A stretch of DNA of 64,000 nucleotides from Pseudanabaena sp. OTE_70b_metabat_355 (lineage in GTDB: Bacteria; Cyanobacteriota; Cyanobacteriia; Pseudanabaenales; Pseudanabaenaceae): positions 120 through 64,119 of the forward strand of contig JANMFC010000526.1 of NCBI GenBank assembly GCA_031377675.1, read 5' to 3'. Made by a program: the position numbers and the translations under genes. The notes under the pieces were generated by a model. The model did no database searches. It saw only the letters and a program-made list of their open reading frames with translations, and was not told where the DNA came from. Below, piece by piece: positions 1-64,000 of this stretch (positions are counted from its first letter, which is position 1; every line of letters begins with the position of its first letter).

Positions 1-953
1 TGAGCGATCGCTTAGTTCGAGCTACTGCTGCCAACGGTAGAGTCAGGGTTGTCGGTGTAAGTATCACCGATTCTTTAAATGAAGCCTATCGCCGCCATCG
101 CTTATCGCCAGTAGCGATCGCCGCATTAGGTAGAGCAATGAGTGCGAGTTTGTTGCTGACTTCAAACATGAAACAGCCACAAGCTAGGGTGAATGTGCGG
201 ATTGCTGGCGATGGTGGATTAGGGCTAGTTTATGCCGATGCTGGCTTTAATGGCACTGTACGCGGTTTTATCTCCAATCCCATGTTTGATGTGCCAACAC
301 TTGCCGACGGCAATCAAGATGTTGGCAAAGCGATCGGAGCCATAGGGCTAATGAAGGTTTTGCGTGATGTCGGTTATGGCGAACCCCATAGCAGCACTGT
401 TGAATTAATTTCAGGCAACATCGCCGATGATGTGTCTTGGTTTCTGGCGACATCTGAACAAACTTACTCCAAATTAATTCTTACAGAAATAATTACCCCT
501 GAGATTATTGATACTGAAAGCGATCAATTACCCGTGCAGTTTGCCGCAGGGCTGTTATTGCAAATCATGCCAAAAGCCACATTAAGAGCTGCCAAAACCG
601 CGAATCTATCCCAAGAAGATTTGCTCAAACAGTTGGAAGTTAAGAGCGACATCACTAAGTTTAAGGATCTGCTAGCAGAAGGCAAGGCGATCGAGGATGC
701 GATGCTTGAGCTTTTTGCGGACATGGAGATTGATATATTGCCCTTGAGCAAAGATGTGCGCTTTCACTGCCCATGCACACTCGATCGGATGTTAGCGGCG
801 ATCAAAATGTTTGGTGAAGAAGATCTGCGATCGATGATCAATGAGGATCATGGCGCTGAGGCTACTTGTCATTTTTGTGGCGAGGTTTATCACGCTACCA
901 CCGAGCAGTTAAATAATTTGTTGACAGAATTGCGCGTTGAAGCAAAAGCTTAG
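1..953 (+). CDS. hslO: Hsp33 redox-regulated chaperone (start codon apparently begins 1 nt before the window)
   Basis: C-terminal CPC...CHFC zinc-redox motifs. The frame is open upstream of the track ATG (138) and reads (M)SDRLVRATAANGRVRVVGV, an Hsp33-like N-terminus; the window starts with the 'tg' of the presumed ATG. Confidence 0.93.
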   Translation, partial: SDRLVRATAANGRVRVVGVSITDSLNEAYRRHRLSPVAIAALGRAMSASLLLTSNMKQPQARVNVRIAGDGGLGLVYADAGFNGTVRGFISNPMFDVPTLADGNQDVGKAIGAIGLMKVLRDVGYGEPHSSTVELISGNIADDVSWFLATSEQTYSKLILTEIITPEIIDTESDQLPVQFAAGLLLQIMPKATLRAAKTANLSQEDLLKQLEVKSDITKFKDLLAEGKAIEDAMLELFADMEIDILPLSKDVRFHCPCTLDRMLAAIKMFGEEDLRSMINEDHGAEATCHFCGEVYHATTEQLNNLLTELRVEAKA

Positions 954-983
954 ATTTATCCAAAAACCCCCCCTACAAAACCT

Positions 984-1859
984 ATGACAGTTAACGCACA
1001 GATCGGCATTATCGGTGGCAGTGGACTTTATAAAATGTCCGCCCTGACCGATATTCAAGAAATTAGCATCGATACACCTTTCGGTAAAACGTCAGATGTA
1101 TTTATCTACGGCAAATTATCAGGAACTCCCGTTGTCTTCTTAGCCAGACATGGGCGATCGCACCATCTTCTCCCTACCGAAGTTCCCTATCGCGCTAACG
1201 TCTATGCCATGAAAAGCTTGGGTGTGGAATATATCATCTCCGCTTCGGCAGTTGGCTCGTTACAAGAATATGCCAGACCACTCGATATCGTGCTTCCCGA
1301 TCAATTTATCGATCGCACCACCAGCCGCACATCCACTTTCTTTGGTGAAGGCATTGTCGCTCACGTTGCCTTTGCTGAGCCAATTTGCAAATCGTTGCTA
1401 TCAGTCCTAGCCGCATCTGCGGAAATGGTGGATTTGGGGCGCAGTAAGGTGCATAAAGGTGGGATTTATGTCTGTATGGAGGGACCCGCTTTCTCTACTA
1501 AGGCAGAATCGATACTGCATCGGAGTTGGGGCGCGAAGGTGATCGGCATGACCAATGTTACTGAAGCCAAGCTCGCCCGTGAAGCCGAAATTTCCTACGC
1601 GACTCTAGCGCTTGTCACCGACTACGACTGTTGGCATGAGGAGCATGAGAGCGTCACCGTGGAAATGATTGTCCAGAATTTACATAAAAATGCTACGAAT
1701 GCCCAAGCGGTAATTCAAAATGCGGTGGCAAAAATTGCTGCAAATCCTCCTAAATCGGAAGCACATCACGCTCTCAAAACTTCGATTTTGACTGACCTAA
1801 GTAAAGTGTCTGACTCAAGCCGCGATCGCTTAAAAGTTATTTTACAAAAATATCTTTAA
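984..1859 (+). CDS. mtnP: S-methyl-5'-thioadenosine phosphorylase
   Basis: [27 protein letters not shown] and VTDYDCW motifs of the MTAP/PNP family. Confidence 0.93.
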
Positions 1860-1864
1860 AAATC

Positions 1865-1943
1865 GCCCCCTAGCCCCCAATTCTGGGGGAACAAGAAAAT
1901 AAAATTCTTTCAAAGTCCCCCAGAATTGGGGGATTTAGGGGGC
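1865..1943. repeat. REP-like inverted-repeat doublet (CCCCCTAGCCCCCAATTCTGGGGG...CCCCCAGAATTGGGGGATTTAGGGGGC)
   Basis: Two C/G-run hairpins in inverted orientation immediately after the mtnP stop. Confidence 0.75.
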
Positions 1944-1971
1944 TTAGAGCAATCGAAACGTAGACAGTTAG

Positions 1972-2010
1972 ACTTGTGTGTACACGGCAGCTTGAAAAGG
2001 GGGGAGAATC
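1972..2010. mobile_element. Orphan right end of the MITE family seen at 45995-46180, with its target flank
   Basis: 1972-1991 ACTTGTGTGTACACGGCAGC is identical to the TIR at 46161-46180 and is followed by TTGAAAAGGGGGGAGAATC (TTAAAAAGGGGGGAGAATC at 46181). Confidence 0.75.
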
Positions 2011-2066
2011 AGCAATCAGCTAGAGTTAGTTGAGAGAGGTATAATTTTTGTGGGTGATTACTTTAG

Positions 2067-2480
2067 TTGGGTGTAACTATGACAAAAATAGGCGAGAAAG
2101 GACTAAACGCTCAAGACATCAAAGAAAGAGATAGCTTGAGCGATCAACTTGAAAAAGCTTTTAGTGAGGTTGAACAGTCCATCAACAAATACCAACAAAG
2201 GGTTGACGAGATTAATGGCTGGCTTATTGAGATGAGAGAAAAGTTTCAAGCTTACTATGATGATCGCTCAGGAAATTGGCAACAAAGCAAAGATGGCGGG
2301 TCTTCTGTGTATGATGAATCTTTTAAAAACGACTGGGATAACTTTAGGTATCTAGAAGGATTTGAAGATCAGGAAGAAATGCGTGATTTACTGGAAACTT
2401 GGGTGTCAGATTTAAAAAAATTGCCTAAGCGTCCTGATCGCCGAACAAAAGCAACCCCACTATTCACAAGAAAACTTTAG
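2067..2480 (+). CDS. Hypothetical protein (helical, charged); start uncertain
   Basis: 137-codon ORF with no family I can name with confidence. Confidence 0.55.
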   Translation: MGVTMTKIGEKGLNAQDIKERDSLSDQLEKAFSEVEQSINKYQQRVDEINGWLIEMREKFQAYYDDRSGNWQQSKDGGSSVYDESFKNDWDNFRYLEGFEDQEEMRDLLETWVSDLKKLPKRPDRRTKATPLFTRKL

Positions 2481-2671
2481 AAAAGCACAACTGGCAAGCT
2501 GTAACTTTTGTCGAGTCTGCGCTCACCCAAATCAAAACCTGCCAGAAATAAGCAGTTCAGAAATGTGATGATCGTGCTACTCCGCACTATAGCTTTTCAG
2601 GAGTAGCAAAATATTTAATTGGATCAGTGGTTAAATCCGAACAAATCAAAAAACATATTTGTGGTTAATAT

Positions 2672-3370
2672 ATGGTTCTCACAATTTCACCACCAGAAGC
2701 TAATGCATCCACTACGCAACCTAGTGATGTCGTTAAAGATGGCGAAAATCGAGTTGCTCTAACAGGAATTAGTTGGATAGCCTATCAACAAATTCTCCAT
2801 GCTCTCCCACAAAGTCGCGCTGCAAGGTTAACCTACGATCGCGGAATCCTAGAAATTACAAAGTCATCACAAACCCATGAGTTTTCAAGATGCCTAATCG
2901 AGCGTTTTATTAGAATTTTAGTGCTTGAAATGGGGATGAAACTAAAAACAATGGGTTCAACCACGATGAATTTTGAAAATTTGCAGCGTGGTGCTGAACC
3001 AGATTGTGCTTATTACATTCAAAATCAGCCTAATGTTGCAGGAAAAAACGTTGATTTTAGCCAAGATCCGCCACCAGATCTCGTTGTGGAAGTGGATATC
3101 ACTCATACAGACATTAATAAAAATAAGCTTTATGCGAGTATGGGTGTGCGTGAGTTTTGGCGTTATAACGGTCAAGAATTAAAGATTTATACATTGCAAG
3201 AGACGAATGAAGAAAAGAGTTATCGGGAATGCGATCGCAGTCCTACTTTTCCTTGGATGCAGAAGGAATATCTCTATAATTTTCTAGCAGAAGCTCGACA
3301 AGATGAAATTGCCGCCGAACTAAAATTTCGGGCTTTTGTGAAAGAGAAACTTGATGAAGGAAAAAAATAA
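2672..3370 (+). CDS. Uma2 (DUF820) family PD-(D/E)XK endonuclease-like protein
   Basis: ISW..Y, RLTYDRGILEI, EPDCAYY, PPDLVVEVDIT and GVREFWRY motifs. Confidence 0.88.
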   Translation: MVLTISPPEANASTTQPSDVVKDGENRVALTGISWIAYQQILHALPQSRAARLTYDRGILEITKSSQTHEFSRCLIERFIRILVLEMGMKLKTMGSTTMNFENLQRGAEPDCAYYIQNQPNVAGKNVDFSQDPPPDLVVEVDITHTDINKNKLYASMGVREFWRYNGQELKIYTLQETNEEKSYRECDRSPTFPWMQKEYLYNFLAEARQDEIAAELKFRAFVKEKLDEGKK

Positions 3371-3373
3371 AGC

Positions 3374-5464
3374 GTGACTCAAATATTTACCACGATCGCC
3401 TCTTTGCGTAATCACCTAAAATCAAAGCAAAATCTTGGACAGACCTCAGTGGGACTTGTGCCAACGATGGGAGCTTTGCATATTGGACATTTGAGCTTGA
3501 TTGATCGCGCTCGTGTGGAAAATACTTGCGTTGTTGTCAGCATATTTGTGAATCCGCTCCAATTTGGTAAGGGTGAAGATTTCGAGAAATATCCGCGTAC
3601 ACTAGAAAGCGATCGCCAGATTTGTGAGACTGCGAATATAGATGCAATTTTTGCGCCTAGTGCTGATGAAATTGGCGTAAATGATCCGAATGTGACGCAA
3701 GTAATCCCACCGCCCGAAATGATGAATATTATGTGTGGGCGATCGCGGCTTGGACATTTTCAAGGTGTAGCGACTATTGTGACTAAGCTTTTAAATATCG
3801 TCCAACCCGATCGCGCCTATTTCGGCGAAAAAGATGGTCAACAATTAGCGATTATTCGGCGATTAGTTAATGACTTGAATATGCCTGTCGAGATTATTGG
3901 CTGCCCTACATTGCGTGAACCCAGTGGATTAGCCTACAGTTCTCGCAATCAATATCTATCAGAAAGCGATCGCCTACTTGCACCGCATCTTTATCAGAGC
4001 TTATTAAAAGGGAAACAAGTATTTTCTCCAGATTGTACCGAAATTTCAGCAGCAGCAATCCTTGCAGCATCTAGTGATTATTTGTCTAAGCTACCCGCGA
4101 TCGCCCTAGAGTATATTCAGCTAGTTGATATCAAAACCATGCAACCATGCCATACAATTACCTCTAGTTCCGAGTTAATGTTGGCGATCGCCGCTCGCAT
4201 TGGCAATACACGTTTGATCGATAATATTTTGCTAAATCAAACTCTAAGCCAGACTATCCCCGCTAGAAAACCAATTATCGCCATCGATGGACCCGCAGGA
4301 GCAGGTAAATCCACGGTGACAAAACTGGTTGCTAATAAATTAGGTTTATTATTTTTAGATACTGGCGCAATGTATCGCAGCGTCACTCTGGCGGTCTTGA
4401 GAGAAGGAATTGACCTAAATGATCATCAAAAAGTCGAAGCGATCGCCACTAAATCGCAAATTCAACTTTTTGCCAATGCGATCGCAGGACAACCGATGCA
4501 AGTCTTACTTAATGGCGAAGATATTACTACCGCGATCCGTCAGCCCGAAGTTACCGCCAATGTATCGGCGATCGCCGCCCAATCGGCTGTGCGCGAAATT
4601 TTGGTTAAGCAGCAACAAATCATTGGTCAATCAGGCGGTGTGGTCATGGAGGGGCGCGACATTGGAACCCATGTATTTCCCAATGCGGAAGTGAAAATCT
4701 TTTTAACCGCATCAGCATCGGAACGCGCTAAACGTCGCCATGCCGATCTGACTGTCCAAGGTCAAGTTGCCCCCGATCTCGCCACCTTGGAAAAGGAAAT
4801 TAGCGAACGCGATCGGCAAGATTCTACCCGCACCCATGCTCCCTTAATCCAAGCAGAAGATGCAACTTTAGTGAATACCGACAGTCTAACCATAGAAGAA
4901 GTGGTAGATCTAATTTGTATGCAAGTAAAAAGTAAAAAAATGAAAAAAATATTCCCAATCACCAATCACCGATCACCAATTACCAAATTATTCCTAATTT
5001 CTATTTCACTCTTAGCGATCGCCGCTAGCTCTTTACCCGCGACTCAAGCTCAAAATGCAAATACGGCGCTCACAATTCGTGCTGATGTCCAAGAGGCAAA
5101 CTCAATTACGGGGGTGGTCACCGCTACGGGTAATGTCAAAATGACCTATCCTGCGCGACAAATTGACGCGATCGCTGAGCAAGCGCAATATTTCTCAAAA
5201 GAGCAGCGTGTAGTTTTAACGGGTAATGTTGTAGTTACACAAGAGGGCGTGAATAGCATTAAGGCGCAAACGATCACCTATCTTGTTAGCGAAGGGAAGT
5301 TTCTGGCGGCTCCCCAAAACAATCAACAAGTCGAAACAATTTACATTGTGCCAGATCGTGAACTGGCGACTACTCCCGCCACATCCGCCTCACCAATAGA
5401 ACAGATCAAGCCTGCATTCAAAAAACAGCGCGTCAGTCCTCCGACAACTCCAAGCATTCCTTAG
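3374..5464 (+). CDS. panC-cmk: Bifunctional pantoate--beta-alanine ligase / cytidylate kinase, in frame with a C-terminal LptA/OstA-like module as sequenced
   Basis: PTMGALHIGH, FGEKDGQQ and LAYSSRN (PanC); DGPAGAGKST, LDTGAMYR and EGRDIGT (Cmk). No stop before the LptA-like segment. Confidence 0.9.
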   Translation: MTQIFTTIASLRNHLKSKQNLGQTSVGLVPTMGALHIGHLSLIDRARVENTCVVVSIFVNPLQFGKGEDFEKYPRTLESDRQICETANIDAIFAPSADEIGVNDPNVTQVIPPPEMMNIMCGRSRLGHFQGVATIVTKLLNIVQPDRAYFGEKDGQQLAIIRRLVNDLNMPVEIIGCPTLREPSGLAYSSRNQYLSESDRLLAPHLYQSLLKGKQVFSPDCTEISAAAILAASSDYLSKLPAIALEYIQLVDIKTMQPCHTITSSSELMLAIAARIGNTRLIDNILLNQTLSQTIPARKPIIAIDGPAGAGKSTVTKLVANKLGLLFLDTGAMYRSVTLAVLREGIDLNDHQKVEAIATKSQIQLFANAIAGQPMQVLLNGEDITTAIRQPEVTANVSAIAAQSAVREILVKQQQIIGQSGGVVMEGRDIGTHVFPNAEVKIFLTASASERAKRRHADLTVQGQVAPDLATLEKEISERDRQDSTRTHAPLIQAEDATLVNTDSLTIEEVVDLICMQVKSKKMKKIFPITNHRSPITKLFLISISLLAIAASSLPATQAQNANTALTIRADVQEANSITGVVTATGNVKMTYPARQIDAIAEQAQYFSKEQRVVLTGNVVVTQEGVNSIKAQTITYLVSEGKFLAAPQNNQQVETIYIVPDRELATTPATSASPIEQIKPAFKKQRVSPPTTPSIP
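4940..5464 (+). CDS. LptA/OstA-like lipopolysaccharide transport periplasmic protein (own ATG and signal peptide; probably a separate gene)
   Basis: MKK...LFLISISLLAIAASSLPATQA signal peptide, then LTIRADVQEAN..TGVVTATGNV and VLTGNVVVTQ beta-jellyroll motifs. Confidence 0.75.
   Translation: MKKIFPITNHRSPITKLFLISISLLAIAASSLPATQAQNANTALTIRADVQEANSITGVVTATGNVKMTYPARQIDAIAEQAQYFSKEQRVVLTGNVVVTQEGVNSIKAQTITYLVSEGKFLAAPQNNQQVETIYIVPDRELATTPATSASPIEQIKPAFKKQRVSPPTTPSIP
4955..4986 (+). repeat. STRR-type heptamer tandem repeat (CCAATCA)n, about 4 degenerate copies
   Basis: ccaatca ccaatca ccgatca ccaatta ccaa inside the LptA signal-peptide N-region. Confidence 0.8.
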
Positions 5465-5526
5465 ATTTATGCGAAAAATATTGCAGTCTATTTAAGAAAT
5501 TCCATCGTACTGTCTTTGATTTAAAA

Positions 5527-6438
5527 ATGGATACACTTTCCCTTTTTCCTACAGACGATGGCTCTGTCACTTTTTGGTCAGAGACATTTCAAGAAACTTT
5601 CCATAGCTCCCACGGGGCAAAGCATGAAGCCGAAGCAAAGTTTGTGATCCCTGCCAAAATTGCTGAAAAAGCGCAAACTCAAACTCAACTGAATATTCTC
5701 GATGTTTGCTATGGCTTGGGCTATAACAGCGCCGCCACGATCGCTACAGTTTTTAATCTTGTTGAGTTGAACAGCGATCGCCTCGCAAATCCGATCGCAA
5801 AGTTAAACATCATTGCTCTTGAGAATAATCTCGAAGTTCCCCAAAAGGCGATCGCATTAGGTTTGGTAGATATCTGGGAACCTGCGATCACCCAAATCCT
5901 CGAAACCGCCGCCACTACTCAAACTGTAACTACCGAAAATCTATCTTTACAATTAATCATCGGTGATGCTAGGCAGACCATTGCTCAAGTAGCAACCGCA
6001 TGGGCGGATGCCATCTTTCTCGATCCCTTCTCGCCGCCCCATTGTCCGCAGCTTTGGACAGTAGAATTTATCCAACTTTTAGCAAATTGCTTGAAACCAA
6101 ACGGCTATCTCGTCACTTATTCAGCATCCCCCGCCGTTCGGAAAGCAATGCTCAATGCTGGTTTACAGATTGGCGCGATCGCCCCGATTGGACGCAAATC
6201 TCCCAGCACGATCGCCGCGTTTCCACCGACATCATTACCACCACTTTCTGAGACGGAAGTTGCCTTTTTAAATACTCGTGCGGCTATTCCCTATCGAGAT
6301 CGCCATCTCCAAGGGACAGCAGCCGAAATTATCGCCACCCGTCAAGCTGAACAAAATAACAGCGAACTGCCATCAAGTTCTCGCTTACGGAAAAATCTTT
6401 ATTTGCGACTCGATCGCACTAAGGAGCTTCTCCTGTGA
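5527..6438 (+). CDS. MnmC/MnmD-like SAM-dependent tRNA U34 methyltransferase
   Basis: ETFHSSHGA..EA, LDVCYGLGYN, IGDAR and DPFSPPHCPQLWT motifs. Confidence 0.8.
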   Translation: MDTLSLFPTDDGSVTFWSETFQETFHSSHGAKHEAEAKFVIPAKIAEKAQTQTQLNILDVCYGLGYNSAATIATVFNLVELNSDRLANPIAKLNIIALENNLEVPQKAIALGLVDIWEPAITQILETAATTQTVTTENLSLQLIIGDARQTIAQVATAWADAIFLDPFSPPHCPQLWTVEFIQLLANCLKPNGYLVTYSASPAVRKAMLNAGLQIGAIAPIGRKSPSTIAAFPPTSLPPLSETEVAFLNTRAAIPYRDRHLQGTAAEIIATRQAEQNNSELPSSSRLRKNLYLRLDRTKELLL

Positions 6439-7455
6439 CCAATTTTGATAAAGATGCGAGGCGATCGCTGCACCACCCGCACCAACTCCTTCTTTAACAA
6501 AGCCCTGTTCATAGGCTCGTAACTGCGAAAATTGGGATGTGGCAAAACTCAGGGTCGTAGCTAGTAATGGTACATCACTAACATCTAGAGCCAAATCCAC
6601 TGTATTACCTGTAGAATCTTCTGCAACCCAGCGCGTAGTCCCAACCACGATCGCATCAGAATTCCATGTTAGATTTTTATATTTAGCGATCGCTCTAGCA
6701 AGGGCATAAACCGCTAACATTTGCGTCCCTCCCGCTAGCAATACACCACCATGACGACTCGCGGCGATCGCCATTCCTGCTACGACAATTTGCATGGGAT
6801 CGCCTACCGCCGCGACAATTTTTAAGGGTGATGGATGTTGATCAAGTTTGGCTAATCCCTTTTGGACAATCTCCCATTTCTGCTCATGGTTACAAGTGGG
6901 ATGGGAACTATTGACGCGATCTTTTGCCTCAATTCCCAAGGCGGTGAGTACTGCTAACGCCGTAGTCGTCCCCCCCACCACACATTCACTCAAAATCACA
7001 TAAGCCCCTGATTTAGCTAATTTCTCGCCCCAGACTAAGCCTTGTACAAATAATTGCAATACAACTTCAATCGGTAATGCTTGCCCTGTACTCAGACATT
7101 TTGCAGGTTGTCCGCCAAGGGCGATCGCTTCTACGGTGGGGGCGATCGGTAAGCCAGCGTCAAAAATAAACAGTGGGAGCTTTTGGGCGGCGATAACTGC
7201 ACGGGAAATTAAGACAGGCGATGCACCTGCGACTAAGGGGGGCAAGGGAAAATTTGGATTTGCGCCTGTGGCAAGAAATTCAGCATCAGCGATCGCCGTA
7301 TATTTCCGATCTTCGGGTGTGGCTCCTGCTGCGGAAATATTTGGAATCAGCCCTGTTTCCGTAAATCCCAACACACAAGCAAATACTGGCTGTTTACTAG
7401 AATAGGTTGCGAGCCAAGCTTGGGCTTTTTGATGTTGTGTATAAATTTTGATCAT
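6385..7455 (-). CDS. cobT: Nicotinate-nucleotide--dimethylbenzimidazole phosphoribosyltransferase (archaeal/cyanobacterial CobT-like family)
   Basis: ISAAG, ECVVGGTTTAL, LAGGTQM and KEGVGAGG motifs. The start is placed at ATG 7455 because the track extension to 7521 runs through a hairpin. Confidence 0.82.
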   Translation of the reverse strand: MIKIYTQHQKAQAWLATYSSKQPVFACVLGFTETGLIPNISAAGATPEDRKYTAIADAEFLATGANPNFPLPPLVAGASPVLISRAVIAAQKLPLFIFDAGLPIAPTVEAIALGGQPAKCLSTGQALPIEVVLQLFVQGLVWGEKLAKSGAYVILSECVVGGTTTALAVLTALGIEAKDRVNSSHPTCNHEQKWEIVQKGLAKLDQHPSPLKIVAAVGDPMQIVVAGMAIAASRHGGVLLAGGTQMLAVYALARAIAKYKNLTWNSDAIVVGTTRWVAEDSTGNTVDLALDVSDVPLLATTLSFATSQFSQLRAYEQGFVKEGVGAGGAAIASHLYQNWSQEKLLSAIESQIKIFP

Positions 7456-7487
7456 CAAATTGCATCGCTCTGCGCTAAAAACAAATT

Positions 7488-7538
7488 TAGAAGGAAGTTT
7501 AAGAATGCCGCGAAGCGGCATTCTTAAACTTCCTTCTA
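7488..7538. terminator. Perfect 24-bp stem hairpin with GAA loop downstream of rnj
   Basis: TAGAAGGAAGTTTAAGAATGCCGC-GAA-GCGGCATTCTTAAACTTCCTTCTA. Confidence 0.7.
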
Positions 7539-7543
7539 GAGAT

Positions 7544-9472
7544 TTAGACAGTTGCCGCCGTCCGCTTGCGTCTACCAGCGCTAGCAGTCACCGCACCAGT
7601 TTTAGCAGGAGTTTCCACCGCGTTAACTACTGCGGCGCTATTTCCATTAGAACCATTGCCATTAGAAATCACAGCTTCAGGTTTAGGAATGACCTTCACA
7701 TTACCTGCTTTTAGAGTCACGCCTAACGCATTAGGTTTAGCCGCAGGAGCAGGAGCCGATTGTGTCGAATTTGGTGGTGTTTGTAATAGGAAGACAATCA
7801 CTGGCTTGCTTTGGATTTGTTGACGCAAGACGCGGGTGAGGTCACGCTCCAATTGACCGCGTAAACCAACCCAATCCACTTCCAGAGAACCAACGTTACG
7901 CGCAAAGTTACCCCAAGAATTAGCTAGGGAATTATCGATCGCCTTAGCAACCAGAGCAATAATCTGCGAATGTTCCATCGGCAAGACCACGCCGCTTAGT
8001 TGAATGTCTGGATTGGTGGAGAGCTTACCATCTAGCCCAACTGATACAGCGATCGTAAAGATACCTTCGCCAGAAATTTGTTGGCGATCGCGCAATACAT
8101 CACCCTTGACCATGCCATCGCGAGAAGAATCAACCAGTTCCACACCAGAAGGAACCTTATCCACAATCCGCATATAGTCTTGACAAACTTCGACAACATC
8201 ACCATTCTCGGCGATCACAATGTTCTCGTGAGGAATACCCATTGCTTCCGCCATTTTTGCGTGCTGTTTGAGCATTCTCAATTCACCGTGAGCAGGGAAG
8301 AAGAACTTCGGACGGACAAGAGCCAACATCATTTTATGTTCTTCTTGAGAACCATGTCCTGAAACGTGAATACCTTTGTCGCTACCATAAATTACATCCG
8401 CACCTAGAGCCATCAAGCGATCAATGGTACGCACTACAGGAATAGTATTACCTGGAATTGGATTAGCAGAGAAGATGATCGTGTCACCTTGACGCACTTC
8501 CAGTTGTTTGTGACTGCAATTTGACATCCGCGTAAGCGCCGACATTGATTCACCTTGGGAACCCGTAGTCAAAATCAAAATTTGATCATCGCGATAACGA
8601 CGCAGATTTTGCAAAGGTTGGAATAGATCATCGCGACATTTGATATAGCCAAGATTACGCGCATGGGCAATTACGTTCAGCATTGATCGCCCGACTACAC
8701 CGACTACGCGCCCTTGCTTATCGGCAATATCCAAAATCATATTTACGCGATGGACGGAAGAAGCAAAAGTGGTGATAATCACGCGACCTTTTGCCATCAT
8801 GATATATTTCTCAAGGTTGGGATATACTGCGCGTTCCGAAGGCGTAATTCCAGGCCGTTCAGCATTGGTGGAATCGCTAATCAAAGCCAATACGCCTTTT
8901 TCACCATGTTCAGCGAGACGAGCAAGGTCAAAGAATTCACCATCAACGGGGGTATGGTCAATCTTGAAGTCACCTGAGTGAATGACGATACCAGCAGGAG
9001 TATTGATGGCGATCGTGAAACTATCGGCGATCGAGTGGGTGTTGCGAATGAATTCGACAAAGAAGCTCGTACCGACACGGACAACATCACGGGGCATGAC
9101 GCGGCGGAGTTCGGTGCGATTTAGTACACCTGCTTCACGAAGTTTGTCTTCGAGCAAAGCCATCGCTAAGCGAGGCCCGTAAATAACAGGAATTTCAAAC
9201 TGCTTCAAATGGAAAGAAATCGCACCGATATGATCTTCATGTCCGTGGGTGACGATCATGCCTTTGATGCGATGCTTGTTTTCGCGCAAGTAAGTCATGT
9301 CTGGCAAGACTACGTTTACCCCTGGCATCATGTTGTCAGGGAAAGACAAGCCACCATCAAGGAGCATGATTTCATCGTTATATTCAAATACCCATGTATT
9401 TTTACCGATTTCATGGAGTCCGCCGAGGGCGATAATTTTAAGAGCAGGAGCGTTGGTTGTAGCTGTAGGCAT
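7544..9472 (-). CDS. rnj: Ribonuclease J
   Basis: LGGLHEIGKN, THGHEDHIG, HSGDFK, GSQGE and HVSGH metallo-beta-lactamase/beta-CASP motifs. Confidence 0.96.
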   Translation of the reverse strand: MPTATTNAPALKIIALGGLHEIGKNTWVFEYNDEIMLLDGGLSFPDNMMPGVNVVLPDMTYLRENKHRIKGMIVTHGHEDHIGAISFHLKQFEIPVIYGPRLAMALLEDKLREAGVLNRTELRRVMPRDVVRVGTSFFVEFIRNTHSIADSFTIAINTPAGIVIHSGDFKIDHTPVDGEFFDLARLAEHGEKGVLALISDSTNAERPGITPSERAVYPNLEKYIMMAKGRVIITTFASSVHRVNMILDIADKQGRVVGVVGRSMLNVIAHARNLGYIKCRDDLFQPLQNLRRYRDDQILILTTGSQGESMSALTRMSNCSHKQLEVRQGDTIIFSANPIPGNTIPVVRTIDRLMALGADVIYGSDKGIHVSGHGSQEEHKMMLALVRPKFFFPAHGELRMLKQHAKMAEAMGIPHENIVIAENGDVVEVCQDYMRIVDKVPSGVELVDSSRDGMVKGDVLRDRQQISGEGIFTIAVSVGLDGKLSTNPDIQLSGVVLPMEHSQIIALVAKAIDNSLANSWGNFARNVGSLEVDWVGLRGQLERDLTRVLRQQIQSKPVIVFLLQTPPNSTQSAPAPAAKPNALGVTLKAGNVKVIPKPEAVISNGNGSNGNSAAVVNAVETPAKTGAVTASAGRRKRTAATV

Positions 9473-9667
9473 ATTTTTGATAAGTAAAAAGGTAAAAGGA
9501 AAAATTGGGAAGTTGAATGTTTAATTCAACTCAATTTGGTGGTGATGGAAAACTTTGCGGTGATAAATACCTAGATAGAGTGACTAGAAAGGTTTAGACC
9601 CCCACGAGTTCATCATTATCAGCAGTAGTCGGTCTCTATGTCTCTGGATAGAAGCTAGCAAGTTAGG

Positions 9668-10561
9668 TTAGGGGAGAATTCCCACTTGTTGTAATACAAT
9701 CTTCAGTTTTGCTTCGAGTTCAGCATTGCCTGCAACTAAGGGCGATCGCACCACGCCTGTATCTAATCCCAACAATCGCAAAGCCACTTTCAGAGGAATT
9801 GGATTACTGGTTATAAATAAAGCCTTAAACAATGGGAAAAGCTGAATATGAATGCGCTGAGCTTCTTGCACGTTACCTGCGACAAAGGATTGCATCATGG
9901 TTTGCAGTTGATTGCCAACTAGATGGGAAGCTACGCTCACAACTCCCTTTGCACCGACCGCCATCAATGGCAATGTCAGAGAGTCATCGCCTGAATAGAT
10001 CGCAAACTCGGCAGGTGTGAGAGCGCGAATTTGGCTGGCTTGATCTAAATCACCTGTAGCTTCTTTAACGCCAATAATGCTAGGAATTTCGGCTAACTTC
10101 GCAATGGTTTCAGGTTCGAGCTTACAACCTGTCCGACTAGGCACATTATAGAGAAGAATCGGAAGCTCTGGTGCAGCCTCAGCGATCGCCCGAAAATGAG
10201 CATATAGTCCCTCTTGCGGAGGCTTGTTGTAGTACGGTGTTACCTGTAGTGTACCATCTAATCCCAGATGTGCGGCTTTTTCAGTCGCAGCGATCGCTTC
10301 GGAAGTGGAATTCGATCCCGTCCCAGCCATGATTTTGGCTTTACCCGCGATCGCCTGTTGCAACACCGTAAACAACTTATATTCTTCATCCCAGCTTAGG
10401 GTGGGTGATTCGCCTGTCGTCCCGCACACGACAATTGTATCTGTCCCATTCTCCACTAAATGAACAGCAAGCTGTTCGGCTCTAGCATAATCGACATTCC
10501 CTTCTCTATCAAAGGGAGTAATCATGGCTGTTAATAAACGTCCGAAATCAATGTCACTCAT
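9668..10561 (-). CDS. dapA: 4-hydroxy-tetrahydrodipicolinate synthase
   Basis: [26 protein letters not shown] and YSGDD motifs. Confidence 0.96.
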
Positions 10562-10602
10562 AGATACTCATATATAGAAGCTTGCCGAAAGCTTGTAAAC
10601 CT

Positions 10603-11619
10603 TTAGAGAAGAGACTTAGCAATTAGTAGTTCCGCGATCTGCACAGCATTTAATGCTGCGCCTTTACGGATTTGATCGCCGCATAGCCATAATTCCAAAC
10701 CATTGGGGTGAGAAATGTCTTGACGAATTCTTCCCACGAGAACATCATCTTTGCCGCTTGCATCAATGGGCATCGGGAAATAATTTTTAGAGAAATCTTC
10801 AACCAACATTACCCCCGCAGCTTCAGCGAGAATCTCTCTGGCTTTTGCAACAGGGAAAGGATGCAAAAACTCTAGGTTAATCGCTTCAGAATGCGCTCGC
10901 AATACGGGAACCCGTACACAAGTAGCACTAATGCGAATATCCGAATCGCCAAAGATTTTGCGCGTTTCGTTCACCATTTTCATCTCTTCCTCGCAATAGG
11001 AGTTGTCCGTCATCGGAGAATTATGGGGGAAAAGATTAAAGGCGAGGGGATAGGGCAGAATCTCAGGGATAGCAGGTTCGCCATTGAGAATAGCCTGTGA
11101 CTGCACCTTCACTTCTTCCATCGCTCTAGCACCCGCACCACTTGCCGATTGGTAAGTAGCGGCGATAATGCGTTGGATTGGCTGCACCTGATGCAATGGG
11201 TAAATTGCTACAGCCATCAAAATTGTCGTGCAGTTGGGATTGGCGATAATCCCTTTGTGGTTAGCGGCGGCTTCAGGATTGACCTCTGGCACGATCAACG
11301 GCACATCGGGATGCATCCGAAAAGCACTGGAGTTATCAATCGATATTGCCCCAGCTTTAGTGGCGATCGGCAGCCATTGTTTGGAGATACTGCCACCAGC
11401 CGAAGCCAGCAAAATATCCACTCCATCAAAGGAAGATTCGCTAACTGCTTCGATGATGATATCTTCACCTGCAAACTTAATCGACTTGCCCGCCGATCGC
11501 TCTGAAGCTAAAACCTTGAGTTTGCCTAAAGGAAAATTTCTCTCCTCTAGCAAAGCCAAAAGCTCTGTGCCAACAGCGCCTGTTGCTCCAAGAATGGCAA
11601 CGTTATATTTCCTACTCAA
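10603..11619 (-). CDS. asd: Aspartate-semialdehyde dehydrogenase
   Basis: GATGAVG, NPNCTT, TYQSASGAG, CVRVPV and DQIRKGAALN motifs. Confidence 0.96.
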   Translation of the reverse strand: MSRKYNVAILGATGAVGTELLALLEERNFPLGKLKVLASERSAGKSIKFAGEDIIIEAVSESSFDGVDILLASAGGSISKQWLPIATKAGAISIDNSSAFRMHPDVPLIVPEVNPEAAANHKGIIANPNCTTILMAVAIYPLHQVQPIQRIIAATYQSASGAGARAMEEVKVQSQAILNGEPAIPEILPYPLAFNLFPHNSPMTDNSYCEEEMKMVNETRKIFGDSDIRISATCVRVPVLRAHSEAINLEFLHPFPVAKAREILAEAAGVMLVEDFSKNYFPMPIDASGKDDVLVGRIRQDISHPNGLELWLCGDQIRKGAALNAVQIAELLIAKSLL

Positions 11620-11798
11620 TGAACCTCCAAAACAAAAACATCAATTAGGTGGGAAAACTTTTGCTGAGATTTGTGTAAATGACTTGTGTGTAGATTGGTC
11701 ATTTACGTCAGCTTTAACCATATATTAACAAACTTTAGCAAGATAACACCAAATATTCAAGAACAAGGTGCTTAAGCCCCTTGTTCTTGAATATTTCT

Positions 11799-12080
11799 CT
11801 AGGGTCCTGTAAAAATTGCATCTTCGACATCTTTGCGACTAAGGGAATAGGGAAATGCGCGTTGGATTTCTTTAGCGCCATAGACATCTTGAATATAACG
11901 AACCCGAATATCTTCGATGTCCATAATAATTTCGGCTTGCCAAGACGATCGCGTAACCCGCCAAACATTAGGATTTGATTGATCTTGATCGCAACCCTGT
12001 TCATTTAACCATGCTTCGAGGGCTGGTAAAGGATGATTGTAAAGTGGTGTAGCAGAGGAGGGAAGCGCCATAGGTGACAT
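11799..12080 (-). CDS. DUF3143 family protein
   Basis: TPLYNHPLPALEAWL and F.YSLSR.DVE.AI..GP motifs of this conserved cyanobacterial family. Confidence 0.8.
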   Translation of the reverse strand: MSPMALPSSATPLYNHPLPALEAWLNEQGCDQDQSNPNVWRVTRSSWQAEIIMDIEDIRVRYIQDVYGAKEIQRAFPYSLSRKDVEDAIFTGP

Positions 12081-12127
12081 TTATATGTGACAGGTTGGTG
12101 ATGCGCGACTTTGCCGAGCATCACCAA

Positions 12128-12583
12128 CTATTCAACTAGAAAGGAGTAGTTTGGGAAAATTGATATCGGTGCGATCGCTTCGGGAAAAAGGGGATCGCCG
12201 CGTAGCCATGCAATTAAAATCGCAAGCACTAAACAGGCAACTAGCGTAGCACCAATTAACAACAGTGAAAATAGTTCAGCGCCAGATAATGGTCTTTCGG
12301 TGGGTAAACCGTCATCGTCAATGGTCTGAAGATTTTTTGGAGCTTGAGATGTGTACTGAAATCGTGAAAATTGAATCAGGCGATCATAATCGCTGCGGCG
12401 TTCAGGGTTACTAAGCGCGGCATAAGCTTCGTTAATTTGCCGAAAAGTTTCTACGGCGGTATCTTTTGGTAGCTCGGTGGTGTCAGGATGATAAAGTTTG
12501 CTCAGATCGCGATAGGCGCGGCGGATATCAATTTCGCTTGCCCAAGGTGTAACACCTAAAATGGCATAGTAAGTTTTCGTCAT
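12128..12583 (-). CDS. J-domain protein with C-terminal transmembrane helix
   Basis: YYAILGV, HPD motif, INEAYAALSNPERR..YD, hydrophobic C-terminal helix. Confidence 0.88.
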   Translation of the reverse strand: MTKTYYAILGVTPWASEIDIRRAYRDLSKLYHPDTTELPKDTAVETFRQINEAYAALSNPERRSDYDRLIQFSRFQYTSQAPKNLQTIDDDGLPTERPLSGAELFSLLLIGATLVACLVLAILIAWLRGDPLFPEAIAPISIFPNYSFLVE

Positions 12584-12615
12584 AAAACATTTGATGGCAG
12601 TATGCTGAATATTGA

Positions 12616-12653
12616 TTAATTTTGTAAGTTAATTTTGTAAGTTAATTTTGTAG
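12616..12653. repeat. 13-nt tandem repeat x3 (TTAATTTTGTAAG) in a divergent promoter region
   Basis: Read directly from the sequence; the third copy is slightly degenerate. Confidence 0.8.
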
Positions 12654-12715
12654 CCTTTCCCGATCCACTTTTCCATACTTATTTTCCTGCTCACTTTTTT
12701 AGTTGTGCTATTTTC

Positions 12716-13618
12716 ATGCCTTGGACTCGCATTATTAGTGCCTTATTAGTCGTTCCACTGGTATTGGCGGCGATCGCGATCGGTGGTTGGGCGTTTACCG
12801 CAGCCTTTGCCCTGCTGGTGGTGTTTGGTCAGATGGAATATTTTGCGCTTGTACGAGCCAAGGAGATCGTACCTGCCAGCAAAATTACGATATTTGTCAG
12901 TTTAGCATTGCTACTAGTTTCACAATTGCGGGTAGAGCTTGCGGATGCGGTGATCCCGATCGCAGGTACTTTTATTTGCTTTTATTTGCTCTTCCAGCCC
13001 AGAATCGCCACGATTTCCGATATTTCCGCCTCGATTTTAGGTTTGTTTTATGGTGGTTATTTACCCAGCTTTTGGATTCGGATTAGAGGCTTGGGTGATG
13101 GGGCAGCCTTTGAAGTAAGCGATCGCCTTCAGCAGTTTGATTTTTTTAGTCATTTACGCCATCTTGATCAGCTTCAATATTTACGGATCACCTTTCCTGT
13201 ATCCAATGGCTGCATCTATATATTGATGGGTTTTTGTTGTATCTGGGCTTCCGATGTGGGGGCTTATATATTTGGTAAAATATTTGGGCGCACGCGACTT
13301 TCGGATATTAGTCCTAAGAAAACTGTGGAAGGTGCGATCGCGGGTTTACTTTGCTGTTGTGCGACGGCGGTTATTTGGGCTTTTAGTCTAGGTTGGGCGC
13401 AGTGGTGGCTATCAGGGTCAATTTTGGGCTTATTAATTGGCATCGCTGGTTTATTAGGCGATCTGACCGAATCGATGATGAAACGTGATGCAGGAGTCAA
13501 GGATTCGGGACAAATCATGCCAGGGCATGGCGGCATCCTCGATCGCGCCGATAGTTATGTGTTTACAGCGCCGTTGGTTTATTATTTTTTGACTTTGATT
13601 TTGCCTTTAGTCCATTGA
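12716..13618 (+). CDS. cdsA: Phosphatidate cytidylyltransferase
   Basis: Polytopic membrane protein with SDVGAY, ISPKKTVEG and KRDAGVKDSG...PGHGGILDR signature. Confidence 0.94.
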   Translation: MPWTRIISALLVVPLVLAAIAIGGWAFTAAFALLVVFGQMEYFALVRAKEIVPASKITIFVSLALLLVSQLRVELADAVIPIAGTFICFYLLFQPRIATISDISASILGLFYGGYLPSFWIRIRGLGDGAAFEVSDRLQQFDFFSHLRHLDQLQYLRITFPVSNGCIYILMGFCCIWASDVGAYIFGKIFGRTRLSDISPKKTVEGAIAGLLCCCATAVIWAFSLGWAQWWLSGSILGLLIGIAGLLGDLTESMMKRDAGVKDSGQIMPGHGGILDRADSYVFTAPLVYYFLTLILPLVH

Positions 13619-13664
13619 TCATATAACAAGACGCGGTGCGCCCTGTTATACCGTATTTGCCATT

Positions 13665-13820
13665 CTACCGTGTACGCACAACTAAGAAGTATTTTCAAAT
13701 CTCACCAATAACCCCTCCCTAACCCTCCCCTTGCAAAGGGGAGGGAACGAGATTTTCTAGTCTTCCCCCTTTGCAAGGGGGAATTAAAGGGGGTTTTTGA
13801 GACTTATGTGTACACTGTAG
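13665..13820. mobile_element. Degenerate MITE (TIR family of 45995-46180) enclosing a C/G-run REP doublet
   Basis: Left CTACCGTGTACGCACAACT and right ACTTATGTGTACACTGTAG form an imperfect inverted repeat (15/19). The interior, about 13712-13794, has CCCCTTGCAAAGGGG / CCCCCTTTGCAAGGGGG hairpins. Confidence 0.6.
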
Positions 13821-13868
13821 ATTTAGATTTAGAACATTAACTACATCTAGTGTCTGCTATGATAAATA

Positions 13869-14438
13869 ATGCAAACTAAAACGCTAAATCTGTTTATGGT
13901 GGCTCAAATTAAGACGGCTCAAGTTAAGACAAATCCTTCCAAAACTTTAACAATCGTGACTCCACTCAAAGGACAGATTCAGGTATTTATCGCACCCCAT
14001 CGCAACCTTTATGCTGACATTATCGCTCAGGGGTTGCGGACGGCTGGACAGGGAACAAAGGTATTATTGGTACAGCTTTTTCAGACGGGGATCAATCAAG
14101 GCTTGTCCAATCCACGTCGGCTAGTCGAAAATTTGGAATGGCTGCGTTGTGAAGCCGAGCGTGATCTATCCCAAAATGACATTGACCTCACGGAATCCGA
14201 AAAATCGGCGGTGCTAGAACTTTGGGACTATGCCAAGGTGGCGATCAAGTCGGCTAAGGCGGGATTAGTGATCCTTGATGAAGCGAATTTGCTCGTGGCC
14301 CGATCGCTAATTACCGAAGAAGAATTGCTACAAGTGCTAGAAACGCGATCGCCTAACGTCAACATCATATTAATGGGGGCTTCGATGCCAGCCCTGATTT
14401 CTGATTATGCCGATCAAGTCACACACCGCCGCCACTAA
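13869..14438 (+). CDS. CobO/BtuR-like (cob(I)alamin adenosyltransferase-like) P-loop family protein, divergent
   Basis: GQIQVF, LRTAGQG.KVLLVQ, LVILDE and .AD.VT motifs; the P-loop is degenerate. Confidence 0.7.
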   Translation: MQTKTLNLFMVAQIKTAQVKTNPSKTLTIVTPLKGQIQVFIAPHRNLYADIIAQGLRTAGQGTKVLLVQLFQTGINQGLSNPRRLVENLEWLRCEAERDLSQNDIDLTESEKSAVLELWDYAKVAIKSAKAGLVILDEANLLVARSLITEEELLQVLETRSPNVNIILMGASMPALISDYADQVTHRRH

Positions 14439-14464
14439 ATCCACAAAGCGCCTCAAAAAAGTGC

Positions 14465-14496
14465 GTCAAAAAAGCTCGCTTTCCGAGCTTTTTTGA
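14465..14496. terminator. Bidirectional-type hairpin between convergent genes
   Basis: GTCAAAAAGCTCG...CGAGCTTTTTTGAC flanked by A/T runs. Confidence 0.65.
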
Positions 14497-14850
14497 CTAA
14501 GAACCCAGCTTAAATGCTTCGAGAAATAGCCCGTAGGTTACGCCTAACTTGAGAGAATTTAACATATCCGTAGTTAATAGCCTTGGTGCTAAACTGCCAT
14601 CAGCAAGCGTAACCCTCCTAAGACCATAGACAAAACGGTTAATGATTTCTGTGACCGTGACAACAACCGCCGCCGCGATAATATCTAATTCGGATTTAGC
14701 TCCCGTCGAAGTCGAGATCACTGAGGCTAAAAAGAAACCCAGCAATAGACTAATCACGATCAACGATGTTCGCCGCCAAGGATTACGCGACCATTGCGAT
14801 AATCGTCCAACGCTGACATTTACAATAGTGTTAAGACGAGTATTTTGCAT
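14497..14850 (-). CDS. ycf20: DUF565 / Ycf20-like membrane protein
   Basis: MQNTRL, NPWRR and K.G..YGLFLEAFKLGS motifs. Confidence 0.88.
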   Translation of the reverse strand: MQNTRLNTIVNVSVGRLSQWSRNPWRRTSLIVISLLLGFFLASVISTSTGAKSELDIIAAAVVVTVTEIINRFVYGLRRVTLADGSLAPRLLTTDMLNSLKLGVTYGLFLEAFKLGS

Positions 14851-14875
14851 AATAGTTAGTTAAATTGCATACCCA

Positions 14876-16690
14876 ATGAATGCCAAATTATATAGGCTAC
14901 TATTAGTCGATCGCGATCGCATTTTTCGGATGGGATTGAGATCGTGGTTGGCGCAATTTCCAGATTTGGAAGTTGTCGCGGAAGCAGATTATGCCGAAGA
15001 TGCTTTGGTAATTTTGGGATTAGATTCTAAAGAAAATTCCGTAGCTGTCCTTGAGGTTGATTTAGTAATTCTTGATCTGAACTTGGGTCGCTCAAATTCG
15101 GAACTGGATAAATCTCAGCGCTTTTCAGGTTTAGAGCTATGTCAGAAATTAAAAGCAAAATATCCTGACTTACCAATTTTGTTATTGAGTGCGCTACAAG
15201 TTCCTGAATTAGTGGCGGCGGCGCTGCACTGTGGTGTTGAAGGCTATTGTCTCAAGGGAACTAGCCCTGAAGAATTAATTACCGCGATTCGTCAAGTTGT
15301 CATCGGTGAACCTTATCTGGGCGATCTAGATCGCGATATCAGCATTCCAAATTCGGCAAATCAATTAACTCCCAATTTCCCCGATCAGCCGATAAGTGTA
15401 ACGGAGATCGTTAGAAATAACTTCCATTTGTCGGGAATCAGACATATTGATCGAATGTTGAAGGAGGTAAAGGCAAATTTAGATCATTCAGATCAAGAAG
15501 AATTAGGCGATCGCCTTGCGAAGATGGTGTTAGCAGGGCAGGCGCGTGAATTGCAAGCAGCGCGGTGGTTATTGCATCAGTTATGGGGAACGCCCAAAAG
15601 ATCACGAGTGATTACTCAATCGATTCCAATTGCTAATGTCGAAGATGTGGTTAGTGTAAATGCAGAAATAAGCGATCGCTTCACGAATAATCCCAATCCT
15701 GATATTCTCGCTATACAGGCGAGTCTATGGGATATAACTGTCACCAAGCTGCAATCAAGTTTAACTAATTTGAGTAAAACTCCTTTAGAAATAGATATTT
15801 TAAAAGATGAAAAGAAGCGTGAACTGCTCTATATTGCCTTGCGACAAGTAGAACGTAGCTTGACAGAACTACGTTTTGCAGAAATTCAGCCCTCGCAACT
15901 AGGAGAAAGAATATCGATAATTTTACAAGATATTTGGCAAGAAACGGTGATTAATTTCTTTGGCAAGTACTATATTTTGAGTAGTACTAATTATAAATTA
16001 GATAATAAATCAGGTAATAATTTAGACATTAATATTGTTGATATTATTCTCAAAGATTTTCCAATTATCCAAACAGAATTTTTAAATCAAATTCCGCAGA
16101 TCGATAATTTATTTTCACATTTGTTATTTAAAACAGATTTGGTGATGAATAATGCGATCGCCACGTTAGGAACACCTGAAGCAATGCGGAGAGCCGAATT
16201 AATCTTAGATAATCTGATTATTCAAATAGCTAATGCCGCGATTCAGCCACTTTTAAACCACTTTGCCGACGTAGAAGAAATCAAACATAAATTCTATCGT
16301 TATAATCTGATGGCAACTCGCGAAATCGAGCGTTTTCGCAATGATTTATCTTGGAAATATCGCTTAAAAAAATATGTCACCGATCCGCAACTAATCTTTG
16401 AAAGCCGTCATATTTTATTTGCGCTCACCAATCCCAGTATCCGCAAAATAAGTATTTATGCACCACGCACTCAAGAATTAGAGCAATTGGAAGGAGTTCA
16501 GCTTGCCGTAACTTTGGTGTTGGAATTAAAAGATGCGATCGCCCCACGTTTAAAATCAGCGATTGCTCTTCTTGGCAATGGTTTTGTGTATGTATTAACC
16601 AATGTGATTGGGCGCGGAATTGGTTTGATTGGACGCGGTGTGGTACAGGGGATTGGCAATGCTTGGCAAGACAGGAATTCTAAAAATTAG
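14876..16690 (+). CDS. Response-regulator receiver + DUF3685 protein (Ycf55-like)
   Basis: N-terminal REC domain (LLVD..., VILDL, GYCLKG); C-terminal TREIERFRN.LSW, IYAPR..EL..L.G and IGRGIGLIGRG. Confidence 0.85.
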   Translation: MNAKLYRLLLVDRDRIFRMGLRSWLAQFPDLEVVAEADYAEDALVILGLDSKENSVAVLEVDLVILDLNLGRSNSELDKSQRFSGLELCQKLKAKYPDLPILLLSALQVPELVAAALHCGVEGYCLKGTSPEELITAIRQVVIGEPYLGDLDRDISIPNSANQLTPNFPDQPISVTEIVRNNFHLSGIRHIDRMLKEVKANLDHSDQEELGDRLAKMVLAGQARELQAARWLLHQLWGTPKRSRVITQSIPIANVEDVVSVNAEISDRFTNNPNPDILAIQASLWDITVTKLQSSLTNLSKTPLEIDILKDEKKRELLYIALRQVERSLTELRFAEIQPSQLGERISIILQDIWQETVINFFGKYYILSSTNYKLDNKSGNNLDINIVDIILKDFPIIQTEFLNQIPQIDNLFSHLLFKTDLVMNNAIATLGTPEAMRRAELILDNLIIQIANAAIQPLLNHFADVEEIKHKFYRYNLMATREIERFRNDLSWKYRLKKYVTDPQLIFESRHILFALTNPSIRKISIYAPRTQELEQLEGVQLAVTLVLELKDAIAPRLKSAIALLGNGFVYVLTNVIGRGIGLIGRGVVQGIGNAWQDRNSKN

Positions 16691-16789
16691 AAATCAAAGG
16701 CTATGATTGGAACTATTTGCAAGCTGAAGTGGAAGCGATGCAAGTTAAAATTTAGTAAATTAAAAAAACTTCTAGCAGAGGCTAAAATC

Positions 16790-17212
16790 ATGGAACCCAA
16801 ACCACCACTCCCACCATTTACCCTAGAAACTGCCAAAGCCAAAGTGCAAGCTGCCGAAAATGCTTGGAATACTCGCGACCCCGATCGCGTGGCGATCGCT
16901 TATACCGAAGATTCTGAATGGCGCAATCGTGACGAATTTGTAAATGGACGCGATCAGATTAGGGAATTTCTCAAACGCAAATGGGTGAGAGAACTAGATT
17001 ACCGATTGAGAAAGGAACTTTGGTGTTTTATGGACAATCGGATTGCAGTGCGATTTGAATATGAGTACCATGATCAATCTGGTAATTGGTATCGCGCCTA
17101 CGGCAATGAGAATTGGGAATTTGCGGAAAATGGGTTGATGATGCGGCGCTTTGCCAGTATTAATGATCTTGCTATCCAAGAAAGCGATCGCAAGTTCCGA
17201 TGGGAACGTTAA
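16790..17212 (+). CDS. DUF1348 / NTF2-like family protein
   Basis: PPLPPFT.ETA..KV..AE.AWN.RDP and [12 protein letters not shown] motifs; start placed at ATG 16790. Confidence 0.88.
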
Positions 17213-17242
17213 ATATAGTACTTCTTTCCCAATCAAGAAATA

Positions 17243-17259
17243 GCGGCGCAAAGCGCCGC
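17243..17259. repeat. Short GCGGCGC-AAA-GCGCCGC hairpin
   Basis: Same core as the hairpin at 52032-52068. Confidence 0.6.
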
Positions 17260-17339
17260 CACTCTGTCCTGAGTTTTGTGTCCCGTCTGGGCTGGTTACA
17301 GCTATACTTATTAAAAGCTGTACAGTTAGGAAGCCGATC

Positions 17340-17981
17340 ATGTGGATGAAAGCAGACTTTGACTATAAGGATTTAAAGATTGCGCTTGAGTCTAAAAACT
17401 GGCGAGAAGCGAATGAAGCTATTATTGATGTATTCGATCATGTGTCGATTGATAGATTACATGATTACATTAATTGCAGCGACCTGTTGATCATTGATCG
17501 GCTGTGGACGGATTATAGTGGTGGACATTTTGGGTTTACTAAGCAACTACAAATATGGAACGAACTAAATCACAACTTTCTGGCTTTTTCGATGAGAGTT
17601 GGTTGGAAAGTTGATGGTAAATGGATTGATAGACCAAAATATGACATTACGGCTTTATCAGGACACTTGCCACTAATTTTCCTCTATCATGGTGTATGTG
17701 AACAAATTTCCCCTGAATGGTGGGATGCTTTAGCGATTCTGTATAGTGAATGTACCAATCTCAAGCAAGGCAGTCAGGGAAAAAAAGTCCGTGAACTCCA
17801 ATCTCTACTCAAAGAAAAAAACTGTTACGGCGGTCCCATTGACGGTGACTTTGGTTTTCGGACTAGCAATGCAGTCAAACTTTTTCAAATAGCTCAAGAT
17901 CTTCAATCAAGCGGAGTTGCTGATCTAGAAACATGGAAAAAATTGCTAGGCGATCGCCTTAGTAGAGTCGAAGTAGGTTAG
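17340..17981 (+). CDS. GUN4-like domain fused to a peptidoglycan-binding (PG_binding_1) domain
   Basis: CSDLLIIDRLW..YSGGHFGF..Q..IW and RVGW...GHLP (GUN4); LKQGSQG..V..LQ..L, IDGDFG..T..AVK.FQ and GVAD..TW (PG-binding). Confidence 0.8.
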   Translation: MWMKADFDYKDLKIALESKNWREANEAIIDVFDHVSIDRLHDYINCSDLLIIDRLWTDYSGGHFGFTKQLQIWNELNHNFLAFSMRVGWKVDGKWIDRPKYDITALSGHLPLIFLYHGVCEQISPEWWDALAILYSECTNLKQGSQGKKVRELQSLLKEKNCYGGPIDGDFGFRTSNAVKLFQIAQDLQSSGVADLETWKKLLGDRLSRVEVG

Positions 17982-18030
17982 TCGTTGCCAATCAATCCAA
18001 TCACTAAATAAAATCAGCCATAACATCAGC

Positions 18031-18444
18031 CTATAAATTTACCCGACTCTTTAATTCGGTGATTGATTCGAGCCAAACATTGTACTCATCGCTTTCCTGC
18101 CATAATTCATTTAATTCTGAATTTTCACCAACAATCCGAGCGATCGCTTGATGCGCTTTCTGAACTAAATCTTTAGACGGCTGAAGCAATTTATGTTCCT
18201 CTACCCACATATCCGTGTTCAAAGAATAAGCACTACGTTCACCCCAATTACCCTGCAAACGCGCAATAACTTCGATCGCGGCGATCGCCTCAGTTGCTTC
18301 TGGTGCTTCTACATATTCATTGCCAAAAGCAATAACGGCATCGATCGCAGCTTCAACTAACGAGAGGTCACTGACTTCTTCGAGTCCATCAGCCCAGTCA
18401 CAAGCATCATCGTTTCCAAAAGAGTCAACGAGCCAAGTTCCCAT
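18031..18444 (-). CDS. DUF4259 family protein
   Basis: MGTW...FGND.ACDW, AIAA.EV and SEL.ELW.E motifs. Confidence 0.82.
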   Translation of the reverse strand: MGTWLVDSFGNDDACDWADGLEEVSDLSLVEAAIDAVIAFGNEYVEAPEATEAIAAIEVIARLQGNWGERSAYSLNTDMWVEEHKLLQPSKDLVQKAHQAIARIVGENSELNELWQESDEYNVWLESITELKSRVNL

Positions 18445-18581
18445 AAATTTCTTTTAAATACAAGATGCATTACAAAATGCATTAATTTTCGCAACCGTAA
18501 CCTACCTCAAATACTGATAGTAAGTCAATCGCGATCGCCCACCTGATAAAATACGATCTTGTACTTCTCCCATCCAAACCC

Positions 18582-19412
18582 ATGACCGATTGGCAAATCG
18601 CCGCCGAATTTGAAGATATCCTCTATCACAAAGCCGATGGCATGGCAAAAATTACGATCAATCGCCCCCAAGTGCGTAACGCTTTTCGTCCCAAGACTAT
18701 CACCGAAATGATCGCCGCCTTTACTGATGCGCGAGAAGATATTGCGATCGGTGTAGTTTTGCTAACGGGTGCGGGACCCGCCGAGGATGGTAAGTACGCC
18801 TTTTGCGCTGGCGGCGATCAGAAAGTTAGGGGAGATGGCGGATACATTTCCGAGTCAGGTGTGCCACGCTTGAATGTGCTGGATTTGCAGCGACTGATTC
18901 GGACTATGCCCCAACCTGTAATTGCTCTAGTTGCAGGTTATGCGATCGGTGGTGGTCACGTTCTGCACGTTGTCTGTGATCTAACGATCGCCGCCGATAA
19001 TGCCATCTTTGGGCAGACAGGTCCGATGGTGGGTAGCTTTGATGGTGGGTTTGGTGCTTCTTATTTAGCTAGATTGGTGGGTCAGAAAAAAGCAAGGGAG
19101 ATTTGGTATCTCTGTCGCCAATATGATGCTGAAGAGGCGCTAGAAATGGGTTTAGTTAACAAAATAGTACCCGTAGAGCAGTTGGAATTAGAGGGCATTC
19201 AATGGGCGCAAGAAATTTTAGATAAGAGTCCGCTTGCGATTCGTTGTCTGAAGTCGGCTTTTAATGCTGATTGTGATGGACAGGCGGGAATCCAAGAATT
19301 AGCGGGTAATGCAACTCTATTGTTTTACATGACTGAAGAAGCGCAAGAGGGTAAACAAGCATTTTTAGAAAAGCGAAAGCCAAACTTTCGCCAGTATCCT
19401 AAGCTACCTTGA
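18582..19412 (+). CDS. menB: 1,4-dihydroxy-2-naphthoyl-CoA synthase
   Basis: [26 protein letters not shown] and VGSFDGG crotonase-fold motifs. Confidence 0.96.
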
Positions 19413-19822
19413 TTGCTGGGTTTAATGCGATCGCAAACATAAAATAAATTCAGGATAGCCTCTAGCAGTGGCTTATAAGGAATTGATGATTATTTAAAAA
19501 ATCATGTTTGTCGATTTGAATTGATGGATACGATAAGAATTAACTCAGCATGAGTTTTTTTTTTCTGATTTTTTAAGGTTGAAAATATTTGTATTTGAAT
19601 AGGCTTCGCCCCTAGTCAGCATTTCCAAGGACTGTGATCAATTTTTGCAAATAGTTGTGAAGTCAATGATCAATTTCTACATCCAACAGGGTAGACTTAC
19701 AATTATGGTATTTGAGTCAGTCAGTTACTATGTTTTTGGTAATTGCATTGATTTTGCGAAATATAGTTAAAAACTGTTTCTTAAACAACAGTTAACCTTC
19801 AACAAAATTTAAAGCGAGGAGC

Positions 19823-22786
19823 ATGATGCATCATCCCGACCCGAACGAGAAGTCCCGTGAACAAAGAATGGTAAAGAAGGACGCGGTTATGCGTCGTCTT
19901 CTTGCGGCGACTTTGTCTGTCAGCAGCTTGTGGCAGCTCATGCCCCCCACCGCAGTAGCACAAGTTGCTACTCCTCTGACTGCGGCTGGTACAGCGATCG
20001 ATAACACCGCCACAGGTACTTACATTGATCCCAATACTGGCACAGTGATAAACGCCACATCTAACCCAGTCACGGCGACAGTGGCTGAGGTAGCTGGTGT
20101 AACTGTCGTTTCGTCAGGAACGATCGACGTAAACGGCGGTAGTGTCACTACTGGTGATTTTGTTAATTACAGCTTCTTGATTACCAATACTGGTAACGAT
20201 CGCACGGCTCTGCACATTCCTACTTCCGCGACTACTACAGCAGCTGGTACTCTTGGTACAACTACACTGCCTGCTGTTCCGAACGTATTGCCTGCTACTG
20301 GGAGCAGAAGTGTATATGTCACCGAAATTAATGGCGTAGTCTTAACCTCACCTGTACTACTGCCTGCGAGTGGTAATACGAATGATCCTTTATTTATTAC
20401 TGCCGTTAATGGTTTAGCCTCTGGGGCTCTTCTCCCACCAGTAGGCGATATTCCGTTAGGTGCTGGCAGTATTCCTATTGGTGGCACGATCAAGGTGGTT
20501 GTCCCTGTCACGATCGCCGCAACGACCGCAGGTACACTAATACCAGTAACTTTGGGTAATACAGGAACTTATGTTGGCGATGTTGGCACTAACACCCAAA
20601 ACCAACCTGATGCGGGAAATCCGACTGCTATCCCACCTACTCCAGTTGAAACTGGCACTGATCTCGGTGGAGCAGATGAAGTCTACACCATCAACGTGAC
20701 CACAGCTTTACGAGCTACAGCACCCGCTAATGGCGTTCGTGAAGCCAGTGCCAAAAACACACAGACTCTTGCGACCCAAATCAATAACCTCGCCCTAGCG
20801 ACCGTCCTCAAAAAGCGCATCGGCTATGATACCAAGGGTACTGCAAGCTTTGCCGATGACACGCTAACCTATCGACTAGACTTGAATGTCGAAACATCCG
20901 CACCTGCTGGCAGTACAGGTATTACACCTGGGGCATTGACTGGTACAGCTATCAGAACCAAAGCCAATTCAGGCGTACTTGTAGCAACAACGGAAAATAA
21001 GGTCTTAATTTCTGATGTCATTCCTGCCAACACGATCTTAGATGTATCAGCATTAACACCTGCCACGGTGACCATTAATGGTGTGGTTTGGACAAGGGTT
21101 TATAGCACTCAACCTACAACAATTTCCGCATTAGCGCCTACTCAAGAGTGGTTGCTTGACGTTCCAACTGGTACTCCTGTTGTAACCCGCATTGGTTACA
21201 TTGCCAATGGTCCGATCGCATCAGGTTACTCAACCACAGGTGCTAGTGATCTTCTTGCGTTGAGAGTTCAAGTCATCACAACTGGGCTTACCGCTGTAAG
21301 CTCACCTGTGACGATCGCCAACATTGCCCAAGTCTTTGGTCAAACAGCACCTACTAGCGGTCCAGTTCTTGCGATTAGTCCGACCAATCCTCTGGTTTAT
21401 GACGAATCAGGCGACCAAAATCCGAACAACTACGAAAGTGGTTCTCCATCCGTACCCTCGTTCACCGATCCTCTATTTCCTGCTGCTGGTGTACCTCCTC
21501 TGCCCACTGGTATTGCAAGTCCTACAGGTGCCAACGGCACTGACACCAATGGAGTTGGCAACAACAACACAGGTACTGGACCTGGTGGGGAAGATAACAC
21601 CTTCACGATTAACCCTCTTGGCTCGGTCTTAAATGGTCCTCCAGGACAAGCAGGCGCGGTCGGACCTAACGGAAATAACACCGACTTTGTTAACAAATCC
21701 TTAGCCCTTCCTGCTGGTTTAGCATCTGGTCTTGCTCTCAGTACTGCTACGCCTGCGATTACGCTTGCCCAGCGCACCGTTGTCTTTACCAATACAGTTC
21801 AGAACCCCTCCACCAACACAGCCCAGTTGGACAACGTAACTTTGGAGCCAATCACGGCTGCTCAAGCTGCGGCTGCACCTACACCTGCCTTAGCTCTAGC
21901 AGACTTTGTGCTTCCAACTACAAGCAATGGTGAACCTTTACCTAATGGCACTACGGTCACAATTGCCTATCCTGTTGGTTCTGTTGCTGGTGTATCGGGA
22001 AATACAGCCACTTACACATTAAGTGCGACTGGGTTTGATCTAACCCAAAGCACAATTGGTGCTGTAACTTCTACAACAGGTGTCGCAGTTAAGCCAGTCA
22101 GAATCAATTCTATTGCCATCGGTGATCCTCAGGACTACAACGTAATTGTGGTATTGCCAGTCTCCGCCCTTGCGACAAGAGCCTATTCTGTGCCGATCGT
22201 CGCTTATGTAGACAGTAACGTCAGTAACTCAGGTGTTCTTGGTACTGGTAGTGGCACTGTTGCTGATCCTTTCAGAGGTGGATTCAAGAGTTTTGATTCA
22301 GATGCACCATTCAACATCAAGATTGATCGCGTGTACACAGGCTACTTGGATCTCGATAAGAAATCTCGCGTCATTCAAGGAACTGGTCCCGCAGTAGCTG
22401 CTGGTGACGTAGCGTTTTCCAATAGTGCAAAGAGTCCAGCCCCTGGAAACATTCTTGAGTACCTTCTTACTTACAAAAACATTTCCACACTCGCAATTGG
22501 CACTGCCAATGTCGTTTTGAATGCGAACAACATCGTTATTACTGAAGATGGCGCGACTCTTCCTAACAACTGGGCTACGACAACTTTGAACGTGCCTAGT
22601 ACTGCCACTGTAGCCTTAGATGCTGCTGGCGTTGCGACCCCTACTTACAGCGCTGTGATCACCTTCTTCAACGGTGCGACAGCTGTGACGACAGTAGATC
22701 CCAACGTAACTAGGTATCTCGATAGCATCCCATCTCTAACCCCTGGTCAGACTGGATTCTTCAGATTCCAACGTCAGGTCAAATAG
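19823..22786 (+). CDS. Secreted beta-strand-rich DUF11-like surface protein, 987 aa (candidate major filament subunit)
   Basis: Signal peptide ending AVA|Q, N-terminal AAGTAIDNTATGTY motif, Ig/DUF11-like domains, and a C-terminal DUF11-like domain ending GFFRFQRQVK. Confidence 0.85.
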   Translation: MMHHPDPNEKSREQRMVKKDAVMRRLLAATLSVSSLWQLMPPTAVAQVATPLTAAGTAIDNTATGTYIDPNTGTVINATSNPVTATVAEVAGVTVVSSGTIDVNGGSVTTGDFVNYSFLITNTGNDRTALHIPTSATTTAAGTLGTTTLPAVPNVLPATGSRSVYVTEINGVVLTSPVLLPASGNTNDPLFITAVNGLASGALLPPVGDIPLGAGSIPIGGTIKVVVPVTIAATTAGTLIPVTLGNTGTYVGDVGTNTQNQPDAGNPTAIPPTPVETGTDLGGADEVYTINVTTALRATAPANGVREASAKNTQTLATQINNLALATVLKKRIGYDTKGTASFADDTLTYRLDLNVETSAPAGSTGITPGALTGTAIRTKANSGVLVATTENKVLISDVIPANTILDVSALTPATVTINGVVWTRVYSTQPTTISALAPTQEWLLDVPTGTPVVTRIGYIANGPIASGYSTTGASDLLALRVQVITTGLTAVSSPVTIANIAQVFGQTAPTSGPVLAISPTNPLVYDESGDQNPNNYESGSPSVPSFTDPLFPAAGVPPLPTGIASPTGANGTDTNGVGNNNTGTGPGGEDNTFTINPLGSVLNGPPGQAGAVGPNGNNTDFVNKSLALPAGLASGLALSTATPAITLAQRTVVFTNTVQNPSTNTAQLDNVTLEPITAAQAAAAPTPALALADFVLPTTSNGEPLPNGTTVTIAYPVGSVAGVSGNTATYTLSATGFDLTQSTIGAVTSTTGVAVKPVRINSIAIGDPQDYNVIVVLPVSALATRAYSVPIVAYVDSNVSNSGVLGTGSGTVADPFRGGFKSFDSDAPFNIKIDRVYTGYLDLDKKSRVIQGTGPAVAAGDVAFSNSAKSPAPGNILEYLLTYKNISTLAIGTANVVLNANNIVITEDGATLPNNWATTTLNVPSTATVALDAAGVATPTYSAVITFFNGATAVTTVDPNVTRYLDSIPSLTPGQTGFFRFQRQVK

Positions 22787-22798
22787 TAGTTGATCGGC

Positions 22799-22841
22799 AT
22801 GGAGTAACTAGGATTACATTTACTAATCCTAGTTACTCCAT
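22799..22841 (+). terminator. Perfect 18-bp stem hairpin just after the 987-aa gene
   Basis: ATGGAGTAACTAGGATTA-N7-TAATCCTAGTTACTCCAT. Confidence 0.7.
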
Positions 22842-22996
22842 TCTTAATTGAGATAGGGAACATTTGGGTTCCAATGTCAAGTCAAGTAGATAATTGATCT
22901 TTGAATTATTAACTAGGCTTAGCTAGGTAGCTTGCCTAGTTAGTACTTCCTTGCCCAAATACTATTCACACATTGTTCACAACTCAGACAAACCAA

Positions 22997-23563
22997 ATGA
23001 AACGTATAAACTTAATTGGCTTAGGCGCGATCGCCTTGATCGCCACGACTGCTTTTTCTGGAGTGATGCCAGGACTAGCCACCTTGCAGTCGCGTGACAC
23101 CGCGATCGCCCAGACCGCTAAACAAGATTCTCCCGTCAAATTAGTTCTCGCTGCCGAAAAAAGAGCATTACTTGATATTGTCTCTGGACAGAACAAATGG
23201 GTTCCACTTGCGCCTAACGCATCACTACAGCCTGGCGAAACAATTCGTTATGTCGTCACCGCCAGCAATACCAGCGATCGCGCCATCAAAAATCTAGTTG
23301 TGACTCAACCGATTCCCAAAGGTTCAGTTTATGTTCTAAACTCAGCAACCTTACCCAGTATTGACGGAGCAAAGGTAGAGTACAGCATCGATGGCGGCAA
23401 AAACTACAGCGCCAAACCCACAATTCGCGTCAAGAACGAAAACGGCGAAATTGTCACTAAGCCTGCACCTGAGACTATGTATACAAATGTCCGATGGACT
23501 TTTGGTGAGAGTCTTTCTCCAAAAACAGCTTCCAACGCAACTTATCAGGTTCGCATTCGCTAG
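22997..23563 (+). CDS. Secreted single DUF11-like domain protein (candidate periplasmic chaperone/cap)
   Basis: Signal peptide MKRINLIGLGAIALIATTA..., PGETIRYVVTASN, NLVVTQPIP, ends ATYQVRIR; ATG at 22997 preferred over TTG 22973. Confidence 0.85.
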   Translation: MKRINLIGLGAIALIATTAFSGVMPGLATLQSRDTAIAQTAKQDSPVKLVLAAEKRALLDIVSGQNKWVPLAPNASLQPGETIRYVVTASNTSDRAIKNLVVTQPIPKGSVYVLNSATLPSIDGAKVEYSIDGGKNYSAKPTIRVKNENGEIVTKPAPETMYTNVRWTFGESLSPKTASNATYQVRIR

Positions 23564-23642
23564 ACATTTTTCTTTGCGAAGCTTTTCATAACGTTGTTCT
23601 TTGTAAGGACGCAATTGATAAATCTCTTTCTGCTAGCGTGAC

Positions 23643-23716
23643 AGGGCAAGCACGGGGGCATTGCCCCTACCCGAATAATTCATGATCTGTAGGGGCTGCG
23701 CCCCCGTGCCAGCCCT
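23643..23716. repeat. GTAG-type REP doublet (REPIN-like)
   Basis: AGGGCAAGCACGGGGGCATTGCCCCTAC ... GTAGGGGCTGCGCCCCCGTGCCAGCCCT in inverted orientation. Confidence 0.75.
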
Positions 23717-23777
23717 CAATCATGAGGATCGCTAATTTTTAAAGATGCTTTAAGGCAATTTGAGGTTACTTGTTTCA

Positions 23778-25364
23778 ATGAAGATTAAAAGTTGCACAAC
23801 AAAACAAAAAATTCTGCGAAACAGCTTCAAGTTTGCCGCAACTATTCTGATGGCTGCATCTCAAATCTGCCAATCCGCCCTTGCACAAGGACAGTCTCAA
23901 CAAAGACGACCTGAACGAAGAGCAACATCAGCAGCCACGGTTGAAATTTTTAACACGGCTGCGTATCAATACAGCTTTCCCGATCCCAATGATCCTAAAA
24001 AAGAAATTACTATTAAGAGTGAGTCGGCACAACTTCAAGCGGAACTGATTGACCCGTTCGGTAGGGTGACAGCTTGTGATGGTGGGCTTCTGTCTGATTA
24101 CACAGGCTTTAGTGTCGGTTTGTATGAGCCTCTTAACGATCTTGGTGACTTTGGCTTGCCAATCGTTTTAACTGGGACAGTGCCGCCAAATCAAGTCTCA
24201 GCTAGTAATCGATTTGTGGGACTAGAGCCAAATTTTTATAATATTAATCCCTTTTTCTTAACCAACGGCGATCAAGGCAAATTTAACTTCCTGTATGACG
24301 ACAGTCGTGGTCAAGTTGATATCGGTCGTGTCAATATTCTTGTCGTAAAAACTGCTGCTAACTCATCTTTAGGTGGAAGAAGAATAAAGATTACGATCAC
24401 TTCACGGGTTGGAAACATTGTCGGCTATACAGCGACTTCGTTAGACGGAAAAGCAATTACCACAGATGGTGGAGGCACTTCGGTTAACGGTACGATTGAC
24501 GTTGCTAATGCCGCTACAGTTGGACTTGGCTTGGCGGTGTTTAATCTTGCCATTTCATCATGCGATGCCGTATCTCTACAAATTTTAAAGACAGGCGATC
24601 GCGCTGCTGCACAACCTGGCGATATCGTCATTTATCGCTTAAATATTCGCAACCTTTCTACATCCGCAATCAGAGATCCTGAAGTTCGCGATGATTTGCC
24701 GCTCGGATTTCAATATGCAGAAGGCTCCGTAAAAGCTGAATTTGGTGGAGTACAAGTTCCCGTCACCATCGAAAAGAACGGCAGAAGTCTGATCTTCCGT
24801 CCCAACATAGAACTCCCTAGTGCCAGAGACAATGTTGCGTTGACGGTCGTTTATGCCGCACAAGTTACCAATGATGCCATTCGTGGCACAGGCATCAATC
24901 GCGCCACAGTTCAAGGAACACTTAGTTCTAATAACTCGATCGTCCGTGACGGTCCCGCATTTCATAAGCTCAGAGTTAGCCCCGGAATTTTGTCTGATTG
25001 TGGAACTTTAGTCGGTCGAGTATTTGTCGATAAGAACTTTGATGGCGAGCAGCAACCAGGCGAACCAGGAGTTCCCAATGCTGTGCTTTATATGGACGAT
25101 GGTAATCGGATTGTCACCGATCCTAATGGTCTATATTCTCAAAGTTGCGTACTTTCTGGCAGTCGGACTTTAGCGATCGACCTAACTTCTGTGCCTGGCT
25201 ATACCCTCGCGCCAAATCTGTATTTTGCCGAACGCAATAGTCAATCTCGATTGGTACGCTTAGCCCCTGGCAGTTTAAATCGAGTTAACTTTGCGGTTAC
25301 TCCCGTTGCGCGTGGACTAAGTACCAACATTAACAGTAAGCCAGAACAAGGTGGAGCAAAATAA
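23778..25364 (+). CDS. Secreted DUF11 + SdrD-B-like domain protein (candidate base/anchor subunit)
   Basis: Signal peptide; EIFNTAAYQY motif; one complete DUF11 domain (LQILK...RDDLP...GINRATV); C-terminal GRVFVDKNFDGEQQPGEPG. The stop overlaps the next ATG (TAATG). Confidence 0.85.
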   Translation: MKIKSCTTKQKILRNSFKFAATILMAASQICQSALAQGQSQQRRPERRATSAATVEIFNTAAYQYSFPDPNDPKKEITIKSESAQLQAELIDPFGRVTACDGGLLSDYTGFSVGLYEPLNDLGDFGLPIVLTGTVPPNQVSASNRFVGLEPNFYNINPFFLTNGDQGKFNFLYDDSRGQVDIGRVNILVVKTAANSSLGGRRIKITITSRVGNIVGYTATSLDGKAITTDGGGTSVNGTIDVANAATVGLGLAVFNLAISSCDAVSLQILKTGDRAAAQPGDIVIYRLNIRNLSTSAIRDPEVRDDLPLGFQYAEGSVKAEFGGVQVPVTIEKNGRSLIFRPNIELPSARDNVALTVVYAAQVTNDAIRGTGINRATVQGTLSSNNSIVRDGPAFHKLRVSPGILSDCGTLVGRVFVDKNFDGEQQPGEPGVPNAVLYMDDGNRIVTDPNGLYSQSCVLSGSRTLAIDLTSVPGYTLAPNLYFAERNSQSRLVRLAPGSLNRVNFAVTPVARGLSTNINSKPEQGGAK

Positions 25365-28300
25365 TGAAAAACACTTCTGCTCCTCTTCTCAAGCTAGCAA
25401 TTTTCGCCTTCCCGCAAGTGATGTTGTTGCTGATTGCACCATCAGTAAGAGCGGATGTAGTCTCAGATGTAAGCACCGAAAGCAAAAAAACTGACATCAA
25501 ACAAAAAGACTCGTTAGCGAATCCAGTTAAAGTTTTACCTGTTAACGCTGAATCGGTAAAGGTTGAGCCTATATCGGTAAAAGTTGAGGCGATCGCTTCT
25601 CCAAAAGTCGATCCCCAAAACATTACCATCGAAAAGCCTGCCGAAAAGCCTACTGAAAAGGTAACAGGTCAAAACGAACCCGCAAACACTGCTAACCTGA
25701 CAACAAATCCTCCAAAAAATCCTCCAAAAAATCCAACAGTCTCTCAATCTCCCGTTGCCCCAGAAACTACTCCAAATCCCACTACACCAACCCCAGCTAC
25801 CGCTCCAACTAATTCCACTTCGCCACGCATAACCATCCTCTCGCCCACCGCTAACACGGTGATGGATGCTCCCGCCGCAACAGTGGTAATCCAAAGCCCT
25901 AGCAATACCAAAGTTGAACTTTTGGTAAATGGCAAACTCGTTGACTCTAATTCAATTGGGCGATCGGAATTAGATGAAGTCAATAAAACCATCACGCAGA
26001 CTTGGTATGGCGTACCCCTACAAGCAGGTGAAAACATCCTTTCCGCAAGGGTCGCAGGAACTGAGCAAACCCTGAGTTCAGTCACTGTCAAAGTCAGAGG
26101 CACACCCGTCAAACTGGCGATCAATACCCTAGAATCGCGCATTCCTGCGGATGGACGCTCGTATGCCACAGTTGATGGACAACTCGTTGATGAGAATGGC
26201 AATCGCTCCAATTGGGATGCGATCGTTACTTTACAGGCTAGCGATGGTGAGTTTATTGGTACTGATGCGTCACCAGAGCAGCCAGGGTTTCAGGTTCAAG
26301 CCAAGCAAGGTAAATTTACCGCGCAATTAAAATCGGGGCTGAAAGCAGGCACAATCATCATCCGAGCGCAAAATGCTCAGATGGAAACTTTTACGCAGGT
26401 TCAGTTTGAGACGGATTTGCGTCCATCCTTAGTCACGGGTGTAATCGATCTACGGGTTGGTGCTAGAGGTACGGATTTTTATCGTAGTTTGCGTGAGTTT
26501 TTACCTAGCGATCGCGATAATCGCACTCAAGTCGATCTCTATGGCGCTGTGTTCGGCACAGGTCGAGTGGGCGAATGGCTAGTCACAGGCGCATATAACA
26601 ATAGCCGCACCCTTAATCAAGATTGCAGTGGTAACAGTAGCCTATTTAGTGGCGAAAAATATTGCGGTACGCAATATCCCGTCTATGGCGATAGCTCGAC
26701 CGCGTCCCAAGCCGCCCGTTCCTACGACAGTTTATATTTGCGTTTTGAGCGGACTTCATCCGTAAAAGATGCCAGCCCCGACTACTTCATGTGGGGTAAC
26801 TTCAATACTGAGGAGTTTGCCTCGCGATCGCAGCAATATTCTTCCATTTCGCGTCAACTACATGGAGCCAAAGGTAATTTTAATCTTGGTGATGTGCAGC
26901 TCACGGGATTTTATAGCAATGTCGGCAAAGGCTTTCAACGCGATACGATCGCTCCCAATGGCACAAGTGGAACTTACTTTCTCTCGCGTCAGCTATTAAT
27001 TAGTGGCAGTGAGAATGTATTTGTCGAGCTAGTTGATTTCTTTAGTGCAGGAACAGTGGTTTCTCGTAAAGAAGCGGTGCGGGGCAAAGACTACGACATC
27101 AACTACGACAATGGCTCATTGCTATTTCGGCAGCCTCTTTATCAAACCGAACTAGGTGATAAGGGCGAACTCCTGCGCCGTCAGGTTGTGATTACCTATC
27201 AAAATGAACAAGCAGGCGGAGATAGTAGTATCTACGGCGGACAACTGCGCTATCACCTCAATCGCAGCCAATCTCAACCAAGTTCACTCGCTGTAAATTA
27301 TTTCAAAGAAAGTCAAGGGATTCGTAATTTTGTCCTGTATGGGGCAAATGCGCTAATTTCGTTTAGCGAAAAAACTCAACTAACAGCCGAATATGCCCGA
27401 TCAGAGAATGATTCGGAAGTTGTGGGATTTGTGAGTGGTTCGGCATATCGATTTGAATTAAATAGCGAGATTGCAGGTATCCTCGGCAAAATCTACTACA
27501 ACAAAGCTGAGACAGGTTTTGCGAATAATGCCACGATCAGTTTTGTGCCAGGGCAGACTAGGTTCGGCACACAGTTAAGTGCTAAGGTCGGCTCTACGAC
27601 AGATCTAAGATTTCAATACGAGCAGGAAAATAATAATGGCATCGCGCCCCGCCCTTTAACTGTTCTCACCGATTTGCTTACTCCCCGTCAGGAAGCAGTT
27701 CCAGGTACGGCGGTGGATAATTCCTTACGCACGATTAGCTTTGGATTGCAGCAAAATATTGGCGCGGCTCTGCTCAATCTCGATCTGCTCTATCGCGATC
27801 GCCAAGATCGCCAAACACCAAATGTACTATCGAGCAACTCAACCCAACTGCGATCGCGGGTATCAGTGCCGATCGCCGAGAACCTCAAATTTTCTGCTCA
27901 AAATGAAGTCAGTCTCTCCTCTAGCGCTGATGCCGTAATTCCCGATCGCAGTGTTGTCTCTCTAGATTGGACAATTGTTCAAGGCTTGACCGCAAGATTG
28001 GGTCAGCAATGGTTCCATTCAGGCGCTTTAGCAGGAAGTTCGATTACCAGTGCGGATTTGCTGGGAGAATATAGACTCGGCACTGATACTAGTTTGACGG
28101 GGCGTTATTCCGTTGTCGGTGGCGGCAACACCACCTCTACACAGGGTTCGGTAGGACTGAATCAGCGTTGGCAAATCATGCCAGGTTTGCGCTTAGGGTT
28201 TGGCTATGAAAAAGTATTTGGCACGTTTGCTTCCGCAACCACGACCGCGACAGGCACGCAGTTTCAGCAGCCTGTCGCGGTTGGGCAGTCCTCTAGCTCT

Positions 28301-31117
28301 TTGACTAGCCAGAGTGGTGATAGCTACAATATCGGACTGGAATATACCGACAACCCCGATCTGAAGGGCAGTATCAGGTTTGAGAATCGTAGTGGCAACA
28401 ACAGCAGCAACACGGTGCTTAGCGCTTCGGTTCTCGGTAAACTCACGCCTGCGATGAGCATGATGTTCAACTATCAGCAGTCTAGCGCCGCCAACCAAGG
28501 ACTGTCAGGTATGGGGACGATCGCTAATCTCAGGGTGGGGCTAGCCTATCGCGATCCCCAAGATGATAAATTTAATGCTCTACTTCGTTATGAATACCGC
28601 CAAAATCCGAGCATTATTCCCGAATCACTGTTGATTGGTGGCGGTAGTGGCTATGTTGATCACACTCTCGCCCTTGAAGCGCTTTATGCTCCTAACTGGC
28701 AATGGGAATTTTATGGCAAGCTCGCACTCCGCAACAGCACCACCACGATCGCTAAAGACTTTACGGGTGTATCCAATACCAACTTGACTCAGTTTCGAGC
28801 TACCTATCGTGCGGGTTATAACGTGGAGCTTGTGGGTGAAGCGAGAATGCTCAACCAGCCCACCGCAGGCTATAGCGAAATCGGATTAGTGGGAGAAGTT
28901 GGCTATTACCTGACCCCTGATTTACGCTTAGCTTTGGGCTATAGCAGTGGTTCGATTAATACCGATCGCGATTTTAGTGGTTCGCGCTCCGCAGGTGGAC
29001 TATATGCAGGGATCACGGTTAAGCTCAACGAATTGTTTGATGGCTTTGGTTTACAAAAGACTCCACCACGTCAGCAACAGGAGCCAATCGATCCGCAAAC
29101 ACCTGTATTGCAGGAGCCAAAACCCGCCCAAAAATTATCGGCGGCTTTAACGTCTGACGAAACTCAGATCATTAGCTTGAACGTAGCGCGATCGCTGACA
29201 TTCCAAGATAGCAAGCAAGGCGATAGTGCCGAGTTAGCCGCCTCAGACATTGCGATTCTGGAAAACCTTGCCTCAGTCTTAAAAGAATTTAACAATCTCT
29301 CCATTGATATCCAAGGACAAATTGGTTCTCTTGCCGATATGAATTCGGGTGAGAATGTGGCGGCGAATCGGATGATGGCGGCGAGAAAATATCTACTCAA
29401 TCGCGGTGTTGCTTCTAATCAAATGACTTTACGTTCATTGGGTGCTGTGGCGGCTACACCTAGCAATCCTGATAGTAAGATTGCATCAGCAAATTCTTCG
29501 GCAAACGCCATGCCGATCAGCTTTGCACTCACAGGTCGCGCCGATATCTTTAACGCGATCGCTACGAGACTGCAAACGATGGCAACGAGTACGCCAGCGA
29601 CTGAATTTTTACAAGCAATTTTACCGAAGGTTGAGCCGACTCTCCAAGCTAATGCTGCGATCGCGCCCACCAATGCTCCTAATCGACCCGTTGCGAATAC
29701 GACTGTGGGGGTCAACTTTAGTAATGACGGTAGAATTGCCGACTTGAGCTATGCCACCCTCGATCGCTTGATCGAGCGACTGAAGGCTAACCCCAACGCA
29801 ACTACCGAAATTCAATCTGGCTCAGCGCTAACGGCTTCAGCAACTCAAGATCTGGATATGTTTAGGCTGACCGCAATCAGAGAATACTTGCTGGATAAGG
29901 GAATTAGTTCCGATCGCATTTTACTCAGTACAAATAGCGCGACTAATAATCAGGCGGCTTCGGCACAGGTATTAATTTCGCTCAATGTCGATGATGCTAA
30001 CACCAACATCGCGGCAACGCCGACTACTCCAACCACACAAGCAAGTTCTCAAACTACTCCAACTACTCAAGCAAGTTCTCAAACTACTCCAACTCCACAG
30101 GCTAGCGCTACGACCGCGCCTGTTCCACTTGCTAGCGCTGACATCTTGAACTCGCCATTAGCAATGCTGCTAAACAATGGCGATCGCCGCCTCAATAGTT
30201 GGCTCGAAAGTTCGTTGCCCAACTTGCCATTTGTTGATGCGTTCAATCCTCAATTTAATGGTCAATTCAATCTCCAGTTTATTGACGCACTCCAAATTCC
30301 AAGCTCTGTTCCTAGCGTTGGACTCACCCAATTGTTAACTCAGTTACCCGTAACTACCGATTCGCTGTTATTAGCGATCGCCCCTGCTGAGAATAATAAT
30401 CCTAAGCCGACATCTAGTCTTTGGAGCTATGCCTTTGAGAACTCAACAACACAACTCATGAGCAAGTTGCTCGATCTGTCCACACCGCTTGCCACAGCCA
30501 ACACTACCCCCGCTACACAGGCTAGCGCCACAACTGAAGTTATACCCTTGGCAAGTGCAAATACTCTAGTCTCGCCATTGGCGCTGTTGTTAGATGGCAG
30601 CGATCGCCGCTTCAACAATTGGATCGAAAGCTCGTTACCAGACTTTATATTTAATAGTCAAGTTAATACTCTATTCACTGGTCAGTTTAGTGACTCGTTC
30701 CGAGTATCTAATACGGGAGCGACTCAACTGTTAACTCAATTGCCAATCACTCCTGAAGCATTGCTATTGGCGATCGCGCCTATTGATCGGTCAGTCGATA
30801 ACAAGCCCACATTACCAACAGCCGAATCTAGTCGCATCTTGAGTTACTACTTTGACAATTCGCCCACACAACTCGTAAGTTTATTATTGGGTAATGAACG
30901 GGCGGCTAATAGTCCATCGGCAATTAACAATAATGCTCAGGCTAACGCCAATAGCCCCGATGACAGCGCCAATCGTCGTCTTGCAAACGCCTTTAACTTC
31001 CTGTTAAGTAAGGATGGCGACACGGTGACAGCGTTCCTGCGATCGCTGGGAATTAGTAGTACCGAGAAAAGCGGCTTTGTGATTGACCCCGCTCAATTCA
31101 ATCAGATTAAGAATTAG
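25364..31117 (+). CDS. Very large predicted outer-membrane beta-barrel protein with N-terminal Ig-like domains and C-terminal OmpA-like domains, 1917 aa
   Basis: Signal peptide, P/T linker, Ig-like domains (PADGRSYATV), about 870 aa of amphipathic beta-strands ending GLYAGITVKLNELF, two degenerate OmpA-like segments, and a duplicated C-terminal repeat. Confidence 0.75.
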   Translation: MKNTSAPLLKLAIFAFPQVMLLLIAPSVRADVVSDVSTESKKTDIKQKDSLANPVKVLPVNAESVKVEPISVKVEAIASPKVDPQNITIEKPAEKPTEKVTGQNEPANTANLTTNPPKNPPKNPTVSQSPVAPETTPNPTTPTPATAPTNSTSPRITILSPTANTVMDAPAATVVIQSPSNTKVELLVNGKLVDSNSIGRSELDEVNKTITQTWYGVPLQAGENILSARVAGTEQTLSSVTVKVRGTPVKLAINTLESRIPADGRSYATVDGQLVDENGNRSNWDAIVTLQASDGEFIGTDASPEQPGFQVQAKQGKFTAQLKSGLKAGTIIIRAQNAQMETFTQVQFETDLRPSLVTGVIDLRVGARGTDFYRSLREFLPSDRDNRTQVDLYGAVFGTGRVGEWLVTGAYNNSRTLNQDCSGNSSLFSGEKYCGTQYPVYGDSSTASQAARSYDSLYLRFERTSSVKDASPDYFMWGNFNTEEFASRSQQYSSISRQLHGAKGNFNLGDVQLTGFYSNVGKGFQRDTIAPNGTSGTYFLSRQLLISGSENVFVELVDFFSAGTVVSRKEAVRGKDYDINYDNGSLLFRQPLYQTELGDKGELLRRQVVITYQNEQAGGDSSIYGGQLRYHLNRSQSQPSSLAVNYFKESQGIRNFVLYGANALISFSEKTQLTAEYARSENDSEVVGFVSGSAYRFELNSEIAGILGKIYYNKAETGFANNATISFVPGQTRFGTQLSAKVGSTTDLRFQYEQENNNGIAPRPLTVLTDLLTPRQEAVPGTAVDNSLRTISFGLQQNIGAALLNLDLLYRDRQDRQTPNVLSSNSTQLRSRVSVPIAENLKFSAQNEVSLSSSADAVIPDRSVVSLDWTIVQGLTARLGQQWFHSGALAGSSITSADLLGEYRLGTDTSLTGRYSVVGGGNTTSTQGSVGLNQRWQIMPGLRLGFGYEKVFGTFASATTTATGTQFQQPVAVGQSSSSLTSQSGDSYNIGLEYTDNPDLKGSIRFENRSGNNSSNTVLSASVLGKLTPAMSMMFNYQQSSAANQGLSGMGTIANLRVGLAYRDPQDDKFNALLRYEYRQNPSIIPESLLIGGGSGYVDHTLALEALYAPNWQWEFYGKLALRNSTTTIAKDFTGVSNTNLTQFRATYRAGYNVELVGEARMLNQPTAGYSEIGLVGEVGYYLTPDLRLALGYSSGSINTDRDFSGSRSAGGLYAGITVKLNELFDGFGLQKTPPRQQQEPIDPQTPVLQEPKPAQKLSAALTSDETQIISLNVARSLTFQDSKQGDSAELAASDIAILENLASVLKEFNNLSIDIQGQIGSLADMNSGENVAANRMMAARKYLLNRGVASNQMTLRSLGAVAATPSNPDSKIASANSSANAMPISFALTGRADIFNAIATRLQTMATSTPATEFLQAILPKVEPTLQANAAIAPTNAPNRPVANTTVGVNFSNDGRIADLSYATLDRLIERLKANPNATTEIQSGSALTASATQDLDMFRLTAIREYLLDKGISSDRILLSTNSATNNQAASAQVLISLNVDDANTNIAATPTTPTTQASSQTTPTTQASSQTTPTPQASATTAPVPLASADILNSPLAMLLNNGDRRLNSWLESSLPNLPFVDAFNPQFNGQFNLQFIDALQIPSSVPSVGLTQLLTQLPVTTDSLLLAIAPAENNNPKPTSSLWSYAFENSTTQLMSKLLDLSTPLATANTTPATQASATTEVIPLASANTLVSPLALLLDGSDRRFNNWIESSLPDFIFNSQVNTLFTGQFSDSFRVSNTGATQLLTQLPITPEALLLAIAPIDRSVDNKPTLPTAESSRILSYYFDNSPTQLVSLLLGNERAANSPSAINNNAQANANSPDDSANRRLANAFNFLLSKDGDTVTAFLRSLGISSTEKSGFVIDPAQFNQIKN
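30022..30110 (+). repeat. In-frame 30-nt tandem repeat (TTPTTQASSQ, about 3 copies)
   Basis: actactccaaccacacaagcaagttctcaa / actactccaactactcaagcaagttctcaa / actactccaactccacaggctagc. Confidence 0.85.
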
Positions 31118-31131
31118 AGGGAGATAAGATT

Positions 31132-33300
31132 ATGAAAACGTCAATTACGAATTACGAATTACGAATTATCAGAAAAAGTAGCCTATTAATCGGTTGCTTT
31201 GGTTTTATGGTTGTGGCTTCTCCCTATGCGATCGCCCAAACCACGCCTAAACCACTCTCTCCCGTAGTCCTTAATTATCAAATTACGGTTAACAGTAATG
31301 AGGATGGTGAAATCAAACCCGATCGCGAGTTGACCTTGCGTGAGGCGATCGCGATCGCTAATCGTACTCTTGCGGTTGAAAGTCTGAGTGAGACTGAACG
31401 CGCTCAAGTTAAACCGTTTTCCAATATTAAAAATTCAACAATTAGTTTTAACTTACCGCCTAACAGCACTACGATCCGATTAAATAAAGCTTTACCCAAT
31501 CTTAGTAGCGAGAACTTGCTGATTGATGGCACAAGCCAAGCGGGTTATGACGCTAATAAATCCTTTGCTCAAGAATTAAAAATTCCCCAACCAATTGTGG
31601 CGATCACCCCTGTGGATGGTGTCGAGATATTTCGTGGTTTGACGATTGTTGCTGATGGCGTGACGATTAGGGGATTGAGCATCTATGGTTTTAACTCTCG
31701 CGAGAGTGTACCGACAACTACGCCCACGGCTGATATTTTTATTTCGCACCAAGCGCCGCCGCCTGATACTTCACAGCAACAGCAACCTGCGCCTAATGCA
31801 CCTTTTTATGATAAGGATCGCCCCCCTATTGGTGTAGTACTGGAGGCAAACTGGCTGGGGATCACCCCTGCTGGCACTATGCCTAAGCAGCCATCTGGGT
31901 TTGGGGTATATCTATTTAATAGTAAGGATGCAAGCATCCGTAATAATCGCATTGCCTACCATGAGGGTAGTGGGATCGTGTCACTGGTAAGGTCAACGGG
32001 TAGCCAGATTATCGAAAATGCGATTACGGACAATGGTTTTGATGGTATGCCCCACGGAATTTATCTCGAAGGTGAGATTGATAAGTTGCGAATTAAGGGC
32101 AATACGATCTGTGCTAATGATGGCAGTGGCGTGTATTTGTTTAAACCGAATGGCGCGATCGCCATTGAGAACAATCGAATTTTGTTTAATGCGCGGAGTA
32201 CGCTTTATTCGGCGATTTATCTGATGGGGAACGATCATCAAGTCACTAATAACGAGATTCGCAATCAACGCGGCGGTGGTGTGGCGATCTCCTCTTACCC
32301 CAAAAGCGATCGCGCCTTAATTCGTAAAAACAACTTTACAGCGCTCAAGGGTTTGAGCATTGATTTGATTGGTTTACGTCATGTCGGTGTCAGGGATTAT
32401 GTCACGGGTGATGGCATCAATCTCCAGCGTGATTCTAATTTTCGGCGAGTCGATACCGCCAATGGCGCGATTAATTCACCAATATTTTTAGCCTCTGCTT
32501 TTCCGATGTTTAGTAGCGATCGCGTGAATATTGATGGCAAAGCCGATCCTGATACGGAAGTTGATCTCTATCGCGTTGTGGGCAAAATCGATGCGAATTT
32601 ACCTTATGGACCGCTCAGTGAATATTTAACTACGGTTAAGACTAATAGTGACGGTAAGTTTGCGGCAACTCTCAAAAACATTAAAGTCGGTGACACGATA
32701 AGCGCGATCGCGACTGATCCAACCTACGGCACATCCGAGCCAGCCTTCAATGCCAAAATCATCAATCCTGATCTCTCATCGCCTACGCCTACGCCTATAA
32801 CTGCATCCCCTCCCGCCTGTACTTCACCACCACAAATTGTCGAGATTCCACCTGCACCGCCCGATCCGCCTAAACCGCCCTCCCCAATCGTACTTTCTGT
32901 GCCAAGGCGCATTCACTTTGCCCTTGACAAGGACTTTATTAGCGACAGGAGCGCTCTGATTCTCGATCGCGTTGCGGTCGTGCTTAATCAATACCCGACG
33001 ATCATTATTGCCCTTGAGGGACATACCGACTCTAGAGCCAGTGATGCTTACAACATTGATCTTGGTTTTCGCCGCTCTAAGTCTGCGCGGAATTATCTGC
33101 TCCGCAAAGGGATTGCTTCAGAACGGATGACGGTGAGAACCTTTGGTGAGAGCAGGTTAACCTCTCCAAACCGAGAAATTATCGACTTTGCCCGCGATCG
33201 CCGTGTGGAGATTGAGTTTACCGATATCCGCGATGTCGAGATTCGCTTTGAAAATCAAGAATCAGACTTGCAACTAGAACAACCAGGAGATCAAAAGTAA
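31132..33300 (+). CDS. CSLREA-like / right-handed beta-helix protein with C-terminal OmpA-like peptidoglycan-binding domain
   Basis: ITVNSNEDG...LTLREAI, beta-helix repeats (I.NN.I..N...GI), P-rich linker, IHFALDK...LEGHTD..ASDAYN..LG.RR...RRVE. The stop overlaps the next ATG (TAATG). Confidence 0.85.
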   Translation: MKTSITNYELRIIRKSSLLIGCFGFMVVASPYAIAQTTPKPLSPVVLNYQITVNSNEDGEIKPDRELTLREAIAIANRTLAVESLSETERAQVKPFSNIKNSTISFNLPPNSTTIRLNKALPNLSSENLLIDGTSQAGYDANKSFAQELKIPQPIVAITPVDGVEIFRGLTIVADGVTIRGLSIYGFNSRESVPTTTPTADIFISHQAPPPDTSQQQQPAPNAPFYDKDRPPIGVVLEANWLGITPAGTMPKQPSGFGVYLFNSKDASIRNNRIAYHEGSGIVSLVRSTGSQIIENAITDNGFDGMPHGIYLEGEIDKLRIKGNTICANDGSGVYLFKPNGAIAIENNRILFNARSTLYSAIYLMGNDHQVTNNEIRNQRGGGVAISSYPKSDRALIRKNNFTALKGLSIDLIGLRHVGVRDYVTGDGINLQRDSNFRRVDTANGAINSPIFLASAFPMFSSDRVNIDGKADPDTEVDLYRVVGKIDANLPYGPLSEYLTTVKTNSDGKFAATLKNIKVGDTISAIATDPTYGTSEPAFNAKIINPDLSSPTPTPITASPPACTSPPQIVEIPPAPPDPPKPPSPIVLSVPRRIHFALDKDFISDRSALILDRVAVVLNQYPTIIIALEGHTDSRASDAYNIDLGFRRSKSARNYLLRKGIASERMTVRTFGESRLTSPNREIIDFARDRRVEIEFTDIRDVEIRFENQESDLQLEQPGDQK
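31143..31168 (+). repeat. STRR-type heptamer repeat (AATTACG)x3 in a signal-peptide N-region
   Basis: aattacg aattacg aattacg aatta encoding ITNYELRI. Confidence 0.8.
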
Positions 33301-36300
33301 TGTTTAGAGCATTGAAAAATTTTTTAAATTCAAATTCTATTGGTAACAAGCGACGGGCTGCATCACCGAAACCTGAAAATCAAACTAAAAATCGAATCGA
33401 CAATCAAATTGAGAATCAGAGCAAGCGATCGGGAAGGATTGCTAGCAAAAATAGAACTAATAAAAAAGCAAAAATATCTATCCAAAAGTCTCGTAAACAA
33501 AATCAACTAAAACGGGTTAGCCGCTTTTTAGGGATTGTATTTACGACTTTTGTGCTGATGTTACAGCTTTCAGGCTTAGGGCTATTATTTACACTACAGC
33601 CAGCTTATGCCGCCACAACCTTAGCGATCGAACCTATTACTTGGGATTTTGTGGGCTTAGATAGTAACAAACCTGAATCTCAAGGTCCAAACACCTATGT
33701 TGTCGGCGCAAGGGTCTGTAATTTAGGTATTGAAGATGCCCGCAATGTCAGCGTAAGATTTATTAAAGACGGCGTAGATAATGGTTATGCGTTTATTCGT
33801 CTTCAGTCGGGGGAAGTCTACACCTTTGATCGGGTTAAAGCGAATGTACCTGCCAATAATGCAGTTAGTGCAGATATTTATGGACGTATTAAATTAACAA
33901 CTGGAAGTATTGCTGGCGGTTATACATTTGACACTCCCGCAAATGGCAGTCTACTCAAAACTAAGTACAGAATCAATTACACTCCGACTAATTGCCAAGA
34001 TTTTTATTACAACTTTGAAGTAACCCGTACCGATGCCGCATGGAATACCTATCAGAAATATTATCTTAGAGCAACAGCCGACAATGCAGGCACAGTAGAA
34101 ACGGCTCGCCCTCGTCAAAGTTACATTGAGAAGTTAATCTCACAGGCTAGAAATGAAGTTTATTTCTTTGGTTGTGATGCCCTAGGAGGAGTAGCTTATG
34201 CTGGTCCGACTGTGAGTGTAGGCGTGGGAGATACATTTACCTGCCAAGCCCGCGCCCATACGGCGACCGCCTATCCGCAAATGAGTTTTACCTCGGATAT
34301 TCCCAATGTTATTTTCCAAGTTTTAGACGTTCAGAGTACTTATAGTGATCCCGTAGGTGGTGTCAATAGTACGGTTTATGCGGATGGTTGTGGTTGGGTT
34401 CAAGATCCGACCGATCCTCGTTATCACCTCAGTCCAGGCGCTTGTAGTAGTGAGACGGGTTTTGCCAATACATATTCTGACCAATATCCCTACACAGCAC
34501 CGCCAACAGAAGGTAAGGGTGCGGTGGGTAATGATATCACCACAATTTATAAAATCAAGGTAATCGCTTTCCCGAATGGTATTCCGAATCCGATTAAAGT
34601 TTCTAATGTAATTTTGGATTATTCGGGTTCAAGTTATCACTACAACGCTGATTATGGTATTGCTCCTAACGTTGTTAATATCAATGTGGTAACTCCTTCT
34701 GCGACTGATTTAAGCGTCGTTAAAAGTCACGTTGGCAACTTCAATTTTGGCAATAATACTTATACCCTCACTGTCAGTGATGACGTTAATAGTTCGAGCG
34801 CAAAGGCTCCTGTTATTTTAACGGATACTTTACCTGCGGGTTATACATTTGTAGATCAGAATGCTCTACTTTCAGGGACGCAACCTTTAAGTGGTCCGAG
34901 TGCAGTCAATTGGAATTGTGAAACATCAGGACAAGTCCTGACTTGCCTCTATGACACTGACGGAGATGGCGTGGGTGATAATTTCCCTGATGGCGGAACA
35001 AATGCTTTAACGTTGAATGTAAATATCGCTAATGGTGCTTTGCCCAGTGGAACAACTAGCACCAACTTTGTGAGGGTTGCTTTAAATACGGCTCAAACTG
35101 ACTCTAATCCTGCGAATAATACGTCGAGTGATCCAACTACTATATTACCTAATGCGGATTTGGCGATCGTCAAAACCCTTGCCGATGGTGACTTAACGGT
35201 TGGTGGTAATCAAGCTTCTTTTGTAACTGGAAGACAGGGTACTTATAATCTACAGGTCACTAATTTAGGGAATATCACAGCGACAACGCCCACAATTACG
35301 GATACATTACCCTCAGAGTTACAATTTGTTTCAGGAGTAGGGACTAACTGGACTTGTAGCGCGGTGGGTCAAAATGTTACCTGTACATCGAGTCAAAATA
35401 TAGCTCCTGCCGCAACAACTAATGTTACTTTGACAGTCCTAGTCAGAGATACTAGCAGCACAAGTACGATTAATACGGCCATTGTTTCGAGTCCTACTTA
35501 TGACGCGATTCTAACTAATAATACGAGTTCTGTAACCACTCCAATTACTCGACCGACTCCTGATTTAAGTATTACCAAAACTCCATCACCCGTAACTCTA
35601 ATTCTCAATAAAAATAGTAATTACACTATCAATGTAAGTAATGTTGGTTCGGATGCAACCAGTGGCACGATTAAGGTAGATGAGATATTTCCCACTGGTT
35701 TTGGGATGCAATATATCGCTCATGCTGGTTCGGGTTGGAGTTGTATTTACAGCGATAGCACCCCGACTACCCGCCCTTGTCAAAGTGGTGATACGACAAA
35801 TGGCACAGGCACAACTGTGGGAACTCAAAATATCACTTTCTATAATCCCGGTCCTTTGGCTGCGGGTGCGAGTAGTGCCATTACGTTAACGGTCAAAGCA
35901 ACTTTAGATCCAGGTTCTACTGTAAATAACACGGTTAAAGTCAGCACCCCAGGAGACGGTGGAACTGGTACAAAAACAGCGATCTCACCCACTAATATTG
36001 GTAAACCAGATTTAAGCATCATCAAAACCCATGCTGATCCGATGACATTGAGTACCAATAATGACTACACTATTACAGTTACAAATTCTAGTACAGCAGG
36101 AACGGCAACAACCACTGGACCAATTAGCGTCACAGAAACCTTTCCTAGCACAGGTAGCTTTGCCTACGTTTCTCATTCTGGTTCAGGGTGGAGTTGTATT
36201 TTTGAAGCTACAGGAACTTCCCCTGTATCGCCTCGCGCCTGTCTAAGTGGTGACACTACAGGAACGGCATCTGGAACCACTAGAACCATCACTTTCTACA

Positions 36301-39300
36301 ATACTGGCCCCTTATCAGCAGGACAAACTAGTTCCTTTACGCTGACGGTAAATCCTGGAGCAACAGTGATTACGGCAGTTCCCAATACGGTTGTGGTCTC
36401 TACCGAAGGAGAGGCAAGTACAACCTTAGCTAATAATACTTACCCTGATCCCACCAGTACCTTGGCAGCGGGTTCATCCACTCGTGATATCGCGGTAGAA
36501 AAACGGATAACGCGGGTTTCTGGTAGTCCGATCGCGCTCACAGATACTACTCCCACAGCTATTACCTACGTTGCTGCTGCTCCTACGGCAACTCAATGTA
36601 CAGGAGCATTACCAGCAGGAGCTGGGGTGACTCCATTTACTCCATCAGGAGGGACTAATCCCGCAGATGACTTTTCAGGAACTGGCACAAACGTTGCGGC
36701 AATTGATACGGCAACGCTTGCAGCATCTCGCAGGTACACCTGTCCCGCACTTACGGCTGGACAATATGTTCAGTACAAAATCGCTGTCGGCAGTAATCAG
36801 TCTTCTGGTAGTGGGAAGGACATTGGTATTAGTTTCAATGATGCTATTCCCTCAATCCTTCAAAATGTAAGCTGGTCTTGTTCTATTCCCGAACCTGGGA
36901 TTGGCGGCGGCGGCGGTCCTGCTGGCAATAATACCTGTGATACCAGTGTTCTAACTCCTCCCACTTATCCCACTCCTGAAATAACAGGAACTACTAATAC
37001 AATTAGTCTTCCTCGCATTGGACTTAGGAAACGAGGCACGGGTAATCCAGGTGAAATCCCCTATGCATTGATTACTGTAGTGGGGCGGGTTAATCCTAGT
37101 GCCACGGCAGCAGACTTAGCGAGAATTGATAATATTGCTAACTTAGGAACTGATGCAAACCTAAACAATAACTCTTGGACAGTTCAAAGTGGTAGTGGTG
37201 TTGTACCTACACCTCCTGACTTAACGATTACTAAAACGGGCATCGCTAGTATTAATAATTATGCTCAGGGAACTTATACTCTTGCCGTTGCTACTACTGC
37301 CGCATCTACCCCAGCTACTAATCGAATTACTGTCATTGATACTTTACCCACGGGTTTAGATTTTGTTTCTGCATCAGGCACAAACTGGACTTGCAGTTCC
37401 GCAGGCTCAATTATTACTTGTTATTCAGATACAGATATTCCTAGCAATACAACTAGCGCTGAAACCATCGCGGTGACTGTTAAAGCTAACTCTGTAGCTG
37501 TTTTACCCACTGTCGTGATAAACCGAGCTAGCGTTAGTACGGCCAGTGAAACGATTTTAAATAATAACAACGCCACCGCCAGCACAACTATTAATGCGCC
37601 TGTTTTACCGAATTTAACTGTTGGTAAAACTGATGGCGGGGCAACATTTACTCAAGGAGTTAACGGTACTTACACAATCACCGTCAATAATACGGGGACT
37701 GTAGCGACCAGCACTCCGATCACGGTTACTGATACCTTACCCACTGGATTAACTTACTTCTCAGCAACGGGTACAAACTGGACTTGTTCTAATTCGGGTC
37801 AGATTGTTATTTGTAACACCAGTCAAGTTATTAATAACGGTTCTAGTGCAACTCCTATTACGCTTATTGTGACTCCAACGATTGGTACAGGTACAGTCAC
37901 GAATAATGTGCGAGTTGACACTACTGCCAATGCCGAAACCACTACGGCAGATAACACGGGAAGTGACACGACACCCTTACAAACTAATATCACTGATATT
38001 TCCATTGCGAAAACTGCTCGTAGCTTTGATGGATTATCTGCTGTCACCAATTTCCAACAAGGACAGCAATATCGCTATCGTTTGGCGGTAACAAATATCA
38101 GTGCCACTGTGCCAGCCGTTGCGCCGATTACCGTTACTGACCTTTTACCCACAGGCTTAACTTATCTCTATAGTGCTAGCACAGATGGGTTTACCTGTTC
38201 CGCTACAGGGCAAACAGTAACCTGCGATCGCCCTACCAATTTAGCCCCAAGTAGCACTGTAAGCGTAGATTTAGTAGTCCAAGTTGGCGGTTCAGCCCCA
38301 GCAAGTGTGACTAACCAAGCACGGGTGACTAGTGTCAGCGATACTTGCCCTGACTTTACTTGCACAGGCGGTACAAAAGACAATAACCGCACCACTCTCA
38401 ATAATACGATCGGTGCTACGGTAGATCTTGCGATCGTTAAAACCGCAGTAGATCAAGATGCGGTCACTGCTGGCAATCAGTTCTATCAAGATGGTCCAGC
38501 CGTCTATAACATCACTGTTACTAATAATGGTCCATCTAACTATGCTGGTTCGGTGATTGTCAATGAGAATTTGAGTGCCATTACTCCTTCCGATCCTAAC
38601 TTTACTTATGTTTCCCATACCGACAACACCACTTGGACTTGTACCAGTGGCGGCGGCTCTTGTGTTGGCAATAAGAACTTGGTATTTACCAAAACTGGCG
38701 GTTTACTCGCTGGTGAAAGCTCCACGATCGCCCTAACGATCAATGTTCCTGATGGCGTAACTGGCTTGAAAACAAACGTCGCCAGCATTGATGCTGCAAC
38801 GATCACGGCTGCAAATGACACTGTGCCAGGTAACAATACCGAGAATGAAGTCGTAGATGTTTTGGATAACCTAACCACCTTGACTTTGGTGAAAGATGAC
38901 AACGATGGTACGGGTGAACCAATTAACGCCGATCTACAAACTAAATTCTTTAGAGGTGGTATCGGTAAATATACAATTGTGGCAACGAATACTGGAGGTT
39001 CCGCCGCTAAAGCCCCCGTTACGATTAGTGATACTTTACCCAGTGGCTTAACTTACGCGGGTAATAGTCTTACTTCCAATTGGCAATGTACTGCGGGGGG
39101 TGGTAATAGCTTCTCCTGTATTTACGGTAATTGGAATCCTACTTTTACTACCTTTACTCAAGCGAATATGCCCGTTGGCACAACCTCTGGGGTAGAGATT
39201 TTGGTTAATGTGTCTAACACAGCCACTCTATCAACCTTAGATACAACTCCTCCCGCTCCAGATGTTTATAACGCAGGTTTAACTACAAATACAGCCAGCA

Positions 39301-41825
39301 TCAGTGGTTCTAACTTTACGACTGTCAATGCTTCCGAACAAACAGTAATTATTGAACCTGCCGATTTAGCGGTGACTAAGGCGATCGCGCCTAGTCCTTT
39401 AGTCGCTAGTGGTACAGGAACCTACACCATTACGGTAACGAATGTAGCATCGGCTGCAAGTACAGGTGTATCTTATCCACAAATCTATCTGCAAGATTAT
39501 TTGCCCACAGGTTTAAGCTATACATTACCTTTACCCACTACAGGTGCAAGTGTCGGAGATGGTTGGGTATTTATTGGTTATAACGAGAGTGCAAAGGAAG
39601 TTACCTACAAACGCACAACCGCGTTAGCAAATGGTGCTTCAACTAATATCACCCTGCCTGTTACAGTGTCGGCATCACCGCCAGCCAGTGTCACTAACTT
39701 TGTGCGGGTCGGAGGTTTTACGCCTGAGCCTGATTACGATCTTGCGACTGCTGGATATCAAGATCCTCGATTAGCCACCTGTGATGCGTCCTTTGGGGCA
39801 AGTCAACCCGTTAACAACTGTTTTGCTCTCACAACACCAATTTCAGGTGGTGTGTCTACGGACTTAAAAGTAACCAAAATTGAGGGGACAGATAACGATA
39901 ATCCTCCCAATCCAGCAGTTGCTTTTAATACCAACTTTCCCTACACCATTAGGGTCGCTAACGTTGGTGGCAGTAATGCTGAGACTGTCACCTTAACCGA
40001 TGTTTTACCCGCTTCGTTAGAGTATGTTTCTCACAGCATTGATGCAGGTGACGTTACTATTACCAATCCCTTCAGTGTTTCACCTGCAAACCTAACTCGG
40101 ACTTGTAATTATGCGCCTGGTACTCGTACTTTTAGTTGTAATTTACTGCGAGTTTTGACAACAGAAAGTGATGCCGATCCCATTGATATTACCCTTACAG
40201 TTAGGGGCGTAGTATCAGGAATTGTCGATAACACTGCCACAGTAACTTCAGTTACGGCGGATACTGTCACTGCGAATAACACTGAATCCGAAAAAGTCTT
40301 GATTAGCCCAGGTGGTGCTAATAGGATAGAGGGTAAAGTCTTTAATGATTTAAGTGATAATGGTCTGTTTGATGGTCTTGAAACTGGCACTGCGAATGTC
40401 ACCGTGCGACTCTATCAAGATAACGGTACGACTAACGGCTCTTTTGATGCGGGTGACACTCTCATCGCTACAGGCACTACCAATGGCACGGGCGACTATA
40501 GTTTTACGACTTCATTAACAGGTAACTTTGTTCTGAATGTGAATACCGCCACCCTGCCATCTGGTCACGTTCTCACCCCAACTGCAACACCCGTAACTTT
40601 CCAAACTGCGGTGTTAGGAACTCTTGATCAAAATAATAACTTTGGTCATAAATCAACTGCCGTAGCGACCGATTTTGGTGATGCACCCGACACTTATGGC
40701 ACAAACCTTGTTAATAGCGGTTCAGAAGGGATTGGGGCATATCACACCGTCAACACCAATATTCACTTAGGTGCAACTGTGCCAGATGCGGAAGCCGATG
40801 CGGCGACCCCCTTAAATGGTACGGGTGATGATGTTACTGGTACTGATGATGAAGATGGAGTTACTACCTTCGCGGCTCTGACTACTAGTACTACGCCTTA
40901 TAGCGTTGGGGTGACAGTCAAAAATACTACGGGCGGCAATGCCAATTTAGTCGGTTGGATTGACTTTGACCGTGATGGCGTTTTTCAAGCTGATGAAGGT
41001 GCGTCTGCCATAGTAGCCAATAGCGCCACCACTGCAACCCTCACATGGAGCAACATCGGTACTACTGGACCAAATATTGTTGCTGGTAATACATACGCTC
41101 GTTTTCGGATTACGACAGATGCGATTACAACCAGTAGTACAGGTGGTGCAGCAACCAACGGCGAAGTTGAGGATTATCCCTTAACTATTGGTGCTGTTCC
41201 TCGTCTCAACCTTGTCAAGCGAATTACCGCGATCAATGGCACTAACATTACAGGATTCGCTGATGGTACGGATGTGCTGCCATCCAATGACAATGATGCG
41301 AAATGGCCCTCACCAAATACTCAATATTTACGCGGCGCGATCGCCTGTACGGCGGGATCACTTTGCAACACCACCATCGCTGGCGTTAAACGAGACGACA
41401 CTGTGGAATACACAATTTATTTCCTTGCTAATGGTACGGATGCTCTCAAGAATGTAAAAATCTGCGATCGCATCCCCGCCAATACCACCTTTGAGCAAAA
41501 CACCTATGCGACTGGGAAGGGTATCTTACTAGGCTGGGATAGCCAAGCGGTTCCAACGGCTTTACCCGATCCTATCAACTCGACACCAGAAGTACCCTCA
41601 ATTAAACAGTGGCTAACCAACGCCATTGCCGATCTACCAGACAAAGGTAATTTTGTACCTGCTGGCACTTCTCTACCCAATCCACCCTGCGGAACCGACC
41701 CAAATAACAACGGTGGTGTGGTTGTCGATGTTGTATCAGGCGCAACTACTATCCCGATCGCCACTGCATCAGGTGTTCCCATTAACTCCTATGGGTTTGT
41801 CAGATTTAATGTCAAAGTCAACTAG
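33300..41825 (+). CDS. Giant adhesin-like protein, 2841 aa: N-terminal domain, 12 DUF11 repeats, SdrD-B-like, GEVED and C-terminal truncated DUF11-like domain
   Basis: Long basic N-region plus signal peptide (QPAYA|). I count 12 D/N/T-L-x-x-x-K repeat starts (TDLSVVK through TDLKVTK). DFGDAP...GEVEDY; ends SYGFVRFNVKVN. Confidence 0.88.
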   Translation: MFRALKNFLNSNSIGNKRRAASPKPENQTKNRIDNQIENQSKRSGRIASKNRTNKKAKISIQKSRKQNQLKRVSRFLGIVFTTFVLMLQLSGLGLLFTLQPAYAATTLAIEPITWDFVGLDSNKPESQGPNTYVVGARVCNLGIEDARNVSVRFIKDGVDNGYAFIRLQSGEVYTFDRVKANVPANNAVSADIYGRIKLTTGSIAGGYTFDTPANGSLLKTKYRINYTPTNCQDFYYNFEVTRTDAAWNTYQKYYLRATADNAGTVETARPRQSYIEKLISQARNEVYFFGCDALGGVAYAGPTVSVGVGDTFTCQARAHTATAYPQMSFTSDIPNVIFQVLDVQSTYSDPVGGVNSTVYADGCGWVQDPTDPRYHLSPGACSSETGFANTYSDQYPYTAPPTEGKGAVGNDITTIYKIKVIAFPNGIPNPIKVSNVILDYSGSSYHYNADYGIAPNVVNINVVTPSATDLSVVKSHVGNFNFGNNTYTLTVSDDVNSSSAKAPVILTDTLPAGYTFVDQNALLSGTQPLSGPSAVNWNCETSGQVLTCLYDTDGDGVGDNFPDGGTNALTLNVNIANGALPSGTTSTNFVRVALNTAQTDSNPANNTSSDPTTILPNADLAIVKTLADGDLTVGGNQASFVTGRQGTYNLQVTNLGNITATTPTITDTLPSELQFVSGVGTNWTCSAVGQNVTCTSSQNIAPAATTNVTLTVLVRDTSSTSTINTAIVSSPTYDAILTNNTSSVTTPITRPTPDLSITKTPSPVTLILNKNSNYTINVSNVGSDATSGTIKVDEIFPTGFGMQYIAHAGSGWSCIYSDSTPTTRPCQSGDTTNGTGTTVGTQNITFYNPGPLAAGASSAITLTVKATLDPGSTVNNTVKVSTPGDGGTGTKTAISPTNIGKPDLSIIKTHADPMTLSTNNDYTITVTNSSTAGTATTTGPISVTETFPSTGSFAYVSHSGSGWSCIFEATGTSPVSPRACLSGDTTGTASGTTRTITFYNTGPLSAGQTSSFTLTVNPGATVITAVPNTVVVSTEGEASTTLANNTYPDPTSTLAAGSSTRDIAVEKRITRVSGSPIALTDTTPTAITYVAAAPTATQCTGALPAGAGVTPFTPSGGTNPADDFSGTGTNVAAIDTATLAASRRYTCPALTAGQYVQYKIAVGSNQSSGSGKDIGISFNDAIPSILQNVSWSCSIPEPGIGGGGGPAGNNTCDTSVLTPPTYPTPEITGTTNTISLPRIGLRKRGTGNPGEIPYALITVVGRVNPSATAADLARIDNIANLGTDANLNNNSWTVQSGSGVVPTPPDLTITKTGIASINNYAQGTYTLAVATTAASTPATNRITVIDTLPTGLDFVSASGTNWTCSSAGSIITCYSDTDIPSNTTSAETIAVTVKANSVAVLPTVVINRASVSTASETILNNNNATASTTINAPVLPNLTVGKTDGGATFTQGVNGTYTITVNNTGTVATSTPITVTDTLPTGLTYFSATGTNWTCSNSGQIVICNTSQVINNGSSATPITLIVTPTIGTGTVTNNVRVDTTANAETTTADNTGSDTTPLQTNITDISIAKTARSFDGLSAVTNFQQGQQYRYRLAVTNISATVPAVAPITVTDLLPTGLTYLYSASTDGFTCSATGQTVTCDRPTNLAPSSTVSVDLVVQVGGSAPASVTNQARVTSVSDTCPDFTCTGGTKDNNRTTLNNTIGATVDLAIVKTAVDQDAVTAGNQFYQDGPAVYNITVTNNGPSNYAGSVIVNENLSAITPSDPNFTYVSHTDNTTWTCTSGGGSCVGNKNLVFTKTGGLLAGESSTIALTINVPDGVTGLKTNVASIDAATITAANDTVPGNNTENEVVDVLDNLTTLTLVKDDNDGTGEPINADLQTKFFRGGIGKYTIVATNTGGSAAKAPVTISDTLPSGLTYAGNSLTSNWQCTAGGGNSFSCIYGNWNPTFTTFTQANMPVGTTSGVEILVNVSNTATLSTLDTTPPAPDVYNAGLTTNTASISGSNFTTVNASEQTVIIEPADLAVTKAIAPSPLVASGTGTYTITVTNVASAASTGVSYPQIYLQDYLPTGLSYTLPLPTTGASVGDGWVFIGYNESAKEVTYKRTTALANGASTNITLPVTVSASPPASVTNFVRVGGFTPEPDYDLATAGYQDPRLATCDASFGASQPVNNCFALTTPISGGVSTDLKVTKIEGTDNDNPPNPAVAFNTNFPYTIRVANVGGSNAETVTLTDVLPASLEYVSHSIDAGDVTITNPFSVSPANLTRTCNYAPGTRTFSCNLLRVLTTESDADPIDITLTVRGVVSGIVDNTATVTSVTADTVTANNTESEKVLISPGGANRIEGKVFNDLSDNGLFDGLETGTANVTVRLYQDNGTTNGSFDAGDTLIATGTTNGTGDYSFTTSLTGNFVLNVNTATLPSGHVLTPTATPVTFQTAVLGTLDQNNNFGHKSTAVATDFGDAPDTYGTNLVNSGSEGIGAYHTVNTNIHLGATVPDAEADAATPLNGTGDDVTGTDDEDGVTTFAALTTSTTPYSVGVTVKNTTGGNANLVGWIDFDRDGVFQADEGASAIVANSATTATLTWSNIGTTGPNIVAGNTYARFRITTDAITTSSTGGAATNGEVEDYPLTIGAVPRLNLVKRITAINGTNITGFADGTDVLPSNDNDAKWPSPNTQYLRGAIACTAGSLCNTTIAGVKRDDTVEYTIYFLANGTDALKNVKICDRIPANTTFEQNTYATGKGILLGWDSQAVPTALPDPINSTPEVPSIKQWLTNAIADLPDKGNFVPAGTSLPNPPCGTDPNNNGGVVVDVVSGATTIPIATASGVPINSYGFVRFNVKVN

Positions 41826-41988
41826 TAATTAAAAAACAAGGTCAAAAACATGAAATTCCCAGCTAGTCATTATTATCCCAGTCCACCTAGTTCTTTTCCC
41901 GAACCTATACCTAAAGCGATCGCGGGAAATCGTTAATATCCAAAGCTCAAGCAATCCGTTACCTAATCAACAGCTTTAAACAATAGCC

Positions 41989-44211
41989 ATGAAATTGAAG
42001 TCGCGCCCTCGTTTTTACACTAGTTTACTTCTGACATCAGCCTTGGCGATCGGGGGTAGCTTCTCACTCGCCAAGTCAGCCCTAGCACAAGCTCTAACTC
42101 CTGCGGGTACGCCGATCACCAACGAAGCCACAGGCAGCTTTGAGGGCAACACCACACCAGGAATACTCACAGTCACGTCTAACACTGTCACCTTATCAGT
42201 CCAAGAAATTGCGGGTATCTCGGTAGTCTCATCAGGTAACTCTCAGCCAACTAAGGCTTTACTTGCGACTGAGTTCCCGAGTATTACCCCAGGTCCATAT
42301 CAAGGTGTTGAAGGGATAAACAACAGTGATATCGTCTATTTCGACTTCACAATCACGAATACAGGCAACAGTCCTACCGCCTTCTATATTCCCAATACAG
42401 CAACAGTTACAGGTACAGGTGGTGGTACATTCCAAGGTATCGCAGTTACTGCTGTCGATCCCGATGGTACTGGAACTAGGCCAACAACAACTTTTACAGT
42501 GCCTAAAGCTGTGCCATCAGTAGAAGCCGATAAAATCACTACATCTACTAACTTTTTGGGCGCAACCGATGGCTATATTCCTATCGGTGGCACAGTTACG
42601 GTCAGAGTTGCCGTAAAAGTCACAGGAGTTGCCGTTACGGATATAACAAAAGTCGTTTTAGGTGGACAGAATACGGCGGGAATATCTGTCAATGGCGGCG
42701 CAGATTTTGTTGCTAATGGCTTGCTTGATGTCTATACATCCGATCTTGCGAATGGTACACCAGTTCCTAACACGGGTTATATCGCGAATACTGGTAATCT
42801 TGGTTATGCAGGTGTATCTGGTATTGACCAAACACTTGAAACCAACGGTAATCCTGTTAATGGCGATGCTGCCTTCTTTAGAAGAGAAGCTAGTGCAGAA
42901 GATACTACATCGATTACCGCAGGGACAGACTACGGCGATGCACCAGATACTTTCAAGACCTTATTGACAGTATCTGGAACTGGTTTTACTGCTTCATACG
43001 CTAACAGTGGCGCTAGCCAAATCATTGATGCTGCTCCCGTCAAAATCAGACTAGGTGCAAATGATCCCGATGCTGAAGCAACTGTTACGGCTGTGACCTC
43101 TCCAACTAGTGCAGATAGTCCTAACGGCGATGGCGCTGATGAAGATGGTGTCTCTTTTCTCACTGCGCTTACCACTAGCTCCACTACCTTCACAGCTACG
43201 GTTAACGTCACCAATAACACAAGCGCACCTGCCGTACCTGCTTACTTAGTTGGTTGGATTGACTTCAATGGCAATGGTGTTTTTGATAACGCAGAGCGAG
43301 TAGCTTATAGCTCGACCGCAGGGGAAATCAATGCTATCCCTACAGGCACATCGACTGTCACTTTGACATGGACTGGACTAACTGGTCTGACTTCAGGTGT
43401 TAAATATGCCAGATTCCGCTTGACTACTGATACTAGAGTACTCGGCGGTGCTGGTATTGATACTGCTGCTGGTACTGGTGCTGGTACTGCTCTACTTGGT
43501 GGTGGTACTGCTAATTCATTCACAGCCGCATCGGTTAATGTTGCGACTAACAATAATCCCTTCACTCCTTTAGGTAAGGGTGAAGTCGAAGACTATTCGA
43601 TTAATGTTGGCGCAGTCCCTAGTTTAAATGTCGTGAAGCGGATTACCAGTATCAATGGCGTAGACATCAATGATGAGATTCGTACTGCGACTACCCCTCC
43701 TTCTAACCCTGCCGATGCCAAATGGCCTACCGACGGTGTTATCAAGTATCTGCGAGGAGCGATCAACTGCACGATCCTTGCACCTTGCAATGGTTCCACG
43801 ATCACAGGGGCGAAAACTGGCGACTTGGTAGAATACACTATCTATTTCCTCGCTAATGGGACTGACGATCTTAAGAATGTCAAAATCTGCGATGCTATTC
43901 CTGCGAATACCACCTATTTAGCTGGTTCAATCGTTTTGGGCTGGGATAGTACTGGAGGAGTTTTACCTAACCCTAATGTAGCGATTACAGCAGGTGAAAC
44001 CGCACTAACTGATGCGACGGGTAAATTTTTGGCCATAAATACATCCGATGTAACGGCTCCTTCGGGTAGTGCTTGTGCAACCAACGCAGCCAATATAAAT
44101 GGCGCGATTTACATCAACTTTGGCGCAGCCCCTGTCATACCTTTTGCGACTAGTTCTGCTACCCCCAGGAGTTCTTACGGTTTTATTCGTTTTAAAGCGA
44201 CCCTTAAGTAA
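41989..44211 (+). CDS. Secreted DUF11-like + GEVED protein, 740 aa (candidate minor subunit)
   Basis: Signal peptide (ALA|Q), TPAGTPITNEATGSF, a domain similar to domain 1 of the 987-aa protein, DYGDAP...GEVEDY, and the same C-terminal module as the giant protein. Confidence 0.86.
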   Translation: MKLKSRPRFYTSLLLTSALAIGGSFSLAKSALAQALTPAGTPITNEATGSFEGNTTPGILTVTSNTVTLSVQEIAGISVVSSGNSQPTKALLATEFPSITPGPYQGVEGINNSDIVYFDFTITNTGNSPTAFYIPNTATVTGTGGGTFQGIAVTAVDPDGTGTRPTTTFTVPKAVPSVEADKITTSTNFLGATDGYIPIGGTVTVRVAVKVTGVAVTDITKVVLGGQNTAGISVNGGADFVANGLLDVYTSDLANGTPVPNTGYIANTGNLGYAGVSGIDQTLETNGNPVNGDAAFFRREASAEDTTSITAGTDYGDAPDTFKTLLTVSGTGFTASYANSGASQIIDAAPVKIRLGANDPDAEATVTAVTSPTSADSPNGDGADEDGVSFLTALTTSSTTFTATVNVTNNTSAPAVPAYLVGWIDFNGNGVFDNAERVAYSSTAGEINAIPTGTSTVTLTWTGLTGLTSGVKYARFRLTTDTRVLGGAGIDTAAGTGAGTALLGGGTANSFTAASVNVATNNNPFTPLGKGEVEDYSINVGAVPSLNVVKRITSINGVDINDEIRTATTPPSNPADAKWPTDGVIKYLRGAINCTILAPCNGSTITGAKTGDLVEYTIYFLANGTDDLKNVKICDAIPANTTYLAGSIVLGWDSTGGVLPNPNVAITAGETALTDATGKFLAINTSDVTAPSGSACATNAANINGAIYINFGAAPVIPFATSSATPRSSYGFIRFKATLK

Positions 44212-44220
44212 TCCTGCCTA

Positions 44221-44250
44221 AAAGGGCTAACTGCCTACAGCTAGCCCTTT
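44221..44250 (+). terminator. Hairpin between the 740-aa and 275-aa genes
   Basis: AAAGGGCTA...TAGCCCTTT. Confidence 0.5.
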
Positions 44251-44284
44251 CTAATGGAGTCATCCCACAGCCAAAACACCATTT

Positions 44285-45112
44285 ATGTCAAAATCATTCT
44301 TTCGAGAATCTACTCGCTTACTAGTAACCACCGCCCTACTTTTTGGCAGTCAATTTCCTTTGACTAAATCAGTTTTGGCTCAATCGACTCCTGCTGGCAC
44401 TATTATCCCCAATGCCGCGCTCGGCAGTTTTGAAGGAGTAATATCAGTTACAACGGTTCCTCTTAATTCTAATTCCGTAACTTTTGAGGTAACCGCGCCA
44501 ATTGCGTCTAACCCAAGACTATTGCTAGTCAAGCGCATCACCGCTATTAATGGTGTTGCGATTACAACTGTAGTTAATGATGGACTTGCCTCATCGGCTG
44601 ACGATAATGTGAACTGGATCTCTACGACTTCAACCACTCCAGTCCCCGCTTCGGCTCCTCCAAATGATTATTTAAAAGGAGACATTACTCGCAATGATGT
44701 CATCCCAGGCGATCGCCTAGAATATACAATTTATTTCCTATCTGCGGGTGATGTGAATATTAGTAATGTAACCATCTGCGACTTAATTCCGCCTAACACA
44801 ACATTTGAAAACAATGCTTATGGTAGTAATTTAGGTATAGTTTTTGCCAACAGTACACCGATCACTCCTCTAACGGGGCTGTTTGATGGCGATCGCGCTA
44901 ATTTTTATCCCGCAGGAAGTCTGCCACCCACCACTTGCAAAAAACCGACAACTAACGCAACTTTGACGGCTGCTGATAACACAGATGGATTAGTTGTAGT
45001 CGATGTGGTGAAAATATCTGATCCCCTACCCAATTTCTTGCCACCTGCCACAGGTGTAGGAGCGCCCGCAAATTCCTATGGTTTCGTTCGTTTTCAAGTT
45101 AAAGTTAAGTAG
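44285..45112 (+). CDS. Secreted 275-aa protein made only of the shared N-terminal motif and the shared C-terminal DUF11-like module
   Basis: Signal peptide (VLA|Q), TPAGTIIPNAALGSF...SNSV, PRLLLVKRIT...EYTIYFL...ICDLIP...SYGFVRFQVKVK. Confidence 0.86.
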   Translation: MSKSFFRESTRLLVTTALLFGSQFPLTKSVLAQSTPAGTIIPNAALGSFEGVISVTTVPLNSNSVTFEVTAPIASNPRLLLVKRITAINGVAITTVVNDGLASSADDNVNWISTTSTTPVPASAPPNDYLKGDITRNDVIPGDRLEYTIYFLSAGDVNISNVTICDLIPPNTTFENNAYGSNLGIVFANSTPITPLTGLFDGDRANFYPAGSLPPTTCKKPTTNATLTAADNTDGLVVVDVVKISDPLPNFLPPATGVGAPANSYGFVRFQVKVK

Positions 45113-45117
45113 AAAAA

Positions 45118-45170
45118 CCCAAGAAAAGATTAAAAGAGCCGCAAAGCGGCTCTTTTAATCTTTTCTTGGG
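45118..45170. terminator. Perfect 25-bp stem hairpin with AAA loop closing the surface-protein locus
   Basis: CCCAAGAAAAGATTAAAAGAGCCGC-AAA-GCGGCTCTTTTAATCTTTTCTTGGG. Confidence 0.75.
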
Positions 45171-45206
45171 CATATTCATGAAATTCTTTATGGAAAGGGA
45201 TAAACC

Positions 45207-45950
45207 ATGACTTTTACCTTAGAGCCATCAAGCGATCGCGTCACACTTCCCGATCATACGCAACTTCCCGAATCTGACGGTACGTTTGTGAAAAATTTTC
45301 AAGATCATCCCCAAAGTATTTTACTCACCGATTCGATTGAGCCGATTTTACAAAAATATCATCCTGATGGACAATACGCGATCGGGCAAGATTCGGGTAT
45401 CTATTGGCGCATGACTGAACCACCCGAAAAGGGAGCCAAAGCCCCTAATTGGTTTTATGTCCCGAATGTGCCGCCGACCATAGATGGTCAGCCTCGCCGC
45501 TCCTATGTGCTTTGGCAAGAATTTATTGCGCCGCTCATTATTTTAGAATTTGTCTCTGGTACTGGTAAAGAAGAACGCGATCGCACCCCTTGGACGGGTA
45601 AATTTTTCATTTATGAGCAGGTAATTCGTCCTGCTTTTTATGGTATCTACGAAGTCCAAAAAGCCAGCATCGAGCTATATCGCCATGTCACTAATCACTT
45701 TGAATTAGTAACTGCCAATGAAAGAGGACATTTTGCGATCGCCGAGTTGGGTGTGGAACTTGGCATTTGGCAAGGAGTTTACCAAAATTCCGACTTGCCT
45801 TGGCTGCGTTGGTGGGACGCTGATGGTAATTTGCTATTAACGGGCTGGGAAACCTCTGAACAAGAAAAGTTAATTGCTCAACAGGAACGTCAAAAAAATG
45901 AAATTTTGATCGCCCAACTCCGTGCCGCAGGGATTGAACCGCAGCTATAG
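45207..45950 (+). CDS. Uma2 (DUF820) family protein
   Basis: LPDHTQLPESDG.FVKNFQ.HPQS, GQDSGIYW, LEFVSG and WLRWWD motifs. Confidence 0.88.
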   Translation: MTFTLEPSSDRVTLPDHTQLPESDGTFVKNFQDHPQSILLTDSIEPILQKYHPDGQYAIGQDSGIYWRMTEPPEKGAKAPNWFYVPNVPPTIDGQPRRSYVLWQEFIAPLIILEFVSGTGKEERDRTPWTGKFFIYEQVIRPAFYGIYEVQKASIELYRHVTNHFELVTANERGHFAIAELGVELGIWQGVYQNSDLPWLRWWDADGNLLLTGWETSEQEKLIAQQERQKNEILIAQLRAAGIEPQL

Positions 45951-45970
45951 CTTGCGTTGTAGTTTGTAGA

Positions 45971-46247
45971 TCCCCCCCAGCCCCCCTTAAAAAGGCTGCC
46001 GTGTACACACAAGTTTAAATTGTGCGATCGCATCCTGAATACCCTGCAATAAATTGCGGGCTGAAAGCTAAAACCCGTTGAAACGGGTTACGAATCAGGA
46101 ATTAGTCAGTTTTAACTGACTTTAGCTTTTAGCCAAGAACTTTAGTTCTTGGTTCTCGCGACTTGTGTGTACACGGCAGCTTAAAAAGGGGGGAGAATCA
46201 ATTAAATTTTCTTCTTCCCCCTTTTCAAGGGGGATTGAGGGGGATCT
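45971..46247. repeat. C/G-run REP doublet interrupted by a MITE
   Basis: TCCCCCCCAGCCCCCCTTAAAAAG | MITE | (TTAAAAAG)GGGGGAGAATC...CCCCCTTTTCAAGGGGGATTGAGGGGGATCT. Confidence 0.8.
45995..46180. mobile_element. 186-bp MITE with perfect 20-bp TIRs and 8-bp target-site duplication
   Basis: TIR GCTGCCGTGTACACACAAGT (45995-46014) / ACTTGTGTGTACACGGCAGC (46161-46180); TTAAAAAG at 45987-45994 and 46181-46188. Confidence 0.88.
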
Positions 46248-46248
46248 C

Positions 46249-47259
46249 TTAGATCAAGCTAATGATTGTATCCACTAGGCGATCGTAAAAGAAATAATCA
46301 TGAGCGCCAATAGTTTTAATCACTTCACCGCCAAATTGTCGCTTAAACCGCGAAAAATTGTAGTAGGCATGATCGGGATCGGCGCTGTAGCCGTAAAAAT
46401 CATAAATCTTGCAGCCCCGTTGTTTAGCCCGTTGAATCGCCGCCCAATGCAGACTATATGCTGGCATTACCTGCCGATCGCGATCGCTGCGACCACCATA
46501 AAGATAGGTACAGCCATCGCCCCAATATATCAATAAAATTGCAACTAAAGTTTCGTTATTGTATTTTGCCAAGCCAATTTCCGCCATTCCTTCTCGAAAT
46601 AGGCTTTGACAAAGCTTGATAAAAAAACTATAAGGTTCGCTTAAAAAACCTTGTCTTTGAGCAGTTTCATAAAATAGATCAAAAAATATGGGAATCGCCG
46701 CATCATCGCTACGAAAAGAAGTCTCAACGCCATAGCGCCAACTCAATCGAAGGTTATAGCGCCCTTTGGGGTGCATATTTGCCAGTAGTTCTGTTTCGGT
46801 TTGGAGTAAATCAATCCAAAGTGTTTCCGATGGCATCAAATCCGCAGGCGATCGCCGAAAGTTGTGATCGATCCATGCAGGTTTAGTTGATAACAAAGGT
46901 TCAATGCGTAAAGCGATCGCGCCGCCAGATTGTGATGAACTTTGAGCAATTTTTTCTGCTTCTGATAGTAAAAGTTTAACTCCTTCTATTTGCGAATTGG
47001 GTGATGAATTTTGTGACAAGATGGGAGCGGCGGGAGCAAAAATTATATTTGCGGAACTAGGTTGGGGATAGAAGTAGAAAATACAACCACCAACTAACTC
47101 ATGGAATTGATCAAATAGTCCATAGCGAAAGGTTTGATAACCATCGAGTTCGCGAAAGTCAGCCCAGCCCCAAGACTGCATGAAACAACCGTGATGCGAT
47201 AACTTAGTAAGTCGATCCCATGCAAGGCGATCGCTATTTTCCAATCTTCTGACTATCAC
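46249..47259 (-). CDS. FemAB/FemX-like (lipid II:amino acid ligase-type GNAT) protein
   Basis: FMQS.GW..F, TL.IDL...E.ELLA.M.PK.RYN.R, YLYGG and YDFYG...FKRQFGG motifs. The GTG start overlaps the upstream stop. Confidence 0.82.
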   Translation of the reverse strand: MIVRRLENSDRLAWDRLTKLSHHGCFMQSWGWADFRELDGYQTFRYGLFDQFHELVGGCIFYFYPQPSSANIIFAPAAPILSQNSSPNSQIEGVKLLLSEAEKIAQSSSQSGGAIALRIEPLLSTKPAWIDHNFRRSPADLMPSETLWIDLLQTETELLANMHPKGRYNLRLSWRYGVETSFRSDDAAIPIFFDLFYETAQRQGFLSEPYSFFIKLCQSLFREGMAEIGLAKYNNETLVAILLIYWGDGCTYLYGGRSDRDRQVMPAYSLHWAAIQRAKQRGCKIYDFYGYSADPDHAYYNFSRFKRQFGGEVIKTIGAHDYFFYDRLVDTIISLI

Positions 47260-48773
47260 TTTTTCTTTTCGGTATTAGCAAGATGAATCAGCCAATAAAT
47301 ACCGCCCATAGTCATCATTAATCCAATCGATCCTAAACCAACATCCCCTCCACCCGTGCCACCAACGGAAGTCGATCCTTTGGCAAATACGGCATCGGGA
47401 GCCGCAAGATTGGCAACTAGTAAAGTTAAAGAGAGAATCGCAATTACTTTTGCTGTATTGAGATTGAAGGTAGGACGGGTTGTAGAATTTGCCGAATTTT
47501 CGTAAATTAGCTGCACCGAATCCCCCTCTGTAAGTTGCTTTTGGAAAACAATCAATTTAGTTTGTAATTCACGCAAATCATTAGCAATTTCTTGGGGAAG
47601 CTCTTGCGATCGCTCTAATAACTTGGTAATTAAGCGCGACAGATCAATTTGATTGAGTAACTGCTTGACTCTGGTTAGCCATTCTTGAGAAATTTCGGGC
47701 GTATGAGAGTGATGCTGAGCAGGAATTAAGAGGCTTTCGGGATTAGATTCTAACTGGTTGAGCCAAGCTTGAGCTAAGGATTCTAAGCTCATGGGATCAT
47801 TACTCACTACACTTTTGGGAGTTAGGGCGATCGCCTCATCTCGTTCCTGTAAATCTAGAAAATCAACTTTTTGTAGTTCTAATTGTGATGGTAATATTTG
47901 CAAATTATGATTATTGCCACGATTGAGTAAATAGAAAAATAGTTGAGAAGAATTATGTTGTTGGGGAATTACGGAATTTCGTAACGAGGCGATCGCTTGA
48001 TCAAATACAAATAACTGGGGCAGAGCCTCTAAGGTTAAGGCTTGTAATTTCGGTGGTAAATCCAGCTTGGCAAGTTGATCACGCATCACCTCTTGTTCCG
48101 AAGCTAGCAAAAATCCCCAACTCCCATAATCATGATTCGTAAAAGAAGGAATCTCTAGCTGCATCGGCTTCACATCAAAACCTGCGGCTTGGATGGTTTG
48201 ATCAATACACCAAAAAGCTAATGTATTGCGATCGGGAGAAACTGCATTAGTGGCGATCATCCCTGAAGGAACAAGAGCTTGCTTCAGCAGAAAGAACCAT
48301 TCTAAACTATAAATTTGAGTTTCGGCAACGGAATATGGATAGGTAAAATCACAGATAATCACATGATAGCGGTGCGCTAGATTCTCTTTGAGAATGAACT
48401 CTTGCGTGATTCTATTTAGATAGGCAAAGGCTTCATGAATATGAATCTTAACCTTGGGATTAGATAAACTGTCATGATTAAAAGCCGCAAAATCTTGCTT
48501 TCCTAAATCGATAACTTCTTGAGAATAATCCACTAAATCAATGTGACTAACTTGGGGATATCGCAAAATATCCCGCACCGCCAGTCCATCACCACCGCCA
48601 CAAACCAGCACCCGCAAATCTTGATCAGGAAATCGCTGCACTGCCAAAGCGATCGCAGGAATGGTCAAATACTCATGATAAATCGCTTCATCAGCGCTAT
48701 GAAATTGTAACTCTCCATTAATATAAAAAGCAGTTCCATTAGCTTGCTGCTCGACAAATAAAGAAGTTGTCAT
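47256..48773 (-). CDS. Spermidine-synthase-like aminopropyltransferase with C-terminal helical/transmembrane extension
   Basis: GELQF.S.DE.IYHE, VLVCGGGDG, IDLVD and VIICD motifs; C-terminal hydrophobic helices. Confidence 0.8.
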   Translation of the reverse strand: MTTSLFVEQQANGTAFYINGELQFHSADEAIYHEYLTIPAIALAVQRFPDQDLRVLVCGGGDGLAVRDILRYPQVSHIDLVDYSQEVIDLGKQDFAAFNHDSLSNPKVKIHIHEAFAYLNRITQEFILKENLAHRYHVIICDFTYPYSVAETQIYSLEWFFLLKQALVPSGMIATNAVSPDRNTLAFWCIDQTIQAAGFDVKPMQLEIPSFTNHDYGSWGFLLASEQEVMRDQLAKLDLPPKLQALTLEALPQLFVFDQAIASLRNSVIPQQHNSSQLFFYLLNRGNNHNLQILPSQLELQKVDFLDLQERDEAIALTPKSVVSNDPMSLESLAQAWLNQLESNPESLLIPAQHHSHTPEISQEWLTRVKQLLNQIDLSRLITKLLERSQELPQEIANDLRELQTKLIVFQKQLTEGDSVQLIYENSANSTTRPTFNLNTAKVIAILSLTLLVANLAAPDAVFAKGSTSVGGTGGGDVGLGSIGLMMTMGGIYWLIHLANTEKKK

Positions 48774-48776
48774 GAC

Positions 48777-49466
48777 TTACCAATCCCCCGTAACCATCAA
48801 AATAAAGCCAGCGATTACCAGTCCCCACGCACAGACCCATTGCCAAGTGCGATCAGGTTGGCTCTTTTGTGTGTAATTTGGAGAAGCCGCCGTTAATTTC
48901 TGGGGAGCAGCCGACTTCTCGTTCATTTCAAATTCATCAGGGCTAACTTTTTTGGTGGAATAGACGTGAAGTTCCCGACCTTGCCAAGCCTCGATCGCTA
49001 AATTCCAGAGATGCTCTTCATCCCAATAGTCCCATGTGGTGCGTGATTCGCGATTATCTTCACTTTTGTAAGTTCCTTCTGTTTCCGACTCAAAGTAATA
49101 CAGCCGTCCCATTGCCCGCAATTTGGGATATGGCTCACTATGATTATGCATTGCATCCCAAAGCCCAAAGCGAATATCGTCACCTACATGTTCTCCAGCA
49201 ATGCGATCGACGGAAATCTCTTCGGATATATACCAATTAATGTTCGTTTCTAGATCGTCAGGATCAACATCAGGATCGACTTCTCTCAATAGATAATAAT
49301 CGGAGTTATGAGAATGAAGTAACCACTCCATCATTTCATATCCATTAGCATCATCATAGGTACTGAAGTCTTCAATCGTCCATTGTTTACCGCCATAGGC
49401 AACGCGATCGCCTGTTCTCAGTCGTGGCAGAAAACTGATGTAGTCAGTGTCAAGTGATTTTTTCAC
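48777..49466 (-). CDS. DUF4178 family protein with C-terminal TM helix
   Basis: L..GD.V.Y.G..W.IE, W/MEWLL and WDYWD motifs; typical neighbour of SpeE-like genes. Confidence 0.72.
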   Translation of the reverse strand: MKKSLDTDYISFLPRLRTGDRVAYGGKQWTIEDFSTYDDANGYEMMEWLLHSHNSDYYLLREVDPDVDPDDLETNINWYISEEISVDRIAGEHVGDDIRFGLWDAMHNHSEPYPKLRAMGRLYYFESETEGTYKSEDNRESRTTWDYWDEEHLWNLAIEAWQGRELHVYSTKKVSPDEFEMNEKSAAPQKLTAASPNYTQKSQPDRTWQWVCAWGLVIAGFILMVTGDW

Positions 49467-49677
49467 GATTTTACTGCAAATCTGTCAGATCGTATAACTT
49501 AATTTTACAACGCTAAGCGATCACCTGATTTTCAATTTCATAGGCGATCGCAACAAAGTTATCAATATTGCTGAAAACCCTGAAGAATTTCGATATACTT
49601 AAAAGCTATAGCGATCGCCAAATCATAAAATCACAGATGTAAACTAACCAATACTTCAAAAAACATTAAAAATACTT

Positions 49678-50895
49678 ATGCAAATTCATCGATTAGCTCT
49701 AAAAAACTTTAAGTGCTTTAAAGAAGTAGATGTTTCCTTCTCAAAAATAACTCTGCTTACAGGTGAAAATAGCAGCGGTAAAAGCTCTCTAATATATGGA
49801 ATATTATCACCATTACAAAGCCTTAATTTATATGGAAACTCTTTCCCATTGTATTTATCATTTAACGGTGATTATGTAAACATGGGAGGATTTGAAGAGG
49901 TGTCATTTAATCATAATTTAAAAAACAATTTAATGATTGACTTAAGTATGTCTTTTAAAAACAATAGTTACAACTTTAAAACATTTTGGTATTTTGATAA
50001 AATAAGTAACTCTCCAAAATTTAGTAGCTTAAGTATTCCAACAATAGGTGACATAGAAAAGAGGACTGATTCACCATCATATATTGTTGACTTTCAAATG
50101 CCAAATAGATTGAAATATTCTAATAGTGACAATATAGATTATGATAGCATTCTGTATGATCTTGAGATATCTACTTACTTTGAATATACTAGCGAGCTTT
50201 CAGACGATTTAAATAGAGATTTGATTAACAATTTTAATTTCATTAGTGCATTTAGATCTCAGCCTGAGCGTACTTATTATCAATCTCTAACTAGTAATAA
50301 AGTAGACAAATTTGGTGGTGGTTACATATACCAAATTTTGGATTGGGGAGATAATCAATCAGAAGAATTATTTGATTTGATTTCTATTCTTAAAGATTTA
50401 AATATAACTCATGATCTCAAACCCCATAAATTATCAGGTGGAAGATTTGATATAAAGGTTAAAGTAAAAAATAAAAGCAAGTGGGAATCTCTGCCTGATG
50501 TTGGTTTTGGTATTAGTCAGTTTTTACCGATTATTGTTGCCGATTTACAATTGTCAGATAATTCAACATTAATAATGTCTCAGCCAGAAATTCATTTACA
50601 TCCATCTATTCAAGCTAATTTAGGCGACTATTTAGTTAAGCAAGTTAAAGAGAGAAATAAAAATTATATTGTTGAAACTCATAGTGAATATTTGCTTAAT
50701 AGAATGAGATTGCTAATTGTTAAAGGAGAAATCCAGCCAGAAGATGTGGCGGTTTATTATTTTGAAAACTCGATTAAAGATGGTAGTGTTGCTCATCGAA
50801 TTGAATTTACCAAAGATGGACAAATCTTAAATGCTCCCAAAGGATTCTTTGAGACATATATGATTGACACAATGGATATTGCTCTTAATGCTTGA
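49678..50895 (+). CDS. ABC/AAA_21-type ATPase with DUF3696-like C-terminus
   Basis: Walker A TGENSSGKS, signature DVGFGISQ, QPEIHLHP, VETHSE H-loop; AT-rich. Confidence 0.88.
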   Translation: MQIHRLALKNFKCFKEVDVSFSKITLLTGENSSGKSSLIYGILSPLQSLNLYGNSFPLYLSFNGDYVNMGGFEEVSFNHNLKNNLMIDLSMSFKNNSYNFKTFWYFDKISNSPKFSSLSIPTIGDIEKRTDSPSYIVDFQMPNRLKYSNSDNIDYDSILYDLEISTYFEYTSELSDDLNRDLINNFNFISAFRSQPERTYYQSLTSNKVDKFGGGYIYQILDWGDNQSEELFDLISILKDLNITHDLKPHKLSGGRFDIKVKVKNKSKWESLPDVGFGISQFLPIIVADLQLSDNSTLIMSQPEIHLHPSIQANLGDYLVKQVKERNKNYIVETHSEYLLNRMRLLIVKGEIQPEDVAVYYFENSIKDGSVAHRIEFTKDGQILNAPKGFFETYMIDTMDIALNA

Positions 50896-50932
50896 TAGAT
50901 TTGACTTTTAAAGTTTAATTAAAAAATTTCTA

Positions 50933-51415
50933 ATGACTAGAAAAGATATATTTATCGATAATAATATAGCCAAAAACTTCTCTCATCCCCTCGATCCTGA
51001 GTATAAGCAACTTATTAAATGGCTAATAGAATATAACTCTAATCCCAAAAAACATGATGACAACGCTCACCTAGTTATTTCTCAAAAACTGATAGCCGAA
51101 TATTACCGAACGATGGGTCATGCCGCATCGGGAAATAACATCGCTGTGATTATTAACCTATTAACCGCTCAAGGTCGATTAAATCGAATCAGTAACGAGC
51201 AAATTAAAGAATTTAAGCAAAAGTACTTTACAAATAAAGTAAAACGACGATTAACCTCCAATGAAGAAGATCGAGAGCATATTCCCGTAGTTTTGTTATC
51301 CGATCGCAAATATGCTCTGACCTTAGACGAAAAGTTTACCGATGACCTGCTAAACTTTCCGAGCTTTACCGCGACAGTGGGCAAAAAACCATCAGATATT
51401 CCCTATGATAAATAA
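50933..51415 (+). CDS. PIN-like fold protein (putative nuclease)
   Basis: IFIDNN strand-Asp, IAEY, EDREH and LTLDEKF acidic pattern resembles PIN domains; recognised by eye only. Confidence 0.55.
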   Translation: MTRKDIFIDNNIAKNFSHPLDPEYKQLIKWLIEYNSNPKKHDDNAHLVISQKLIAEYYRTMGHAASGNNIAVIINLLTAQGRLNRISNEQIKEFKQKYFTNKVKRRLTSNEEDREHIPVVLLSDRKYALTLDEKFTDDLLNFPSFTATVGKKPSDIPYDK

Positions 51416-51508
51416 TGTAAATACTCAGATCGTGTAGTTTTTGACTTAAACCTAGGGCAGTTGCGTTAAACTAAAAAGCTTAGTCTCTTAATATGTAGTT
51501 GCTTTCCG

Positions 51509-52027
51509 ATGGAGTCACTGTTTTCTACTCAAGGCATCATGGTTATGCTGCTTGGTGCATACGCTGTTGCCATGTGGATGTTCCTCACCAGCGCACCTAA
51601 AGTACATACGATTATGGTGTCCAATCTCGATCAAGCGCGATACTTCTACGAAGGCGAGCTAAAACTGCCGATCGCCGATGTGCCGCTACATTATTACTAT
51701 GGCTATGAATATGGCATGGGCGCACCAGCCGATCCAATTTATATCCCCGCTACCGCTCGAACTGCTAAATCTAAGTATTCGGCAGAGATGGAGGGCGCTT
51801 GGTATCAGCTAAAGAAAAACGTGCAACTGCACATTGTTCCTGGAGCCAATGCTACCGATCACGATCGCGGACGACATATTTGCTTTAATCGTGACTGTGT
51901 GGAGCAGTTATTGCTACAAATTCAAGTGCGCGGGATCAAGCACAAAGTTCGGAGTGAAAAGCCATTAAATTTTTTGGTTAAAGATCCCGATGGTCAAGTT
52001 ATCGAAATAGCTGAAGTTCTTAGCTAA
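51509..52027 (+). CDS. Glyoxalase/VOC-like protein with N-terminal TM helix
   Basis: VHTIMVSNLDQAR.FY, W..L..N.QLHI, RHICF and VKDPDG..IEI motifs. Confidence 0.78.
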   Translation: MESLFSTQGIMVMLLGAYAVAMWMFLTSAPKVHTIMVSNLDQARYFYEGELKLPIADVPLHYYYGYEYGMGAPADPIYIPATARTAKSKYSAEMEGAWYQLKKNVQLHIVPGANATDHDRGRHICFNRDCVEQLLLQIQVRGIKHKVRSEKPLNFLVKDPDGQVIEIAEVLS

Positions 52028-52031
52028 AAAT

Positions 52032-52068
52032 GTAAGGATAGGCGGCGCAAAGCGCCGCCTATCCTTAC
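52032..52068. terminator. Perfect 17-bp stem hairpin with AAA loop
   Basis: GTAAGGATAGGCGGCGC-AAA-GCGCCGCCTATCCTTAC. Confidence 0.72.
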
Positions 52069-52112
52069 TTATTATATGGGTGTGGTTCTGATTAGAACTT
52101 GTAGGCTAAAAA

Positions 52113-52736
52113 ATGTCTGATATGTCGATGCAATTACAAAAAACACAACTACAAAAATTAGTGATCGCCAGTGGTAATGCTGGCAAAATCAAAGAATTTC
52201 GCGATTACTTAGCAGATTTAGGCGTAACCCTAGTTGCTAAGCCAGACGAAATTGATGTCGAAGAGACAGGCGTTACTTTCATTGAGAATGCCCATCTTAA
52301 GGCTTCTCAAGTAGCGATCGCCACTAATGAATGGGCGATCGCCGATGACTCTGGACTAGAAGTAACCGCCCTCAATCGCGCACCAGGAGTTTTATCGGCA
52401 CGATATGCAGACACAGATAGCGATCGCATTAATCGAGTTTTGCAAGAATTAGCGGAATATGAAATAAATAATCAGCCCAATCGTGAAGCTCAATTTGTTT
52501 GCGCGATCGCGATCGCCTCACCTGATGGCGCGATCGCTGCCGATGCAATTGGGATTTGTAAAGGCGCGATCGCGGATAATTCACGCGGTAATGGGGGATT
52601 TGGTTATGATCCTATTTTCCTAGTCACCGAACTTAATCAAACCTTCGGTGAGATCCCACCTGAAGTCAAAGCGAAAATCAGTCATCGAGCCGAAGCTCTG
52701 GCGATATTACGTTCTAAGCTAAAATCTTTAGCCTAG
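52113..52736 (+). CDS. rdgB: RdgB/HAM1 non-canonical purine NTP pyrophosphatase
   Basis: ASGNAGKIKE, EETG.TF.ENA..KA, ADDSGL, PGV.SAR, GFGYDPIF and K..ISHR motifs. Confidence 0.94.
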   Translation: MSDMSMQLQKTQLQKLVIASGNAGKIKEFRDYLADLGVTLVAKPDEIDVEETGVTFIENAHLKASQVAIATNEWAIADDSGLEVTALNRAPGVLSARYADTDSDRINRVLQELAEYEINNQPNREAQFVCAIAIASPDGAIAADAIGICKGAIADNSRGNGGFGYDPIFLVTELNQTFGEIPPEVKAKISHRAEALAILRSKLKSLA

Positions 52737-53341
52737 GTTTGGTTGCATTGGGAATCTGAAGCTACGCGCATTGAACCTAATATTGTTGAAATAATTACGC
52801 ATTTTCGGCGATCGCCTGAATTAGTCTTGAACGTGATCTTCCCGATTTGCCCGTTGGGACTGCCATTAGTCTTAAACTGAATTCGATACACATCTGGGTT
52901 TGAAACTATGGATAGTTTTGTGAAGGTTGTCTTTGGTTGTGGTTCAGTATTCTCAACAATTGTCACCTCTGCATCAAAATTTTGCCAAGGTAGGCTATCC
53001 CAATATGGCTGGGTGGGGTTAACGGGAGGAGCTTTATGGAGAGCATATTGAAAGGAAGTGGCGGTGTTCCTAAAAGACGCTTGCCACACAGTTTGAGTCC
53101 GCTTGGCATTGCTTTGAGCTAAACGTAAAGTACTAAAAGCCTGACTCTGTGCCGAGTTCAATCTTTGGTTGTTCACAAAAGCGTTCCAAGATGGTGCGGC
53201 GATCGCGGCGAGTATGCCCACCATTATCGTTACGACTAAAAGTTCTATAAGTGTGAATCCCAAGGATTTCGTATTGCGACGGTGTATCGGCTTAAATAAC
53301 CTTGCCAAGATTCTCTTAACGAAAGAATAAAATTTAAACAT
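52733..53341 (-). CDS. FimT/FimU-like minor type IV pilin
   Basis: Prepilin motif SLG|FTLIELLVV..MVGILAAIAAPSW. Confidence 0.85.
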   Translation of the reverse strand: MFKFYSFVKRILARLFKPIHRRNTKSLGFTLIELLVVTIMVGILAAIAAPSWNAFVNNQRLNSAQSQAFSTLRLAQSNAKRTQTVWQASFRNTATSFQYALHKAPPVNPTQPYWDSLPWQNFDAEVTIVENTEPQPKTTFTKLSIVSNPDVYRIQFKTNGSPNGQIGKITFKTNSGDRRKCVIISTILGSMRVASDSQCNQT

Positions 53342-53360
53342 GATTTACCTTACCGATTTA

Positions 53361-54746
53361 TTACTTGATCCCGATCGCACTACGTCCAAAGCTACGCATA
53401 TTGGCAGTCGGGAAAAAAGATGTGTTGCCTTCATTGGGCTTTCGGGAATTGCGTTGGGGTGTAGTGGTTCCCATTCTCGCTAGGGCATTGCCCCTCATAA
53501 ATAATCGCACAGTCACATTTTTAGGTGCAACACAAGCATAAAAGCTACTTAGTCCAGCAGGGTTGGCAGTGGCGCTAGTAAAATCCGCAGGTACTCGTTG
53601 TGTCACTGTGCCTGTGGCGTTAGTCGTGGTTACGGGGTTAGGATTGCCCACGCCGATCGAAGGATCATCACAGTCTGGGTTGGTAACTACCCCTGAAATC
53701 GTGACGTTTTTGCCAACAGGAATGCGTAGTGCAGCAGTGGCGGTTGATGGTGAGCCTGCATCATTGTTGCCGCCTTGAGTTGCGTCATAGGCTGTGTCAT
53801 CCATGAAATCGACAAGAGTAAGAAATTTATTTGTGTTTAGATTATAGTCAGTAAATTTTTTCCAACTGAGAATGCTGGTCGCACTAGAAAAATCTGGACG
53901 GTTGAAGCCTTGATCTGGCTCAATGAAGTAATAGTTTTTGTCTTCTAAAATTACAGGTGTAGTGATTACGCTTGAAGACGTGGCATCCCTTTGATCAGCT
54001 AAATTTGTTGGACAGTTAGCGGTGTCGGTGATAGTGCCGCCAGTGCTGCAATACCAAGGGTAGCCGTCACTAATTTCCCATCGCAGGATACGGGCTGTAT
54101 TTGACCAGACAGAGCTACCGAGACTTACATCATTTTTGAGATAGTAGGCCACTAGCGAATAGGCATAAACCTCGCGTCCAAAAGCTGACTCATAAGGATT
54201 CTTAGATACACTGGTGGATCTACAGTCGCTAGGATCTTTATAAGGCATACAACCAAGTTTTTCACTTTTAGGATCTGCCCCAGACTTTGAGTATTTTTCA
54301 ACTGTATCGGGGGGGAAAGATATTCTTTTCCAGAAGACTAGAATTGGTGTGCAGTTGGTAGAATCGCAAGTCTGACTATCATTAGTAGGGGCGGTCTGTT
54401 TGTGGGGTAATTGATCATTGATACCCATAAGCCCTTCAGCGCCGTAGATATACATTGCTTCTTGCAGGTCATCAGCAATATAGGCAATCGCTGCTTGTAG
54501 TTCTTCTTGAGCATTAGACTTAGCGGTTTCTCGGCGATCGCTATCTAGTACGCCTACCAAAAAGCTCAACATCACTACCACCATAAAGGTGGCAATTAGT
54601 GCGGCTACTATTAGCTCTATTAGGGTGAAACCATCTGTTAGACCAACAACTAGTCGGCGATCGCGGTGTAATTTAGAGCGCCGCTTCGATGGATTATTAG
54701 CGATCGCTGTTATTTTGAGAAACAATCTGCGAAACCAGATTTTCAT
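53361..54746 (-). CDS. hpsC: HpsC / PilW-like minor (pseudo)pilin
   Basis: TDG|FTLIELIVA, DRRETAKS.AQEELQAA..YI..DL.EA and PILVFWK; position in an hpsA cluster. Confidence 0.75.
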   Translation of the reverse strand: MKIWFRRLFLKITAIANNPSKRRSKLHRDRRLVVGLTDGFTLIELIVAALIATFMVVVMLSFLVGVLDSDRRETAKSNAQEELQAAIAYIADDLQEAMYIYGAEGLMGINDQLPHKQTAPTNDSQTCDSTNCTPILVFWKRISFPPDTVEKYSKSGADPKSEKLGCMPYKDPSDCRSTSVSKNPYESAFGREVYAYSLVAYYLKNDVSLGSSVWSNTARILRWEISDGYPWYCSTGGTITDTANCPTNLADQRDATSSSVITTPVILEDKNYYFIEPDQGFNRPDFSSATSILSWKKFTDYNLNTNKFLTLVDFMDDTAYDATQGGNNDAGSPSTATAALRIPVGKNVTISGVVTNPDCDDPSIGVGNPNPVTTTNATGTVTQRVPADFTSATANPAGLSSFYACVAPKNVTVRLFMRGNALARMGTTTPQRNSRKPNEGNTSFFPTANMRSFGRSAIGIK

Positions 54747-54781
54747 TGACTTCTAGACCATTCATTCTAATTTCTGATGGA

Positions 54782-55507
54782 TTAATTTCTGGAACCGATG
54801 CCTGTCTTAATGTGATCAAGGTTATTAGCATTGACCGTTGGCACTACCTGCGATCGCATCGTCACCAAGGGACAGAGGATCGAAGTTGTGCTAGAAAAAG
54901 CGATTTTGCTTAAAGCACATTCTGATTCGGTGCCTTTTTTGAGAGTATTTGTACCACTTAGAGCATCAGCACGATAGACCCGTACCGCCAACCAAAAGCC
55001 CTGACGTTGCAGATCCTTTGCTGCTGTTAGTGAAGAACTCAAAGGTCCACTTCTCATCGGTTGAATTACTAGATCTTGCGGATCATTAATATTAAACCCA
55101 TTACCATCGGCATCAATTCTAATACCGCGTACTCGGTTAGTCGCTGTAGTACTGTCGAGAGCCAACAAAGTGGCTGTAGGCGGGGCGATGCCCTCAAAGG
55201 TGTACTGCCCTTGAGCATTTTGGCTACTCGCTGTAGGCGGTAGCACGATATTGTCAGGAAAGGTCGTCACATCAATTACGCCGCCGCGCACAGCATCTAT
55301 GTAAGAACGGGCGGCTTGGGTGGCTTGGTCGATACGTCTAGCATTGATCCGCGCCGAAGTGGATAGAGCCACCATCGGCGCGATCGCCACAATCAAAATG
55401 CCCACCACCGCCGCCGCCACTAGTGACTCAATCAATGAAAATCCTGCTTCGGTACTAGTGTTTTTAGCAGTTTTACATTTCATGGGTTTCAAATTTAGAC
55501 TTGACAT
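54782..55507 (-). CDS. hpsB: HpsB / PilV-like minor (pseudo)pilin
   Basis: EAG|FSLIESLVA, AR.I..A.Q.ARSYID.VR; start placed at ATG 55507 (track start 55543). Confidence 0.72.
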   Translation of the reverse strand: MSSLNLKPMKCKTAKNTSTEAGFSLIESLVAAAVVGILIVAIAPMVALSTSARINARRIDQATQAARSYIDAVRGGVIDVTTFPDNIVLPPTASSQNAQGQYTFEGIAPPTATLLALDSTTATNRVRGIRIDADGNGFNINDPQDLVIQPMRSGPLSSSLTAAKDLQRQGFWLAVRVYRADALSGTNTLKKGTESECALSKIAFSSTTSILCPLVTMRSQVVPTVNANNLDHIKTGIGSRN

Positions 55508-55543
55508 AAACCACCTTGAACAAAGAAAAGTTGCAAAGCTCAT

Positions 55544-55648
55544 CTATAGCAATCCGAAATCATTCGTGGCTTCGACTTCGCTCAGCCATCAGTCCACGCT
55601 GGCTGAGCGAAGTCGAAGCCTGTTTCAACTCATTTCGCATTGCTATAG
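55544..55648. repeat. Nested small repeat elements: outer 17-bp IR enclosing a perfect 21-bp IR
   Basis: CTATAGCAATCCGAAAT (55544-55560) / ATTTCGCATTGCTATAG (55632-55648); inner GGCTTCGACTTCGCTCAGCCA (55568-55588) / TGGCTGAGCGAAGTCGAAGCC (55600-55620). Confidence 0.82.
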
Positions 55649-55650
55649 TA

Positions 55651-58600
55651 CTAGTAACTGATCGCGGGATTGTCTCCTGAACCACCATACTTAAATTTAC
55701 CGTTGATTTTAGAGTTACAAGCAGAACGTAGATCTTTACCTCGTAAAGCTCTATTTGTGTAGTTGCTAGGAATAGTGCCTGTTCTATCTGCTACTGCATC
55801 ATTTGGTTCTAAAGCACATAGCAAAGCCTCTACCCAAGGATCATCAGCACTCACTTCTCTAAAGAACTCATTTGATCCTGCGATCGGTGAAGCAAAACGT
55901 TCTGAAAAGCGATCGGGTTGCTGTTTCAACAGCCCTACATCATAGCCCCATAGTCGAATTGGTGGCGTGTAGTAGGGAATTCGATTAGTGGTTGCGGACA
56001 TATATTGCAGGTTATAGCCTGTCAAAACACGTCCAGTATCTGTAGTTACATTTGCCCTTGGCAGCACAGGGTTTAAGAATATGGATGTGAGATCGCTCAC
56101 GCCAGCGATCGCTGGTGCTACAGTCCAAGGTGCTGTGGCATAGCGACTTCTTGTATTTTGAATGAATCCACCCGATATCTTAATAGGTACATTTTCCCAG
56201 TTTTCTAAGAACCGCACAAAGTTAGCCAAGCCTCCACCTGTTTCACCAGTAGTAGTAACGGTACTACTAGTATCAGCCGCTTGTTTAAAAATAGAGCTGG
56301 ACTTCCTAAATGTTCTGTCACTGCGTGATGGTGAGTTGCCAGCCACGAAATAAACATTTACTTCTGTCTTGGTTGGTCGAATTGTCCATTGTCCAGTACC
56401 TGATGTCGGTAATCCATTCAGCGCACTAGTTGTTGAAGGATCAGGCTGTTGAATATTATCGCTATCGGCAGCGATCGCATTTGGTACATGAAGTTGAAGT
56501 ACGGGTATGACAGCAGGTTGGTCAACGCTTGCGATCGCGGCAAATAAAGTGCGATCGGCAATTTTCTTACTATCACCAAATAGCCCTAAGAATCGGACAC
56601 CTCTAAATGATGTAAAGTTGCCTTTAACGTTAAATACAGAAGTATTATCTTCGGTTAGAGTTGTTCCAGTTGTATTGGAATAGCCTAAAAAGTTGCCAGT
56701 GATGATATTGGGTGTTGTTGCCCCAGTTCTTATGTTTGGCTGGGTGGGTGCGCCACCAGAAAAGATAAAACTAGGTTCAGAAGCAAGCCTAGTATCCCAA
56801 CCAGCATTAAGCCCCCCAGGTAATGTGAAATTGACGCGACTACCGCCAGGAGTCAGAGATAACTGAAACGTAGCGCCACTACGTTCAACAACATAAAAAG
56901 TTGTATTGTCAGCAAACTCAGGAGGCAATTTATTCCCTGAAAGAATAATCCGCTTGCCGTTGGATAATCTTGGATCTTCATCGTTAGTTGATGGATCTTG
57001 TTTACCGCATGGATCGTTAATATTAGAGCCATTGGAAAGAAGTTTGTTAGGGTTACCTTGGTTAAAGCTGAGACACAATCTTGCGTCTGCTCTAGCAGCT
57101 ACCCAGAAAATATTATTAGGATCAACTCCATCTAATACGATTTTTAAACCGCTAAATTCTATACTTTCACTTGGTGCGCCACGCATTATAAACACAGGAC
57201 TAGTTCCTCTCCTAATACTATTGGGAGTGCAAGCAGTGCCAGTACTTGGGGTTTGAGGATCAGCGCAATTTGCCCTAAATGTCAAAGTCCCATTGAGAAC
57301 TCGCACACCGCCATCTAGCTTGCCTAGACTCGCGATATTGTAGACATGAACTTTATTGTTGCTGTATGTATTAGTCGCCCTAATCACTGGACTAATCGCT
57401 GGCGGAGTCGCAGTGCTAGTCAATATGCCAGAAGTTGAAGGAACTAAACCAACAAAAATATCAGTACCAGTATTCCCTGGATTCAATTTGGCACTTAGAA
57501 TACCTGTACCACCTGACAAGCTTGTTCCTGTAACTGTGGGCAACGTACCCACAAAGCTTCTAATCGCTCCTATTGGAGCAGTTGGACAAGGGGTAGTATT
57601 CGCAATATCAGTTTTACCAATAAACGAATTCTGAAGTGCTTGATATAGTTGTGAGCTACCTGATGGACCACATACTGTATAAGTAGATGCAGGAATAACA
57701 TTGCTAGTGTTGGCAGTGCTGGCGTTGTCAGACGGAAAATGGGGATTATGGGGTAAATTCAGATTGAGTAACGTTGTTGAAGCATCTGTAGGCGCACTAG
57801 TGCCAAAAGTATAAGACTTGCTAGAACAACGCTCATCGACAGTCCCGTCAGCGAGGCTAATACAGGGAACATCTGGCAAAATCAATCGCCCCATACTGCT
57901 CAAATTTCCCCTGCTATCTGCGATCGCAGGAAAACTGAGGTTATTGATAAATAGATTGCCGTTGTTGTTGTACTTAAGGCGATCGCTACGTCCGATCCGA
58001 TCTGAATCGCTTTCGGCAGTGCGATACCAAAGCGTTCTTGCTTGAGCCGCAGGAAGGCGATTAGTCATCTGGTCATCATTAGTATTGTCAATGGCTTTGG
58101 CAAGATTACCTGGCAACATCGGAATTTCACCTAATCGCCCAGAACTAGGCGGAATATCAGGAAAAACATCGTCTCTTTCGCCCGTATCCTTAAGCCCGTT
58201 GCCATTAACATCGTTACCCCAAACATAGCGCCCACCCTCATTACCTAAAGTTCCATCAAGACGGGAAGGGGAATCAAATCGGCGGAATTTAATGTCACTG
58301 GATGGGTTGGCAGTATGGTAAAACGGATAAGCCGCCGCAGGGGGGATGACCATCGCCATAGGCGATCGCCCTGATGTCGGCAAACTGGCAAAAACTGACC
58401 AAGGTACAGCCTCATTGTTTTTATCTATATCTACGTTAGAATCTGCGTCAGGTTGTTTTTGTCTAGATTCTATATAAGCCCTTGGTCGGTCATGATTATT
58501 GCTAGCTACATTGCCAATTACATTGCTAGTCACTGATGTTCCGCCAACTGCAATAGCTGATTCTGGACAAGGAACTACGCCGTAACTATTATTGCGCTGA

Positions 58601-61600
58601 GTATCAAAGGGAGTTCCCAAACTACCCATCGCTTGAGGATATGTAAAGCCCGTATCAAGGTTCCCATTAGTTACACCAATCGGCATCGGCGAATATGAAC
58701 CACCCGAACAAGCCCCAGCAAAAATGAGTTGTTGATTGCCATCTTTGTAAATGTCATCAAATCTCAGAAATGATAAGCGCCGAGCATAGCGGGAGTCGTC
58801 GTTAGAAATAAATCTGGGCGCATTTAGAGATGTCGAAACTGTACCATTGGCGGCAAAATCTGGCATTGTTGTTGTCCCTGCGCCAGCTTTTACCCAATCA
58901 GAAAAAGTACATTCACCAACAGGAAACTTGCGGCATAACTCCATACCATATTCACTAAAATCAAGCCTCCGTTGGATAGGCGTAACGCCGTTGGCGTTGT
59001 AGCTAACTAGATTGCCATTGGCGGGTGAGGCATTATGAGGTTCGCCAGCCCATAGATTGGTACTAGCGCCCACTCCACCATCTGAGTTAACTGGGCTTAG
59101 CCATCTCGCATTGGTGACAAAATCATTATTCAGAAATCCATTGCGTCTTCTATCCAAAACATAACTACTGTCTTTAACTTTCTCTGCGCTAGGATTCAGT
59201 TGAGACTGCCAATTGAGACTAGTTGATGTATTAGCATTGTTGCGTAAGTCGTAGTCGCCATCAGTGCGATAGCCATCTCGATAGTTTGCCGATAGCACCG
59301 TCACCGCATCTGCTAAAACTGTCGCAGGTTTCCATTCATCACCGTCTTGACAGTTAGTATTTTGCTTTGGACGACAGGCAAAATTAGGATCAAGTTTGTC
59401 ACCATTACCATTATCAGCATGGCGCTTATAAAAGTTATCCCAAATTGTTGTAGGACTGGCGACATTCTCATTGAGAAGTAGTGTAAATTCTTCCTTAGTG
59501 TGCTTGTTGAATGAGGGAGTCGCTGAAGCGTTGACAGGATCATACTGAGCTTTGACGTATACGGGTAGATTGGATACTAATGTTAGTCCTTTCTCTCCTT
59601 TGGTCGCGTCATTCCAAGGATAACTCGCGTAGACTGGATCTGAAATAGGCAGGCTTCCATTAGTATTAGTTAAATTTGCAGTTGTGAGAGTACTTCGCCA
59701 GAGCCGATAACCATTGATTAGGCGAATAGAACTTGGTTTGCGGGTAGGATCTACCAAGAAGTCGGTAGAACTGAGAGCTTTACGTTTGTTATCATCTGTT
59801 AGATTTGGGTCATTACTTGTTTTGTCAAAGTAGCTAAGATCTTGGAGAGCATCTTCACGAGTTGCATAGATCAAACCACTATATGGCAATAGATAATCGG
59901 TATTCAGTGCATTCTTATTATTGCCACCAGAGATTTTGGAACCTCTTAATCGATCCATGTCAATGTCCGTAGCACGAATTTCTAAGGGTTGGCGCTGTTC
60001 TATTTCCAAATCATAGATATCTGCACGTCCTTTCTCTGCTATCGCCAGTCCATTATCAGCAACAGCAGTACCAATGGCATTATTGCCATTAGCACTTTCA
60101 GTCAGTGATTCATTACGGTTGAATGACTTCAATTCGCGTCCATCCAAGAAAGCGCTTTCACGAAAAGTCCCATGAGGTATTTCTGGATTCCCAGTCAAGC
60201 CAGCATTATCTGCCAAAGTTACGGCGGCTGTAGTTGATGACTCGTTAGCCAATTTGATAGAACCATCAAGAATTTGCAACGCACAAAGATTAGAATCAAT
60301 CGTTGATTGTTGTGGCAGAGTTAGCTTGGCAACTTTGGGAGTGGCGGCATTATTAGTTTTAATCTTGATTAGAACTTCGCGTAGTGGCTCATTCACAAAT
60401 CGCCCATTTGGTAAGATCAGATTGGCTTGATATGCTAGGCGATCGCTGTAGTTAATAGTCTTATCGCTAGGATTGTTTGCTGCTGCATTAAAACCGCTAA
60501 ACAATCCTGTTCCGCTATCGTAACTAATAGAACCGAAGGCAAGTTTATCAGTGTCCGAGGCAGTCGTCCCCACCTGATAAACTAGACCATTATTAGAGCG
60601 TCCATTAGCATCAAAGTTCCAAGGGGCATCAATTAGAGAAGTGCCATTGGCAACCTTCCCGTTCTTAGCCGTGATCGGTGTCGATGGATCATAATAGCTA
60701 CTTACACAGGCAATTGGCTTTTGATAATTTTCTGGGTCGCCAATGGGATTGAAAGCATCATATTTGTAATGGTAAATAGCCGTAGCCCGCATTTGCAAGT
60801 CGCCTTTGCGCGTGTCGGCAGTCCCATCTAGTTTTAGTCCGCCTGTCATCGGCATTGAGTCTGACCAGACTACATAATTATTAGTAGTAGTGGCAAATTT
60901 TCTCTCGTCAAGTTTGGTGATATTGTTGCCGCTCTTGCTGCCATTCCAGAAAGGCATTCTTGATTCATCATACGCAGATGTAGAAGTATCGTCAGCAGAA
61001 CCAGTCCGAAAACGTTGCAAAAATGTATCTTCACTACGACTACTGTAAATACCAGCATTGGTAACAACTCTCAGTCCTCCCGTTTTGGGGAATATATCGT
61101 CGGTGAGAGGTTTAGTGGTATCCGCTAAATCGAATACCGCAGGATTAAGTGCTGCGGAAATTTCCCAGAATCCGCCACGCTCAGTCCCACCGAGATTGCT
61201 AAGGGGGACAGATCGGGTATTGCGATAGCGATCGCCTGCATTGGTTGGGTTATCCCAATTAAAACCACTAGATCCAGTAGCGATCACCACATAATTAGGT
61301 TCAGATTCTCCCACAAAATCTAATGGTCCTGTAGCGTCACTCTTCTTGAGCCATCTTGCAGGTAAGCCATTACCAACTAGCAGGCGATCGCCTAATAATG
61401 ATTCGTTAGATACCTTGACAGTTGCAGGCTCCGAAGCTTGTGGCTTGAGTCGATTAGAAGCTGTAGCCAGCGTGACACCTTTAGTACCATCCAAGTATCC
61501 ACCTCGACCTTGAAAATCGTCAATGGATGATACATTTAGCACTTTTCCAAAACTAGCATCTTTGTAAAGGGGAAATATCCAACTGGCTGGAGGAGCAAAT

Positions 61601-63273
61601 TCTGTGTTGGACTTAATCCGCGTTAGTAGAGGCGATGGAAAGGTATCAGTCCCGCCAAATGGAACTTCTGCAAACGTCACCCTACGAGTTCTTTCTCTAA
61701 AATAGACCTCAAATGCAGACCTTCTTGCTACATCAATTTCTGCTAGTGAAGATAGGGCTTCGTCTTGGATACGTTTGATTAAGTCCTCTTGCACAGAGGT
61801 AGGATCTTTAGTGGAAGCATTAGTATATTGGAGACTAGTCTTACTAAAACCTGACAATGTACCGTTATCGATAATAGCCTGATTCACCAAAGCCGCAATT
61901 CTATTGTTATATGCGAAGTCATTAAGTGCAACTTTTGAACTTACATCGGTAACGCTCTGATTTGTATCATCAATTTGAACTCTCCCACCCGCCACTGTAT
62001 CAGGCGGCACTCCCTCCCCTGCGCCATAGAATAAATCAACATTGACTCTCCCTGAATTGCCAACAGATAGTTTGCTAGGGTCAGTGTCAACCGTGTCACC
62101 TTCGACTACTTGTCCAGCGACAATAATTTCGCTATTCATTTTCTCGTAATAGCAAGAGCCGAAAAGTTTTGAGTCGGTAGTCGCTGTACCATTAAGCGCC
62201 CCACCAGAGCTACTAACTTGATAAAAGGAAATAGGTGCATCGGTGTTCGCGCCGATCATCAAACTTCCAGCAGTATAAATTCTCCCGTTGATCCGAAATG
62301 TGGGTACTTTGACCAGTTCTAAATCACCCTCAAAAAATACGGCATTATTATTTTGTGGCAATCTTGCTCGATCCTGTTGTAATTCCACGGCACTAATGGA
62401 AGTTACGCCCTTGTAAGGCTCGTAGTTTGTTGCCTTGGTGGGAAAACTAGCCTCATCAGTAATCGGCAAAGTTACAGCATAGACAAAGAAAGACTTGCGG
62501 ATACGATTATCGCTTGAGAAAGTCCACCCTTTATTACTAGATCCTCTATTACCAGATCCATTGACGCTATCAGAAGCATGGACACAGGAACTAGCTAGGG
62601 TAGTCTCGTCCATTGGCAAGGCTCTTGCCTCTATAGGCACGAGCGGACGATTAGTGATTTCTGGGGGGCGCGTACGGAAGAGAATACTATAGAGTCCATA
62701 GGAGTCAAACTTCCCATTGTTGTCTGTATCAATAGGAAACTTCCACGCGGTTGATACATATTCTCTTTTATCAATTGAACCAGATATATTGATCTTGGGA
62801 TCTGTGTCAGGAAAGTTATAAACCAGTTGTAGCCGAGTTTCATCAGGAAAGGTGTATTTACCAGAATCGCTAGTGATTACGCTGTCTAGTTCACTTTCAG
62901 CAGGAGTCTTTCCAGCTAAAAGTTCTTCATTAAGTAAAGCATCGATTTTCGCTCTAGCGCGATCAACTAGTGGTGTGGCGGCACTCCTAAAAACTTGTTC
63001 TTGTCTAGCATTAGCCGCACTCTGCGCTCGTTCTGAAGATCTAGCTATTGTCGTGACCACGAGCAAAGTAACCACAAGCGTAACGAGGGTCACGGTCGGT
63101 AACACAAAGCCAGCGACTCTCTTACCGCGCCCCCGCGATGAGCCTAGCATCTGCCGCGATGAGCGCCTACTAATTCGCACAGGACTACCGATTTTATTTA
63201 GCCATTTTCTCAGTCTGGTAATAAACTCAGCGAAAAAACGCTTAATTTTGCGACTTTGATTGAAATCAGTCAT
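55651..63273 (-). CDS. hpsA: HpsA-like giant PilX-type minor pilin/adhesin, 2540 aa
   Basis: VAG|FVLPTVTLVTLVV (no E+5), AATP.VDRARAK, DETRL, GGL.NFVRFLENW and YYTPP.R.WGYDVGLL motifs of cyanobacterial HpsA. Confidence 0.85.
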   Translation of the reverse strand: MTDFNQSRKIKRFFAEFITRLRKWLNKIGSPVRISRRSSRQMLGSSRGRGKRVAGFVLPTVTLVTLVVTLLVVTTIARSSERAQSAANARQEQVFRSAATPLVDRARAKIDALLNEELLAGKTPAESELDSVITSDSGKYTFPDETRLQLVYNFPDTDPKINISGSIDKREYVSTAWKFPIDTDNNGKFDSYGLYSILFRTRPPEITNRPLVPIEARALPMDETTLASSCVHASDSVNGSGNRGSSNKGWTFSSDNRIRKSFFVYAVTLPITDEASFPTKATNYEPYKGVTSISAVELQQDRARLPQNNNAVFFEGDLELVKVPTFRINGRIYTAGSLMIGANTDAPISFYQVSSSGGALNGTATTDSKLFGSCYYEKMNSEIIVAGQVVEGDTVDTDPSKLSVGNSGRVNVDLFYGAGEGVPPDTVAGGRVQIDDTNQSVTDVSSKVALNDFAYNNRIAALVNQAIIDNGTLSGFSKTSLQYTNASTKDPTSVQEDLIKRIQDEALSSLAEIDVARRSAFEVYFRERTRRVTFAEVPFGGTDTFPSPLLTRIKSNTEFAPPASWIFPLYKDASFGKVLNVSSIDDFQGRGGYLDGTKGVTLATASNRLKPQASEPATVKVSNESLLGDRLLVGNGLPARWLKKSDATGPLDFVGESEPNYVVIATGSSGFNWDNPTNAGDRYRNTRSVPLSNLGGTERGGFWEISAALNPAVFDLADTTKPLTDDIFPKTGGLRVVTNAGIYSSRSEDTFLQRFRTGSADDTSTSAYDESRMPFWNGSKSGNNITKLDERKFATTTNNYVVWSDSMPMTGGLKLDGTADTRKGDLQMRATAIYHYKYDAFNPIGDPENYQKPIACVSSYYDPSTPITAKNGKVANGTSLIDAPWNFDANGRSNNGLVYQVGTTASDTDKLAFGSISYDSGTGLFSGFNAAANNPSDKTINYSDRLAYQANLILPNGRFVNEPLREVLIKIKTNNAATPKVAKLTLPQQSTIDSNLCALQILDGSIKLANESSTTAAVTLADNAGLTGNPEIPHGTFRESAFLDGRELKSFNRNESLTESANGNNAIGTAVADNGLAIAEKGRADIYDLEIEQRQPLEIRATDIDMDRLRGSKISGGNNKNALNTDYLLPYSGLIYATREDALQDLSYFDKTSNDPNLTDDNKRKALSSTDFLVDPTRKPSSIRLINGYRLWRSTLTTANLTNTNGSLPISDPVYASYPWNDATKGEKGLTLVSNLPVYVKAQYDPVNASATPSFNKHTKEEFTLLLNENVASPTTIWDNFYKRHADNGNGDKLDPNFACRPKQNTNCQDGDEWKPATVLADAVTVLSANYRDGYRTDGDYDLRNNANTSTSLNWQSQLNPSAEKVKDSSYVLDRRRNGFLNNDFVTNARWLSPVNSDGGVGASTNLWAGEPHNASPANGNLVSYNANGVTPIQRRLDFSEYGMELCRKFPVGECTFSDWVKAGAGTTTMPDFAANGTVSTSLNAPRFISNDDSRYARRLSFLRFDDIYKDGNQQLIFAGACSGGSYSPMPIGVTNGNLDTGFTYPQAMGSLGTPFDTQRNNSYGVVPCPESAIAVGGTSVTSNVIGNVASNNHDRPRAYIESRQKQPDADSNVDIDKNNEAVPWSVFASLPTSGRSPMAMVIPPAAAYPFYHTANPSSDIKFRRFDSPSRLDGTLGNEGGRYVWGNDVNGNGLKDTGERDDVFPDIPPSSGRLGEIPMLPGNLAKAIDNTNDDQMTNRLPAAQARTLWYRTAESDSDRIGRSDRLKYNNNGNLFINNLSFPAIADSRGNLSSMGRLILPDVPCISLADGTVDERCSSKSYTFGTSAPTDASTTLLNLNLPHNPHFPSDNASTANTSNVIPASTYTVCGPSGSSQLYQALQNSFIGKTDIANTTPCPTAPIGAIRSFVGTLPTVTGTSLSGGTGILSAKLNPGNTGTDIFVGLVPSTSGILTSTATPPAISPVIRATNTYSNNKVHVYNIASLGKLDGGVRVLNGTLTFRANCADPQTPSTGTACTPNSIRRGTSPVFIMRGAPSESIEFSGLKIVLDGVDPNNIFWVAARADARLCLSFNQGNPNKLLSNGSNINDPCGKQDPSTNDEDPRLSNGKRIILSGNKLPPEFADNTTFYVVERSGATFQLSLTPGGSRVNFTLPGGLNAGWDTRLASEPSFIFSGGAPTQPNIRTGATTPNIITGNFLGYSNTTGTTLTEDNTSVFNVKGNFTSFRGVRFLGLFGDSKKIADRTLFAAIASVDQPAVIPVLQLHVPNAIAADSDNIQQPDPSTTSALNGLPTSGTGQWTIRPTKTEVNVYFVAGNSPSRSDRTFRKSSSIFKQAADTSSTVTTTGETGGGLANFVRFLENWENVPIKISGGFIQNTRSRYATAPWTVAPAIAGVSDLTSIFLNPVLPRANVTTDTGRVLTGYNLQYMSATTNRIPYYTPPIRLWGYDVGLLKQQPDRFSERFASPIAGSNEFFREVSADDPWVEALLCALEPNDAVADRTGTIPSNYTNRALRGKDLRSACNSKINGKFKYGGSGDNPAISY

Positions 63274-63397
63274 AAATTTTTACTAATCTGACTGTGCAAT
63301 ATACTACCCAAGCAAGATGCAAAAATCGCAAGTAGTTTAATGAAATTTATCTGGAATTTTATGCAGTCAAAATCGATTAGCGTTTAGCAAAAAGCCA

Positions 63398-63443
63398 GAA
63401 AAAAAAGCTTTGTTGTTGTCTAGACAGCAGCAAAGCTTTTTTC
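63398..63443. terminator. Intrinsic terminator-like hairpin with A/T tracts
   Basis: AAAAAAGCTTTG...CAAAGCTTTTTT downstream of the 73-aa gene. Confidence 0.6.
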
Positions 63444-63461
63444 AGTTATCTCATTCAATTT

Positions 63462-63683
63462 TTAGTAGCTATCGGTTTTGCTAACTGTCGTGTTGGTTAG
63501 TTGTTGATTGGCTTGGTTGAGGCGATCAGCGATCGCTTCACGCACATCACAATTAACTTTAGGATCAGCAAGAACATCCTGCGCCATTTCGCGATATTCA
63601 GCGCTAGTCGTGAGATCTACGCGATCGAGTTGATCGAGATTTTCATAGACAGTCTGAGGAGAAACCGAAACATTGTTTGTCAT
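63462..63683 (-). CDS. Small conserved-looking cyanobacterial hypothetical protein
   Basis: 73-codon ORF with YRE.AQ..LADP.V...REAIADRL.QAN pattern; sits between gltD and a terminator. Confidence 0.65.
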   Translation of the reverse strand: MTNNVSVSPQTVYENLDQLDRVDLTTSAEYREMAQDVLADPKVNCDVREAIADRLNQANQQLTNTTVSKTDSY

Positions 63684-63761
63684 AATTTATGCCTTATATA
63701 CACTTTCTATTTGAACTTAATAATTTTTAGAAGCTTGGCAAAGCCAAGCTTCTAAAAATTA

Positions 63762-64000
63762 TTATGGTAAATCGGTATCGCCCATGAGATAGCGATCGCA
63801 TTCACGAGCAGCACCACGACCTTCGTTAATTGCCCAAACGATTAGGCTTTGACCACGACGGCAATCTCCCGCAGCGAATACTTTAGGAATACTGGTGGTG
63901 AACTGACCATGATTTGCTTTGATATTGCTGCGAGGATCGCGCTCAACTCCTAGTGAATCGAGCAAAGGTTGTTCAGGACCGAGAAAGCCCATCGCCAACA
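63762..64000 (-). CDS. gltD: NADH-glutamate synthase small subunit, 3' end (gene continues beyond the window)
   Basis: [30 protein letters not shown] motif. Confidence 0.92.

Follow-up and report, generated by a model that had tools for sequence, protein, structure and literature searches.

A co-inherited DUF4178, SpeE-like and FemX-like gene module in Pseudanabaena, possibly specifying a two-step amine modification at the membrane

Three adjoining genes in the 64,000-nucleotide stretch of Pseudanabaena sp. OTE_70b_metabat_355 DNA analysed here (the window) encode a DUF4178 protein, a protein with an aminopropyltransferase fold (SpeE-like) and a FemX-like protein of the FemAB family (Table 1), and we suggest, at a rough probability of 0.45, that they specify a two-enzyme amine-modification pathway at the membrane in which an aminopropyl-type transfer is followed by an aminoacyl transfer. 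The product of the module would probably be an amino-acid-capped amine conjugate at the membrane and not free spermidine. Judged from their distribution among genomes, the three genes appear to form the core of a strictly co-inherited, horizontally mobile module.

Table 1. Positions of the module genes, their junctions and a nearby hairpin in the window.
Feature	Position	Strand	Basis
DUF4178 protein gene, 229 aa	48777..49466	minus	ORF and Pfam PF13785
SpeE-like aminopropyltransferase-fold gene, 505 aa	47256..48773	minus	ORF and Pfam PF01564
FemX-like gene (FemAB family), 336 aa	46249..47259	minus	ORF and Pfam PF02388/PF13480
3-nt spacer GTC, DUF4178 stop codon to SpeE-like ATG	48774..48776	minus	sequence inspected
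GTGA stop/start overlap, SpeE-like/Fem genes	47256..47259	minus	sequence inspected
Terminator-like hairpin, about 160 nt downstream of Fem stop, weak	46072..46089	minus	consensus scan

The ORFs and both junctions confirm the arrangement noticed in a sequence-only reading of this DNA: all three genes lie on the minus strand, the DUF4178 and SpeE-like genes being 3 nt apart (...TGG TAA GTC ATG...) and the SpeE-like and Fem genes overlapping by 4 nt (...AAG TGA, with the GTG-A of the Fem gene). The GTG start on which this overlap is based is backed by L6, W14 and F26, residues that at least 97% of 75 Fem family members share; a database gene call places the start 26 residues later, giving a protein of 310 aa. 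A promoter and terminator consensus scan gave counts equal to those in shuffled sequences; for the terminator-like hairpin these were 6 sites in the region vs 4.4 ± 2.1, so that it is not significant alone. The 3-nt gap is also found in most Pseudanabaena-type loci. The arrangement is not a matter of chance, since related loci repeatedly show this gene order, often together with the 3-nt gap. All three genes are under purifying selection (dN/dS 0.08–0.19 against four relatives) despite the lack of AdoMetDC in the genome.

We collected 80 related loci by means of the SpeE-like protein and scored DUF4178 and Fem in them by tblastn. DUF4178 was detected in 78 and Fem in 77, the order being identical in all but one locus, and two of the three loci without Fem belong to genomes that encode it elsewhere. 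The unit is larger in other genomes than the trio of the sequence-only reading, with a double-DUF350 gene (8-TM protein) directly downstream in 51/80 loci and a small class-1b AdoMetDC-like gene in the flanks of 30/80. When the 1,611 ORFs of the 80 loci were clustered, no cluster beyond the five module genes occurred in more than 21 loci, the remaining larger clusters comprising short ORFs that overlap module genes, and no further conserved family of real neighbouring genes, PspA and CesT/Tir among them, emerged from this clustering, with Pfam covering part of the neighbours. A gene for an LdcA-like muropeptide carboxypeptidase follows Fem in four closely related loci that form one shallow clade. 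Across a sample of 251 genomes of the phylum, Fem (E ≤ 1e-20) was found in only 10 (~4%), precisely those whose SpeE-like matches are strongest (E ≤ 1.7e-47); it adjoins the SpeE-like gene in 10/10 of these and in 0/241 of the others. Geomonas sp. Red32, with the order AdoMetDC-DUF4178-SpeE-like-Fem-DUF350, is the only one of 121 sampled genomes of its order to encode this Fem, which speaks for the genes having been transferred together, and SpeE-like and Fem genes are also adjacent in two genomes from other classes of the phylum. The coupling of the three genes supposed from the sequence alone is thus borne out: being co-conserved and phyletically locked, they form a functional unit.

The SpeE-like protein matches Pfam Spermine_synth (PF01564) over the curated cut-off (E 5.2e-26), with a catalytic domain of approximately residues 1–285 that begins at the first residue and aligns over ~285 residues with structure 1uir in Foldseek (E 6e-19, TMt 0.70). 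Past this domain come a helical linker, modelled with low confidence, and hydrophobic helices at the C-terminus (438–457 and 480–500 in the AF2 model) flanking a conserved ANLxxPDxVFAKG motif; one 19-aa window reaches a mean KD of at least 1.6 (440–458), and the ESM Atlas gave no usable match for residues 286–505. The best NCBIfam match was NF002956/PRK03612 (profile positions 262–513), at 210 bits vs a cut-off of 472, and the other equivalogs were likewise below theirs (137 vs 537, 107.5 vs 260 and 98.9 vs 249.6). At least 97% of 81 SpeE-like sequences keep GGGDG, D142, Q23, Y32-H33-E34 and D82, with D62 and D142 present in 81/81. Following the SpeE structural literature, we take GGGDG to be the dcSAM-type motif and the first Asp of DxxDP to be catalytic; the second Asp of DxxDP presumably anchors the distal amine of a diamine acceptor. 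This second Asp is never found at the corresponding position 145 (59 of the 81 sequences have Y there, 10 have F, 9 have C and 2 have S), the canonical DxxDP being DFTYP in the window protein and DFT[Y/F/C/S]P family-wide. T. thermophilus SpeE has DLTDP where the window protein has DFTYP, and an N-terminally membrane-fused relative that is unlinked to Fem retains DLPDP. Residue 25 is H in 28/28 Pseudanabaena-type sequences and D in 51/53 others, the two other H25 sequences both adjoining an AdoMetDC-like gene. We considered this clade-specific D25-to-H25 switch as a marker of a change of donor and rejected it, as it represents one phylogenetic event and H25 also occurs beside AdoMetDC-like genes.

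AdoMetDC (PF02675) had no match in the genome of the window (97.55% complete) or in any of 27 Pseudanabaena-type relatives, and a module-type AdoMetDC protein used as query found none in that genome either; class-2 AdoMetDC (PF01536) also gave no match, but neither did its control. The donor dcSAM, from which the sequence-only reading had the pathway begin by aminopropylation, therefore has no visible source in the lineage where the module was noticed. A divergent nspC/lysA-like PLP decarboxylase, which lies beside the module in five P. biceps-type loci, was considered as an AdoMetDC substitute and rejected, as it was not found in the genome of the window, where nspC (TIGR01047) had no match. 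This genome does encode a protein of the deoxyhypusine-synthase family (PF01916, E 6e-99), which we take to be the source of cyanobacterial homospermidine synthase, and a 289-aa double-DUF350 homologue on another contig, unlinked to the module; a search of 26 genomes for DUF350 was negative in 10, in many cases incomplete MAGs. The AdoMetDC-like proteins linked to the module at other loci are divergent (E 1e-16 to 1e-20), and some class-1b AdoMetDC homologues have turned into ornithine or arginine decarboxylases, according to PMC10407285, so that a supply of dcSAM can only be presumed even where AdoMetDC is linked. The SpeE-like protein is the only good PF01564 match in the genome of the window and a canonical SpeE was not found there. 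With no AdoMetDC present and the acceptor-binding Asp lost, it is unlikely to make free spermidine, and its description as atypical in the sequence-only reading holds. Even in the AdoMetDC-less clade neither GGGDG nor D142 varies, and the SpeE-like gene has a dN/dS of ~0.16–0.19 there, as one would sooner expect of an active enzyme than of a scaffold.

The DUF4178 protein is the sole match to PF13785 in its genome (E 2.3e-14; 54.1 bits vs a cut-off of 25; profile positions 2–136 of 136) and is predicted to comprise a two-lobed, all-beta cytoplasmic domain and a C-terminal tail-anchor helix. The AF2 model (pLDDT 82) has a helix at 207–226, and the one 19-aa window with a mean KD of at least 1.6 is C-terminal (211–229). 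Hydrophobic segments thus close two of the three proteins (DUF4178 and SpeE-like), in keeping with the two C-terminal anchors of the sequence-only reading, and make a membrane association of the module proteins plausible. An alignment of 48 DUF4178 sequences revealed a conserved R-x-TWDYWD...NLAxEA motif and a conserved surface that is aromatic and acidic, and contained no invariant lysine. Foldseek returned no PDB match at E ≤ 0.001, and no fold could be assigned from a wide VIA-align search, in which the best Z (6.4) was under the noise mark of the tool (~8). The ESM Atlas gave one unnamed cluster (0.81), a lead only, and a complex prediction of the SpeE-like and DUF4178 proteins scored 0.02 vs a mark of 0.32, which counts neither for nor against an association.

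The Fem protein, the sole FemAB match in its genome, is soluble (maximum mean KD of 1.16, with no 19-aa window at or above 1.6), lacks a coiled-coil insertion and matches both FemAB (PF02388, E 1.3e-30, in two stretches) and Acetyltransf_6 (PF13480) over the curated cut-offs. Its family profile aligns end-to-end with S. aureus FmhB (6snr, E 7.8e-26) in a two-domain architecture, covering FmhB residues 8–234 and 303–400 and skipping chain residues 235–302. With a mean column identity of 64% (52% and 50% in the others) it is the most conserved of the three proteins, at least 97% of 75 sequences agreeing in 73 columns. These include F305-K306-x-x-F309-G310-G311, invariant in 37 sequences and aligned with 'FKKVWG' of FmhB; the lysine of this C-terminal F-K-x-x-(F/W)-G motif is, we assume from FemX studies, catalytic.

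A complete module would have the order (class-1b AdoMetDC-like)–DUF4178–SpeE-like–FemX-like–(double-DUF350 8-TM protein) and would act at the cytoplasmic face of the membrane, with the SpeE-like protein tethered via its C-terminal helices. We propose that the SpeE-like enzyme alkylates an amine acceptor other than a simple diamine, the alkyl group being aminopropyl from dcSAM in lineages with a linked AdoMetDC-like gene. The soluble FemX-like protein would then take an amino acid from aminoacyl-tRNA and attach it through an amide bond to a primary amine of this intermediate, most simply the newly added one, and the tail-anchored DUF4178 protein and the DUF350 protein may act as partners in the membrane, binding, holding or moving the product. 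That the conjugate belongs to an unfamiliar membrane-associated class, in which a SpeE-fold enzyme alkylates a non-polyamine amine, the FemX-like enzyme caps the new amine with an amino acid from aminoacyl-tRNA, and the Pseudanabaena donor is either SAM (giving aminocarboxypropyl) or dcSAM made by an unrecognised decarboxylase, strikes us as unlikely.

The sequence-only reading placed the substrate in the envelope (peptidoglycan, lipid or envelope protein), which is not supported as stated, as nothing that we found ties the pathway to any of these. A version in which Fem, like classical FemX, attaches a branch residue to lipid II or a similar peptidoglycan precursor, or to some other amine bound to the envelope, would agree with the nearest solved Fem relatives (the lipid II:glycine glycyltransferase FmhB and FemX), with the predicted membrane anchoring of all other module parts and with the LdcA-like neighbour. 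We regard it as quite doubtful, since Fem falls far short of the FemX equivalog cut-off, murein-synthesis genes are not among the conserved neighbours in the 80 loci, the LdcA-like gene is restricted to its one clade and the rarity of the module in the phylum argues against core wall synthesis; moreover, cyanobacterial murein has direct cross-links. Equally doubtful is that the Pseudanabaena lineage makes an aminoacyl-polyamine with no aminopropyl transfer, the SpeE-like and DUF4178 proteins binding or presenting an existing polyamine (e.g. homospermidine) that Fem aminoacylates, and SpeE-like catalysis being dispensable or altered. Such a pathway would suit the failure to find AdoMetDC in any of the 28 Pseudanabaena-type genomes (the one studied here included), the PF01916 protein and the higher conservation of Fem, but not the invariant motifs and low dN/dS of the SpeE-like protein in this very clade. 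Very unlikely, in our view, is the modification of a protein amine, possibly that of a module partner, by alkylation and then aminoacylation, as in EF-P/eIF5A modification or by L/F-transferase: Fem-fold enzymes do include tRNA-dependent protein N-terminal transferases, and the N-terminal barrel of DUF4178 is best matched by EF-P domain I, eIF5A and Tudor-like barrels, but at Z 5.8–6.2, under the noise mark of ~8 and with small beta-barrels being ubiquitous, while DUF4178 offers no invariant lysine and no candidate target is defined. Strongly disfavoured is the ordinary reading of an organism's spermidine synthase beside an unrelated Fem, which has in its favour the database names ('spermidine/spermine synthase' and 'lipid II:glycine glycyltransferase FemX') and the single PF01564 match, and against it the missing AdoMetDC, the lost acceptor Asp, the scores below every SpeE equivalog cut-off and the strict adjacency of the two genes in the phylum sample.

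If the two-enzyme pathway operates, its interest lies in the wide occurrence of membrane-tethered SpeE-like proteins with linked AdoMetDC, DUF350 and DUF4178, which have no assigned substrate, and in the further enzyme, obligately linked in the cyanobacterial variant, whose chemistry is well defined (aminoacyl-tRNA to an amide on a primary amine). This chemistry constrains the product, which would be an amine-bearing intermediate finally N-aminoacylated, and makes Fem a second, easily assayed enzyme with which to trap that intermediate. With no AdoMetDC and yet all three genes under selection, the Pseudanabaena lineage offers a natural experiment on the donor of the SpeE-like enzyme. Hundreds of cyanobacterial database entries with the two names given above are probably misnamed. 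The unfamiliar-conjugate reading, if true, would mean that aminopropyl-type transfer had for the first time been found coupled with tRNA-dependent aminoacylation, and would give a handle on what AdoMetDC and membrane SpdSyn-like proteins do independently of polyamines.

Our literature searches found no paper on a Fem enzyme linked to a DUF4178/SpeE-like/DUF350 module; PMC12730115, a supposed DUF350 match, was discarded because its text says DUF3509. Li et al. (2019, Biochem J 476:2579) reportedly also deal with AdoMetDC-linked operons with membrane SpdSyn-like, DUF350 and DUF4178 proteins. PMC11237479, a comparative-genomics paper on PSP, describes the association of DUF4178, SpeE-like, DUF350 and AdoMetDC genes, without Fem, suggests that the membrane SpdSyn-like proteins aminopropylate a non-putrescine substrate, and reports other DUF350 operons in which polyamine genes and AdoMetDC accompany another type of amide-forming enzyme, an ATP-grasp ligase resembling glutathionylspermidine synthetase, in analogy to the pathway proposed here; the terms 'FemAB', 'FemX', 'aminoacyl' and 'GNAT' do not occur in that paper. 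The module resembles the published operons in its membrane-tied SpeE-like protein beside DUF4178 (78/80 loci) and in the YjfL/DUF350 multi-TM protein and class-1b AdoMetDC often linked in relatives, although in the genome of the window DUF350 is unlinked and AdoMetDC missing. In NCBIfam, too, the SpeE-like protein of the window is matched best by the SpeE domain of that published, membrane-fused class (NF002956). The published proteins carry an N-terminal 7TM/MFS fusion whereas the hydrophobic helices of the window protein are C-terminal, and the window-type module differs in its obligately linked FemX-like gene and its lack of a conserved PspA or CesT neighbour; the second DxxDP Asp, lost here, is kept in a fused-type relative. 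PA4773-PA4774 of P. aeruginosa, as described in PMC11107197, also pairs a small class-1b AdoMetDC with an adjoining atypical aminopropyltransferase (SpeE2), apart from housekeeping polyamine synthesis. Unlike the window-type module, it has no Fem or DUF4178, and SpeE2 is soluble and acts on polyamines as a thermospermine/norspermidine synthase.

The window Fem resembles FemX and FmhB (6snr, 1ne9, 4ii9) in its FemAB match, whole-length two-domain alignment and FK..FGG lysine, and Weissella FemX in lacking a coiled-coil arm, but it is far under the cut-offs for FemX (50 vs 500 bits) and PEP-CTERM FemAB (48.6 vs 260) and is always paired with a SpeE-like gene, not with murein genes. The SpeE-like protein, in turn, differs from canonical SpeE in its DFT(Y/F/C/S)P motif, its ~220-residue C-terminal extension with predicted membrane helices, its sub-equivalog scores and its AdoMetDC-less genome, while sharing the fold (TMt 0.70–0.77 with 1uir/3anx and 6qmm) and keeping the Q, Y-H-E, GGGDG, ribose-binding acidic residue and first DxxDP Asp.

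The window encodes a DUF4178 protein, an atypical aminopropyltransferase-fold (SpeE-like) protein and a FemX-like protein of the FemAB family (Fem) in three consecutive minus-strand ORFs. Direct inspection of the junctions revealed a 3-nt gap between the first two genes (TAA-GTC-ATG) and a 4-nt overlap between the last two (GTGA), confirming the tight run described in the sequence-only reading. The overlap hinges on a GTG start for Fem, and the database gene call begins 26 residues downstream of it; L6, W14 and F26 of Fem are kept in at least 97% of 75 homologues, which indicates that the upstream start is real. The C-terminal membrane anchors claimed for two of the proteins were also recovered, as hydropathy and AF2 models agree on hydrophobic helices at residues ~207-229 of DUF4178 and 438-458 of the SpeE-like protein (with a weaker one at 480-500), while hydropathy detected none in Fem. 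Profile searches of the source genome (4.63 Mb, 566 contigs, 97.55% complete) returned these genes as the sole good match to each of the three families. The Uma2-family gene directly downstream of Fem was not a conserved neighbour among related loci.

Features of the module, its surroundings and related loci (window coordinates unless a contig or locus is named; G000, source genome; C, its contigs; L, loci, mostly of relatives)
Feature	Location	Strand	Size and match
DUF4178 gene	48777-49466	minus	229 aa; Pfam DUF4178, E 2.3e-14
SpeE-like gene	47256-48773	minus	505 aa; Pfam Spermine_synth, E 5.2e-26
Fem gene	46249-47259	minus	336 aa; Pfam FemAB, E 1.3e-30, and Acetyltransf_6
SpeE-like residue 25	~48699-48701		
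Putative restriction endonuclease gene, Uma2 family	45207-45950	plus	PF05685, E 1.2e-13
Two adjacent secreted-looking proteins	41989-45112	plus	740 and 275 aa
Low-GC island	49500-51500		GC 0.29-0.33 vs ~0.44 around
Two pilin-like genes	52733-54746	minus	N-terminal methylation-type motifs; PF07963 on the first
Weak PF01564 match	5932-6156 (G000:C104:6051-6275)	plus	E 5.4e-4, below cut-off; inside a 358-aa frame
Double-DUF350 8-TM homologue	G000:C147 (L086 1072-1941)	minus	
Deoxyhypusine-synthase-family gene	G000:C276:246-1130 (L094)		PF01916, E 1e-98
PLP decarboxylase gene	L024 4047-5147	minus	nspC, E 5e-12, and lysA, E 2e-7, both far below cut-offs
LdcA-like muramoyltetrapeptide carboxypeptidase gene	L010 8568-9467	plus	NF008424, E 2.5e-44, below cut-off
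Five-gene module of Geomonas sp. Red32	L081 ~4957-9349		

The low-GC island, divergent from the module, encodes a 405-aa AAA_15/DUF3696 ATPase (PADLOC match to NsnB, E 1.1e-63, and also to HEC-03B and PDC-M55A) followed by a 160-aa ORF without a family, together a probable acquired anti-phage defence pair. The two secreted-looking proteins, the larger of which contains a GEVED domain, resemble each other in their N-terminal signal-like segments and end almost identically at the C-terminus (...SYGFIRFKATLK and ...SYGFVRFQVKVK); this common ending may be a sorting signal. Two pilin-like genes were also detected.

Full-length relatives of the SpeE-like protein (~470-525 aa) are encoded by many cyanobacteria, the closest named ones being Pseudanabaena. 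A one-genome-per-species scan yielded 213 stretches encoding such a relative, and in the best 80 of these loci tblastn located DUF4178 just upstream in 78 (missing in L073 and L077) and Fem just downstream in 77 (missing in L020, L022 and L023), with a different gene order in L085 only. Fem is located elsewhere in the L022 and L023 genomes and was not found in that of L020. An independent check started from Fem, with both proteins searched in one and the same 251-genome sample of the phylum: Fem (E <= 1e-20) was detected in exactly the 10 genomes with the strongest SpeE-like matches, two of them from other classes of the phylum, and in none of the remaining 241 at this threshold, the two sets of coordinates being adjacent in every one of the 10. 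The genes are clearly co-conserved, contrary to the condition that would have refuted the sequence-only reading.

Clustering of all 1,611 ORFs of the 80 loci revealed two further recurrent neighbours and no other conserved family of real genes. A double-DUF350 gene (289 aa; PF03994, E 5e-46) directly follows Fem in 51 loci, and an AdoMetDC-like gene (~119 aa; PF02675, E 1e-16 to 2e-20) lies beside 30, copies of canonical type included. The latter keeps the pattern AESH...H...WPE...C, which we take to be that of class-1b AdoMetDC self-cleavage and active site. All five genes stand in a row (AdoMetDC, DUF4178, SpeE-like, Fem, DUF350) in the non-cyanobacterium Geomonas sp. Red32; in a sample of 121 genomes of its order, no other had this Fem. 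That distribution speaks for movement of the module as a unit, and this strain probably gained it by horizontal transfer. The five-gene form also occurs in Nostocales strains, and the three-gene form in Pseudanabaena. The double-DUF350 homologue of the source genome is unlinked, and matching unlinked copies (80-98% identical) occur in the genomes of 11 of the 14 closest relatives. The LdcA-like gene follows Fem in the closely related loci L010, L012, L016 and L017, which is no more than a hint, from a shallow clade, of a murein link.

The N-terminal ~285 residues of the SpeE-like protein gave a confident SpeE-fold model (Foldseek to 1uir, E 6e-19; TMt up to 0.77 to Synechococcus SpeE), and the C-terminal ~220 residues were modelled as helices at low confidence, the last of them hydrophobic and flanking a strongly conserved A-N-L-x-x-P-D-x-V-F-A-K-G. 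In SpeE, preference for dcSAM over SAM is set by the Asp of GGGDG; of the two Asp residues of DxxDP, the first serves in catalysis and the second binds the distal amine of the diamine. Across 81 SpeE-like sequences, Q23, D28-E29, Y32-H33-E34, G59-G63 (GGGDG), D82 and D142 are kept in at least 97%, and position 145 is Y, F, C or S but never Asp, the DLTDP of T. thermophilus SpeE aligning with DFTYP in the window protein. Motif conservation and the absent second Asp indicate that the catalytic machinery and a dcSAM-type pocket have been retained and the diamine anchor lost. Unlike the window protein, a relative that has its membrane domain at the N-terminus and lacks an adjacent Fem gene retains DLPDP. 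The best NCBIfam match of the window protein was the SpeE domain of the membrane-fused class NF002956, far below cut-off. The frame containing the only other PF01564 match in the source genome is probably another methyltransferase-fold protein, not SpeE. Residue 25 is His in all 28 Pseudanabaena-type sequences and Asp in 51 of 53 others; this switch was rejected as a marker of AdoMetDC loss, since L025 and L045 combine H25 with an adjacent AdoMetDC-like gene.

Among the three proteins, conservation is highest in Fem (64% mean column identity). The profile of its family could be aligned over its whole length with S. aureus FmhB, leaving out the coiled-coil arm, and F305-K306-x-x-F309-G310-G311 is invariant, K306 corresponding to a lysine reported to be essential in Weissella FemX. 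The score of Fem falls far short of the cut-off for the FemX equivalog. DUF4178 gave a good model (pLDDT 82), a beta protein made up of two lobes and carrying a tail anchor, for which structure searches returned no convincing relative. Aromatic and acidic residues account for most of its invariant positions, and lysine for none.

The source genome contained no match to PF02675 or to a module-type AdoMetDC protein query. PF02675 was likewise absent from all 27 module-bearing Pseudanabaena-type genomes (one a complete chromosome; grouped by name and SpeE-like similarity, independently of AdoMetDC content), whereas 27 of 28 other module-bearing genomes gave at least one match, the exception being a MAG known from a 2.5-kb contig. 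For the source genome, the aminopropylation step of the sequence-only reading needs rethinking. The three module genes of the AdoMetDC-less clade have dN/dS of 0.08-0.19 and unchanged active-site motifs, and profile searches of the source genome detected neither a canonical SpeE nor nspC. These absences, with selection and motifs kept, argue that the SpeE-like enzyme is not simply making spermidine, and the earlier expectation of a product other than free spermidine is supported by them and by the lost acceptor Asp. The deoxyhypusine-synthase-family gene probably encodes a homospermidine synthase, a role that this family has in cyanobacteria, and the organism's bulk polyamine is then likely homospermidine.

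Several Nostocales genomes have no AdoMetDC homologue other than the module-linked copy, which fits a dedicated role. Some class-1b AdoMetDC homologues have turned into ornithine or arginine decarboxylases (PMC10407285), so that in other lineages the linked gene is only the presumed supplier of dcSAM. A divergent alanine-racemase-fold PLP decarboxylase, encoded divergently upstream of DUF4178 in L024 and at the same position in L026, L029, L030 and L058, belongs to P. biceps-type genomes without AdoMetDC; it could be a substitute decarboxylase, and it was not found in the source genome.

Read most parsimoniously, the genes would encode a two-step pathway on the cytoplasmic side of a membrane, with DUF350 and DUF4178 as putative membrane partners. 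The tethered SpeE-like enzyme would first alkylate an amine acceptor without a second ammonium group, which may be a small molecule, a wall precursor or a protein. Fem would then acylate a primary amine, in the simplest case that of the aminopropyl group just added, an amine similar to the lysine side chain normally acylated by FemX. Other DUF350 operons, described in PMC11237479, have a glutathionylspermidine-synthetase-like ATP-grasp ligase alongside AdoMetDC and polyamine genes, supporting an 'amine plus amide-forming enzyme' logic. Fem, a tRNA-dependent transferase, would here take the place of that ligase. The envelope target suggested earlier is a possibility.

The association of DUF4178, membrane SpeE-like and DUF350 proteins, and its link to AdoMetDC, were reportedly described by Li et al. 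in 2019. Both are in print in PMC11237479, the text of which contains no Fem terms. An obligate FemX-like partner, the family-wide loss of the acceptor Asp in the SpeE-like protein and a lineage with the module but without AdoMetDC were found in no paper, although the supplementary tables of PMC11237479 could list such variants; nor was a C-terminal membrane tether of the SpeE-like protein, N-terminal in the published type. The parts of the module are not strange in themselves, but because two well-understood chemistries are tightly coupled in it, an open question comes within reach of experiment. We regard the module as a variant, apparently new, of a known but functionally unsolved operon type.
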